Of a DNA stretch of 46,498 nucleotides, positions 1 to 46,498 are shown in pieces. The notes under the pieces were generated by a model. That model was not told the origin of the DNA. It did not search any database and was given only the letters and a program-made list of their open reading frames with translations. Made by a program: the position numbers and the translations under genes. Origin of the DNA: Planctomycetales bacterium (lineage in GTDB: Bacteria; Planctomycetota; Phycisphaerae; SM23-33); the NCBI GenBank assembly GCA_030642005.1, contig DAOWOP010000001.1:1-46498 (forward strand), written 5' to 3'. Position 1 is the stretch's first letter. Each line of letters opens with the position of its first letter.

Positions 1-1199
1 ACGGTTCGACGCTATCTAACGACGCCTTTCCCTCACGCGAGTTTGACTTCATGCTCTCCAATCCTCCCTACGGCAAGAGTTGGAAGACCGATCTGGAACG
101 CATGGGCGGCAAGAAGGACATGACCGACCCGCGATTCATCATCGAGCACAACGGTGATCCAGAATACAGCCTTATCACCCGCTCCAGCGACGGCCAGCTC
201 ATGTTCCTGGTCAACAAACTCCAGAAAATGAAGCACAACACACCGCTGGGCAGCCGCATCGTCGAGGTCCACAACGGCTCATCGCTGTTCACAGGCGACG
301 CGGGCCAGGGCGAATCCAACATCCGCCGCTGGATCATCGAGAACGACTGGCTCGAAGCCATCATCGCGCTGCCGCTGAACATGTTCTACAACACCGGCAT
401 CGCCACCTACATCTGGGTGCTGACCAACCGCAAGCCGAAACATCGCAAGGGCAAGGTGCAACTCATCGACGCCACCGAGTTCTACCAACCGCTCCGCAAA
501 AACATGGGCGCGAAGAACTGCGAATTGGCTGCCGAGCATATCAAACAAATCTGCGATACGTTCCTTGCCTTCGAAGAAACCGAGCAGTCGAAGATATTCC
601 CCAACAAGGCCTTCGGATACTGGAAGATTCGTGTCGAGCACCCGCTGCGCCTGGTGATTCACGTTACGTCCGGCAATCTCGCCGCCTTCAAGAAGGATGC
701 GCCACAGAAGCTGCACAAAGCCGCCGACCTGCTCGCCGGGGTCGCGGGCGGCTCCAAGCCTCACCTGAACTTCAACGCGGTCCAGCAGCGGTTCAAGTCG
801 GCGATGAAGAAGGCGAACATCAAACTCCGTGCTCCAGACCTCAAGGCCCTCTACGCCGCCTTCACCTTCAAGGACGAGTTGGCCGAACCGGTGATTAAGA
901 AGAAGACCAAGGATGCCGCCGAGTACGAGCCTGACACTGATCTGCGCGATACCGAGCAGGTGCCATTGCTCGAAGAAGGCGGCATCGAGGCGTTCTTCCG
1001 CCGCGAAGTCCTGCCTCACGTCCCTGATGCCTGGATCGACCAGTCGGCCACAAAGATCGGCTACGAAATCTCCTTCACGCGCCATTTCTTCAAGCCGCCG
1101 GAGATGCGCCCCTTGGACGACATCAAGGCCGACTTGCTGGCGCTTCAAGAAGAAGGCGAGGGCCTGCTCGAAGAAATCGTGGGAGGGCAGCCGGCATGA
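1..1199 (+). CDS. hsdM: Type I R-M DNA methyltransferase subunit HsdM, C-terminal ~395 aa (5' end outside the window)
   Basis: Frame 3 is open from base 3 (GSTLSNDAFPSREFDFMLSNPPYG...). N6-adenine methyltransferase motif IV NPPYG is encoded at 60-74. The stop overlaps the next start (ATGA at 1196-1199), and hsdS and hsdR follow. Confidence 0.9.
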   Translation, partial: GSTLSNDAFPSREFDFMLSNPPYGKSWKTDLERMGGKKDMTDPRFIIEHNGDPEYSLITRSSDGQLMFLVNKLQKMKHNTPLGSRIVEVHNGSSLFTGDAGQGESNIRRWIIENDWLEAIIALPLNMFYNTGIATYIWVLTNRKPKHRKGKVQLIDATEFYQPLRKNMGAKNCELAAEHIKQICDTFLAFEETEQSKIFPNKAFGYWKIRVEHPLRLVIHVTSGNLAAFKKDAPQKLHKAADLLAGVAGGSKPHLNFNAVQQRFKSAMKKANIKLRAPDLKALYAAFTFKDELAEPVIKKKTKDAAEYEPDTDLRDTEQVPLLEEGGIEAFFRREVLPHVPDAWIDQSATKIGYEISFTRHFFKPPEMRPLDDIKADLLALQEEGEGLLEEIVGGQPA

Positions 1200-3118
1200 C
1201 CGATGATCTTCGCCCATATCCCGAATACAAGGACTCTGATGTGCCGTGGCTCGGTGAGACCCCTCGCCATTGGGGGCGAACGCATGGTGGAGCGGTCCTC
1301 CAGCAGAAGCGGGTCCGTAATCGTGGCATGATCGAGGACACCGTCCTCTCACTTAGCTATGGGCGGATCGTCATCAAGCCCCCTGAGAAACTCCACGGCC
1401 TTGTGCCGGAGTCTTTTGAGACGTACCAGATCGTCGATCCAGGCGACATCATCATTCGGCCAACGGATCTTCAAAACGACTGGAACACCATTCGTGTCGG
1501 CATCGTCAAGGGTCGAGGCATCATCACCTCGGCGTATCTGTGCTTCCGCACCCGCGAGCCGCTCACCGCCGAGTACGCGCACCTGCTCCTACTCGGTTAT
1601 GACCTCAAGAAGATCTTCTACGGCATGGGGTCAGGTCTCCGCCAGAACCTCGACTGGTCAGACTTCAAGCGCCTGCCGATTTTGCTGCCTCCACCTGAGG
1701 AGCAGAGGGCCATCGTCACCTACGTGAATCGGTTGGATCTACAGGTGCGCCAATTCATCCATAACCGGCGGCGGCTGATCGAAGTGTTGAACGAGCGGAA
1801 GCAAGCCATCACCCACCGCGCTGTCACCGGGGGCCTCGTTCCCGATGTCCATCTCAAACCCTCCGGTGTCGAGTGGCTCGGCGACGTACCGGAACATTGG
1901 GAGGTAACACCTGGTCGAAATTGCTTTTTTGAGAAGAAACAAACGAATGTTGGACTAATGGAATCGACTGTTTTGTCGTTGAGCTATGGCAATATTGTAA
2001 TCAGGCCAGAAGAGAAGCTGCATGGGCTTGTTCCAGCGTCATTCGAAACCTACCAGATTGTAGAGTCGGGCGACATTATTTGTCGTCCCACTGACCTGCA
2101 GAATGACAAGAAAAGCCTTCGCTTCGGTTTCTCCAAACATCGTGGCATTATCACGTCCGCATATCTATGTTTCAGAACAAGTTCCAGAATAGATAGTTAT
2201 TTCGCATATCTGCTTCTTCATACATACGACCTGAAGAAGATAATCTACCGTCTTGGCTCTGGCCTTCGTCAGAATCTTGCGTGGGGTGATTTCAAGAGTT
2301 TGCCTTGCCTACTCCCACCGCTCTCCGAGCAAACCGCAATCGTCGAGTATCTCGAAAAAACGACCGCTGATATTGACACCGCCATCAACCGCGCCCACCG
2401 CGAAATCGGCCTGATCCGCGAATACCGCACGCGGCTAATTGCCGACGTGGTAACAGGCAAGGTGGACGTGCGGCAAGTCTCTGCGATGACAGCAACATCA
2501 ACTGCGACTGAGGCCAAGCCAGCCCAACCCAAGCGCACCGCGAACGTTTACTTCCGCCGGTCAGTGTTTGCCGCCGAAATTGTACAGCGTCTCCACGAAG
2601 AACCGACCTTCGGTCATGTAAAATTCGAGAAACTGATTTTCCTGTGTGAGAAGCAGTGTGGCGTGGACACCGGATCGACGTACCATCGGCAGGCCGCGGG
2701 ACCATATGACAATCGCGCGCTTCGATCCATCGACAGCCAGATGGAGAAGCAGAAATGGTACGCCGCTCAGCAGGTCGAAGGGCGCTACCAGTATGTTCCC
2801 TTGGCCAAAGCGGGCGGCCACAAGACGTACTTCGACCGGTACTTCGCAAATGTTGAATGGGAGTTCTCGAACATCATTGAGACCTTCCGCACACTGAACA
2901 CACAACGGTGCGAGATTGTCGCCACGTTGTATGCCGTATGGGAAGACCTGCTGGCGCAGAGCGACAACGTTACGGGCGACCAAATCGTCGAACAAGTACT
3001 CCACCACTGGCACCCATCTAAGCAAGAGGTCGATGAGAATCGGTGGCGGCAGGCGATTGGCTGGATGAGGAAGAAGGGCTTGACGCCCAAGACTGGGGGC
3101 TCCGATGCCGACGACTGA
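1196..3118 (+). CDS. hsdS: Type I R-M specificity subunit HsdS with two near-identical target-recognition domains and an extra ~200-aa C-terminal domain
   Basis: There are two TRD-like halves (LSLSYGRIVIKPPEKLHGLVPESFETYQIV... and LSLSYGNIVIRPEEKLHGLVPASFETYQIV...). Each is followed by the conserved HsdS helical spacer (LPPPEEQRAIVTYV..., LPPLSEQTAIVEYL...REYRTRLIADVVTGKVDV). At 640 aa it is much longer than a typical HsdS. It overlaps hsdM (ATGA) and hsdR. Confidence 0.85.
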   Translation: MTDDLRPYPEYKDSDVPWLGETPRHWGRTHGGAVLQQKRVRNRGMIEDTVLSLSYGRIVIKPPEKLHGLVPESFETYQIVDPGDIIIRPTDLQNDWNTIRVGIVKGRGIITSAYLCFRTREPLTAEYAHLLLLGYDLKKIFYGMGSGLRQNLDWSDFKRLPILLPPPEEQRAIVTYVNRLDLQVRQFIHNRRRLIEVLNERKQAITHRAVTGGLVPDVHLKPSGVEWLGDVPEHWEVTPGRNCFFEKKQTNVGLMESTVLSLSYGNIVIRPEEKLHGLVPASFETYQIVESGDIICRPTDLQNDKKSLRFGFSKHRGIITSAYLCFRTSSRIDSYFAYLLLHTYDLKKIIYRLGSGLRQNLAWGDFKSLPCLLPPLSEQTAIVEYLEKTTADIDTAINRAHREIGLIREYRTRLIADVVTGKVDVRQVSAMTATSTATEAKPAQPKRTANVYFRRSVFAAEIVQRLHEEPTFGHVKFEKLIFLCEKQCGVDTGSTYHRQAAGPYDNRALRSIDSQMEKQKWYAAQQVEGRYQYVPLAKAGGHKTYFDRYFANVEWEFSNIIETFRTLNTQRCEIVATLYAVWEDLLAQSDNVTGDQIVEQVLHHWHPSKQEVDENRWRQAIGWMRKKGLTPKTGGSDADD

Positions 3119-6050
3119 CACATCCGAGAAAGGCCTGGAGACTTTGATCGTCGAGTCACTCGTGAACGAGGCCGGCTACGAACAAGGTCTGCCCGACGAC
3201 TACGACCGCGACCACGCAGTTGACCTGGCGAAGATGCTGGCATTCCTGGCGGCCACACAGCCGAAGGCAGTCGAGGCGCTGGGCCTGGCCGAGGACGGGC
3301 CGAAGCGGACACAGTTCCTTCATCGCCTTCAGGGCGAAATCGCCAAGCGCGGCGTGATTGATATTTTACGGAATGGCGTTAAGCATGGGCCGGTGAGCGT
3401 GGAGATGTTCTACGCCGCGCCCACGCCGGGGAATACAAAGGCAGAGCAGTTATTCGCAGCCAACATTTTCAGCGTTACTCGCCAGCTTCGTTACAGCAAG
3501 GATGAGACGCAGTTGTCGCTGGATTTGTGTGTGTTCATCAACGGCTTGCCTATCGCCACATTCGAACTCAAGAACTCTCTGACCAAGCAGACGGTTGCTG
3601 ATGCGGTGCAACAATACAAGCGGGACCGCAACCCCAAGGAACTGCTCTTTGCATTCGGGCGGTGCATGGTGCACTTCGCCGTGGACGACCAAGAAGTGCG
3701 GATGTGTACGCACCTTCAGGGCAAGCACTCGTGGTTCCTGCCGTTCGACATCGGTTGGAATGATGGAGCCGGTAACCCGCCGAACCCGACCGGCCTGAAG
3801 ACGGACTACCTTTGGAAGCAGGTCCTGACCAAGGCCAGGCTGACGGACATTATCGAGAACTACGCCCAAGCCGTGGAGGAGAAGGACGACAAGGGCAGGA
3901 AGAAACGCAAGCAGATATTCCCGCGTTACCACCAGCTTGACGTGGTGCGGAAACTACTGGCCGACGCAGAGGCCGGCGGGGCCGGCAAGCGATACTTGAT
4001 CGAGCACTCAGCCGGCAGCGGCAAGAGTAACTCCATCGCATGGCTGGCCCATCAATTGATTGGCCTAGAGAACCGTGGGAAGGCGATCTTCGATTCCATC
4101 ATCGTCGTTACGGATCGGCGGGTGCTGGACAAGCAGATTCGGGACACGATTAAGCAGTTTGCACAAGTCTCGGCCGTTGTAGGGGCCGTCACCGAGGGAG
4201 CCAAGCAGCTTCGGAATTTCATTCAACAAGGCAAGAAGATTATCATCTCGACGGTCCAGAAGTTCCCATTCATCCTGGACGAGATCGGTGACGAGCATCG
4301 CGGACGGAAGTTCGCCATCATTATCGACGAGGCCCATTCCAGCCAAGGCGGCCGGACCTCAGCGAAGATGAACATAGCACTATCGGAGACCGGCGGCGAG
4401 GAAGAGGAAGAAACCACCGAAGACAAGATTAACCGCATCATGGAGTCGCGGAAGATGCTCACCAACGCGAGTTACTTCGCTTTTACCGCGACACCGAAGA
4501 ACAAGACGCTGGAGATATTCGGCGAGCCGTACCGGGAAGGCGATAAGACCCGGCATCGGCCATTCCACTGCTACACGATGAAGCAGGCCATCCAGGAAGG
4601 CTTCATATTAGACGTGCTGAAGAACTACACGCCGGTCGAAAGCTATTACCGCCTGATGAAGACGGTGCCCGACGACCCGGAGTTCGATACGAAAAAGGCT
4701 ACGAAGAAGCTCCGCCGATACGTCGAATCGCATGAGCATGCGATCCGGCAGAAGGCGGAGATCATGGTTGATCACTTCCATAACCATGTGCTGGCCCGCA
4801 GGAAAATTACCGGGCAGGCGCGGGCTATGGTGGTCACTAGCGGAATTCGGCGGGCGATCCAGTATTATCACGCGTTCGTGGATTACCTTCGGGAACGAAA
4901 GATCCCGTACAAGGCTATCGTGGCGTTTTCCGGCGAGCACGAGTATGGCGGGCAGAAAGTAACCGAGGCATCGCTGAACGGTTTTCCGAGCAGCCAGATC
5001 GTGAAGAAGTTTCAGCAGGAGCCGTATCGCTTCCTCATCGTGGCGGACAAGTTCCAGACCGGCTACGACGAGCCGCTGCTACACACGATGTACGTGGACA
5101 AAATCCTCTCCGGCATCAAGGCTGTGCAGACGCTGTCGCGTCTCAACCGTGCCGATCCTCGCAAGCACGATACGTTTGTGTTGGACTTCATGAACGACGC
5201 CGACACCATCGAGGCGGCCTTCGCGGACTACTACCGCACGACTATCCTCAGCGAGGAGACAGACCCGAATAAATTGCACGACCTAAAGGCTGCGCTGGAC
5301 AGACGCCAGGTTTATGCCTGGCCACAGGTGGAAAATCTGGCCGAGTTGTATCTCGACGGAGCAGACCGGGACAATCTGGACCCGATTCTTGATGCGTGCG
5401 TGGCCGTCTATAATGCCGATCTGGACGAGGACGGACAGGTTGATTTCAAAGGCAAGGCCAAGGCGTTCTGTCGGACATACGGCTTTCTCGCGTCGATCTT
5501 GCCGTACACGAACGCAGATTGGGAGAAGCTGTCAATCTTCCTGAACTTTCTGATTCCCAAGCTGCCAGCACCAATCGAGGAAGATTTGGCTAAGGGAATC
5601 CTGGAGGCCATCGACATGGATAGCTATCGCGTCGAGGTTCAGGCGGCGATGGAGATCGCTCTGCCGGATGATGATGGCCAAGTCGGACCAGTGCCGACAA
5701 GCGGTGGAGGCCGTAAGCCGGAACCCGAACTGGACGCACTCAGCAACATCATCAAGGCCTTTAACGACCAGTTCGGCAACATCGAGTGGAAGGATAAGGA
5801 TAGAATTCGCAAAGTCATCAGCGAGGAGATTCCCGCGAAGGTGGCAGCCGACAAGGCCTACCAGAACGCGATGAAGAACTCGGATAAAGCCGCCGCCCGA
5901 CTTGAGCATGACAAAGCGCTCCAGAAAGTCGTCATTGAATTGCTTTCCGACCATACGGAGCTTTTTAAGCAGTTCAGCGATAATCCCAGTTTCAAGAAAT
6001 GGCTGGCGGACACGATCTTCGGTGTCACCTATGAGGGTGACGCTGCGTAA
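3105..6050 (+). CDS. hsdR: Type I restriction enzyme R subunit HsdR (nuclease plus SF2 helicase/translocase)
   Basis: N-terminal PD-(D/E)xK-like motif (DLCVFINGLPIATFELKNS), helicase motif I (HSAGSGKSNS) and DEAH box (IIIDEAHSSQ). It is 981 aa and sits directly after hsdM and hsdS. Confidence 0.92.
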   Translation: MPTTDTSEKGLETLIVESLVNEAGYEQGLPDDYDRDHAVDLAKMLAFLAATQPKAVEALGLAEDGPKRTQFLHRLQGEIAKRGVIDILRNGVKHGPVSVEMFYAAPTPGNTKAEQLFAANIFSVTRQLRYSKDETQLSLDLCVFINGLPIATFELKNSLTKQTVADAVQQYKRDRNPKELLFAFGRCMVHFAVDDQEVRMCTHLQGKHSWFLPFDIGWNDGAGNPPNPTGLKTDYLWKQVLTKARLTDIIENYAQAVEEKDDKGRKKRKQIFPRYHQLDVVRKLLADAEAGGAGKRYLIEHSAGSGKSNSIAWLAHQLIGLENRGKAIFDSIIVVTDRRVLDKQIRDTIKQFAQVSAVVGAVTEGAKQLRNFIQQGKKIIISTVQKFPFILDEIGDEHRGRKFAIIIDEAHSSQGGRTSAKMNIALSETGGEEEEETTEDKINRIMESRKMLTNASYFAFTATPKNKTLEIFGEPYREGDKTRHRPFHCYTMKQAIQEGFILDVLKNYTPVESYYRLMKTVPDDPEFDTKKATKKLRRYVESHEHAIRQKAEIMVDHFHNHVLARRKITGQARAMVVTSGIRRAIQYYHAFVDYLRERKIPYKAIVAFSGEHEYGGQKVTEASLNGFPSSQIVKKFQQEPYRFLIVADKFQTGYDEPLLHTMYVDKILSGIKAVQTLSRLNRADPRKHDTFVLDFMNDADTIEAAFADYYRTTILSEETDPNKLHDLKAALDRRQVYAWPQVENLAELYLDGADRDNLDPILDACVAVYNADLDEDGQVDFKGKAKAFCRTYGFLASILPYTNADWEKLSIFLNFLIPKLPAPIEEDLAKGILEAIDMDSYRVEVQAAMEIALPDDDGQVGPVPTSGGGRKPEPELDALSNIIKAFNDQFGNIEWKDKDRIRKVISEEIPAKVAADKAYQNAMKNSDKAAARLEHDKALQKVVIELLSDHTELFKQFSDNPSFKKWLADTIFGVTYEGDAA

Positions 6051-6117
6051 ACAGAAGTGTTACCGTAAAGAAGCGAACGTCGAACGGACGATAATGGACT
6101 ATTTGGACACACGTTAG

Positions 6118-7476
6118 GTGTGGCATGGAGAATCGGGCGTGATTGTAGCAACGCCACAACATGATGAGCAGCTTCGAGGTAGGCTTGAAGCGCTAACAGA
6201 ACACGACCGGGACTACTGGTCGTTTAGGGGCAATTCACGCCGAGAGTATGGCCATGGACTTTTTCAGTACCCAGCCATGATGGTACCGCAAGTAGCCCGC
6301 GCCGTTCTCAAAGAAGCCTGCGCTGTTCACCCCGAAATCGAGCGAGCAGGCGATCCATTTTCGGGATCGGGAACAATCCTGACCGAAAGCATGATGCGCG
6401 GTCTTGCATTTTTTGGGACAGATATTAATCCCTTGGCGGCACGGCTGTGTCGGGTTAAGAGCGGGCCGTTCTTCGTTGAGGCATTGGGGCAGAAGGCTAG
6501 TGAAGTCGTTGCTCATATCGATGGTGATAAACGGTGGGCTGTTGAGGCCAATTTCATGAACCGGGACAAGTGGTTCCGAAGGGACGCACAAGTTGCACTG
6601 TCGAAGGTCCGTCGAGCGATTCGTCTCGAAAAATCGGCATGGGCTCGTAGATTCTTCTGGGTCGCTTTGGCCGAAACCGTTCGAGCCACAAGCAACTCTC
6701 GCACATCAACCTTCAAGCTGCACATTCGGACGCAAGAGGAAGTGGAAGGACGCGACCTCGACCCGATTGGTGTCTTCAAAAAAGTGGTTGTCCGCAATGT
6801 TCAGCACTTGAAGGACCAGGCCAGCCAACTGTCGGAAGCAGGCCAACTTGTGCGCGGTCATTACCAGCAAGACATAACCGTATCGCTTGACGATATTCGG
6901 CAAAGCACGGATCAGCCCCTGTGCGACATCATTGTAACTTCGCCACCGTACGGAGATAATGCAACCACTGTTCCCTATGGCCAGTACTCATACCTGCCAC
7001 TTCAGTGGATCGATCTTGAAGACATCGGAACAAACGTGGACGCTGGCTGTCTAGCATCGACTCACGAGATCGATACGCGAAGCCTCGGCGGTAGTAAGCG
7101 AGTGAAGAAGGCAGAGCCTGATCAGATCAAGGAGCGATCTCCAGCATTTGCGAGATACATCGGGAGCCTCAAGGATCAACCACGAGATCGCGCACAGCGG
7201 GTAACCGCCTTCTTCCGCGACTTGGACGGGTGCCTTGATCCGATTCTCAAGAGTCTGCGTTCTGGCGGTCTCATGGTTTGGACGCTGGGGAACCGGAAAG
7301 TTGGGGGGAAACGGGTTCCTTTGGATAAGATTCTTGCGGAATTGCTTTCGGCCCATGGTGCAAGACTGCTATGCAAGCTGACGAGGAAAATATCCTCAAA
7401 ACGCATGGCACTCAAGAACAATATCGCAGACACGATGTCGAGCGAAGCAATCCTGGTGATGCGGAAGGCAGTGTAA
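6118..7476 (+). CDS. DNA methyltransferase (N6-adenine or N4-cytosine class), orphan-like, first gene of a coupled triad
   Basis: SAM-binding motif I DPFSGSGTI, catalytic motif IV TSPPYGD about 195 aa downstream, and a YPAMMVP element near the N-terminus. The ORF-track start is GTG at 6118. GTG at 6139 has a better RBS (GGAGAA at 6127-6132). The stop is 1 nt before the next start. Confidence 0.75.
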   Translation: MWHGESGVIVATPQHDEQLRGRLEALTEHDRDYWSFRGNSRREYGHGLFQYPAMMVPQVARAVLKEACAVHPEIERAGDPFSGSGTILTESMMRGLAFFGTDINPLAARLCRVKSGPFFVEALGQKASEVVAHIDGDKRWAVEANFMNRDKWFRRDAQVALSKVRRAIRLEKSAWARRFFWVALAETVRATSNSRTSTFKLHIRTQEEVEGRDLDPIGVFKKVVVRNVQHLKDQASQLSEAGQLVRGHYQQDITVSLDDIRQSTDQPLCDIIVTSPPYGDNATTVPYGQYSYLPLQWIDLEDIGTNVDAGCLASTHEIDTRSLGGSKRVKKAEPDQIKERSPAFARYIGSLKDQPRDRAQRVTAFFRDLDGCLDPILKSLRSGGLMVWTLGNRKVGGKRVPLDKILAELLSAHGARLLCKLTRKISSKRMALKNNIADTMSSEAILVMRKAV

Positions 7477-7477
7477 T

Positions 7478-9964
7478 ATGGCGAAGGATAAGAAATCACA
7501 TTTTGAGGTGCATCCCTCTGTTGTGTATCAGCTCGGCGAGAGCCTAATCAGTGATGCCGTTCAGGCGTTAATCGAGCTTGTAAAGAACTGCTATGATGCC
7601 GATGCCACCTACGCCAAGATCACAATCGATACGCAGGGGGCAGTGGAGGTCGCCGGAGCCCTCTACCCTTCAGAAGGGGGCCGAATTATCGTCGAAGACG
7701 ATGGTTACGGGATGGACCTGGAGGATGTCGAGTCGGGCTGGCTGACGATCTCGAACAGAAAGAAGCGTGACCTAAAACAGGCCAAGAAGACCACTCCTGG
7801 TGGGCGCACACCTCTTGGCGACAAAGGACTGGGACGACTTGGCGTACAGCGTCTCGGCGACAGCCTGGAAATATTCACGAAGTCCAAGAAGGAGTCGGGA
7901 TACCATTTTGGCTTCTCCTGGCTTGACTTCGAGACTGCGCCAAAGCTTGAAAACGTTGATATCCATCTTGCCAAGATCAAGTATCCTCGGTCGTATGGAA
8001 CGAAGGTGGTTGTTTCGGGCCTTCGGGAACCCAAGTTCTGGCAAGGTCAACCCGCAATCAAACGCCTTGAGCAAGAGCTCTCGCGGATGATCTCTCCGTA
8101 CAAGCAAATCCGTGATTTCATGGTGGTCGTTGAAGTGGACGGAAAGCCGCTTGAGTTACTCGAGATCAGCGACAAGGTTCGTAGGATCGCTCCGATTCGG
8201 TACAGCCTCGTATTTGATGGAACGAATTTAGTCGTTCATGGTCGAACTCGACTGGACTTCTTCAGGCCATCGTCACCAAGGGAGTCCGAACAGTTTGCAT
8301 TGATCGCTGAATCGGATGGTGGCCAGGCATTCTATAAGTTTCTCGAAGGGCATAAGCTTGCAAAGATCATTGGTCTGGGCCAGTCACGTGCAAAGCAATG
8401 GTATTGCGAGTTTCACTGGCAGAAGGCTTTGGGCGATCTCGACAAGGTAGAGCGTGAGAGTTCCGATGACGGGAACGTGGCAAACCCAGGACCGTTCACA
8501 GGAGAAGTGGATTCTTTCAATCTTGGCACCTCTTCGTTTCAGCAGCAATCCGTCTTTGATCGCATCAGCGAATATCGTCGTCACATCAAGGAATTAAGCG
8601 GCATTCGTGTGTATCGAGATGGATTCGCAATCAGAGTCGATCACGACTGGCTCAAGTTGGGTGCGCAGTGGACATCGGCAACATCCTACTATGGCCTAAA
8701 GCCGGACAATACACTCGGATACATTGCCCTTTCTGCTCGGGACAACATAGAGTTGGAGGAGACAACAGACCGCGAAGGCTTCAAGGACTCACCTTACTAC
8801 CGAAACTTCTATGCTCTGCTGGAGGAGTTCAAGAAGTTTACGACAATTGCTCACGACTTTTTCGGTCGCTCCTGGGCGGAGTTTCGCAAAAAGCGAAATG
8901 AGGAATTGGCACGGGTTGATGCGCGGAAAACGGTAGAGAATATCTCCCAAACGATAAAGAAAGGACTTGCTGAGGCACCAACGCACCAGAAGAGCCTTGA
9001 TGCGCTGACGGCAAGGCTCAGCGCCAGCACATCGGCGTCAAAGGCAGTTGTCTCTGGGCTGCAATCGGCAAAGGAGATAACGCCGGAACTCCGGAAGAAG
9101 GTCACAGAGGCCCTGTCTGCTTTGGAACCGCTCCTTGAAGAAGCCAAGGGTGTGATAGGACGGTTGTCTGCGTACCTCGAAGAGGTGGGAGCCCTGCGGG
9201 GCATGGGGCAAGTGCTGGAAGACCGCGTTGATGGCTTGCGACGACAGATGGACGACATGTACGAGACGGTCGCACTGGGGCTGACGGCCGAAGCGTTATC
9301 TCATGAGGTATTCAATGTGGCCGACCAACTTGCTAAGCGAACTAAATCGGCGCAGACCACATTGAGGAAGAAAGGCATTACAGACCGCCCCATCCTTGCC
9401 TTTATCGAGTACGTCCACTCGGCCGTCATGGCTCTCCGTAAACAGATGTCCTATTTGTCGCCGTCGTTGCGATATGTGCGTGAGCAACGGCACGACATCA
9501 ACATCCGCGAGTTCTTGGCTGATATTGCAGAGTTTTACGCCGAGCGATTGGCCAAGAACAACATATCGATACGAGTCGAATGCGCAGATGATGCGCTCTT
9601 CGTCATTCGTATGAATAAGGGCAAACTGACGCAGGTTATAGACAATTTCGTCCTGAACAGCGAGTACTGGCTTAAAGAGGACATCACGCAAAAGCGACAA
9701 TCGTCCGGCATAATCTTTCTTGATATTGCCCGCCCATTTCTTCGAATCTACGACAATGGCAGCGGTATCGATCCCAACGTAGAAGACGCGATCTTCGAGC
9801 CGTTTATTTCAGCGAAGGCAAAGGGGCAAGGACGCGGTCTTGGGCTATTTATCGTGAAGCAGTTGCTGGATTCCGAGGGCTGCAGCGTAGGACTGCTTCC
9901 AGATCGCAACAAGCGCCGGCGAATGTTCAAGTTCCAGATCGACCTCCGGGGGGCACTTGCATGA
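7478..9964 (+). CDS. Dual GHKL-fold ATPase: N-terminal MORC/Hsp90-like ATPase module fused to a C-terminal histidine-kinase-like (DHp plus HATPase_c) module
   Basis: N-terminal N-box ELVKNCYDADA, G1 box VEDDGYGM and G2 box GDKGLGRLG. C-terminal H-box-like ALSHEVFNV, then NFVLNSEYW ... YDNGSGIDPNVEDAIFEPF ... GQGRGLGLFIVKQL. No transmembrane segments are evident. Confidence 0.7.
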   Translation: MAKDKKSHFEVHPSVVYQLGESLISDAVQALIELVKNCYDADATYAKITIDTQGAVEVAGALYPSEGGRIIVEDDGYGMDLEDVESGWLTISNRKKRDLKQAKKTTPGGRTPLGDKGLGRLGVQRLGDSLEIFTKSKKESGYHFGFSWLDFETAPKLENVDIHLAKIKYPRSYGTKVVVSGLREPKFWQGQPAIKRLEQELSRMISPYKQIRDFMVVVEVDGKPLELLEISDKVRRIAPIRYSLVFDGTNLVVHGRTRLDFFRPSSPRESEQFALIAESDGGQAFYKFLEGHKLAKIIGLGQSRAKQWYCEFHWQKALGDLDKVERESSDDGNVANPGPFTGEVDSFNLGTSSFQQQSVFDRISEYRRHIKELSGIRVYRDGFAIRVDHDWLKLGAQWTSATSYYGLKPDNTLGYIALSARDNIELEETTDREGFKDSPYYRNFYALLEEFKKFTTIAHDFFGRSWAEFRKKRNEELARVDARKTVENISQTIKKGLAEAPTHQKSLDALTARLSASTSASKAVVSGLQSAKEITPELRKKVTEALSALEPLLEEAKGVIGRLSAYLEEVGALRGMGQVLEDRVDGLRRQMDDMYETVALGLTAEALSHEVFNVADQLAKRTKSAQTTLRKKGITDRPILAFIEYVHSAVMALRKQMSYLSPSLRYVREQRHDINIREFLADIAEFYAERLAKNNISIRVECADDALFVIRMNKGKLTQVIDNFVLNSEYWLKEDITQKRQSSGIIFLDIARPFLRIYDNGSGIDPNVEDAIFEPFISAKAKGQGRGLGLFIVKQLLDSEGCSVGLLPDRNKRRRMFKFQIDLRGALA

Positions 9965-11712
9965 GTGATCAAAACGCCATTGCACACGCGCGTACCGCAG
10001 TTGAGCGCATTCTAACGGCCCTCCATGTTGCGCGCGTTGTCTGTGTTGATGACACCTATGGCGGTGGTACATCGCTGGAAGACGTCATCGCTGCTGCCAC
10101 TGATCTGGATGCAGACCACTTAGTCAATGCAGTGCCCGAACTAGGCGAGAACGTCCCGGATGATCCGGACATTCGACGCGAAAAACTGCGCCAGATATGG
10201 GGACAGATGGATGAGGATACGCGTTCCAAACGAGCCGATGCAGTGCTCATAGCGACCAGACGCCAAGACGACGATGAAACGGATGACCTCGCCGATGCTT
10301 CGATCTTGGGCGAACTGATCCCCGAGGACAATCTGGTAACCATCTCCCCGTCGCAATGGGAGGAACAGAAAGAGAAACTACTGACGCCTGATGGCGATCA
10401 GCGCACCCTCTTTCTGTTCGACCGTGACTTCTCCGAAGACGGTGGCGACAGCGACGGGGGTATCAAGATCATTGCCTCTCTGCTTGCAAGGAACGACACT
10501 GAAAATCTTATCTGCGGTCTTTTGACTCACACGGTGACGCCGGAGAACCAGTCGGAACAGTGGGACGAATTGAGCAAGGCTTACAGTATTCCGAGGGATC
10601 GATTCGTAGTGATTCCCAAGTTACATCTGAGCAGAGATCCGGTTCTCTTCGCTCAGACGCTGAAGTTCGTAGCATTGTGCCCCGACTTCACGGAGCTAAA
10701 GCGTAAGACAAAAGAGATTATAGCAGATGCAGCCGCCACTGCAGCCAATCGCGTCGATGAGATGAGCATCTTTGACCTTGATCACATAGTCTTTCAGGTT
10801 TCCGCCCAAGAAGGACTCTGGGAGCCCGACATGCTGTTTCGACTCCACACGTTGTTCCATCGCCTTGAGTCCCGACGTCTGGCACATGAGGGTGGGGAAC
10901 TTGAAACAATTGCGGCCAAATTAAGGGCCGTCAGCGAGATTCCGACCAATTGCGCTGCGTTCACTCCGCCCTCGAATGCATGGGCAATCCAACGGGACGA
11001 GCTCTTCGAATCGGACGTTTACATCAACCAGAATCACTTGCCATTGGAAGCTGGAGACATCTTCGAGCGGGTGGGAGCGTCCAGTAGTAAACGGTACATT
11101 CTGCTGGCCCAGCCATGCGATCTGATGGTGCGAAGCAATGGAAAACGACATCCCGAACTCGACCGGGTTCCCATGGCCGAAGTTGTGTGTAATGAGCAGA
11201 CATCTCACTATTCAGAGGAACTGCCGTATTTCGGCTCGTCTCCCGCAGAGAGATGGCACGTCAAACTGAAACTTGTCCATCAAGTACGGGTGTGCATCCT
11301 TGATCTGTGCGTCCTGAACGACGATGGGGTTGCGAGGCTGGTTGTTGGTGGCAATGCCCCAGCGAATATGCGCCCTGCTTGGAACAAACGCCATGCCATT
11401 TTGTCTCGTCTCATGGGCCGCATAATACGCAAGGCGGATCTGTGCGCTCCAGTTGCGAATGAATCAACTGCTGTAAGCCAAGTAAAGACGGCTATTGCGA
11501 GTGGCATGACGAGCGTGCTATTCGACGAAGCGTTATTCAAGGGCACCCTTGCAAAGGTTGGCGGGGCTCGCACGGTAACCTATGACTGCCGGCGAATCGC
11601 TCGAGCATCTCGGGCGCGGGCCTTCGGTTTGTTGATGGCCTATACAGGCTGCTTGAGCCGTCCAGCCTATGATCGTGTCTTTACTCCGACACAGGTCACG
11701 GGAGACCAATGA
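9961..11712 (+). CDS. Hypothetical protein with an N-terminal receiver (REC)-like region and a ~350-aa C-terminal domain of unknown function
   Basis: ATGA overlap with the upstream kinase-like gene. REC-like strand pattern: VVCVDDTYGG, then RTLFLFDRDF (candidate acceptor Asp), GLLTHTV and IPKL. The C-terminal part has a conserved-looking GDIFE...ILLAQPCDLMVR element that I cannot assign to a family. Confidence 0.5.
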   Translation: MSDQNAIAHARTAVERILTALHVARVVCVDDTYGGGTSLEDVIAAATDLDADHLVNAVPELGENVPDDPDIRREKLRQIWGQMDEDTRSKRADAVLIATRRQDDDETDDLADASILGELIPEDNLVTISPSQWEEQKEKLLTPDGDQRTLFLFDRDFSEDGGDSDGGIKIIASLLARNDTENLICGLLTHTVTPENQSEQWDELSKAYSIPRDRFVVIPKLHLSRDPVLFAQTLKFVALCPDFTELKRKTKEIIADAAATAANRVDEMSIFDLDHIVFQVSAQEGLWEPDMLFRLHTLFHRLESRRLAHEGGELETIAAKLRAVSEIPTNCAAFTPPSNAWAIQRDELFESDVYINQNHLPLEAGDIFERVGASSSKRYILLAQPCDLMVRSNGKRHPELDRVPMAEVVCNEQTSHYSEELPYFGSSPAERWHVKLKLVHQVRVCILDLCVLNDDGVARLVVGGNAPANMRPAWNKRHAILSRLMGRIIRKADLCAPVANESTAVSQVKTAIASGMTSVLFDEALFKGTLAKVGGARTVTYDCRRIARASRARAFGLLMAYTGCLSRPAYDRVFTPTQVTGDQ

Positions 11713-11830
11713 TGACACAGGTAACACAACATGCATCAATACGAGACGAGTCGCAGATTCAGGATCATCTGGACGAGGTGGTTCGCCGGAGCGCCTCGGT
11801 TTTGTAGATACCGCGGCATCCGTAAAACCA

Positions 11831-12823
11831 TCACCCTCTTCGCTGCGAAGGCGGCCGGATGCGCGGCCCAATGTGAGCACCATGTAGTCCATCGGACGTT
11901 GGCGGGAAGACACTCAAGTGGAGAAGATGGTCCTCGACCTGCAGGATCTGACCAAGCACGTCCTCGGCATCGAAACGCAGATCGTCACCAAGCCCCACCG
12001 CGTTGAAGGCCTGGCATTGCTGTTCGGCAACGTGCTCCAACAATACGCTGGCTGCCTTGGCGGTGAACGTCTTGTTGGCCTTGTCCTTGGCTGCCTCGGC
12101 GTCGACGGCGTAGCTCGCCACCAGTCGCGCCCAGACTGCCTCGAGCGTTGAGGGCGAGTCAAAGGCGTCCGCCGCCACGAAACGCCCACACACGGCCGCC
12201 ACGACGCCACACGTGCCAGAGGGGTACGGTAATGCCTCGTGATAGCGCCCGAGCACTTCGGCCAGTGTGTCCATTGCATCGGACATCGCACGGGTTGGTG
12301 AAGGGGCGGCGCAGGCCTCGATGTGTTCGGCCACGTTGTCCCACACGGCTCCTTGATCGCTTTCGGCCCGGCCACAGGCGCGAAGGCTGAACTGAACGTC
12401 GCGGCTCTTGCGCTGGCGCAAGCTGCTCGGCGCGTAGTTGCCGGTTTTGAAGGTCGGACTGGTGTGGCTCCACCGGCCTTCCTCGACGCAGGATACCGGG
12501 ATGCGGGTCTTGGACTTTGGCGGCAATAGCACACTCGTGTTGAGGATTCGATTCTGCTTCGCGCCCTGGAGTTCCTCGCCGTCCAGCAGCAATATCGGCC
12601 GGTCAGCGTTATTGACCGCCAGGAGTTCCGGCACTGTACCGGACTCATCAACCTCGGTTACCGTCAGCATACCAGCGTCGATGGCTTCGGACGCCAGCAG
12701 GTAGTCCTGGAATCGTTGCTGATGCCCCTCCCCCCGCAGGGGCACCAGCGTCAGGTTCTGGTGGCCTATCGCGGCCCCGGGTACCAGGGTTGGGAGAACG
12801 TCTTTCATTCGGATCGTGGTCAT
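11831..12823 (-). CDS. Conserved hypothetical protein, divergent from the WYL regulator gene
   Basis: The ORF track starts at TTG 12844. ATG at 12823 is preceded by AAGGAAAGGG and is the more likely start. The N-terminal half (NLTLVPL...LTVTEVDESGTVPELLAVNNADRPILLLDGEELQGAKQNRILNTSVLL) recalls a widespread bacterial DUF family (possibly ARPP-1/DUF6569-like). That is from memory only and unverified. Confidence 0.55.
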   Translation of the reverse strand: MTTIRMKDVLPTLVPGAAIGHQNLTLVPLRGEGHQQRFQDYLLASEAIDAGMLTVTEVDESGTVPELLAVNNADRPILLLDGEELQGAKQNRILNTSVLLPPKSKTRIPVSCVEEGRWSHTSPTFKTGNYAPSSLRQRKSRDVQFSLRACGRAESDQGAVWDNVAEHIEACAAPSPTRAMSDAMDTLAEVLGRYHEALPYPSGTCGVVAAVCGRFVAADAFDSPSTLEAVWARLVASYAVDAEAAKDKANKTFTAKAASVLLEHVAEQQCQAFNAVGLGDDLRFDAEDVLGQILQVEDHLLHLSVFPPTSDGLHGAHIGPRIRPPSQRRG

Positions 12824-12872
12824 GGCTATCCCTTTCCTTATCAAGTTGCCGATACAAGGGTAACCGGGGCCT

Positions 12873-12893
12873 GTGACAGGTCCGGTCGCACCT
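12873..12893 (-). promoter_or_regulatory. Operator-like box, copy A (17/21 match, oriented toward the minus-strand gene 11831-12823)
   Basis: The reverse complement reads AGGTGCGACCGGACCTGTCAC against the consensus ACCTGCGACCGAACCTGTCAT. It lies 50 nt upstream of the ATG at 12823. Confidence 0.55.
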
Positions 12894-12920
12894 GGCCAAG
12901 ATTTCTCAAAAAAATTCGTG

Positions 12921-12941
12921 ACCTGCGACCGAACCTGTCAT
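12921..12941 (+). promoter_or_regulatory. Operator-like box, copy B (exact 21-mer ACCTGCGACCGAACCTGTCAT) upstream of the WYL regulator gene
   Basis: Identical to 13970-13990. It is preceded by an A/T tract and ends 41 nt before the ATG at 12982. It contains an internal direct repeat ACCTG-N7-ACCTG. Confidence 0.65.
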
Positions 12942-12981
12942 GGGTATGGATTACCCTCCACAGTGACGAAAGGATGCAAGT

Positions 12982-13959
12982 ATGGCTCGAGGCGATGGCC
13001 TGTTTCGACAATGGGAATTGATCAAGGTGCTGCAAGCCCACCGGTTCGGCGTAAGCACCGACGAGATCGCCGCGCGCCTCGAGTGCAATAAGCGGACCGT
13101 CCAGCGTGACCTGGGCGTCCTCCAGGACATCTTCCCGATTAGTTACGAGCAGCGGGACCGTGGCAAGCGGTTCTGGAAGATGGCCTACAACACAATCGAA
13201 TCGGAAGAGCTTCAACTGACGATGACCGAAATGTTGAGCCTGTTCCTCTCGCAGCAACTGCTCCTGCCGCTTTCGGGAACCCAGTTCGGCGACGGCCTCC
13301 AGACGGCCTTGCAGAAGATTCGAGCGCTGCTGCCGGCGCGGGCGCTGACGTACTTCGATGGCCTCGACGAGTCATTCTTCATCAAGAACCTGGCCAACCA
13401 CGACTACTCCGGCCAGGACAAGGAAATCCGCATCATCAACGAGGCCATCCTGAACCAGAAGACTGTGAAGGTAATCTATCGCTCGGCCAGCAAGGGTCGT
13501 GAGGTCATCAGTGAGTTCCACCCGTACGGCATGGTCCTGCTGCACGCGTCGCTGTACTGCATCGGCTACCTCGCATGCTACGACGAAGTCCGCACGCTCA
13601 AGGTGGCCCGGATCAAGGGCCTGACGCGGCTGGACAAGACGTTCAACAAGCCACTTGATTTCTCGCTGGCTGGCCACTTCCAGGGCGCGTTCGGTGTCTT
13701 CCAGGCTAAGAAGAAGCAGAAGATTCGAGTTGAATTCACCGGATGGGCGGCCACGAACGTTCGGGAAATGCAGTGGCATCCGACCCAGAAGATAGTCAAG
13801 GATGCTGGCGACAAGGTCGTCGCCACGTTCGATCTGGGCAACACCGTCGAGTTCAAGCGGTGGGTGCTGGGGTTCGGACTGCACGCCCGCATCATCAGTC
13901 CCAAGGCACTGGCCGAGGACCTCCGGGACGAAATCCAGAGCATGGCCAAGAATTATTAA
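12982..13959 (+). CDS. WYL-domain transcriptional regulator (HTH-WYL-WCX architecture, BrxR/CapW-like)
   Basis: N-terminal wHTH (WELIKVLQAHRFGVSTDEIAARLECNKRTVQRDLGVL), central WYL-type segment (VKVIYRSASKGREVISEFHPYGMVLLHASLYCIGY) and a C-terminal extension. RBS AAAGGA lies 7 nt upstream of the ATG. Confidence 0.85.
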   Translation: MARGDGLFRQWELIKVLQAHRFGVSTDEIAARLECNKRTVQRDLGVLQDIFPISYEQRDRGKRFWKMAYNTIESEELQLTMTEMLSLFLSQQLLLPLSGTQFGDGLQTALQKIRALLPARALTYFDGLDESFFIKNLANHDYSGQDKEIRIINEAILNQKTVKVIYRSASKGREVISEFHPYGMVLLHASLYCIGYLACYDEVRTLKVARIKGLTRLDKTFNKPLDFSLAGHFQGAFGVFQAKKKQKIRVEFTGWAATNVREMQWHPTQKIVKDAGDKVVATFDLGNTVEFKRWVLGFGLHARIISPKALAEDLRDEIQSMAKNY

Positions 13960-13969
13960 TATTTTTTCC

Positions 13970-13990
13970 ACCTGCGACCGAACCTGTCAT
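13970..13990 (+). promoter_or_regulatory. Operator-like box, copy C (exact 21-mer) upstream of the ABC-ATPase/kinase/regulator/GHKL-nuclease operon
   Basis: Exact repeat of 12921-12941, also preceded by an A/T tract (aattattaatatttttt). It ends 58 nt before the ATG at 14048. Confidence 0.65.
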
Positions 13991-14047
13991 ACCTCCCCTT
14001 TATGCTGAACCCATCCATTATGGGTTACATGCGTAAAGGGCAATGAA

Positions 14048-15934
14048 ATGAACGAAAAAAAGCGTTGTCACCGGCTCAAGTCGCTGTCGGTGGTCGGTGG
14101 GTTTCTGGATGGGTTGAATATCGAGTTTGCCGACGGGCTGAATTGTCTTATCGGCCATCGTGGTACGGGCAAGACGACCGTGCTGGAGTTTATCCGTTAT
14201 GCCCTCGACGAGTTTCCGCAAGACGATGGAGGGCTGGCCCGCAAGCGGGTCGAAGCACTGGTCAAAAGCAACCTCAGCGACGGCCGCATCCGGCTGGCAC
14301 TGGAGACCAAGGATGGGTTGGAGTACATCGTCGACCGGACCGCCAGTGGCGAGCCGATGGTCCTGACCACTGATGAGCAACCGACGGACGTTCGCATCAA
14401 CACGGCGGGCATTTTCAGCGCCGATATCTTCAGTCAGAACGAGGTCGAGAACATCGCCGACAGTCCACAGTCGCAGCTGGAGCTGATTGACAAGTTCGCA
14501 GCCGGTCAGATCGCAGAGGTCAACCGCAAGGTGACGGCGGTGCGGGCCAAGATGGAGGCGAACACCAACGCCATTGTTACCCATGACCAGCAGTTGAAAG
14601 GTCTGGTCGACGAGGTCTCCGCGCTGCAGTTCATCGAGTCGAAGATCAAGTCCCTTACCGATGATAAGAGCGACCAGACGGATGATGAGGTTAACGTCGC
14701 GCAGCAGCATCGTGCGCTGCGGGGACGTGAGAGCCAGGCGGTCAAGGAGGCAGAGGAACTGATCCAGCAATACAGCCAGTGGCTCCACGATTCGCGCGGT
14801 CAGTTTATCCAGCGAATCGAAACGGCCTTCGACCCGTCAATGTTGGACGGGCCGAATGGCAAGGTGATGAGCCGCATTCAGGAGAATCTCAGGCGGCTTG
14901 GGAGCAAACTGGATCGCCTGTTCGACCAGGCCGCCGGCGTGGTTGATTCCGGTGGGAATGAACTGGCGGAACTGGTCGGCAAGCTCCAGCACGCCCACCA
15001 GCAGCAGGAGCTGGCGTTCCGCGACCTGATCGCCAAGGACAACCATGCACGCGGGGTGGCCACGGAGCGGGCGGAATTGGAAAAGAAACGTAATGATTTG
15101 CTAGCCAAGGATCGGCGTAAGGCTGAGCTTCAAAAGCAGATCGACCAGCTCTATCGGGAACGGTCTGATCTGGCCGGGCAGCTCCGTGAATTGTGGTCCG
15201 AGCGATTCGAGCTGCGGCAGCAGGTCGCCAACTGGATTAACGAGGGCGCGACGTCGCCTATTCGCGTCCGGATCGACCAGTGCGGCAACCGTTCGGTCTA
15301 CCAGCAGGCGTTGGCCGGCTGGATGAAGGGATATGTGCGCCAGTACAACCCGGCGGCCAGGAAGATAGCGGACTACGTGCCACCGAGCGACCTGCTGCGG
15401 ATGGTCACCGAGGGACGCACCGATGATCTTCAGGCCCAAGCGGAACTCGGAGACACGCAGATGGCCAAGGTGATGGAGGCCCTGAACCGTCTTGATGTCC
15501 AACTGCAGCTCGACTCGGTTGAACTGGCCGATCTGCCACGGCTTGAACTGCTGGACGGTGAGGAGTGGAAGAACTCTCTGCATCTTTCGACCGGCCAGAA
15601 GTGCACGACGATTCTGCCGATCCTGCTGCTGGAGAGCGACAACCCATTGCTCGTCGATCAGCCTGAGGACAATCTCGACAACCGCTATATCTACGACACG
15701 GTGGTCAATGCCATCCATCGGGTGAAGCAGAACCGCCAGATTATCCTGATCACGCACAACCCGAACATTCCCGTTCTCGGCGAGGCGTCGGCGGTGTACG
15801 TGCTGACCAGCGACGGCGAGCGAGCCCGTATGGCGAACCAGGGCTCCGTGGACGACTGCAAAACCGAGATCATCAATCTCCTGGAAGGCGGCAAGGAAGC
15901 CTTTGTCCGCAGGAAGGACAGGTACAAATACTGA
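14048..15934 (+). CDS. SMC/Rad50-like ABC ATPase with a long central coiled-coil insert
   Basis: Walker A IGHRGTGKTT at the N-terminus. About 330 aa of heptad-like, charged sequence in the middle. Signature-like LSTGQK and Walker B/D-loop LLVDQPEDNLD near the C-terminus. Confidence 0.75.
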   Translation: MNEKKRCHRLKSLSVVGGFLDGLNIEFADGLNCLIGHRGTGKTTVLEFIRYALDEFPQDDGGLARKRVEALVKSNLSDGRIRLALETKDGLEYIVDRTASGEPMVLTTDEQPTDVRINTAGIFSADIFSQNEVENIADSPQSQLELIDKFAAGQIAEVNRKVTAVRAKMEANTNAIVTHDQQLKGLVDEVSALQFIESKIKSLTDDKSDQTDDEVNVAQQHRALRGRESQAVKEAEELIQQYSQWLHDSRGQFIQRIETAFDPSMLDGPNGKVMSRIQENLRRLGSKLDRLFDQAAGVVDSGGNELAELVGKLQHAHQQQELAFRDLIAKDNHARGVATERAELEKKRNDLLAKDRRKAELQKQIDQLYRERSDLAGQLRELWSERFELRQQVANWINEGATSPIRVRIDQCGNRSVYQQALAGWMKGYVRQYNPAARKIADYVPPSDLLRMVTEGRTDDLQAQAELGDTQMAKVMEALNRLDVQLQLDSVELADLPRLELLDGEEWKNSLHLSTGQKCTTILPILLLESDNPLLVDQPEDNLDNRYIYDTVVNAIHRVKQNRQIILITHNPNIPVLGEASAVYVLTSDGERARMANQGSVDDCKTEIINLLEGGKEAFVRRKDRYKY

Positions 15935-17082
15935 TGATTGAACGGACTCAATCCAACCTGGAAGAGGCCTGCAGCCTGCTGCACCGGAACCCGCAACATA
16001 TGTCGGGCGACGAACGCCGACGTTTGGTCACGAGCATTACGGACGCCATCCTGTGCGATGATGCCGCCGGCGATACGGTGGTTACCGATCTGGTCGACCT
16101 GCTGGCCCGCGACCCTGACTGGGCCGTTCGGCTCGATGTGGCGCGGATGGTGCATCTGCTTGATGACGAGTCGTGCAGCCGCTTGGTGGCGATTTTCCGG
16201 GGCGATTGCAACAGTTACGTCCGCAGCCATGCCGAGCGGAGCCTCGCCCGGCAGCGTAAGGTCCGTCAGACTTCGAGCCGCAAACGCATCGAATGCCGAA
16301 CTTACTCAGAGCAACTGGACCAGTTGACTCGTCAGTACGGCAAACGAGTCGCGGCCAAGGTCCAGGCCCTTGCCGACCAGCGGTACGCCATGCTCGCCGC
16401 CGCCGTGGCCCATGACGTGCGAAGCATTCTTACGACGCTCTCGGCCAACGCGGCCGCCCTTGCTGATGAGCTTGGTACGGCGAACCGAGCAGCCTCCATC
16501 CTCGAGGACATCGGATTCCTCAAGCGGACCATCGAGGCGATGGAACAGTTTACCAAGCCGCTGCCGGTCCAGCGTCATCCCGAAGACCTTCAACAGATGA
16601 TCCAGCAGGCCATCGAAAAGGCTCGGGAAGGCGTGATCCAACAGCGTCACGATCCCTCAGCCGTGGAGGTCGTGGTAGCAGCCGCGCCGGCCATTCGACT
16701 GCGAGTGTCTCGCCGCTTGATTGTGTTTGCGCTAACGAACGTGATCCAGAACGCCATCGAGTGTTTCGCCGACCGCGAGGTAGACTCGCTGCGGGCTGGG
16801 CGTATCGAGGTGCAGGTGGTCGTGGACGGCTACGAAACGCGGATTATCGTCATTGATGATGGCCCTGGAATCGAGCTGGAGGTACTCAAGGAACTGACCT
16901 CTTTCGCACCCACCGGGCCGAACAAGTCCAAGCGTAACAGCTCGGGCTGGGGCCTTAGCCTGGTGCATAAGTACGTCACTGCTCACGGCGGGTCGGTGGC
17001 CATCGACAGCGAGATGAACCAGGGCACAACCGTAGTGGTCACACTGCCCATGCGAGATTCAGCCGGGGGAGATGACGAATGA
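15934..17082 (+). CDS. Soluble histidine kinase with an N-terminal HEAT-repeat-like region
   Basis: HEAT-like LARDPDWAVRLDVARMV, H-box AAAVAHDVRSIL, N-box NVIQNAIEC, G boxes VIDDGPGIE and GWGLSLV. No TM segments. 1-nt overlap (TGATG) with the upstream gene and ATGA overlap with the downstream gene. Confidence 0.85.
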   Translation: MIERTQSNLEEACSLLHRNPQHMSGDERRRLVTSITDAILCDDAAGDTVVTDLVDLLARDPDWAVRLDVARMVHLLDDESCSRLVAIFRGDCNSYVRSHAERSLARQRKVRQTSSRKRIECRTYSEQLDQLTRQYGKRVAAKVQALADQRYAMLAAAVAHDVRSILTTLSANAAALADELGTANRAASILEDIGFLKRTIEAMEQFTKPLPVQRHPEDLQQMIQQAIEKAREGVIQQRHDPSAVEVVVAAAPAIRLRVSRRLIVFALTNVIQNAIECFADREVDSLRAGRIEVQVVVDGYETRIIVIDDGPGIELEVLKELTSFAPTGPNKSKRNSSGWGLSLVHKYVTAHGGSVAIDSEMNQGTTVVVTLPMRDSAGGDDE

Positions 17083-18140
17083 AGGTGCTCGTGGTTGAAG
17101 ACGACCGTAAGATCAAGATCGAGACCATCGATGATTGCCTGGAATCCCCGGGCCACGTCAGTGACTGGGCACAGAACCAGCAAGAAGCCAACGGCCTGCT
17201 GGTCGCCAACAACTACGATCTGATTCTGCTTGACCTGCAGATTCCATCGAGACCGGGTGGCAAAGACTCGCCCGAATTCGGCAAGAACTTGCTGAAACAG
17301 ATCCGCGCACGCAAGGGACGGGATGTGCCGGTGATCCTGATGACGGCCCAGTACCAGCACTGCGTAGACCTGATGATCGAGCTTCAGGATATCGGTATCG
17401 ACGGCAGTATCGCCAAGCCGTTTCCGACGTCGGGGCGAACACTGGCCGTGGTGATCGAGGAGGTGATGGAAAAACATCGGCGTTTCCGGCGGGCGGCCAA
17501 AGCGAAGGACCAGACCGAGTCGCTCACGACGTTCGCCGGCGGCGTGCTGGCCTATCACCCGCGCCGCATCGAGCTGTGCGGTGAGACCATCGCCGAGAAG
17601 AGTCGAAGGGGCTATGCCTGGCAGATTCTCCATGTGCTCCGCGAGACGAACGACAAAGGCAAGTATATCCATCTGGGCAGCCAACGTCTGGCACCCAAGC
17701 TCGACCCGAAGCCCATGCAGAACACGCTGATCCGGTCGATCTGCTCACTGCGGTCCCGCATCCGAAAACTCATGCGGAATCACCTTGGGCAGGATTGTGG
17801 CCAAGAGGACATCATCGGCAATGACGATCATGGCTACTACCTGCTGGACTGGCTCATCACCGAGGTGTACGACGAGGCCGGGACGCTGGTCGGTGGGGGA
17901 AACGGTGTGGCCAAGTCGGCCCATGCGAAACAAGGCGGCGAGCCCGCCCAGCAGTTCAGCGAAAAGCAGCGATGGGTGCTGGCCCAGTTGGCGTCGGAAG
18001 TGAATCTAACCCGTCGTGACGTTGAGACGGAGTTCCACATCAGCGAACGCACGGCCAAAAGGGTGCTCGGCGAGTTGTCGGGGGCAGGCATGATCGAGTT
18101 CGACCGGTCGGAAAGCCCCGGCTTCTACCGGCTGAAGTAA
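17079..18140 (+). CDS. Response regulator: REC domain, OmpR/PhoB-type winged helix, and an additional C-terminal HTH
   Basis: MKVLVVEDD, DLILLDLQIP (acceptor Asp), PVILMTAQ, AKPF. The middle region follows the Trans_reg_C pattern (RRIELCGETI...YAWQILHVL...IRSICSLRSRIRKL...HGYYLL). The C-terminal segment ISERTAKRVLGELSGAGMIEF is HTH-like. Confidence 0.85.
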   Translation: MKVLVVEDDRKIKIETIDDCLESPGHVSDWAQNQQEANGLLVANNYDLILLDLQIPSRPGGKDSPEFGKNLLKQIRARKGRDVPVILMTAQYQHCVDLMIELQDIGIDGSIAKPFPTSGRTLAVVIEEVMEKHRRFRRAAKAKDQTESLTTFAGGVLAYHPRRIELCGETIAEKSRRGYAWQILHVLRETNDKGKYIHLGSQRLAPKLDPKPMQNTLIRSICSLRSRIRKLMRNHLGQDCGQEDIIGNDDHGYYLLDWLITEVYDEAGTLVGGGNGVAKSAHAKQGGEPAQQFSEKQRWVLAQLASEVNLTRRDVETEFHISERTAKRVLGELSGAGMIEFDRSESPGFYRLK

Positions 18141-18281
18141 CGTGAGCGTTCTTGCGGATCAGAATCTGTATCGGCGTATGGTGACATGAGTTGGAATCAT
18201 GCTGACACCTCAGTCCCGGCGCGTTAGCATGGGTGGCGCAAGTCGAGACTGTTTCGTGCATGGAAAGCGGGCAGAGTTGGC

Positions 18282-21200
18282 ATGAGTCGGCACAATGACC
18301 TTGTGGAGGACTACCTGCAGGATGGCGGGCAGTTGTCAGAGGCAGTGATGGTTGAGAATCTGGAACAGTGCGAACCTGAAGACCTGAACGGGGATGCAGC
18401 CCTCGCGATCTCTAAGATCGCTGAGGACCAACGTGGCCTCTATGAGCGTGAGCCGAGAGAGCTGATCAGCCACTATAACCGCGAGACGAGTGCGCTCGAT
18501 GGTTACCGGGGTCGCCAGATCCTAGAGCTGCTCCAGAATGCAGACGACGCCGGTGCTGATCTCGCGGATGGCTCCCAAGTCGTTTTTGCCTTGGATCGCC
18601 ATCATCTTGTTGTTGCCAACACGGGAACACCGTTCACTTACGACGGGCTGATGTCACTGGTCATCAGTGATTGCAGTCCGAAGCAGCTTGAGCAGAATCG
18701 CTTCATTGGCTGCAAAGGATTGGGCTTTCGGGCCGTGTTGACGTGGACTGAACGGCCCTTGATTGTCAGTGGCTCGCTTCAGGTGTATTTTGACCGTCAG
18801 GCAGCGACTCGCTATGTCGAATCGTTGGCCCAGGACGGTTCAAGGCCCAACCGCGTAGATGATTACCACCGCTCGGTTGGTCGTTGGCCAGTTCCAGTGA
18901 TGCGATTTCCTTTGGTGCCAGCAAACGACCACCCAGACCTTCGGGTTGTACAGCGGTTCCAAGCGAGGGGGTTTACTACGGTAGTCGTATTACCGCTGCC
19001 TGAAGGAGATCGAGGCGATGAAGTGTTCGCGGAAGCTGAGGAACAGCTGACAGAACTACCCTCTGCAGCGTTGCTCTTCTGCCGGCACTTGGTCGATGTT
19101 AAAATCGAAGGCGCTGTGACAAGAAACTGGCTCTTGATCCGCGAGGAAGTAGACCACGAGAGGTCAAGGGTCATTATCTCCGATGGTGAGCAGAGTACTA
19201 CTACTTACTGGGATATCTACCGGCGATCAGGAAGGGTGCCACCAGAGGCCGATACCGAGTCCACAGGTGGCCGGCAGGAGTATGAAACAGGAGTTGCTGT
19301 ACCCGAAACAACAGACGCACCATACGACCGGAACGCTCTTTGTGTGTTTTTTCCCACCCGCGAACGCCTGCCATGCCCGCTTATCTTCCACGCAACGCTC
19401 GAGACAACGGAAGACCGAAATCGGATTGTCGATCACGCATCGAATCGCTATGTCCTGAAGGCATTAGCGGCGCACTTGGCCAGCGTTCTTGAGCAGGAGT
19501 CGCAGGGCGAAGATTCACATAGGCCCTTACGACTGCTGAGCGGAATCGAGAACGCCGACCCTGAACTCGTGAGGTTGGGCTTCGTCGAAAGCGCGAAACA
19601 AGCCGTGCGGGACACGCGGTTATTTCCCCGTCTCGACGGTCGTTTGGAAACAGCCGACAACACGGTTCTTCCGCCGCATGACGTATGGGCCGATGTGGCG
19701 GACGCCAGATGGTTCCCGGAAATGCTAGTGCTACCCTCGAACGAACGAACTGTGGACCTTGTGCGTTGGTTGGGGCTCTCGTGGCTGGACCGGGATTCTC
19801 TGAAGTTGCGTCTGCGGACGATGGTCGCGGCGGCTGAGCCTGAACGAGCGGGCACAACGCTTGGCCAACTGGTTGATGCGAACCAGCTGCGCTCTATTGG
19901 AGTCAATGGCTTTCTGCTGGAACGGCAGGGCTGTCCTGTTGCCGAAGGTGAAGAGTGTTTCTTCACGCCGACCGAGGAGTTGCCGCCACTGCCAGCATGG
20001 GCGCAAGGCGTGCGATTCCTGGATGCCGCTTTTCAGCGTGCGCTGTTGCAGGCATCCGGCCACTCGTCCCTTCGCGGCCTGGCCGGCGAGATGGAGCGAA
20101 ACGCGGCCAAGGTATCCGAGTACCGATTCGACACTGTGGCGCGTGCGATCATTTCACCCCTGAATTTGGATAGCGAATTGCCCGATGCCGAGCGAGTGCA
20201 ACGCTGGCGAGAGATCTTGGCATGGCTGCTTCGGGCGTCTGAGGGTTCGCGGCAAGTTCTTTCGCAGCTACCGGTCAATGTCGTGACGGCTAAAGGCACA
20301 CTAAAGCGAGCAACTTCTCTATACCTCTCTGGCGAATACCAACGTGGTCGACTCGTGGCCCGTCTGTACGGGCCGCTCGATGAGGACGACTTCGTGGCGA
20401 AGCCTGAAGGATTGGGCTTGTCCGAACTCGGCGAGGTAGAGGTGGAGGAGTTCCTGATCGCCCTTGGGGTCCATGCAACGCCACGGTCTACATCACTATC
20501 CACCACCTATAGTCGGCCGAATGTGGACTACCGCGCTTTCCGCGAGTTCGTGGTGGATAGCCTTCCATTCCCGATCTCCGTGCGATCAAAGCTGTGCGAA
20601 TCGCCAAGCGATGTGCGCAGCCACTGCAGCAGTTACCAGATCAAGGGTGTGAACGTACCTGATCGGTTCCTACGCATACTCAAAGAGGGAGATCCCGTCG
20701 CCGTCATGGCCTACCTGATGTCTGAACAGCAGACAGTCTTGTCTGCCGAGAACATCGAGAGCGCATGTTTCCAGGCCACGATTGAAAATGAACGGAACTA
20801 CCGGGATGATCACGCCGTGCCCATCCCCAACCCGGTGCTGCATTGGCTTAGAGAGACCCCATGGGTGCCAGGCCAAGATGGTGAGCGGCATCGTCCCGCT
20901 GAGATCATGCTGAGCCGCATCGGCCTGAGGGTGCTGCCCAGCGTGTACTGCCGACATGCGATTGATCACCGTAATGAGATGCTGGCCTCGCGGGGTGGCA
21001 AACAGGCCATGGACGCGGTCTTGTGTCGTCTCGGGGTTGTGGCATCGCTGGAGACGATGGCGAGTGAGCAGGTCTACGACCTCCTCCTGTCTTTGCCCGA
21101 GCGCGACCCGCAAGGACAATCCGTCTCGGCGATCTACCGCACGTTCCTGGAGTCGAATATCACCGCCGAGGACGGTCCCAACCGCTCGGAGTTTCTGCGG

Positions 21201-22628
21201 AACGGCAAGGTGTGGGCCAGGTATCAGGGCGAAGGCCATTTCCTGCCTGTAGCGCAGGTGCGGTACAACGCGAACGTCACTTTGCCAGACGCAGTCGTGT
21301 CACGCATAGCTCTGCTCGACCTGCCACGGCGTCGTAACGCCACGGCGGTGAAGCAGTTGCTCGACGTCAAGCCGCTGTCGTCAGGGGAAGTCGCGTTGGA
21401 AGTCGTCCAAGACGACACCGAGTACGACGTCCACAGCGAAGATGCCAACGCATTCTTGCGGCGGTGCATCCCGTACATATACGCGCTGCGACTCGGCAAG
21501 AAGATAGACGATGATTTCCGAGAGCGTAACTTGCTCAAGCGCACGTCACTATACGTCTGCAATTGCCTGGCGGTTCGCGTGTCGATTGAGGGGCAAGAGC
21601 CGGAAACGCTGATCTTGGATCATGCTAAAGACCACATCTGCATCGAATCACAACTCTACCTTGTGGGTCAATATGATCCGGATGGGGCGGGGGCGACAAG
21701 CTTCTGGTTGTCCGTGGCTGGACTTGTTGCAGAGGCCCTTGGGACCGACATTGCGGCCGAAGTCAGTGCTGTGCTCCGTTGCCGATCAGAGCGTGAAATG
21801 CAAGAGGTCGTGGAAGGGCTCCTCGGGCCGGAGGCAGGTGGGAAACTTGAGGAGGCACGACGGCGGTTCGATGACTGGGATATCGTGGGAGACGATGAGG
21901 ACATGGTCATCATACCTCCAAGCCCTGAGCCTGACCAGCCAGGAGAAGAAGGGAAAAAGAGCGACGAGGGAGGTGACGAGAAGACGGAGGGAAAAACAGC
22001 GGGACAAGACGACGAAAGCGGCGGTGAGGATGAGAATGAGGCTGGTGGCAAAGCCGGCACCGAGTCTGATCAGCGGTTCACAACAACCAGCCCCCCAGAC
22101 CGCAAGTCGAAGAAGAAGCGACGCCTTGTGATCAACCGCCATGGCGGCGGAACTGGCGGCGGTGGTCACGGACCTGTTGCGACGGAGAGTGTTACGTTCC
22201 AAATCGTGGAAGCCTTTGAGCGCCAAGATGGGGAAGGTAGGTTTGTGATCGACGTGAGCCATATTCGCGGAAGCGAGGGGTTCGGCTGTGACCTGCTCAG
22301 CATGAGTTCCGAGGATGTGAAAGAGAAGGCTCTTGCCAGCGGGGAGATCTCCGAGGGCGAAGTAGACAGGTTCATCGAGGTGAAGGGACGGAGTTCACGA
22401 ACAGGCGAGGTAGAACTTACAGAGAACGAATACCGCGCCGCCGAGAGGCTCGGAAACCGGTATTTTCTCTATCGTGTGTTCGTGGACCCAAGTGATTCGT
22501 CTGTGTACGAAGTCGCCGTGCTCCAGAACCCGGTTCGTTCTTCCGCAACGCGAACGGTGACGCGCTTCGATTTAAGCAAGGGTTCCGGGGCAGTCTGGTA
22601 CGCCCTCGAGGAGGTTACGGAAGAATGA
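18282..22628 (+). CDS. 1448-aa protein: sacsin/NOV-like GHKL ATPase head, large middle region, acidic low-complexity linker, C-terminal DUF3883-like PD-(D/E)xK nuclease domain
   Basis: N-box RQILELLQNADDAGA (18513-18557) and GCKGLGFRAVLTW. Acidic/Gly linker EEGKKSDEGGDEKTEG...GGEDENEAGG at ~21890-22170. C-terminal GCDLLS ... FIEVKGRSS ... YFLYRVF is typical of DUF3883 (from memory). Confidence 0.75.
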   Translation: MSRHNDLVEDYLQDGGQLSEAVMVENLEQCEPEDLNGDAALAISKIAEDQRGLYEREPRELISHYNRETSALDGYRGRQILELLQNADDAGADLADGSQVVFALDRHHLVVANTGTPFTYDGLMSLVISDCSPKQLEQNRFIGCKGLGFRAVLTWTERPLIVSGSLQVYFDRQAATRYVESLAQDGSRPNRVDDYHRSVGRWPVPVMRFPLVPANDHPDLRVVQRFQARGFTTVVVLPLPEGDRGDEVFAEAEEQLTELPSAALLFCRHLVDVKIEGAVTRNWLLIREEVDHERSRVIISDGEQSTTTYWDIYRRSGRVPPEADTESTGGRQEYETGVAVPETTDAPYDRNALCVFFPTRERLPCPLIFHATLETTEDRNRIVDHASNRYVLKALAAHLASVLEQESQGEDSHRPLRLLSGIENADPELVRLGFVESAKQAVRDTRLFPRLDGRLETADNTVLPPHDVWADVADARWFPEMLVLPSNERTVDLVRWLGLSWLDRDSLKLRLRTMVAAAEPERAGTTLGQLVDANQLRSIGVNGFLLERQGCPVAEGEECFFTPTEELPPLPAWAQGVRFLDAAFQRALLQASGHSSLRGLAGEMERNAAKVSEYRFDTVARAIISPLNLDSELPDAERVQRWREILAWLLRASEGSRQVLSQLPVNVVTAKGTLKRATSLYLSGEYQRGRLVARLYGPLDEDDFVAKPEGLGLSELGEVEVEEFLIALGVHATPRSTSLSTTYSRPNVDYRAFREFVVDSLPFPISVRSKLCESPSDVRSHCSSYQIKGVNVPDRFLRILKEGDPVAVMAYLMSEQQTVLSAENIESACFQATIENERNYRDDHAVPIPNPVLHWLRETPWVPGQDGERHRPAEIMLSRIGLRVLPSVYCRHAIDHRNEMLASRGGKQAMDAVLCRLGVVASLETMASEQVYDLLLSLPERDPQGQSVSAIYRTFLESNITAEDGPNRSEFLRNGKVWARYQGEGHFLPVAQVRYNANVTLPDAVVSRIALLDLPRRRNATAVKQLLDVKPLSSGEVALEVVQDDTEYDVHSEDANAFLRRCIPYIYALRLGKKIDDDFRERNLLKRTSLYVCNCLAVRVSIEGQEPETLILDHAKDHICIESQLYLVGQYDPDGAGATSFWLSVAGLVAEALGTDIAAEVSAVLRCRSEREMQEVVEGLLGPEAGGKLEEARRRFDDWDIVGDDEDMVIIPPSPEPDQPGEEGKKSDEGGDEKTEGKTAGQDDESGGEDENEAGGKAGTESDQRFTTTSPPDRKSKKKRRLVINRHGGGTGGGGHGPVATESVTFQIVEAFERQDGEGRFVIDVSHIRGSEGFGCDLLSMSSEDVKEKALASGEISEGEVDRFIEVKGRSSRTGEVELTENEYRAAERLGNRYFLYRVFVDPSDSSVYEVAVLQNPVRSSATRTVTRFDLSKGSGAVWYALEEVTEE

Positions 22629-22667
22629 GGCTGTGCTGCTGCCACGGCCTTGCCCTCGCTGTCACCG

Positions 22668-22739
22668 GTGCCATGCCAAATCTGTTGCGGTGCCACTGCA
22701 GTGCCATGACAGTGCCAACGATGGATGGCACCAGTGCCA
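22668..22739 (+). repeat. Array of five direct GTGCCA copies phased at multiples of 11 bp, plus one inverted copy
   Basis: GTGCCA starts at 22668, 22690, 22701, 22712 and 22734 (offsets 0, 22, 33, 44, 66). TGGCAC at 22726-22731 forms the palindrome TGGCAC-CA-GTGCCA with the last copy. The array starts 40 nt after the stop of the 1448-aa gene. Confidence 0.75.
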
Positions 22740-22869
22740 ACGAATCGAGAGCGCATCGAGACGCCTGATCGGCGGAACTTCAGGCCGAAATCGGTCGATT
22801 CGCCGAGGCGCTACGAGTCCCGCACTTAACCTCCAGTAAACGGGTTACACAACCCGTCTCAACTCGAAC

Positions 22870-22901
22870 AAAGGCCCGCTTGAGCAATCCGGCGGGCCTT
22901 T
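22870..22901. terminator. GC-rich hairpin, candidate intrinsic terminator
   Basis: AAAGGCCCGC (22870-22879) pairs with GCGGGCCTTT (22892-22901) across a 12-nt loop. A/T runs flank it on both sides. A smaller hairpin ACGGGTT/AACCCGT lies at 22840-22857. Confidence 0.5.
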
Positions 22902-23023
22902 CGTATATCCCTATGACACAAAGACCTTTGCGCGTTTGGCCGCACCCGCTCTCCGTTTAATCGCGTGATACGCCTACCCGCCCGTCCAGCCCAAAATCCC
23001 TCAAAATCGTCTCGAAGTCTCGA

Positions 23024-23156
23024 AATCGCGTGACGAGGTGCAAACTCGTCCCGTGATTGTATGTGGCTGTCGAAAGGCCACTTACAGCAAATGCACATTT
23101 TCGAGTTTTTTACGAAAATGTCAGTAGGCGAGGGGATGAAAACCCTCGTCCCGTGA
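23024..23156 (+). repeat. Two degenerate ~45-bp hairpin-containing units spaced exactly 100 bp apart
   Basis: The exact 12-mer CTCGTCCCGTGA occurs at 23045-23056 and 23145-23156. Each copy is the 3' arm of a local hairpin (GACGAGgtgcaaaCTCGTC; GAGGGgatgaaaaCCCTC). Related AATCGCGTGA boxes lie at 22959-22968 and 23024-23033. Confidence 0.6.
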
Positions 23157-23170
23157 CGTTTACAGTGCCA

Positions 23171-23205
23171 AAAAGCGCTCACATGATCGTCATGTGAGCG
23201 CTTTT
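23171..23205. terminator. Perfect 16-bp stem hairpin, candidate bidirectional intrinsic terminator
   Basis: AAAAGCGCTCACATGA (23171-23186), loop tcg, TCATGTGAGCGCTTTT (23190-23205). An A run precedes the stem and a T run follows it. Confidence 0.65.
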
Positions 23206-23391
23206 CCCATCCTCCACGACGGGCCGATGGCACCGGTGCCATATCTGCAATACTGCCGGGCTTCTTTTGGCGGCGGATTCGGAGCCAGCCATCCGACGCT
23301 ATCCCAGAAAACATCTTGACGCATGAGGCTACGAGATCGACAATATCATATGGTAGATTGCACTCTCCCCCGGGCGAAGGAATGGTATTCA

Positions 23392-24237
23392 ATGGATATC
23401 GACTGGCTCCAGAAGCGGTTCCCCGACTTGACCAATTTCGTCCCCTTGGCTCCAAGCGGGCAGAAGGAGGTATTTGCTGCGGATCACAAGACTGAGGGCG
23501 CAGTGGTGCTTAAAATATTCAAGCCGGGGTCTAACGCCGAGCGCATCCAACGAGAGATGCAATCACCGCTCAAGATGAGAAGTTCACGCATACCGACGAT
23601 ATACGAGTTGGGCCGAACAGATTCGCCTACCGGCGAGATCGTCTGGCTCCGAGAGAAGAAGGTTGAAGGCCAGAGCCTGAGGGAAATACTTAAGGCGAAG
23701 GGCAAGCTCGACGAGGGGACCACCATCAGGATTGGCCTCCATGTCATTGATGTGCTGGCTGCCGCCGAGGTCGCGAGCGTGGTTCATCGCGACATAAAGC
23801 CTGGCAACATCATCATTGCCATGGACGGCAGCGCGTGGGTAATCGATTTCGGGCTGGCGCGTCATCTCGATCAGGAGTCACTGACGCCTACCGTGGACAA
23901 ACTAGCTCCCTGCACGCCCGGCTACGCGCCCGTCGAGCAATTCACAAACCAGAAACACAACATCGACGCTCGAGCTGACCTGTTCGCAACGGGCGTGACT
24001 CTCTACGAGTGCCTTGAGGGTGAGAATCCGTTCCTCAAGGGAGTGATAGACTGGAAGGAAGCATTCGGTCGTGTTATGAACATGAAGATGCCCAGGATCG
24101 GAACCAGCGGTGTGTCGGAAGAGTTCGTCGATCTTGTCGACTCGATGACACGCACAAAGGCGGAACACCGCCCAGCTACGGCGGCGGTGGCGTTGCAGTG
24201 GATCAGAGAAATCGCCATGGCGCATAAGATCATCTAG
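23392..24237 (+). CDS. Ser/Thr protein kinase (Hanks type), kinase domain only
   Basis: VVLKIFKPG (catalytic Lys region), HRDIKPGNIII, DFGLAR, TPGYAPVEQ. The ORF track starts at 23323. ATG 23392 (MDIDWLQ) follows GAAGGAA and is the more plausible start. Confidence 0.85.
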   Translation: MDIDWLQKRFPDLTNFVPLAPSGQKEVFAADHKTEGAVVLKIFKPGSNAERIQREMQSPLKMRSSRIPTIYELGRTDSPTGEIVWLREKKVEGQSLREILKAKGKLDEGTTIRIGLHVIDVLAAAEVASVVHRDIKPGNIIIAMDGSAWVIDFGLARHLDQESLTPTVDKLAPCTPGYAPVEQFTNQKHNIDARADLFATGVTLYECLEGENPFLKGVIDWKEAFGRVMNMKMPRIGTSGVSEEFVDLVDSMTRTKAEHRPATAAVALQWIREIAMAHKII

Positions 24238-24255
24238 CTCATAAGGAAAACTCCC

Positions 24256-25488
24256 ATGGATTTTTACCTCCAGTTTGCGTACCAGATGCAGGTGGTTTGC
24301 TGCGATCTCATCCAAGAGTGGGGTGGCGGCACAGTCATCATGAGCCCCCGCGACTGCAAGCCGCTGGGTGAGGATAAGTCCGGCGAGTTGGAGAAGCATG
24401 CGGCGTCCATTCGTGTTGTCGGAGGGAGAATCCTGATCGATCCGCAGTTTTACAGGCCAGAGTCGGACCACAAGGTTCTCACGTCGCACGCCTATTGGCC
24501 TGATAAATATGACAGCGTCGAGTTCTGGGAGAAGAGGGATGAGCCGGACTACGGCGAGCTGCTCAAGAGGCTTGGGGAGTTAAACGCCAAGGTTGAAGCA
24601 TCGGCCATCATCTTGCCCGGTACGCTGGCCACAGTGGTCGATGACGAATGGCTCGCTCGTCAGTCAAGGATGATCGGGGCCGCGCGCATGGAATACGGTG
24701 ATGATGAGGAGTTGCTGGCGACGGTGGCTCTCTCTGCCGACGCGGTTAGGTCCGCTGATCAGGTCCACGCCATTCTGGCGGCAGCGGGCGATTGGAGGGT
24801 GCAGGGGATATACCTGATCTGCGAGCACCCAGACGGACAATATTTGGTCGAGAACGATGCTTGGATTGCCAACATCCTTGACTTGACGGCTGGATTCCGT
24901 CTTCGCGGGCAGAGCGTTGTGATCGGCTACGCGAACCAACAAATGTTGGTCGCCGCCTGCGCATCGGTTACCGCCATCGCCTCCGGCAGCCATAAGATGA
25001 AGCGGCAGTTCTCGTCGTCCACGATGATGGAGAAGGACGGCGATGATGTCATGAGGCAAGCGACGTGGTACTATTGCCCACAAGCGTATTCTGAATTCAA
25101 GATCCCGCGTCTGGATTCGGCGAACTTGCAGAAGGTGTTGGGCAAGCTCCGGCATCCAGAAGATATGGGGGTCTGCCACGCTGACGTCCTGTTCGCTGGC
25201 GCACAGCCGTCCACGGTAGGTTTCAGGCACAAGCTGTCGTTCAAGCACTACCTCGGATCCCTCCACGCGCAATCGTTAGCACTCAGGAAGGCCACATTCA
25301 ACGATACGGTTCAAGTATACAGGGGCTCTCTCGATGCTGCAGAAAAGTTACTGAAGGAACTACAGGCCAAGCGCATCCGAGCGGAGGAACGTAGTTTCTT
25401 ACCAGCCGTCGACCCCACGCACGTTGGCGTCAATATGTTGGTCGAAGACCGAGGTGCGATGCTTCGGCATGTGTGGCCAAATCTGTAG
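24256..25488 (+). CDS. Hypothetical 410-aa protein, co-transcribed with the kinase
   Basis: RBS AAGGAAAA lies upstream, and the gene starts 18 nt after the kinase stop. Alternating hydrophobic strands and helices (VIMSPRD, ILIDPQFY, IILPG, GIYLICE, VVIGYAN, AIASGSH) suggest an alpha/beta, possibly TIM-barrel-like, fold. I recognise no catalytic motif. Confidence 0.55.
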   Translation: MDFYLQFAYQMQVVCCDLIQEWGGGTVIMSPRDCKPLGEDKSGELEKHAASIRVVGGRILIDPQFYRPESDHKVLTSHAYWPDKYDSVEFWEKRDEPDYGELLKRLGELNAKVEASAIILPGTLATVVDDEWLARQSRMIGAARMEYGDDEELLATVALSADAVRSADQVHAILAAAGDWRVQGIYLICEHPDGQYLVENDAWIANILDLTAGFRLRGQSVVIGYANQQMLVAACASVTAIASGSHKMKRQFSSSTMMEKDGDDVMRQATWYYCPQAYSEFKIPRLDSANLQKVLGKLRHPEDMGVCHADVLFAGAQPSTVGFRHKLSFKHYLGSLHAQSLALRKATFNDTVQVYRGSLDAAEKLLKELQAKRIRAEERSFLPAVDPTHVGVNMLVEDRGAMLRHVWPNL

Positions 25489-26308
25489 AGGCAACACGGG
25501 CATGACATGCCCATTCGTTGAACAACCATGACGCGTAGGAACCGGGCAACTTTGCCTTCTCGGCCCGGATCACTGGCCGGCGCATCGGCGTATCACATGT
25601 GAGCAGCCCGACACCCGTTTGCCTCAATTCAATCTCTAACTCGGCGGACTTTGGTACCCCCGGAAGGAGCAAATAAGACTCTGACGCGAACCAGCGGTTA
25701 AGAAATGCCTGTTCTAGGCCAGGTCGCCATGATCCAACCTTCGCCTCAATAGCGACTATGCGCCTGACGGCCATTAGCTTCCTAGGCCTCTGGGCTTGCC
25801 ATCGGTCCCGGGCACACCGCACTAGACCCATTGACTCCAGTTTGCGCAGGGCGCTACGAAGACCTACTGGGAACAAGAAACTGAGCCGAGCCTGATCCTC
25901 ACTCCCGCAGGTGGCCAAGTGGTGAAGCACGCAGATATCATGCTTGCTGAGGCCAGTTCGCCGAAAGCTCCATTCGCTGGCAGCGGCAGAGTCCAGATAA
26001 ACGATCACTAAGTCTGGAAACCCCGTCTCGAGTCGGGGTTCGACGAACACCAATCGCACCTGCCCGTTTGGTGCCGGTGCCAAGTTGCTCCGAATGAACG
26101 CATCCACAAGCTCCTTTTCCTGCCCCTCCGTCACCCGACGGTGGTAGAGCCCAGCGCCACGTAGCGAGGGGAAGTATTCGATTGTCTCTGCGGAAATCGC
26201 AATCATGGTGCGTCCTGTCTCGTCTCCGGTTACCGAACCGCCAGTTTCCTGAAGCTTATCGTAACGCCGCTGTAGCCGTTTGGGAAGAATCTGGCCCGCA
26301 CGCATCAT
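25430..26308 (-). CDS. Hypothetical protein with PD-(D/E)xK nuclease-like motifs and an inserted wHTH-like segment
   Basis: GFPDLVIVYLD ... IVAIEAKVGSW fits a D...ExK pattern. LHHLATCGSEDQARLSFLFPVGLRSALRKLESMGLV lies between them. The likely start is the ATG at 26308 that overlaps the upstream stop (ATGA). The ORF track extends to 26362. The 3' end overlaps the convergent gene by 59 bp. Confidence 0.45.
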   Translation of the reverse strand: MMRAGQILPKRLQRRYDKLQETGGSVTGDETGRTMIAISAETIEYFPSLRGAGLYHRRVTEGQEKELVDAFIRSNLAPAPNGQVRLVFVEPRLETGFPDLVIVYLDSAAASEWSFRRTGLSKHDICVLHHLATCGSEDQARLSFLFPVGLRSALRKLESMGLVRCARDRWQAQRPRKLMAVRRIVAIEAKVGSWRPGLEQAFLNRWFASESYLLLPGVPKSAELEIELRQTGVGLLTCDTPMRRPVIRAEKAKLPGSYASWLFNEWACHARVASTDLATHAEASHLGLRPTY

Positions 26309-26772
26309 CGACCGTTTGATTGCCCGATGATTAGCCATTGTTGTCGCTGCTTCTGCCAACACGCCGGCAGATTCTTGTGCAACTTGCTCAAACTGATCCC
26401 ATCCGGCTCATCACCCCGCAGGATGGCCTCGATGATGTCGGGGGCGAGGGATGTCAGACGGAGCATCCGCCCGGCGTAGGTGCGGTCAACGGCGAGGGCT
26501 TGGGCCAGGTTTTCGACGCCAGCGTACTGGCCGGATTCGAGTTGCTCCTGCCAGCGGTGGGCCTTGGCGATGGCCTCGATGAGCGTCTGGTTGGCGTCGC
26601 GTTCGGGCGTCGGCGCGGCGGCTGGCTCGCCGTCGGTCAGTATCATCTGCCTGCCGTTGCGGCGGCGGAACCGCACGGGGATATGGACCACCACGGCTTG
26701 GCCTTCGCGTCGGACGCGGAGGCCCGGGTAGCGGCGTTTTTGTTCGTTCTCGATAACGGCCGTGTCATGCAT
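26305..26772 (-). CDS. Small DNA-binding (HTH-like) protein of a family often seen next to recombinases and in mobile elements
   Basis: AKAHRWQEQLESGQYAGVENLAQALAVDRTYAGRMLRLTSLAPDIIEAILRGDEP matches, from memory, a conserved ...SYVGRxLRLTLLAPDIVEAIL... family. ATG 26772 has the GAGGAA RBS. The ORF track starts at 26805. Confidence 0.55.
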   Translation of the reverse strand: MHDTAVIENEQKRRYPGLRVRREGQAVVVHIPVRFRRRNGRQMILTDGEPAAAPTPERDANQTLIEAIAKAHRWQEQLESGQYAGVENLAQALAVDRTYAGRMLRLTSLAPDIIEAILRGDEPDGISLSKLHKNLPACWQKQRQQWLIIGQSNGR

Positions 26773-26810
26773 TTGCTCGTTCCTCGATTGGCTGGAGTTC
26801 ATCAACGATT

Positions 26811-27005
26811 TGCCGGGATGAGGACAAGAACTCCGACGGCGATTGCACGGACGCAGCCGACGACTTCGACAACGAAATCCTCTACTGCGGCTACCACCGC
26901 GACAGCGAGACGGGCCTATACCACGTCCGCTACCGGATGTATCATCCCCACCTTGGCCTCGAACTTCTCGCTCGGCCTCTCTCTACGAAGAGGTTATTCG
27001 GATAG
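26811..27005 (+). pseudogene. Short remnant of an RHS/YD-repeat protein
   Basis: Frame 0 reads ...DKNSDGDCTDAADDFDNEILYCGYHRDSETGLYHVRYRMYHPHLG...*. The YxxxxETGLYxxRxRxYxPxLG pattern is the YD/RHS repeat signature. There is no start codon or upstream repeats, so it is a fragment. Confidence 0.45.
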
Positions 27006-27037
27006 GCTCTTAACCGACACGATGATGTCTTTCGTGA

Positions 27038-29062
27038 TCAGATTCCGGATGCCACGGCGGTATTTAACAGGCTGAAGCCGGAGGCGATTTTGTCCATGAT
27101 TACTTTTGCCCTTTCCGGTTCGCAGTCCGGGCATCTCAGGATGATGGCGTAGAGGGTTTTTTTGCCCTTCTCCGCCGGCAGGCAGATTAATCGGGCGATT
27201 TCGATATGGGACGATCCGGTCTTTACATCGCTCTTGCGAACGACGAACTGATAACCGTCCTCTCCCGCCAACTTCGCCGGACTCTGCGAAAGGACCTTTA
27301 TCTCGATGCCCTTGGCCTTCTCGGCCTTTATTTTAATCGCACCCTCCCCGAAAGTTTTGGCGTCGAGGGTATCGGGGATCAGGCCTGTGAACACTTCGGC
27401 CTTCGGGGCGACGACACCGCCGAGCAGATAGTCCATCCTGCCCATCTCAAAGCCCATCTCGCCGTAACGCCCAGCCCAACCGTCCGGCTGGAGGATCGCA
27501 TAGCCGTTGTTGAAGTCCTTGACCGGTTGCCCCTTCGCATCCACGGGCAATTCGACAGGTCTTTTGAAATCAACCAGTTTGATTGACCCGGCAACGGCAT
27601 CAAGCGTCGGAAGCATGCCGTCGGCGTGCTTTTCGCCGGCTGCCATGCTCAGCATGTAGAACAGGCGAACCGGCGGAGAGTCCGCGGGGACATTGGGGAG
27701 TTTCAGTTCCCGGACGAAGCAGAATCTAAGAGATACGGTTTTCTTACCGCGGTATTCACCTTCCAGTCGCCTCAACAGTCCCCTGCCATCCAGGAAGGAC
27801 ACCTCGGCTTCATTGGCCACCTTCAAATCACGAATATTCTCGTCCTTCCGCAGCGCATCCGTGATGAAGACCATGAACGAATCAAGTGTGGTTTTGCTGT
27901 CTGCCCGACAGATGGCCAGACTGATTACCTTCAGGTCTTCGTTTTTCCTGCTGCCGGTAGTAGCTATGAAAACCCGGTTGATGTCGGATAGCGGCTGGAG
28001 TTCGTAGCCTTCCGGTAGAGCAATTTCAACCCCCGCCGAGGGCAACTCCATCGTCTTGCCCATAGGCGGCGCCTCGGCCTGTATGGTTTTAATTGCGTCG
28101 ATCATACCACGCTGCAGAGTCTTGATTCCCGTTGTTAGTTCCTCGTTTTTGGAGTTTTTCAGTGCGGCCGAAAGATGCGTTTTTGCCTCGGCGGGTTTTC
28201 TCTCCCGCCACATTATGTACCCCAGGACGAACTGCGCCTCGGCGTCGTTTGGGTTTTGCTTTACATGCGTCTCAAGCCTCGCCAGATCGCTCTCGAAGTC
28301 GGCATCTTTACCGTAGAAATCCCTGGGCCGTACGTGGACTCGCGGTAGTGGAGAAAAAGCCTCCAGCGTCAGGCACAGGTATTTGGCCGGGAGCGAGTAC
28401 GAGTCCCCTGCCGTTGCGAAGTGCGTATGGAAAAGTGCAAGCAGGGTTCCGGGAGCGTTTTCCGAAAGGGCAGCGGCGGTTTCGAAATGAGATGCCGCTT
28501 TTTTGTACTTCCCCTGCCTGAATGCCTGCTCTCCGACTGCCATTTCAGTTCGATATTTCCCCTGAATGCGCGGTACGAGGGTTTTGATCTCCTGCTTCGG
28601 ATCCTTCAGCAGTACCATCCGATCCACAGCCAGCGATATGGCCAGCGATTGAACCTGGTTTGTACTGTGGTAGGACGAGGCCGGCGCAAATGTTGCACGA
28701 GCCGACCCGCCCGACCCGCCGGCGGAGATCCTCATCGGCGTCATTGGACTGGCGTATCTGACGGACCTGTCAGCCCGCGGACTGCTCGGTCCGGGCATCG
28801 CCGGGGCTGCGCCGCCACGTCGGATATTGAACGACGACGAGCCCAAAGCCCCTGACTGACCAACCGGCTGGTAGCCCGGCAGATCACCGGTGCCGAAGGA
28901 ACTCGCGCGAAAATCCCGTACCGAACTCGACGATCTGCTAAAAGGTCCAATCGCATAGCAGCTGCGCATCAGTGTTCCTGATTGAATCACCAGCAGCGCC
29001 GCCAATACGCCACAGATAGCTGCGGCAAGAATAATCCATAAATTCAGTCTTTTCAGTTTCAT
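27038..29062 (-). CDS. Membrane-anchored TPR-like repeat protein
   Basis: The likely start MKLKRLNLWIILAAAICGVLAALLVIQ (ATG 29062, RBS GGAGAA) has one N-terminal TM helix. TPR-like segments follow (GKYKKAASHFETAAAL; NPNDAEAQFVLGYIMWRERKPAEAKTHLSAAL). The C-terminal half is unassigned. Confidence 0.6.
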   Translation of the reverse strand: MKLKRLNLWIILAAAICGVLAALLVIQSGTLMRSCYAIGPFSRSSSSVRDFRASSFGTGDLPGYQPVGQSGALGSSSFNIRRGGAAPAMPGPSSPRADRSVRYASPMTPMRISAGGSGGSARATFAPASSYHSTNQVQSLAISLAVDRMVLLKDPKQEIKTLVPRIQGKYRTEMAVGEQAFRQGKYKKAASHFETAAALSENAPGTLLALFHTHFATAGDSYSLPAKYLCLTLEAFSPLPRVHVRPRDFYGKDADFESDLARLETHVKQNPNDAEAQFVLGYIMWRERKPAEAKTHLSAALKNSKNEELTTGIKTLQRGMIDAIKTIQAEAPPMGKTMELPSAGVEIALPEGYELQPLSDINRVFIATTGSRKNEDLKVISLAICRADSKTTLDSFMVFITDALRKDENIRDLKVANEAEVSFLDGRGLLRRLEGEYRGKKTVSLRFCFVRELKLPNVPADSPPVRLFYMLSMAAGEKHADGMLPTLDAVAGSIKLVDFKRPVELPVDAKGQPVKDFNNGYAILQPDGWAGRYGEMGFEMGRMDYLLGGVVAPKAEVFTGLIPDTLDAKTFGEGAIKIKAEKAKGIEIKVLSQSPAKLAGEDGYQFVVRKSDVKTGSSHIEIARLICLPAEKGKKTLYAIILRCPDCEPERAKVIMDKIASGFSLLNTAVASGI

Positions 29063-29087
29063 GTGATTTCTCCTCAATATGTTACAA

Positions 29088-29444
29088 CTACTGTTGTATG
29101 CGCGACAAAGCGTCATCGACGGTTTCGCAGATTTCGAACAATTTATCAAGCCGGCAGATTGTCAGCGTCTCTCGAATTTCGTCATGCAGCCCGACGAGTA
29201 TGAATCGCCGGTTCTCCTGCTTGAACTTCTGCCACAAGGTTACTATCGCTCCGATTGACATGCTGGGGAGCATTGTAACTTTGGACATGTCCAACACGAC
29301 GGGAAGATCAGGCGTCCCTTCGGCAGCGGTCGTTACTTCCGTCTGCATCACCTGTGCGTGCTCATCTTCCATCCGCTCACATTCGACTGTTGCCAGAACA
29401 ATCCGGTCGTTCGGTTCGATCGTAATTACGCTTAATTCTGCCAT
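29088..29444 (-). CDS. STAS-domain protein (anti-sigma-factor antagonist-like)
   Basis: From MAELSVITIE... it is about 118 aa, with LDMSKVTMLPSMSIGAIVTLWQKFKQENRRFILVGLHDEIRETL, typical of SpoIIAA/STAS proteins. The longer ORF-track version would overlap pilT. Confidence 0.7.
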   Translation of the reverse strand: MAELSVITIEPNDRIVLATVECERMEDEHAQVMQTEVTTAAEGTPDLPVVLDMSKVTMLPSMSIGAIVTLWQKFKQENRRFILVGLHDEIRETLTICRLDKLFEICETVDDALSRIQQ

Positions 29445-29500
29445 TCCATTCTCGCTTATTGTACGCAATATTTCCGGCCTGGGCTTAGAAGTCCCAGCCG

Positions 29501-30598
29501 CTATTGTGTGCTCATGCCTCGTGTACCCATAGTCTTGATACCCCGCATCGCCATAGCCAACGCTTCGGGCCTGGACGCCCAACGCATGGCCTCGGTACCG
29601 GAGATTAGATTGTCCTGATACATCTTAAGGATATGTTGATCGAAACTCTGCATCCCGGATTCGCCCGTCTCTATGTAATCGCTCAATTCACTGAGTCGGT
29701 TTTCGAGGATGAGTTTTTCGCTGACGGGATTTCCTCGCAGGATTTCCACTGCCGGTCTCCGGCCATGTTCCAGGGTCGTAAGCAAACGCTGCGAAATAAT
29801 CGCCTCGAGGGTTCCGGCCAGTTGCGAGAGAAGTAATTTATGCTCGGCGGGCGGAAACATTGCGATTATCCGCTCAATGGTCTGGGACGCCGTAGCGCTG
29901 TGGACGGTAGAAAAGACCTGGTGACCAGTGTCGGCTGCCTGCAATGCCATGCGGAGGCTGTCAACGTCGCGCAATTCCCCTACGAGGATTACGTCCGGGT
30001 CCTGCCGCAGCGACTGACGTAAGGCGTGTGAGAAGGAGGGAGTGTCCAGGCCTACCTCAAGTTGGCTTATCAGGGCCTTGTGGTTGGCGTGGACAAACTC
30101 GATGGGGTCTTCGACCGTGATAATCTTTGTCTGATAGGTTTTATTAATCAGGTCGATCATGGCGGCCAGCGTGGTGGTCTTTCCGCTTCCGGTGGTTCCG
30201 GTCATGAGCGTCAGTCCTCGCCGGGCCAGGGCGATGTCGTGAACGACCTTCGGGAGATGCAGATCCTCAATGGAAGGAATCTCCGACCGGATTATCCGCA
30301 TGGTAATTCCGAACTTGCCCAGGTGGCGATAAGCACTGCACCGAAACCGGCACAATTCGGGGATGGTGTAGGAAAAGTCCAAACCCTGGATGATTGCGGC
30401 GTCGATATTGCCCTTCATGGACTCAGGGGCAATGGCGGCGATGAACTCCAACATCTGCTCATCCGTCAACGGGTCGGCCTTCGCTGAACGCATCTTCCCG
30501 GAAATCCGCATCATCGGAGGAGCGGCCGCCTGAAGATGCACATCCGAGGCTCCGTTCTCGAAGGCAAACCGAATGATTTTCTGTAGGTCCATTCCCAT
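29501..30598 (-). CDS. pilT: Type IV pilus retraction ATPase PilT
   Basis: ASDVHL, Walker A GTTGSGKTTT, PDVILVGELRD, GHQVFSTVH. 365 aa. Confidence 0.9.
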   Translation of the reverse strand: MGMDLQKIIRFAFENGASDVHLQAAAPPMMRISGKMRSAKADPLTDEQMLEFIAAIAPESMKGNIDAAIIQGLDFSYTIPELCRFRCSAYRHLGKFGITMRIIRSEIPSIEDLHLPKVVHDIALARRGLTLMTGTTGSGKTTTLAAMIDLINKTYQTKIITVEDPIEFVHANHKALISQLEVGLDTPSFSHALRQSLRQDPDVILVGELRDVDSLRMALQAADTGHQVFSTVHSATASQTIERIIAMFPPAEHKLLLSQLAGTLEAIISQRLLTTLEHGRRPAVEILRGNPVSEKLILENRLSELSDYIETGESGMQSFDQHILKMYQDNLISGTEAMRWASRPEALAMAMRGIKTMGTRGMSTQ

Positions 30599-30816
30599 AT
30601 GTCTGCGTCTCTACTTCACCCCTTGTATGATAATAACAATCTATGCCTTCTTCTGCAAGAATCCACGATAAATGGATGGCGTAAAGTGTTGTGTGCTTGA
30701 CGCTGTCAGTTGACGGTGGACGCTGGCGGAACTAGAATAGATTGTTAACATTGGGGCCGATGTGAAACAAAATCTAGGCGTGGGCGGTCCGCCTTCGCCG
30801 CAGAAGTGGGAGACAT

Positions 30817-31659
30817 TTGATGACACGACAAGCAATTTTCTTTTGTGCCCTGGCCGGGCTTCTCGTGGCGGCTGGGGGGTGTGGCCCCAAGCCCGCAGCG
30901 ATTACGGTTGACAAGACGGAACTCGTCGCCCGGGACGGCGTGGAACCCAAGGCCATCGAAATCATCTATCGAGCGAGCAAGTACCTCCAACAGGCCAAGA
31001 CCTTTAAATTCCAGGCTGACGTGACGCGCGACGTGATTCTCTATGACGGCGTGCGGGTGCAGTTCGGCGGGGTCTCGAAGATTACCGTGCAGAGACCGAA
31101 TAAATTGCGGGCAATCTTCGACGGCGACGAACGATCCCGTCGGAGCTACTTTGACGGGGAAACCCTCACCATTCACTCTCTCACTCACAACATCTACGCC
31201 CAAGCGAAGATGTCGGGCACGATCGACGATGCGATTGACTTCGTGTTCGAGACGTTCGGCTTCTCGATCCCGCTGGCCGACCTCGTCTACGCCGACCCCT
31301 ACGCCGTGCTGATCGAGAACGTTGACAAGGGGTACTTCGTCGGCCGGCACAAGGTCAACGGCGTGGTGTGTGATCACCTCGCGTTCCAACAGGATCTGAT
31401 CGACTGGCAGGTATGGATCGAGGCGGACAAAACGCCCCTGGTGCGAAAAATTGTGATCACCTACAAGACCGAAGAAGGCTGCCCGGAATACGGAGCCGTG
31501 CTTTCGCACTGGAAGCTGAATCCGTTGGTGAGCGACGCCGATTTCAAATTCACCCCGCCGGCGAACGTCAAGGAAATCGAATTTCTTCCGCTCGATAAGA
31601 TCTATGGGGCAGAAGCGGAATCCCAGGCGAACGAAATCGAAGAAGAGGAGGCGAAATAG
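30817..31659 (+). CDS. Periplasmic lipoprotein, DUF2092/LolA-like (family assignment from memory)
   Basis: Lipobox LLVAAGGC after an N-terminal signal. YADPYAVL...VNGVVCDHLAFQQDLIDWQVWIE...PLVRKIVITYK resembles DUF2092-type proteins. Confidence 0.55.
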   Translation: MMTRQAIFFCALAGLLVAAGGCGPKPAAITVDKTELVARDGVEPKAIEIIYRASKYLQQAKTFKFQADVTRDVILYDGVRVQFGGVSKITVQRPNKLRAIFDGDERSRRSYFDGETLTIHSLTHNIYAQAKMSGTIDDAIDFVFETFGFSIPLADLVYADPYAVLIENVDKGYFVGRHKVNGVVCDHLAFQQDLIDWQVWIEADKTPLVRKIVITYKTEEGCPEYGAVLSHWKLNPLVSDADFKFTPPANVKEIEFLPLDKIYGAEAESQANEIEEEEAK

Positions 31660-31661
31660 CC

Positions 31662-32762
31662 ATGAAACAGACAAATACCAGAAGCAGAATGAGCCGGATT
31701 TTGTTGATTCTCGTCGGGTCGGTCCTGGTGATGGCAATGTGCTTTGTGACGCCCGACGCCGACGCTCAAGGCCGGGGCGGGGGCGGGGGCGGGGGCAGAA
31801 GTCGTGGCGGTGGAAGCCGAGGCAGCGTGCGACATTCAAGTTCGCGATCGTCAAGCCGATCGTCCTCACGCTCGCCGTCGGCCCGTCCTTCCAAGCCCAA
31901 AGCGCGGCCAAGTCAACCGTCCAAGCGTCCCAGCAAGCCAACTCGGCTTGGTGGCGGCAAGCGGCCCGGTGTAGGAAACAGACCTGGTGGCGGCAATCGG
32001 CCCGGTGCAGGTAATCGGCCCGGTGGCGGCAATCGACCCGGTGCAGGTAACCGACCTGGCGGTGGCAATCGACCCGGTGGTGGAACTCACCCCAGCCGAA
32101 GACCCTCCGGCGGCTACAAGGGCGGAAAGAAGCACCATCATCACCATTATCACGGCCGCCATCATCGCGGCTACTACGACAACAAGTACTACAAGTACCG
32201 TAGAGACGCCCGCCGCGACTGGTACCGATACCGAACGATCAATCACCTGATCGCCGCGGGAACGTATGTTGCGACCCGGCCTCGCTACTACGCGCCGGTA
32301 GTGGTCTCCGGCAACACCTATTATTACTGGGGCGGGACGTACTACGTCGTATCGGGCAGCAGATACGTCGTGGTCAATCCCCCTTCAGGGGCGGTCGTCT
32401 ATGCCGTCCCTGCCCCGACAACGGTGATCTACGCCGGTTCCCAGCCGTATTACTATGTCGATGGGGCGTATTATGTGGCCTCCGACAAGGAAGCCAACCG
32501 GCCCGAAGAAAACCCCGAATATAAGGGCAAGCAGGAAGACTCCAAGCAAAGCGACCCCAAGATGGTTGAGTCGGATGACCACAACTACGAGGTCGTGGCT
32601 CCGCCCGTCGGGGCGACCGTGCCCTATCTGCCCGAGAAAGCCGAGGAGAAGAAAAACGATAAAAAGACGTACTTCGTCTATGAGAGCACGTACTACCGCG
32701 CTTTCGCCAGCGACGGCGACACTGTCTACATGGTCGTCGAAGACCCGACCAAGTCGAGCTAG
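31662..32762 (+). CDS. Secreted low-complexity protein (Gly/Arg, Ser/Arg and GNRPGG repeats, His tract, Tyr-rich C-terminal half)
   Basis: Signal peptide MSRILLILVGSVLVMAMCFVTPDADA. Repeats GRGGGGGGRSRGGGSRG, SSSRSSSRSSSRS and (GNRPGx)n, then KKHHHHHYHGRHHRGYY and YYYVDGAYYV motifs. Confidence 0.65.
   Translation: MKQTNTRSRMSRILLILVGSVLVMAMCFVTPDADAQGRGGGGGGGRSRGGGSRGSVRHSSSRSSSRSSSRSPSARPSKPKARPSQPSKRPSKPTRLGGGKRPGVGNRPGGGNRPGAGNRPGGGNRPGAGNRPGGGNRPGGGTHPSRRPSGGYKGGKKHHHHHYHGRHHRGYYDNKYYKYRRDARRDWYRYRTINHLIAAGTYVATRPRYYAPVVVSGNTYYYWGGTYYVVSGSRYVVVNPPSGAVVYAVPAPTTVIYAGSQPYYYVDGAYYVASDKEANRPEENPEYKGKQEDSKQSDPKMVESDDHNYEVVAPPVGATVPYLPEKAEEKKNDKKTYFVYESTYYRAFASDGDTVYMVVEDPTKSS
31956..32099 (+). 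repeat. Eight tandem 18-bp units encoding G(N/K)RPG(G/A/V) hexapeptides
   Basis: Units begin at 31956, 31974, 31992, 32010, 32028, 32046, 32064 and 32082 (for example ggcaatcggcccggtgca / ggtaatcggcccggtggc). They are in frame within the CDS 31662-32762. Confidence 0.85.
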
Positions 32763-32799
32763 AGCAATTTAAGGTTGAGATGACGTATTGGAATTTTAA

Positions 32800-32826
32800 C
32801 TTTTTGCCCTGTTTGCAGGGCAAAAG
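32800..32826 (+). terminator. Hairpin downstream of 31662-32762, candidate terminator
   Basis: CTTTTTGCCCTG / CAGGGCAAAAG with a tttg loop. It is nested inside an outer inverted repeat AGATGACGTAT (32778-32788) / ATACGTCATTT (32839-32849). Confidence 0.5.
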
Positions 32827-32884
32827 GCATTGTTGTTATACGTCATTTCAATCAGTAGATGCTCTAGCCCACATTTTTCATTAA

Positions 32885-33071
32885 CCACAGAGGACACAGA
32901 GTTCGCAGAGATTCCAAAAACATATCTCATTGTTATTTCAAAGGTTACAATCTCTCGTCCAGGCGATTGCGCCCAAACCACCATAATCTAAAAAAGCAGA
33001 GTGCTTTTTTACAAAATCGCCAAAATCGTTTGTAAGTTCTTTTGTAATAAACACCTCTGCGATCTCTGTGG
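32885..33071. mobile_element. MITE/REP-like element: imperfect terminal inverted repeats flanking an AT-rich ~140-bp core
   Basis: The left arm is CCACAGAG[GACACAGAGT]TCGCAGAG (32885-32910). The right arm is CCTCTGCGATCTCTGTGG (33054-33071), whose reverse complement is CCACAGAGATCGCAGAGG. There is no credible ORF inside. Confidence 0.35.
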
Positions 33072-33205
33072 CCTCCCCTTGGGACGGCCGGGCTACGGCG
33101 GGCTTCGCCCTGACGAGCGAACAGCCGCCTGTGGTGAAATATCCGGGCTAGCCAAGCTGCGACATAACCCAATGATGCGACACACGAAAGAGAGAACTCT
33201 GCCCG

Positions 33206-34012
33206 CTACCTCGGTACCGGCCATACGTCGCTGCGAATCCACGGCGGGGCGTACTTGCAAATGACCTCGTGGTTTGTCGCTACGAAGTGCGGCGATCCCC
33301 CGACACCCAACTCTGCGCCGGTAATCCGCCGCTGATAGACCCTTGCAAAGGTCCGTGTAAAGCCCGTCCGGCCAGCCGATGGACCACGCTTGCCGTCCAC
33401 GTTGCCCATGATCGCGGTTCCCGAATCGAGGAGATCGTCTTCCGGGTTGTACGCGTTGACCAGTCCCTTGGTTGTCATCGTCAGCGCCTTGCTCAGGTCG
33501 TAGTCCGACGAAATGCTTGCCGACAGCAGGAACGCCCCGTCGATAGGTTTGGCGTCCGGGATGTCTCTCAATGCTTCGAGCGTAAAGACCGTTACGCCGC
33601 CCCCGCCGCTGTGGCCGATAATGTGGACCGGTCGGCCGGGATACTTCTGCTGATATTTAACGATCCTGCCCGCCAATTCTTTACCCGCTTCGCGATTTCC
33701 GCCGGCGTTGGTTTGATTGACGATCAACCCGATGCCCGGCACGGGAAAACCCCACCGGTAAATGGCCAAGGCATATGGAATCCCAGCATCGTCCAACCCT
33801 CTGCGGATGTCCCGATTGGCCGCACTTTCACCTTCGATGCCCGGCAGGATTACCACCAGGCCCTTGTCCGCACGCTGCTCGTTGACGAAACGCGTGTTGG
33901 TGTCAACCCTCCCGCAACCAGCGGCTGCAAGACACGCCGCTGCGACTGCAATCGCCGCAAGCGGGCGAGCCGAACGTCTCCGGGCCGGTTCGTTTGTGGA
34001 TGCGACCAGCAT
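33206..34012 (-). CDS. Alpha/beta-hydrolase lipoprotein (esterase/lipase-like)
   Basis: Lipobox AAAGCG after the signal peptide and nucleophile elbow IIGHSGGG. 268 aa. Confidence 0.7.
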   Translation of the reverse strand: MLVASTNEPARRRSARPLAAIAVAAACLAAAGCGRVDTNTRFVNEQRADKGLVVILPGIEGESAANRDIRRGLDDAGIPYALAIYRWGFPVPGIGLIVNQTNAGGNREAGKELAGRIVKYQQKYPGRPVHIIGHSGGGGVTVFTLEALRDIPDAKPIDGAFLLSASISSDYDLSKALTMTTKGLVNAYNPEDDLLDSGTAIMGNVDGKRGPSAGRTGFTRTFARVYQRRITGAELGVGGSPHFVATNHEVICKYAPPWIRSDVWPVPR

Positions 34013-34015
34013 GGC

Positions 34016-34621
34016 TTACTCCTTCCCCGCCGGAACGGCCTTGTATTCGACAGCCGTTGCGGTGATCTCAAAGTCGTGGTGCGGCGTCCTCGTCTTCATG
34101 TGTATCTTTACCAGCCTGCCCGGCACCATTGGTGTTACACACGTCCTGGCCTGAATGTCTTCCATCGTGGCCATCATGCCGGTAATCTTCGCGTGCAACT
34201 TCAGATCGCGTACCTCGCAGGTAAGCGTCTTGCCCCCGATGGTTACCCGCTCCTTGCCCGTGGTCGCGAGCAATGCGGCAGGATGTGTGCGGGGATCGTC
34301 TTCCGGGGCGATCTTCGCCCATACGATCCGCTTGCGGGCCACCGGCTTCTCCTCGCTGTCGAGAAACTTGACGGTCCTGACCAGCACAATCTTTCCAGCG
34401 TCGCGATCGAGCAACTTTTCGGTGATACGGATCCGCTTCGCTTGCTCATCTGTCTTCTGGATGCCTTCGAAAGTGATGTACGAGCCTGGGGCGAACGCCG
34501 CCCATGCGTCATAGTCCGGGTTGGCGACGACTCGATGAGCGTGCGGATCACCACAGCCGCAGGTAAGAGCGACCGTGCACATCAGGACCGCCGCAAGTAC
34601 TTGCGAAATCTGGTTTTTCAT
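34016..34621 (-). CDS. Hypothetical lipoprotein
   Basis: The likely start is MKNQISQVLAAVLMCTVALTCGCG (ATG 34621, RBS GGAGA), which carries a lipobox. It lies 4 nt upstream of the hydrolase gene. Confidence 0.6.
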   Translation of the reverse strand: MKNQISQVLAAVLMCTVALTCGCGDPHAHRVVANPDYDAWAAFAPGSYITFEGIQKTDEQAKRIRITEKLLDRDAGKIVLVRTVKFLDSEEKPVARKRIVWAKIAPEDDPRTHPAALLATTGKERVTIGGKTLTCEVRDLKLHAKITGMMATMEDIQARTCVTPMVPGRLVKIHMKTRTPHHDFEITATAVEYKAVPAGKE

Positions 34622-34705
34622 TTCTCGATCTCCACCATTCAGTCTGTCGTAAGTTCCTCTGCGCCGAACCTGCATTCATAGGAGCGTCGCTGTCAACGGC
34701 GTATG

Positions 34706-35437
34706 CTATCGGTCGTGCAATTTCTCTCGCGTGTAGAGCGCTACCAGTCTGGCGACCAATATGGCCAGGTACAGCGGCCCGATGGTTGCTTCGAGCATCG
34801 CCAGCCCCCGCGCCAATGGCGAGATGGGGGTGATGTCGCCGTAGCCGAGCGTCGTCAGTGTGCAGAAACTCATGTATAGCAAGCCGCTTGCGATAGGTTG
34901 TCCCCTCTCGACACCGGCGGTAGTATTGAGACTGAACGCGCCGCTGTTGTATCTCATAATCAGCGAGTACATCACAAACCATGCTATCCCTATCAGCAGG
35001 TAGGCCGACACCGCCCGACATATCGTATTACCCGTAACACGCTCCGTTCGCATGACCGACAGAACCATCAGGCCCAGGATCAACAGGATAAAAGCGGTCA
35101 GCGAAACGTGCTTCACTACGTTCAGACTCTCAGGGAGTTGTATCATCGCCTCCAGCCACGCCAACACCAGCCACGCCAGCCCAGGCACGGAGGCGACGAT
35201 AAGCACTCGCCGATTGGAGTGAATCGCCCACGTCGCTGAAATCAACATCAGCGATAAGCCAATTGAGATCAGCATCTCGCCCCACAGTATGTACCCGGAG
35301 ACCGGATACAGCACCAGCAGCAGGAACAGACTGATCATCAGGAACACCGGCCGACCTTGGTGGCTCTCGTCAACAGGTAGTGATTTATCACCGGTCATAT
35401 TCATCTTTCCCAAAATCCTGCTCACATTTTGTTGCAA
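34706..35437 (-). CDS. Potassium channel (pore-loop, ion-transport-2 family)
   Basis: Selectivity filter TLTTLGYGDITP and several TM helices. Alternative starts at 35404 or 35398 are closer to a GGGAAAG RBS. Confidence 0.8.
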   Translation of the reverse strand: MQQNVSRILGKMNMTGDKSLPVDESHQGRPVFLMISLFLLLVLYPVSGYILWGEMLISIGLSLMLISATWAIHSNRRVLIVASVPGLAWLVLAWLEAMIQLPESLNVVKHVSLTAFILLILGLMVLSVMRTERVTGNTICRAVSAYLLIGIAWFVMYSLIMRYNSGAFSLNTTAGVERGQPIASGLLYMSFCTLTTLGYGDITPISPLARGLAMLEATIGPLYLAILVARLVALYTREKLHDR

Positions 35438-35442
35438 TAAAC

Positions 35443-38400
35443 TTAATCTAACGAAGTCCGGTTGTCCCTGTCCGATTGTTCGTCATTGTCTTTGGTAGGA
35501 ATCGGCACGAGCTTCACGCCTAGATACTCCACGGCAGCGGCGTAGATTGTCGGCAGTACCAGAAGTGTCAGGACCGTCGCTGCGGCCAGGCCGAAGATTA
35601 ACAGGTAGGCCATGCCTTCCCACATCGGTCCTCCGAAAAACGCCAGTGTAAGCAGTCCGCCGATCGTGGTGCTGGCGGTCAGGACAATCGGAAGCAGGCG
35701 GATTTTACCCGCTTCGGCAAGGCACTGGCGAAAAGTCTCGCGGTTCAAACCGTTGCAACTCTTCTCGCCGGGTTTTGCGAGACCTTCGCCGGCAAGGAGT
35801 TTCTGGCGGATTAAGGTGTCGGCGAACTCCACGTACAGAATTCCGGAGTTGACCACGATGCCGGCCAGAGATACCAATCCCAGCAAGGACATGAAACCGA
35901 GTGGATTTCCTGTAATCCATAGTCCGAAGAACGCGCCGATAGCACCCATCGGCACCGTCAGCAGGACCACGAACGGCTTGACGAAACTGTTGTACTGAAC
36001 GATAAGCAGCAATACGATAAGTACAGTGCCCCCCCCGAACACTGCTGCTATATCGTCCTGCGAGTCGTCGGTATCTTCCTGTTCGCCGCCGATTTCGTAG
36101 TAGTACCCCGGCGGCAGCGATGCTACGAGTTCGTTGATTTGAGGCATGGCATCAGCCAGGACATCGTTGGCCAGCAGGTCGCTCTCGACGCGCGCCCGAA
36201 CTTCAATCATCCGGTTTTTGTCGCGCCGTTCGATCTTCGTTGTTATTCGCCGGGACTTCGTCTCAGCGATACTATCAACGGGCAGTTTACCGGCAGCGCC
36301 CTGGACGAAAATTGTTCGGCTGTCGAGAATCCTGCCTCGCTCATCAGGTGGGAGCCGGAAATGCACCGGAACGGTATGGTCGCCCTCACGATATGTTGTA
36401 AGGAAGTGGCCTGAGTAGTAGGCGGTGAACGAGTCAGCCACCGAGACGTTGGTTACGCCAGCCAGGTTGGCCTTGTCGTTGTCGATGTCAACGTCGAACC
36501 GATATCCGATATCCCCCCAAACGTCGTGGACGTCCCATATACCGTCGATTGAGGCCAGTAGTTTCTTGAATTTCGCTGCCTGTCGGCGAAGTTCCGCATC
36601 GTCGGCAAAACCAGGATTGGTGGAACTGGTGCCGAATATCCGAATACCGATCGGGGCGTCCGTCGAGGGCCCGAGCACAAGTTTGCGGGGAATCACACGC
36701 GCCCCGGGCACAACCTTCTCCGCGGCAGCGCGAATGTCAGCGATATACTTATCCGTCAGCAACGGGTCGGTCGTCCGAACGATGATCTGAGCGAAGTTGG
36801 ACTGCTGCGGCTTCGGGTTCACCCCCAGAGCGAACCGAGGCCCGGAACCGCCGATGGAAGCATAGTAATTCCGGAGCCGTTCGACACTCTTCCCGTCGTG
36901 CTCAATCGGGGAGAGGTCCTGAAGAATCTGCTCTACCTGGCGCGAAGCCCGATTAGTCGTTTCGACAGATGTTCCCTCCGGCAACCAGATGTCAATGTAG
37001 AGTATGTCACGAATGTCGTCCGGGAAGAACTGCGACCCGACAGGCAACATTACCGCGCCGACGAGCAGACCTGCCACAATCAGCAGCACCAGCGGTTTGG
37101 CGGCAAGGCACCCTCGGACCAATGACGCGTATCTATCCAACATGGATGGACCAGAGGCCGTCTTTCTTCTCAGCAGGCGATTGAACAGATCGCCAATCCT
37201 GGCGAGAGGCGACTTGGATTCGGCCTGACCTTTCTTCGGAGGACGGAGAATCCAGTAGGCCATCAGTGATGTTATCGTCAGCGCCAGCACCAAACTTGTC
37301 AGTAGTGTGATTGATACGACAGCCGGAATGGAAAAAACATACTCCCCCCCCGCCCCTGTCAGGAAGAACGCCATTGGCAGAAAGGCGAACACGGTTGTCA
37401 GCGTCCCCATCAGGAGGGAACCCTGGACCTGTTCGACGCCCTTTGCAACGGATTCGAAGCGGCTGTAACCCTCGCGTTGAAGGCGACCTATGTTGTCGCT
37501 GACGACAACGGCATTATCGACCAGCATGCCCAGCGCGATAATCATACTGGCGATCGACATCTGCTCCAGGTCCACCCCGATCATCGCGAAGATGCCGATG
37601 GAGATTACCATTACAAACGGGATCGCAGCCGCCATAACGGTCGCCTGTCTCAAACCGGCCATAATCAGCGCAATGACGATTACGATCACTATCGCCTGGC
37701 CGACGTTGGTTGTGAACGAGGCAATCTTATCATTGACGAAGACCGCCTCGTCGAACACGACATCAACGGCGATATCAGGGGGGATGACTTTCCCGGTTTG
37801 CTGAAGGTCTTCGATAAGTTGGGTAACCTGTGGTCCGAGATCGGTAACCTTGTACCCGCTCTTTATTGTGAAGGAAACAACAACGCAGGGCATGTTGCCC
37901 TTGGTGTCTCCGAAGCGTGCACGGACGGGCGGCGGATCCTGGTAGCCGCGCCGAACGCGGATACCGAGGTCTTTGAGATAGATCGGGGCTCCTGATACGT
38001 CGCGGCTGATAACGATGGATTCAATTTGCGCGACGGCGTCGAACTCGCCGGTCGGCAGCACGCCGAAACGGGTGCGGTCCGTCTCGATACTTCCTCCGGT
38101 GGTGTAGATGTTGCGAGCCTGAAGCAGCGATTCGAGTTGCGACATCTTTATGTCAAGATTGGCCCAGTTTCCACGGCTGGTCTCCAGGTAGATAGCCTCC
38201 GGCTGGACGCCGCTGATTTCGACCTTGGCGACGGCTTCCAGCAGCGATATCTTCTCATAGATAACGTCGGCAATAATCTCCAGGTCGCGCATTGAGTATC
38301 GCGGTGTTTTGGCACCCGGCTTCTCGTGAATAGCCAGCAGCATGATCGACGTATCGCCGAAATCATCATTGACCACCGGAACCCCAGCGCCTGCTGGAAG

Positions 38401-38763
38401 GATGGGGCGGACCTTATCGACCTTGGCCCGGACTTTCTCCCACGTCTCCTGAATCTTATCGACGTCAAGCGTGTCCAGCAGTTCCACGTAGATGACGGAC
38501 TGTCCGGTCCACGTTGTGGAGCTGACGTAGTCCACTTCGTCGAGAGAACTGATGGCCTTTTCGAGCGGGAAGGTTACGAGTTGCTCGACGCGTTCGACCT
38601 CGACGCCAGGCCATTGTGTTTGGACTATCGCGGTACGGACTGTAAATTCCGGGTCGGCGCGACGCGGCATGGTTAGATATTTGACAACGCCGACAGTCAT
38701 CGCGACGATAATGGCCGCGAGTATGACAGAGCGATGCGTTAACGTAAAGCGGGGTAGCGACAT
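35443..38763 (-). CDS. RND-family efflux transporter, inner-membrane permease (AcrB-like)
   Basis: 1106 aa, with two large periplasmic loops and twelve TM segments by eye. It has a typical AcrB/HAE N-terminus (FTLTHRSVILAAIIVAMTVGVVKYLTMPRRADPEF) and is preceded by the adaptor gene. Confidence 0.92.
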   Translation of the reverse strand: MSLPRFTLTHRSVILAAIIVAMTVGVVKYLTMPRRADPEFTVRTAIVQTQWPGVEVERVEQLVTFPLEKAISSLDEVDYVSSTTWTGQSVIYVELLDTLDVDKIQETWEKVRAKVDKVRPILPAGAGVPVVNDDFGDTSIMLLAIHEKPGAKTPRYSMRDLEIIADVIYEKISLLEAVAKVEISGVQPEAIYLETSRGNWANLDIKMSQLESLLQARNIYTTGGSIETDRTRFGVLPTGEFDAVAQIESIVISRDVSGAPIYLKDLGIRVRRGYQDPPPVRARFGDTKGNMPCVVVSFTIKSGYKVTDLGPQVTQLIEDLQQTGKVIPPDIAVDVVFDEAVFVNDKIASFTTNVGQAIVIVIVIALIMAGLRQATVMAAAIPFVMVISIGIFAMIGVDLEQMSIASMIIALGMLVDNAVVVSDNIGRLQREGYSRFESVAKGVEQVQGSLLMGTLTTVFAFLPMAFFLTGAGGEYVFSIPAVVSITLLTSLVLALTITSLMAYWILRPPKKGQAESKSPLARIGDLFNRLLRRKTASGPSMLDRYASLVRGCLAAKPLVLLIVAGLLVGAVMLPVGSQFFPDDIRDILYIDIWLPEGTSVETTNRASRQVEQILQDLSPIEHDGKSVERLRNYYASIGGSGPRFALGVNPKPQQSNFAQIIVRTTDPLLTDKYIADIRAAAEKVVPGARVIPRKLVLGPSTDAPIGIRIFGTSSTNPGFADDAELRRQAAKFKKLLASIDGIWDVHDVWGDIGYRFDVDIDNDKANLAGVTNVSVADSFTAYYSGHFLTTYREGDHTVPVHFRLPPDERGRILDSRTIFVQGAAGKLPVDSIAETKSRRITTKIERRDKNRMIEVRARVESDLLANDVLADAMPQINELVASLPPGYYYEIGGEQEDTDDSQDDIAAVFGGGTVLIVLLLIVQYNSFVKPFVVLLTVPMGAIGAFFGLWITGNPLGFMSLLGLVSLAGIVVNSGILYVEFADTLIRQKLLAGEGLAKPGEKSCNGLNRETFRQCLAEAGKIRLLPIVLTASTTIGGLLTLAFFGGPMWEGMAYLLIFGLAAATVLTLLVLPTIYAAAVEYLGVKLVPIPTKDNDEQSDRDNRTSLD

Positions 38764-38766
38764 GGT

Positions 38767-40398
38767 TTATTCCCCCTTCTTTGAGACGATGCTTACCAAT
38801 TCGCCGTCTTTCAGGTAGTTCACGCCTTCGACAATAACGGTCATACCGTCGGTCAATTGGTCGTTGTCGATACGCTGCAATTCGCCTACCGTTTCGTGGA
38901 GCGTAACGGTGAGCTTTTTCGCCTTCATCTTATCGCCGGCACCGTCGGTAACGAAAAGGTAGCCGCTGCGTTCGCCCGTCGGCATAATGGCTTCCATGGG
39001 GACATAGAATCCGCTGCGCCGCTCATCACGTTTGAATTGCACGCGGACGATGGCGTCCGGGTGAAGCACCCAATCCTCGAGAACCCAGGCGACACGGTTG
39101 CCGTCTTTGAGACCTTCGGGAGGTTCGGCGGCAATGGTCTGGCGGAACTTAAGTCCGCCGGCGTCCTTCAATTTTCGAAGGACATAGATACCCTGCAAGT
39201 TCACGCGGTGTTCACCTGGAACGACCCGAACCTTGCGAACCGTGACAACGGGATCGGACGGATCGACCCGATCCGTGACCGACAGGCCTTCAGTGGCCCA
39301 GACGAAATAGCCTTCAGCGTCCTTTCTCATGCACTGCTTTTCATCTACATAGAGGCTTTTGCTGTCGTTGGGGTCAACGCGCATAACCGACATAATGCCG
39401 GCGATTCGCGGTAGTTTCAGGACGGCCTGATCCTTCGGCGGATTAATCGCAGCGCGATAATTTCGCATTATGAGTGTAACCTTGAATGTGCGCGTATGCG
39501 GATCGGCTACTGTGGCTTTCTGGTACACCCTTCCCTGATGCGGCTCTTTCCGGTTCGGAATATACACATCTACCTGGTCGCCGACGGCTATTGTGCTGTT
39601 GGTGTGACCGGAGACGATTACGTTCACCTTTACGGGGTCCATCGTTACGATATGTCCGACCGACTTTCCGGCCTGGACGTACCCGCCGACGCGAACGCTG
39701 ACCGCCGATACCTGGCAGTTAAACGGCGCCATGAGCGTGGTGTACTGCAAGTCCAGTTCGGCCTGTTTCAGGGTCGCTTTCGCGCGTGTCAGGGACGTTT
39801 TGCCGGCCAGGATGGCGGCTTCTGCTTGATCGACCCTGGCCTTGGAAATGTCCCGCTTCGCCCGCGACAAGGCAACTTCGATAACCGTTGCGACATTCTT
39901 GGAACGCGCCTCGGTCATCTGCTTAAAGTCGAACTCCGCATAGTCCAGGCTGGCTTTAGCCCCCGCCAATTCGGCGGGGAGGATGCTGTCAAGGTTCACT
40001 TTGGCGTGCTTAACCTCCGCTTCGGCCACCTGCAGTGCGGCGATATAGGTCGCCTGGTCAATCGTAGCCATGACGTCGCCTTTATTGATCACCTTGCCGT
40101 CTTCGACCCATCGACCTTTCAGCAGAGTCCCTTCCTCAACGATATAGTCCACACGCCCGGGAACCTCGAATGCTATGTCCTGTTCGGACCATGCCTCTAC
40201 GACCCCGGTCAGTTGTAACTTATGCGATGGATTGACCGCCTGCAGTTTCACGACTTTGACAGGCCTGGGAGTAGGCGGCTTCGGAGGCGGCTTCTTGCTG
40301 CAACTCGGAAAGACAATCGTGCATGATGCAAAGATTAAGATGCCGATCAATCTCGAAAGAATACGTCCTCTGGCCATAAAGCCCCACCTGCCTTTCAT
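38767..40398 (-). CDS. RND efflux periplasmic adaptor (membrane fusion protein) with a long C-terminal extension
   Basis: Lipobox-like FASCT, a biotinyl/lipoyl-like hairpin, a coiled-coil (AEAEVKHAKVNL...LKQAELDLQYTTLMAPF) and a beta-barrel region. At 543 aa it is longer than typical MFPs. It ends 3 nt before the RND gene. Confidence 0.85.
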   Translation of the reverse strand: MKGRWGFMARGRILSRLIGILIFASCTIVFPSCSKKPPPKPPTPRPVKVVKLQAVNPSHKLQLTGVVEAWSEQDIAFEVPGRVDYIVEEGTLLKGRWVEDGKVINKGDVMATIDQATYIAALQVAEAEVKHAKVNLDSILPAELAGAKASLDYAEFDFKQMTEARSKNVATVIEVALSRAKRDISKARVDQAEAAILAGKTSLTRAKATLKQAELDLQYTTLMAPFNCQVSAVSVRVGGYVQAGKSVGHIVTMDPVKVNVIVSGHTNSTIAVGDQVDVYIPNRKEPHQGRVYQKATVADPHTRTFKVTLIMRNYRAAINPPKDQAVLKLPRIAGIMSVMRVDPNDSKSLYVDEKQCMRKDAEGYFVWATEGLSVTDRVDPSDPVVTVRKVRVVPGEHRVNLQGIYVLRKLKDAGGLKFRQTIAAEPPEGLKDGNRVAWVLEDWVLHPDAIVRVQFKRDERRSGFYVPMEAIMPTGERSGYLFVTDGAGDKMKAKKLTVTLHETVGELQRIDNDQLTDGMTVIVEGVNYLKDGELVSIVSKKGE

Positions 40399-41249
40399 TC
40401 ATAAGTAGTAAATTTTGCTATCCCCGGCAGTCAGATTGTCCCCATGCGCGGGACAGATTCCGGGTTTGAATAAGGTGGAACCGTCTGCGTGGGTAACGTT
40501 CCCGTTGCTGTTGTGGAGGTGAAGCGTAGCCGGGGCAACAGCAGCATTCGCGGCTACGGACCACCCGCCGCATCTTTCTGTATCCTCGTTATTGTCCCCT
40601 TTCCCAAGTTGACTTACCTGTTAACTTACCCAAGACCTTCGCCGAAGGTCAATTACAAAGTGCGGATAAATCTTTTGCCGCAGGGTTCCGCTCACCGGGC
40701 ACTACCGGTCCAAACGTCGTCATATAACAACCCCTCTGTCATGATAGTCTCTAACCGATAAAAAATCGCGGCCTGATACGGGCATAATATAGTTGACCGG
40801 TAGTACCTGAAACTATAAAGAAGATGCTTAACAATAAGGGATGATGACAAGTACCGCCTTAAGGTCTCGCGAGACAAGAACAGCGCCGATGCACGCGCGA
40901 AGTTACTCGATAATGGGAATACCGAACTGACGGTAACGGCCAGCGCCGGGGAGAAAGACAAGGATCACGAGAACCTTGCACTCGAAGTTGTGAAAATCGT
41001 TTGCGATGAGTTGGGAGTACAGTACAAAATTGTCGAGAAGAAGAAGTTGTTCTCGTCAAAGTGAACGCTTGCAACACACGCTGGGCAATTCGGACCGGGT
41101 ATCTTTTCGCTCACAACAAGACTGATAGTGGTGATAATGCTTGTGCTTTTGATTGTTCCTTAGCCGCTACCGTCAATCTTTGCCTTGGAGCCAATACGGC
41201 AGCCGGGTCGATACTAGAGTAACAGGCATAACGAATCAGGAGAACAGTA

Positions 41250-42755
41250 ATGAGACATCTGTCAGTTCTAACAGTGTTTGGTTTGGTTTTGGCAGTGGCC
41301 GTCCCCACACAGACGCTTTGGGCCGAAACGAGCGAGAATCCGTCGGCAGACGGCACGTCCGCCAACTGGCTCGCTCTGGGTCTGGAAATTGCAGCCGCTG
41401 AGTCCCGGATGGCGCATGGCGGCGTTCGTCAGTACCAGGGCGGCACGGCGGATACCGACAAGGCCGCTGATACGCCGGAAGAGGGGAGTTTCGTGCCGTT
41501 CGTCGATTACAGCGGCGGTCTGTGGGCTCGGCCGGCCCTGACCGGTGACTGGGGCGGTCTGCGCACCGACCTCATTAACAAAGGCGTCAGGTTCAACATC
41601 GACCTGACCCAGATGTATCAGGGTGTCGTGGACGGTGGAACCAAGCGCCACTGGAAATACGGCGGACTGCTGGACATGGTGCTCGACATCGATACCGGCA
41701 AGGCGGGCCTCTGGCAAGGCGGCTTCCTGCACATGCGTGCTGTAACGCAGTATGGCGAGTCTATCAACATGGATACCGGGGCGATGCTCGCCGCGAACCT
41801 CAACGCGGCGATCCCGCTGCCGGACCAACATGAGATTAACCTCACGGCCGTCGTGTACACACAGTTTCTCGCCGAGTGGTTCGGCGTCTTTGTCGGTAAA
41901 ATCGACACACTCGACGGCGACGGCAATCACTTTGCCGGCGCGAGAGGCAAGGATCAGTTCACCAACATAAGCCTTGTGGTCAACCCCGCCATGCTCCGAA
42001 CGGTTCCTGCCTCGGCGCTGGGGGGCGGGTGTATCTTCCTCCTGCCGAATCTGTGGGGCAACGACAAGGACCCAGGCTCGCTGGCGTTCACAGTTCTGGA
42101 CGCCGGAGGCCAGCCCAACACGAGCGGTTTTGGCGACGCCTTCGATGACGGTACGGTGCTAACCTGGGAACTGCGCACGCCGACGGAGTTCTTCGGCCTG
42201 CCGGGAAGCCAAGTCTTCGGCGCAGTGTACAGCACGAGGGACTTCGTCTCCCTGGAACAGAACCCCCGACTTATCCTGGCCGGGCTGCTCGGGCTTATCC
42301 CCCTCCAGATTAACCAGGAGAACGACTCCTATGCCTTCTACTACAACTTTCACCAGTATTTGTGGGTAAAGCCGGACCAGAAGCGAGAAAGCACGGGCAC
42401 CCAGCCGCAGACGAAACTGTTGCAGGGCATCGGCGTTTTCGGACGATTCGGCTGTGCCGATCCTAAGACCAGCCCGATTAAGAACTTTTACAGCATCGGT
42501 CTGGCAGGCAGAGGCCTGGTCCCGGGGCGCGAGAACGACACGCTAGGCGCGGGCTTCTTCTATCTTACTCTCAGTAACGAACTCGGGCCCATCATCCAAA
42601 ATCGATTTGGAGACGCCGGCGGCGTTGAGGTCTTCTACAACATAGAGGTTACACCCTGGCTGCACATCACGCCGGACATTCAGGTAATCAACCCCAGTAA
42701 CGAAAATGTGGATACCGCCGTCGTTATGGGCGTCAGGGCGAAGATAGATTTCTGA
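41250..42755 (+). CDS. Carbohydrate-selective porin, OprB family
   Basis: Signal peptide MRHLSVLTVFGLVLAVAVPTQTLWA, the LTGDWGGLR motif typical of OprB-family porins, and a beta-strand-rich sequence ending in aromatic ...KIDF. Confidence 0.75.
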   Translation: MRHLSVLTVFGLVLAVAVPTQTLWAETSENPSADGTSANWLALGLEIAAAESRMAHGGVRQYQGGTADTDKAADTPEEGSFVPFVDYSGGLWARPALTGDWGGLRTDLINKGVRFNIDLTQMYQGVVDGGTKRHWKYGGLLDMVLDIDTGKAGLWQGGFLHMRAVTQYGESINMDTGAMLAANLNAAIPLPDQHEINLTAVVYTQFLAEWFGVFVGKIDTLDGDGNHFAGARGKDQFTNISLVVNPAMLRTVPASALGGGCIFLLPNLWGNDKDPGSLAFTVLDAGGQPNTSGFGDAFDDGTVLTWELRTPTEFFGLPGSQVFGAVYSTRDFVSLEQNPRLILAGLLGLIPLQINQENDSYAFYYNFHQYLWVKPDQKRESTGTQPQTKLLQGIGVFGRFGCADPKTSPIKNFYSIGLAGRGLVPGRENDTLGAGFFYLTLSNELGPIIQNRFGDAGGVEVFYNIEVTPWLHITPDIQVINPSNENVDTAVVMGVRAKIDF

Positions 42756-42967
42756 GAAGGTGATTTCGTCGGCGCCGAGCAGGATAATTTAAAAGGTCCT
42801 GTAACTAAAAAATGAGCATCGAGGCCGTTGACGGCGACCGCGCCGAAGACTCACCTATTGACGTATTCCTCATACCGATTGACTAATGGAACGGTTCACG
42901 AACGACCGATTCATATGTCTATGGGACAAAATGGATTGTTTCTGTACCGCGCCACGGAGGTCGCGTC

Positions 42968-44047
42968 ATGAGCAGGAACCGGGCAACCTGTCAGAAAACC
43001 GCGAGTTTGTGTCAAGTCGTCCTGGTAAGCGCCTTGTTCTGCGGGACCGGCTGCGCGAGTATGGGTCCGGGGACCATTGCGCCCGACCGGATCGATTACA
43101 ACAACGCGGTTGCCGAGTCGTGGAAGCAGCAGGTTTTGCTGAATATCGTACGACTCCGGTACGGCGACGCACCCGTGTTTATCGAAGTCGCCCAGATCAT
43201 CGGCGGGTACACCATGGAGCAGAGGGGCGCCGTTGGCTGGAACTTCGACCAGCAAAGCAACTATAACTGGCTCAACTCGTTATCCGTCAACGGCGAAGCG
43301 AAGTTCACAGATCGGCCGACGATCACCTACACTCCGCTCACGGGCTCCAAATTCATCCGGAACATGATGACGCCCATTCCCCCGGAAGTCATCCTGTTCA
43401 TGATCCAGTCCGGCTGGCCCGCTGATGCAATAATGCAGTACACGGTGCAGACTATCAACGGTCTTCGGAACCGGCGTGGCGGGCAGGACAAACGCATGGC
43501 GGGCGACCCGGACTTCTTCAAGTTGGTCTCGTTGTTCCGCGATGCACAGGCCAGCGGTGCGATAGGTATGCAGGTGGAGAAGCCCGAGAAAGGTCCGAGC
43601 GTTGTTAACATGATCTTACGCGACCAACAAGTCGATCCTGAGATGGTCGAGAAGATACGACAAATCCGAAAGATGCTCGCCCTTCAAGCCGGTGCACGGA
43701 AGTTCCGAGTTACGTACGGGGGCATCGCGCGAGACGATCTCAACATCTCTCTTCAGACGCGATCTCTGTTCCATATCCTGATCGTCCTTGCCTCCCACGT
43801 GGAGGTGCCTGCGAAGCATATTGAAGACGGGCAGGTCAATGAGTCGCTACCCCTCGCCCCGGGGTCCAGGCCGCTGATCCAAGTTCGCAGTGGTTCGTGT
43901 AAGCCCGGCAACACTTTCGCGGCAGTGCGGTACGGCGGGTACTGGTACTGGATAGACCGGCGCGACCAACTGTCCAAGAAGGCGCTCGCGTTCATGATTA
44001 TGCTGGTTGCGATCGCTGAGAGGGAGAAGAACAAGGTGTGCCGGTAA
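42968..44047 (+). CDS. Hypothetical lipoprotein
   Basis: Lipobox LFCGTGC after a basic N-terminus. 359 aa. I recognise no motif. Confidence 0.55.
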   Translation: MSRNRATCQKTASLCQVVLVSALFCGTGCASMGPGTIAPDRIDYNNAVAESWKQQVLLNIVRLRYGDAPVFIEVAQIIGGYTMEQRGAVGWNFDQQSNYNWLNSLSVNGEAKFTDRPTITYTPLTGSKFIRNMMTPIPPEVILFMIQSGWPADAIMQYTVQTINGLRNRRGGQDKRMAGDPDFFKLVSLFRDAQASGAIGMQVEKPEKGPSVVNMILRDQQVDPEMVEKIRQIRKMLALQAGARKFRVTYGGIARDDLNISLQTRSLFHILIVLASHVEVPAKHIEDGQVNESLPLAPGSRPLIQVRSGSCKPGNTFAAVRYGGYWYWIDRRDQLSKKALAFMIMLVAIAEREKNKVCR

Positions 44048-44202
44048 TGACGATCTCGGCAGGGTAATACCGCTTGGGATCAATTAGTGCGCTCGCGCGT
44101 AACCGGCCATTCACCTTTGTGGTGTCCGGAATTCGCCCAATTTATCTGCCGGGCTTCCACCCCAAAGCGCATCAATTAATCCCTCACGGGATAAGACCGG
44201 CG

Positions 44203-44922
44203 TTATCGGCCTTTTGCCTCGTCCAGTACCTTGACGATCTCCTTACTTAAGTTCTCGGTGAGTTTCAGCACGTGCCTGCGGGTATATCCGTCGAAAATCG
44301 CCTTCCCGGCGACGCGCATCACCATGGAGGTAGGCAGGAGTGGTATGCCCGGCAGGCTATCGGCAGCCGTGACCGTCGCATTGCCCAGGGGCTTTTGGTT
44401 GTTCACGTCATAGGCCCAGATCTGGCAGTGGAGTTCGGCCGACCGGCCCGTTACCGTCTGGTCAACGGTACTGGGAAAGTCCAGTTTGGTAATCAGCACT
44501 TGCAGCCGCAATGGCTTGACGCCCCTGGGTTTATCGAGGGAAGATGCCATTTTTTCCCTTTTCTCGGCAATTTTTTTTCTGAAATCCTCAACAGTCATCG
44601 CTGACTTAAACTCTTCGCCGTTGAGCGTTCCGGGCGTGGTGGCATATTCCTCTACGTATTGCGCGAATTCATCGAAATTGAAGCCCGTTCCCAACTTCCA
44701 TTTATCGCCGGCCAGCAGTTCGATCTGCAACATGCCCTTCATAAGCGGCCCCAACTCCTTCTTTGAAACCTCTGGATCAATACGGACCTCTTCAACGATG
44801 ACGCTGTCGTATGCTTTCAGGCTTACAGCGTTGCCGTCCGGGTCCATCAATCCGCCACACCCCGCGGCAAAGGCCAACGACCCGCACATCAGTACGCCGA
44901 GCAGAATTTGTTTTCTCGTCAT
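44203..44922 (-). CDS. Hypothetical lipoprotein
   Basis: MTRKQILLGVLMCGSLAFAAGCGG lipoprotein signal. 239 aa. Confidence 0.6.
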   Translation of the reverse strand: MTRKQILLGVLMCGSLAFAAGCGGLMDPDGNAVSLKAYDSVIVEEVRIDPEVSKKELGPLMKGMLQIELLAGDKWKLGTGFNFDEFAQYVEEYATTPGTLNGEEFKSAMTVEDFRKKIAEKREKMASSLDKPRGVKPLRLQVLITKLDFPSTVDQTVTGRSAELHCQIWAYDVNNQKPLGNATVTAADSLPGIPLLPTSMVMRVAGKAIFDGYTRRHVLKLTENLSKEIVKVLDEAKGR

Positions 44923-45021
44923 CTTTCTTTCCTTTCCTTCGTTAGTTATCGGGATTTCCCGGATGACCTTGCACGGCTACGCCGCAGCGCAGTTCGGTTT
45001 CAGAGTCTCTGATTAAATCGC

Positions 45022-46498
45022 CTACACATACTTCACGTGCACATGCTCTATCTTACCGTTAAACTTAAACGGCGCGCGATCAAAGTAATCCAATGCCACA
45101 GGTGAACCCAGGTCTATTCCGATGTCAAAGGTTTCCGAGGCTGTAAAGCCAGCAGGAACAGAACGCTCAATGCGCCCTTGTCCAACCTGCTTGCCGTTTG
45201 CGCGAAACGTCACCGTAGCCGGAGCCTGCGGCTTTTTCTCATCGAACTTCACTTCCACCTCGATTTTGACTTTACCTGTTGGGATAGGCTTGCCAGACTT
45301 CACCTTGTAACGGTATAGAGTCATGGCATTATATTCCGCCTGCAGATACCCATTATCCATGTACACCGTAAAACCAGCGGAAATACCGCCCAGACAGAAA
45401 AGCACTCCTTCAGCATTCTTGGGTATGTCGGCTTCGATGGTGGACAGCGATGAGAATCCGCTGGTAAACTTAGGCGCCATTGACTCGGGGATACGCTTTT
45501 GCCCCTCAAAAAAGTGCCATTCCTTCAAGGTCGAAGCTCGCCCTTGCTCTGGGTGAGCAAATAAATACAAACCGCCCCCGACGGGTAAGACCTTGTTATT
45601 AGTCGCTTCTATGAGAAACATGTCCTTCATAGCCTTGAGTTTCTCCGGCATCTCTTCAGCCAGATCATCAGCTTGAGAAAAGTCTTCCTTTAAGTTGTAC
45701 AGTTCCCATACATCATCCTCGGGATTCCAGTTTGCTATATCTGGCATTTTTGCGTCCCATGGTGTTCGTGGTCCAAAGGCACAGGCAAACCAGCCATCCT
45801 GATAAATACCGCGGCTGCCCATGATCTCAAAATACTGTGGTGGTTTCTGCTCAGGCGCGTTGACATCATTAAACGTATAAGCCATGGTAACACCATCAAA
45901 ACCATCTTGCTTTACGCCATTGTAAAGTGTTGGCGGAGTAATCCCCAGGATATCGTAGATGGTTGGAACAATATCCACCACGTGATGAAATTGGTCGCGC
46001 GGTTTCTTATCTGCTTTGATTCCCTTAGGCCAGGACATTACGCAACTGTTACGCGTGCCGCCAAAATGAGCAGCAATAAGCTTGGTGCTCTTATACGCCG
46101 TATCCAGCGCCCAGGCCCAACCGTGGTGATACATTGAATCAAGCTTAGGTCCCCCCAGCGCCTCCAATCCGCCGTAGTCTCTATCCAAAGCTTCAATATG
46201 TTCATCAATGGTGCTTACCATGCCATTCTGGGCTAATAATTCTGAGATTGTACCGTTCATACCTTCGGCAGAAGCACCATTGTCACCATTGATGTAAATA
46301 ATCAGTGTATTATCCAGTAAACCCTGTGCTTTCAGCTCATCGATTACTTTGCCATACTGGGCATCTGTATGTTCCAGGAATCCAGCATAAACTTCCATTA
46401 AACGAGTCTGGAAAGCTCGATGTTCCTCAGGGATATCTTCCCATTTCTGCATGGTGGGATCAATGGGAGTCAATTCAGCATTTTCCGGAATCCAGCCC
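45022..46498 (-). CDS. Arylsulfatase-family protein, C-terminal ~490 aa (N-terminus with catalytic site outside the window)
   Basis: The frame stays open to the window edge (...GWIPENAELTPIDPT...). LIIYINGDNGASAEG and HFGGTRNSCVMSWPKGI are typical sulfatase core motifs, and a long beta-rich C-terminal domain follows. Confidence 0.85.
   Translation of the reverse strand, partial: GWIPENAELTPIDPTMQKWEDIPEEHRAFQTRLMEVYAGFLEHTDAQYGKVIDELKAQGLLDNTLIIYINGDNGASAEGMNGTISELLAQNGMVSTIDEHIEALDRDYGGLEALGGPKLDSMYHHGWAWALDTAYKSTKLIAAHFGGTRNSCVMSWPKGIKADKKPRDQFHHVVDIVPTIYDILGITPPTLYNGVKQDGFDGVTMAYTFNDVNAPEQKPPQYFEIMGSRGIYQDGWFACAFGPRTPWDAKMPDIANWNPEDDVWELYNLKEDFSQADDLAEEMPEKLKAMKDMFLIEATNNKVLPVGGGLYLFAHPEQGRASTLKEWHFFEGQKRIPESMAPKFTSGFSSLSTIEADIPKNAEGVLFCLGGISAGFTVYMDNGYLQAEYNAMTLYRYKVKSGKPIPTGKVKIEVEVKFDEKKPQAPATVTFRANGKQVGQGRIERSVPAGFTASETFDIGIDLGSPVALDYFDRAPFKFNGKIEHVHVKYV

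Follow-up and report, generated by a model that had tools for sequence, protein, structure and literature searches.

A helically phased array of GTGCCA half-sites lies in a mobile anti-phage island at the distal edge of a bay for interchangeable effectors, and this array is real, phased, conserved, fixed in position and linked to one family of response regulators. With a probability of roughly 0.55, it acts in cis as a multi-site platform on which the response regulator (RR) of the island itself, its candidate binder, docks; that the RR binds there, and with what effect, we only infer. The island was analysed in a window of 46,498 nucleotides, by which the whole stretch of DNA is meant, and in related loci (L numbers). 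The genes of the window that concern the array are the following.

14048 to 15934, plus strand: AAA_23 (SMC/RecF-like) ATPase, triad member.
15934 to 17082, plus strand: HEAT-repeat histidine kinase, triad member.
17079 to 18140, plus strand: response regulator, the candidate array binder, with a REC domain, a divergent OmpR/PhoB-like fold at residues ~150-275 and, at the C-terminus, a winged helix of MarR/TrmB-like type.
18282 to 22628, plus strand: TmtA (Tiamat) effector, the variable "cargo" between the RR gene and the array (PADLOC TmtA, E=7e-199; Pfam SACS and NOV_C).

The ATPase, the kinase and the RR form a triad that is conserved in L009-L016, L021-L023 and L220-L223, and the island also encodes a WYL regulator (12982-13959). 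The cargo at the tmtA position varies among loci, including TmtA, GmrSD, DACNV and toxin-antitoxin genes. TmtA has the sacsin/HATPase-like N-terminus and the NOV_C (DUF3883) C-terminus that define Tiamat. Exact look-up of the kinase protein returned no record, and literature searches returned no description of the triad or of Tiamat regulation. Nor did they return one of the conserved architecture that sequence comparison reveals in Planctomycetota, made up of the triad, a swappable effector, a phased array and a tmRNA-type junction.

The array itself starts 32 bp past the tmtA stop codon and consists of these elements.

22660 to 22739, plus strand: whole array, seven half-sites of consensus v-C-r-GTGCCA-w on one helical face, equal to one 66-bp "super-unit".
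22660 to 22673, no strand: palindrome P1, TGTCAC-CG-GTGCCA, imperfect; the core CACCGGT does not vary among the window, L002, L004 and L005.
22690 to 22717, plus strand: three direct half-sites GTGCCA (22690, 22701, 22712), at +22, +33 and +44 from P1.
22726 to 22739, no strand: palindrome P2, TGGCAC-CA-GTGCCA, with 66 bp between the centres of P1 and P2.

The initial annotation had described five direct copies in an 11-bp register with one inverted copy, and on recount its coordinates proved exact: plus-strand GTGCCA starts at 22668, 22690, 22701, 22712 and 22734 (offsets 22, 11, 11 and 22), and the inverted copy at 22726. Its extended form CrGTGCCAh holds in all five direct copies, and the further copies that it had placed at 23165 and at 23228-23241 (23228 on the minus and 23236 on the plus strand) are present. 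It overlooked the second, imperfect palindrome at 22660-22673, because of which the layout is palindrome, three direct sites, palindrome, that is, two 14-bp palindromes with centres 66 bp apart. The proposed enrichment of the hexamer is local: across the window GTGCCA occurs 26 times against 26.1 expected by chance, although nine of these copies are packed into 574 bp. Five same-strand copies fall within 72 bp, compared with a maximum of three in 300 first-order Markov simulations, and the chance expectation for such clustering is about 1e-7 to 2e-7 (Poisson, about 2e-7). A transposon-end model predicts a mirror-image array upstream of the triad, but neither the 46-kb window nor any of the 21-kb loci holds another cluster. 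The model was rejected, with no such mirror image and no transposase conserved with the element.

The same design was found in 11 independent loci, mostly from Planctomycetota: the window (with L001), L002, L004, L005/6/9-11, L008, L012, L016, L017, L020, L220/221 and L222. Four of them can be aligned (the window, L002, L004 and L005) and share a layout of a palindrome, direct sites at +22, +33 and +44, and a palindrome at +66. All four place P1 and P2 65-66 bp apart; L002, L004 and L005 keep the +33 and +44 sites in register, and L004 keeps the +22 site. Column identity across the four loci is 80% in half-sites versus 44% in spacers. Over nine arrays, 108 of 156 same-strand site distances equal 0 or 10 modulo 11. 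The 66-bp super-unit is repeated two to four times in L012, L020 and L220, and half-sites per array range from seven to about 20. Degenerate half-sites such as GTGAAA and GTGACA occur in L002 and L005; the window copy is the best preserved among the loci compared, with six of seven half-sites perfect. The array begins 17-34 bp past a plus-strand cargo stop in at least five lineages (the window, L002, L005/9, L220 and L223), which suggests that its position is selected.

These observations support the earlier description of a helically phased, non-coding element of the protein-binding type. The opposite reading, that the region is a structured RNA (a tmtA 3' UTR or an sRNA) or a small overlapping ORF, with repeats reflecting RNA helices or peptide repeats, is largely refuted and retains next to no probability. 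The palindromes are able to fold, and the region is probably transcribed because it follows the tmtA stop and precedes the first terminator-like hairpins. However, RNAalifold gave one weak helix with a positive (unfavourable) covariation term and no RNA-type covariation in the array, the palindrome halves evolve independently (TTTCAC versus GTGTCA in L002), and Rfam gave nothing credible at gathering thresholds or permissive E-values. As for the ORF, a gene caller placed one of 47 aa across the array in the identical contig L001, but among relatives its length ranges over 25-56 aa, and L004, L012, L016 and L017 lack it. Since it is conserved neither in length nor in sequence, judged by eye, the ORF was rejected as a real gene and the region is taken as non-coding; the 11-bp period is also out of frame.

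What ties the array to the RR is their joint occurrence. The RR family is encoded in all 11 array-bearing loci, and in 10 of these the order is RR, cargo, array, downstream of the triad and past the variable cargo, with GTGCCA on the RR strand. In the exception, L008, the array is inverted and stands directly upstream of a gene for a REC-less RR homologue; here a half-site overlaps a promoter-like TTGTCA-17-CATAAT element at its -35-like hexamer, the sole such case. Conversely, the two TmtA loci without the RR (L003 and L007) lack the array, though their TmtA proteins are no less similar than those of array-bearing loci. In L004 the C-terminal winged helix of the RR has a stand-alone paralogue of 163 aa, whose gene starts ~30 bp from the array. 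In the distant triad L223 the RR is 32% identical, both putative recognition helices are changed, and the phased array is built of another word, TGACCCTG: five exact TGACCC copies spaced 21, 43, 22 and 33 bp, with a sixth copy, TGACTCTG, between the second and third, starting 34 bp past the cargo stop. Together, the co-occurrence in 11 of 11 loci, the absence from the RR-less TmtA loci, the winged-helix paralogues adjoining arrays in L004 and L008, and the paired change of regulator and motif in L223 support the proposal that the protein at 17079-18140 is the best candidate binder. Because the array always adjoins an att-like junction, the linkage could also be mere shared membership of one island end.

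The RR had been called an OmpR/PhoB-type regulator encoded just upstream of the array. Its gene is in fact 4.5 kb away, with tmtA between, and the family label needs qualification. The OmpR/PhoB family binds head-to-tail on direct repeats with a 10-11-bp period. Pfam Trans_reg_C gave no match to the RR, even with the isolated segment at E<=10, and a PDB profile search matched the receiver domain alone. In the AF2 model, however, residues 140-275 (pLDDT 89) resemble OmpR/PhoB DNA-binding domains in fold: the nine best Foldseek PDB matches are all of this type (including EmbR, GlnR, ArlR, AdeR, CovR and OmpR), with probabilities of 0.47-0.99 but E-values of only 0.014-0.55. The RR has in addition a C-terminal domain whose structure matches MarR/ArsR winged helices. 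For the C-terminal half, the best PDB matches are to ScpB, the tandem-winged-helix partner of SMC, and are weak (E~3e-3, TM 0.24-0.30, rmsd >11 A).

On the docking reading, the winged-helix domain or domains of the RR would load head-to-tail on the 11-bp-phased direct half-sites, and RR dimers would occupy the two palindromes, so that, over about 80 bp, a single DNA face would carry all the bound protein. The platform would mark the distal edge of a "cargo bay" with interchangeable effectors, here TmtA, 91 bp inside the island end at CCTCCA, and its function may be phosphorylation-dependent transcription control at this edge. Because the window array lies in the 3' region of tmtA, it could act there only as a roadblock or in antisense or boundary control, or be partly vestigial. 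Against the docking reading, a response regulator acting from 4.3 kb downstream of a gene is unusual for bacteria, half-site number varies widely, and two RR lineages carry no GTGCCA array despite nearly unchanged recognition helices, L013-15 (rearranged by mobile DNA) and L021-23.

The initial annotation had suggested that the array might drive a promoter, either for the downstream non-coding region or for the kinase operon. No promoter was found in or beside the window array on either strand; where an OmpR/PhoB box would lie at or upstream of a -35 element, this array follows the stop codon of a 4.3-kb gene. The RR-tmtA spacer provides tmtA with a conserved sigma70-like promoter of its own and is free of GTGCCA sites. 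A search of this spacer and of the WYL-ATPase spacer for GTGCCA or CACCGGTG sites gave just one-off hexamers, GTGACA and TGACAC, next to a sigma70-like promoter that is conserved. A role of the array as a switch for the neighbouring kinase genes is likewise not supported by the sequence comparison: the genes downstream of the array in relatives are unrelated, and identity breaks at CCTCCA 22830-22835, between array and kinase.

Related loci offer another view of promoter control. Minus-strand cargo operons start right beside the array in four of them, and a gene adjoins the array in the orientation "TGGCAC to gene" in L004, L008, L016, L017 and L020. The window array has no such gene, and it might be a decaying, non-functional relic of the operator or promoter of a divergent winged-helix operon that is still present in L004. 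The degenerate half-sites of L002 and L005 and a truncated second copy 400 bp away are in keeping with decay. We regard this as very improbable: the window copy is the best preserved of all, the register and the 66-bp span were kept where spacers fell to 44% identity, and the place shortly past a plus-strand cargo stop recurs in at least five lineages. The minus strand could alternatively be read as a row of sigma-54 promoters driving antisense transcription into tmtA, given that TGGCAC-N5-TGGCA resembles TGGCACG-N4-TTGCW and that the -24/-12 spacing equals the 11-bp period. Two one-mismatch matches to TGGCAC-N5-TTGCW lie on this strand (22691-22706 and 22702-22717), but the mismatch abolishes the conserved T of the -12 TTGC, and the number of matches in the window is at chance (2 versus 1.4). 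The comparative data already disfavour this reading, which we hold to be exceedingly improbable: orthologous positions in L002 and L005 read TGTCA or TTTCA, the distant triad carries TGACCCTG instead, and no activator AAA+ protein (Sigma54_activat) was found in the window.

The initial annotation had not seen that the element stands beside a tmRNA-type junction, whose parts in the window are as follows.

22740 to 22829, plus strand: conserved "tail" from array to junction, with GAGACGC (22758-22764) and GTCCCG (22817-22822).
22830 to 22835, plus strand: CCTCCA junction, att-core-like, identical to the 3' tip of the tmRNA gene; here homology between otherwise identical elements stops.
22836 to 22939, plus strand: unit "U", a homologue of the sequence directly downstream of ssrA in related genomes, with two hairpins (22840-22857, 22870-22901), then CGTATATCCCTATG and ACAAAGACCTTTGCGCG.
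23085 to 23245, minus strand: second module copy, inverted and truncated, aligning to the reverse complement of the tail and array start of L012, L020 and L220, and to L008 1-80.

The second copy contains GTGCCA at 23165, a 16-bp perfect hairpin (23171-23205), the palindrome TGGCAC-CG-GTGCCA (23228-23241) and, between hairpin and palindrome, CCTCCA (23211-23216). L012, L220 and L221 have a tmRNA gene as the immediate neighbour of the module, and L020 and the window have a remnant tip and flank; the window itself contains no tmRNA gene. In L012 and L220 the tmRNA 3' end reads ...GCCGCCTCCA, so CCTCCA equals its 3' tip, and the next 104 bp are homologous to the ssrA downstream flank; window 22830-22936 (CCTCCA and U) has 81% identity to L012 and 77% to L020, inverted there. 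By MAFFT, the last ~20 nt of the tail resemble the tmRNA T-arm and acceptor 3' strand; since the support is limited to these, the whole ~90-nt tail was rejected as a degenerate tmRNA 3' region. Elements break at or near this point: L005 and L009 share 99.96% identity along 7.5 kb, which is lost right after CCTCCA, the L006 contig ends in CCTCCA, and that of L001 breaks inside U, at 22914.

The main rival explanation arises from this setting: site-specific recombination would take place at the tmRNA-type core next to the array, and the array would provide its accessory sites, "arm-type" ones or those of a directionality factor. Bound to the phased repeats, winged-helix proteins of RDF/Xis-like kind, which might be the RR or stand-alone paralogues of it, would bend the DNA and control excision, integration or cargo exchange of the island. 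Winged-helix Xis/Cox proteins on phased direct repeats are the classical design of att arms. The array lies 91 bp from CCTCCA at its near end and 91-170 bp over its span, and CCTCCA is exactly where otherwise identical elements diverge and contigs break; CCTCCA and U represent the ssrA tip and downstream flank, and CCTCCA or CCTGCA follows ~35 bp past the array in L012-type loci. In addition, two modules in inverted orientation flank the core in the window, as would be expected of an attP-like hybrid junction, large serine recombinases are found beside the triad in L013 and L020, and the one in L002 shares an operon with a winged-helix paralogue. A precedent is provided by ssrA islands that stand in tandem and carry serine recombinases (PMC3146451). 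This explanation is nevertheless unlikely, if conceivable. No tyrosine integrase (Phage_integrase) was found in the scanned ORFs of the window or the called genes of related loci, and large serine recombinases, the type present, classically have no need of arm sites. Seven to ~20 copies and a 66-bp super-repeat are atypical of att arms, ~480 bp separate the array from the true ssrA tip in L012-type loci, and L021-23 keep the CCTCCA-plus-hairpin end without the array.

A different service to the island would be that of an iteron-, centromere- or loading-site-like element in the maintenance or DNA transactions of an island, possibly excised; by analogy with parS/ParB-SMC or ParR-parC, the RR might nucleate the SMC-like AAA_23 protein on it. 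Expandable clusters of 11-bp direct repeats are the design of parC and iteron arrays. The ScpB match and the adjacent SMC/RecF-like gene fit this idea, as do the ParB-like genes of L013 and a ParA-like ATPase in the L016 cargo, both of which are sporadic. Phased arrays are also common in viral contigs: at least 120 have GTGCCA-N5 triple repeats, and 76 have those of a composition-matched control hexamer. The idea remains quite improbable, as the ScpB match is weak, the islands are chromosomal with no sign of an autonomous form, and neither a Rep initiator nor a ParA/ParM with adaptor was found beside the array in the window or conserved among loci. The control hexamer is also common, and a homologue of the RR winged helix is missing from every GTGCCA viral contig; we conclude that hexamer arrays phased at 11 bp are a generic feature of mobile DNA. 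GTGCCA is thus no signature shared by a family, and these repeats were rejected as a marker of one phage protein family. The 332-bp module, compared by BLAST with plasmid and phage collections, gave just chance-level matches of 38-41 bp.

A bolder version of docking, distinctly unlikely in our estimate, has the whole sensor triad (the SMC-like ATPase, the HEAT kinase and the tandem-winged-helix RR that resembles ScpB) assembling on the array beside the tmRNA-type core. Infection sensing would then be coupled to an output other than ordinary promoter control, perhaps the excision of the island or an exchange of cargo at the bay, perhaps the control of a swapped-in effector over a long range or as a boundary, and the array would be the landmark of an undescribed modular immune island.

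To our knowledge, the silencing and activation of toxic defence effectors, Tiamat among them, are very poorly understood, and the array offers a concrete cis element for a two-component-regulated anti-phage island. If the RR binds it, the motif could help to locate such islands, with their cargo bays, in metagenomes, and would be an entry point to infection sensing by the ATPase-kinase pair. If the array serves recombination instead, it would represent unusual accessory sites coupled to phospho-signalling.

Among known systems, the pho box consists of tandem 11-bp direct repeats on which winged-helix response regulators are bound head-to-tail. The array shares with such OmpR/PhoB boxes direct repeats of 10.5-11 bp on one DNA face and a response regulator in the same element, the central domain of which is predicted to have an OmpR/PhoB-type fold. 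Unlike these boxes, it is placed beyond the distal end of a cargo gene and 91 bp short of the junction, rather than upstream of the RR operon; it mixes direct sites with two palindromes in a repeatable 66-bp super-unit; and its RR has a second winged helix and no recognisable Trans_reg_C signature, with no target promoter identified in the window. Arm-type, Xis and Cox arrays at tRNA or tmRNA genes are similar in their phased short direct repeats at most ~170 bp from a core that copies the t(m)RNA 3' tip, in the winged-helix readers to be expected and in their tandem, mosaic islands. Here, in contrast, large serine recombinases alone are present, in some relatives, with no tyrosine integrase; site number is variable and at times very high; and the array is coupled to a two-component regulator instead of a recombinase gene.

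The ssrA-GIs of Dehalococcoides have accumulated downstream of ssrA between copies of its 3' end, and carry serine recombinase and ParB-like genes with interchangeable cargo (McMurdie et al. 2011, PMC3146451). The islands described here are likewise ssrA-linked, with ssrA 3'-end copies, serine recombinase and ParB-like genes and swappable cargo, but they belong to Planctomycetota, carry anti-phage cargo and a conserved ATPase-kinase-regulator triad, and have in the phased array an element without counterpart in that description. Iterons and type II centromeres also have expandable clusters of 11-bp-phased direct repeats, yet no Rep, ParM or ParR partner is conserved with the present array and its context is chromosomal. 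In parC of R1, 11-bp repeats are bound by ParR, and iterons and type II centromeres in general assemble a protein filament or superstructure. Finally, regulators of the BrxR/CapW type bind inverted repeats in their own promoter. WYL/BrxR- and CapW-type control resembles the present case in that a defence-encoded DNA-binding regulator presumably gates a toxic effector, and a WYL regulator is encoded here as well; the difference is that here a long phased array occupies the opposite end of the effector gene, and phosphorylation controls the regulator.

By Pfam/PADLOC-type annotation of its genes, the window is a defence island, and the repeat array studied here lies in the gap of about 700 bp that follows tmtA. 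The relevant features are listed in island order.

Type I restriction-modification genes, first in the island
Type II methyltransferase and GHKL proteins, after the type I genes
ARPP-1 and WYL regulator, after these and before the ATPase
14048-15934, AAA_23 (SMC/RecF-like) ATPase
15934-17082, HEAT-repeat histidine kinase
17079-18140, response regulator
~18203-18235 (within 18175-18240), candidate sigma70-like tmtA promoter, CTGACA-17-TAGCAT (wider form gcTGACAc-17-TTAGCAT)
18282-22628, plus strand, TmtA of the Tiamat system (PADLOC E=7e-199)
22660-22739, array, TGTCACcgGTGCCA-N16-GTGCCA-N5-GTGCCA-N5-GTGCCA-N8-TGGCACcaGTGCCA (sequence read-out)
22668, 22690, 22701, 22712 and 22734, plus strand, starts of direct GTGCCA copies (exact match)
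22726, minus strand, inverted GTGCCA copy
23165 and 23228 (minus)/23236, further GTGCCA copies outside the array
23323-24237, PD-T4-6-like Ser/Thr kinase, beyond the gap

No tRNA or tmRNA gene was found in the window, and an Rfam search returned no family in this region. PADLOC also matched three MADS components, mad2 (weak), mad3 (9e-18) and mad6 (6e-35), at 6118-7476, 14048-15934 and 23323-24237; the genes belong to different island units, and common domains are the probable cause of the matches, not a MADS system.

The array starts 32 bp 3' of the stop codon of the 1448-aa tmtA gene. The five phased copies at 22668-22739 described by the initial annotation were re-found, with every direct-copy offset a multiple of 11, as were its inverted copy and the extra copies at 23165 and 23228-23241. 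The hexamer is not enriched in the 46.5-kb window as a whole (26 copies vs 26.1 expected by chance), yet nine of the 26 fall inside 574 bp. Five same-strand copies occupy 72 bp, for which the Poisson expectation is ~2e-7 and the maximum in 300 Markov-simulated windows was three. An imperfect palindrome at 22660-22673, previously overlooked, pairs with that at 22726-22739, so that three direct sites are bracketed by two palindromes with centres 66 bp apart. Elsewhere in the window, an 18/36-bp-period repeat (CCGGTG, TGGCGG) at 31950-32075 inside a DUF6515 gene (31662-32762) is a coding repeat, since its period is in frame.

Among TmtA relatives taken from genome and metagenome collections, a homologous stretch of ~210 bp lies directly 3' of the tmtA stop in a Planctomycetota MAG (L002) and in L005/L006, and 2.5 kb farther, behind three additional minus-strand genes, in L004. 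In all four lineages, window included, the palindromes are 65-66 bp apart and direct sites stand at +33 and +44; the +22 site is shared by the window and L004. Identity to the window is 80% in half-site columns vs 44% in the spacer columns between them. That the array acts as an RNA or an open reading frame is barely credible: the palindrome halves of L002 are altered independently (TTTCAC vs GTGTCA), RNAalifold yields a single weak helix whose covariation term is unfavourable, and the short ORF called over the array ranges from 25 to 56 codons among relatives and is elsewhere absent. For these reasons the conservation pattern, as read from the alignments, is a signature of protein-binding DNA. 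Minus-strand sigma-54 promoters are very improbable as well, as one-mismatch matches occur at chance frequency and are not conserved.

The array is linked to the triad of ATPase, kinase and regulator. TmtA loci without kinase and regulator (L003 from Desulfurivibrio, and L007) are also without the array, even though their TmtA is 64-74% similar to that of the window, equal to the similarity in array-bearing loci. A protein search with the regulator returned ~85 closely related proteins, chiefly of Phycisphaerae, Pirellulales and Sedimentisphaerales. In the loci fetched for these relatives the order ATPase-kinase-regulator is invariant and the genes behind it, here called cargo, differ. The triad resembles a modular sensor whose effectors can be exchanged.

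Cargo behind the triad, and presence of a GTGCCA array behind the cargo on the regulator's strand
L009-11: TmtA; array
L012: DACNV; array
L220/221: 304-aa protein; array
L020: GmrSD and DUF4145; array
L016: ParA-like ATPase and HigBA; array
L017: 640-aa protein; array
L222: AmiA-like genes; array
L021-23: giant HEAT-repeat proteins; no array
L013-15: ECF sigma factor and alpha-2-macroglobulin; no array

A MauJ-like protein also occurs among the cargo of triad loci (the window, L009-L016, L021-L023 and L220-L223). With the window, L002, L004 and L008, the array-bearing independent loci number 11, each with a single GTGCCA/CACCGGTG cluster. In L012, L220 and L020 the 66-bp super-unit recurs two to four times, giving up to ~20 half-sites. 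In nine arrays, 108 of the 156 distances between same-strand sites equal 0 or 10 mod 11, and 66 sites give the half-site consensus v-C-r-GTGCCA-w. In L016, the GTGCCA array is extended at a different spacing by six direct CCGGTGACGGCGT... copies of ~37-bp period (14590-14745), which separate it from a minus-strand 162-aa gene. The array-less L013-15 carry mobile-element fragments and a 65-bp inverted repeat on both sides of the cargo; in L013 the ~65-bp arms lie at ~11470-11550 and ~19700-19765, and the right arm is followed by a duplicated piece that codes for the last 53 residues of the regulator (19784-19945).

The response regulator is the sole sequence-specific candidate binder conserved in all loci, and a divergent triad is the most informative case. 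In L223, a viral-collection contig whose regulator is 32% identical to that of the window, a phased TGACCCTG array (11991-12117) begins 34 bp after the stop of a 295-aa cargo gene, with five exact TGACCC copies at spacings of 21, 43, 22 and 33 bp and a sixth copy, TGACTCTG, at ~12043 between the second and third. This is the same architecture written in a different word, and both candidate recognition helices of the L223 regulator are changed. No host factor with a fixed specificity, such as sigma-54 or IHF, can account for this change of word, whereas a putative co-evolving DNA-binding protein encoded by the island can. At its end (12470-12510) the L223 contig carries a tRNA/tmRNA-like 3' end (reverse complement GTTCGAATCCTACCCCCTCCACCA), which has no ARAGORN call since the contig stops there.

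Paralogues of the regulator's DNA-binding part also accompany the arrays. For example, a 163-aa winged-helix protein in L004, 31-35% identical to the regulator's C-terminal part, is encoded ~30 bp from the array and transcribed away from it; L008 has an inverted array, then a receiver-less regulator homologue, then tmtA, with one half-site overlapping a TTGTCA-17-CATAAT element; and in L002 the regulator gene and tmtA are separated (1102-3047) by an inserted large serine recombinase and 135-aa winged-helix paralogue, whose stop and start codons overlap.

The initial label of the regulator as OmpR/PhoB-type can be defended from its predicted fold, has no support in its sequence, and is incomplete. 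Pfam recognised a receiver domain and, weakly, a C-terminal helix-turn-helix of the TrmB/HVO_A0261 type, without Trans_reg_C, and a PDB profile search matched the receiver alone. AlphaFold2 models of residues 140-353 (pLDDT 85) and 140-275 (pLDDT 89) predict a domain of beta-sheet, three helices and beta-hairpin, joined by a disordered linker to a small winged helix. For the first domain (140-275), the nine top PDB matches are all OmpR/PhoB-type DNA-binding domains, from EmbR, GlnR, ArlR, AdeR, CovR and OmpR (probability 0.47-0.99, E 0.014-0.55), with target TM-scores of 0.5-0.64 against stand-alone domains. Such domains bind head-to-tail on 10-11-bp direct repeats, with which the direct-site layout of the array is consistent. 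The two-domain model (window 17496-18137) best matched the tandem winged helix of ScpB, weakly (E~3e-3), with MarR/ArsR regulators among the top matches for the last domain. ScpB is an SMC partner, and the gene two positions upstream of the regulator is SMC-like.

That the array is a centromere, an iteron or an SMC-loading site is quite unlikely. In favour of such a role, viral contigs (L024-L219) often carry a hexamer three times at 11-bp spacing, at least 120 of them for GTGCCA vs 76 for the control GCGTCA; one viral GTGCCA group, located inside a gene ending ...KYDDYQPNF or at that gene's 3' end, looks like origin iterons.

On its outer side the array borders an island end tied to the tmRNA gene. 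Over 7.5 kb, L005 and L009 share 99.96% identity, which is lost right after CCTCCA; this hexamer lies 91 bp past the array, and the L006 contig terminates on it. A tmRNA gene (ssrA) stands beside the module in L012, L220 and L221, with the 3' end ...GGGTTCGACTCCCGCCGCCTCCA. Window 22830-22936, comprising CCTCCA, two terminator-like hairpins, CGTATATCCCTATG and ACAAAGACCTTTGCGCG, is 81% identical to the L012 tmRNA tip with its downstream flank, and a remnant copy in L020, which lies 74 kb from L012 on one 4.6-Mb contig, matches it at 77%; the ~20 nt before the window's CCTCCA (GAGTCCCGC...CCTCCA) resemble a tmRNA T-arm and acceptor strand. Furthermore, the tail and array start of L012, L020 and L220, when reverse-complemented, align with window 23085-23250, which makes the GTGCCA copies at 23165 and 23228-23241 the remnant of another module in inverted orientation. 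This module holds a perfect 16-bp inverted repeat (AAAAGCGCTCACATGA/TCATGTGAGCGCTTTT, 23171-23205), terminator-like on both strands, and a related hairpin occurs at the start of L008. The simplest reading of these sequences is that the island of triad and TmtA was inserted at the tip of ssrA, its array-bearing end now forming the distal junction, and that the unit at 22836-22939, the spacer, the truncated array and the kinase would be older ssrA-downstream DNA. The Logan contig identical to the window breaks within that unit, at 22914. A 166-aa minus-strand ORF at 26305-26805, with a weak ParB-HTH match and 59% identity to a 149-aa gene after a degraded large serine recombinase in L020, suggests remains of an integration module right of the junction.

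The main rival explanation, a set of accessory recombination sites serving the adjacent core, draws on this closeness and on classical Xis/Cox design. We regard it as possible if doubtful, as there is no tyrosine integrase, the site number is variable and high, and L021-type ends are without arrays.

We favour, at a probability of about 0.55, the array, at the outer edge of a bay where effector genes are exchanged, as a docking platform of the island's response regulator. In L004, L016, L017 and L020 the cargo operons are on the minus strand with 5' ends toward the array, which is promoter-proximal there; control of cargo transcription would be its natural function. In the window, tmtA is on the plus strand with its own promoter candidate in the regulator-tmtA spacer, common to the window, L002, L004 and L009, and no promoter-like site was seen at the array; a GTGACA...TGACAC inverted pair lies just upstream of that candidate. 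Here the array may act as a roadblock, in 3'-end or antisense control or as insulation from the junction, or may be partly idle; a mere relic is distinctly unlikely. The initial observation is confirmed and its interpretation partly supported: the choice of the regulator appears right in spirit, but neither control of the kinase operon nor the plain OmpR label is supported. The kinase operon lies across the recombination junction and has no link to the array.

A precedent comes from Dehalococcoides (PMC3146451), where ssrA islands in tandem carry serine recombinases and ParB-like genes; L013 and L020 have large serine recombinases and ParB-like genes beside the triad. Operators built of phased direct repeats, att arms and ssrA islands each belong to an already known kind, and a literature search found no description of the array-junction-triad combination or of the triad with swappable cargo. 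That combination unites a conserved 66-bp palindrome-direct-palindrome unit, its place at a defence island's tmRNA-type end, a tie to an ATPase-kinase-regulator triad whose effectors can be swapped, and an array word that co-varies with the regulator.
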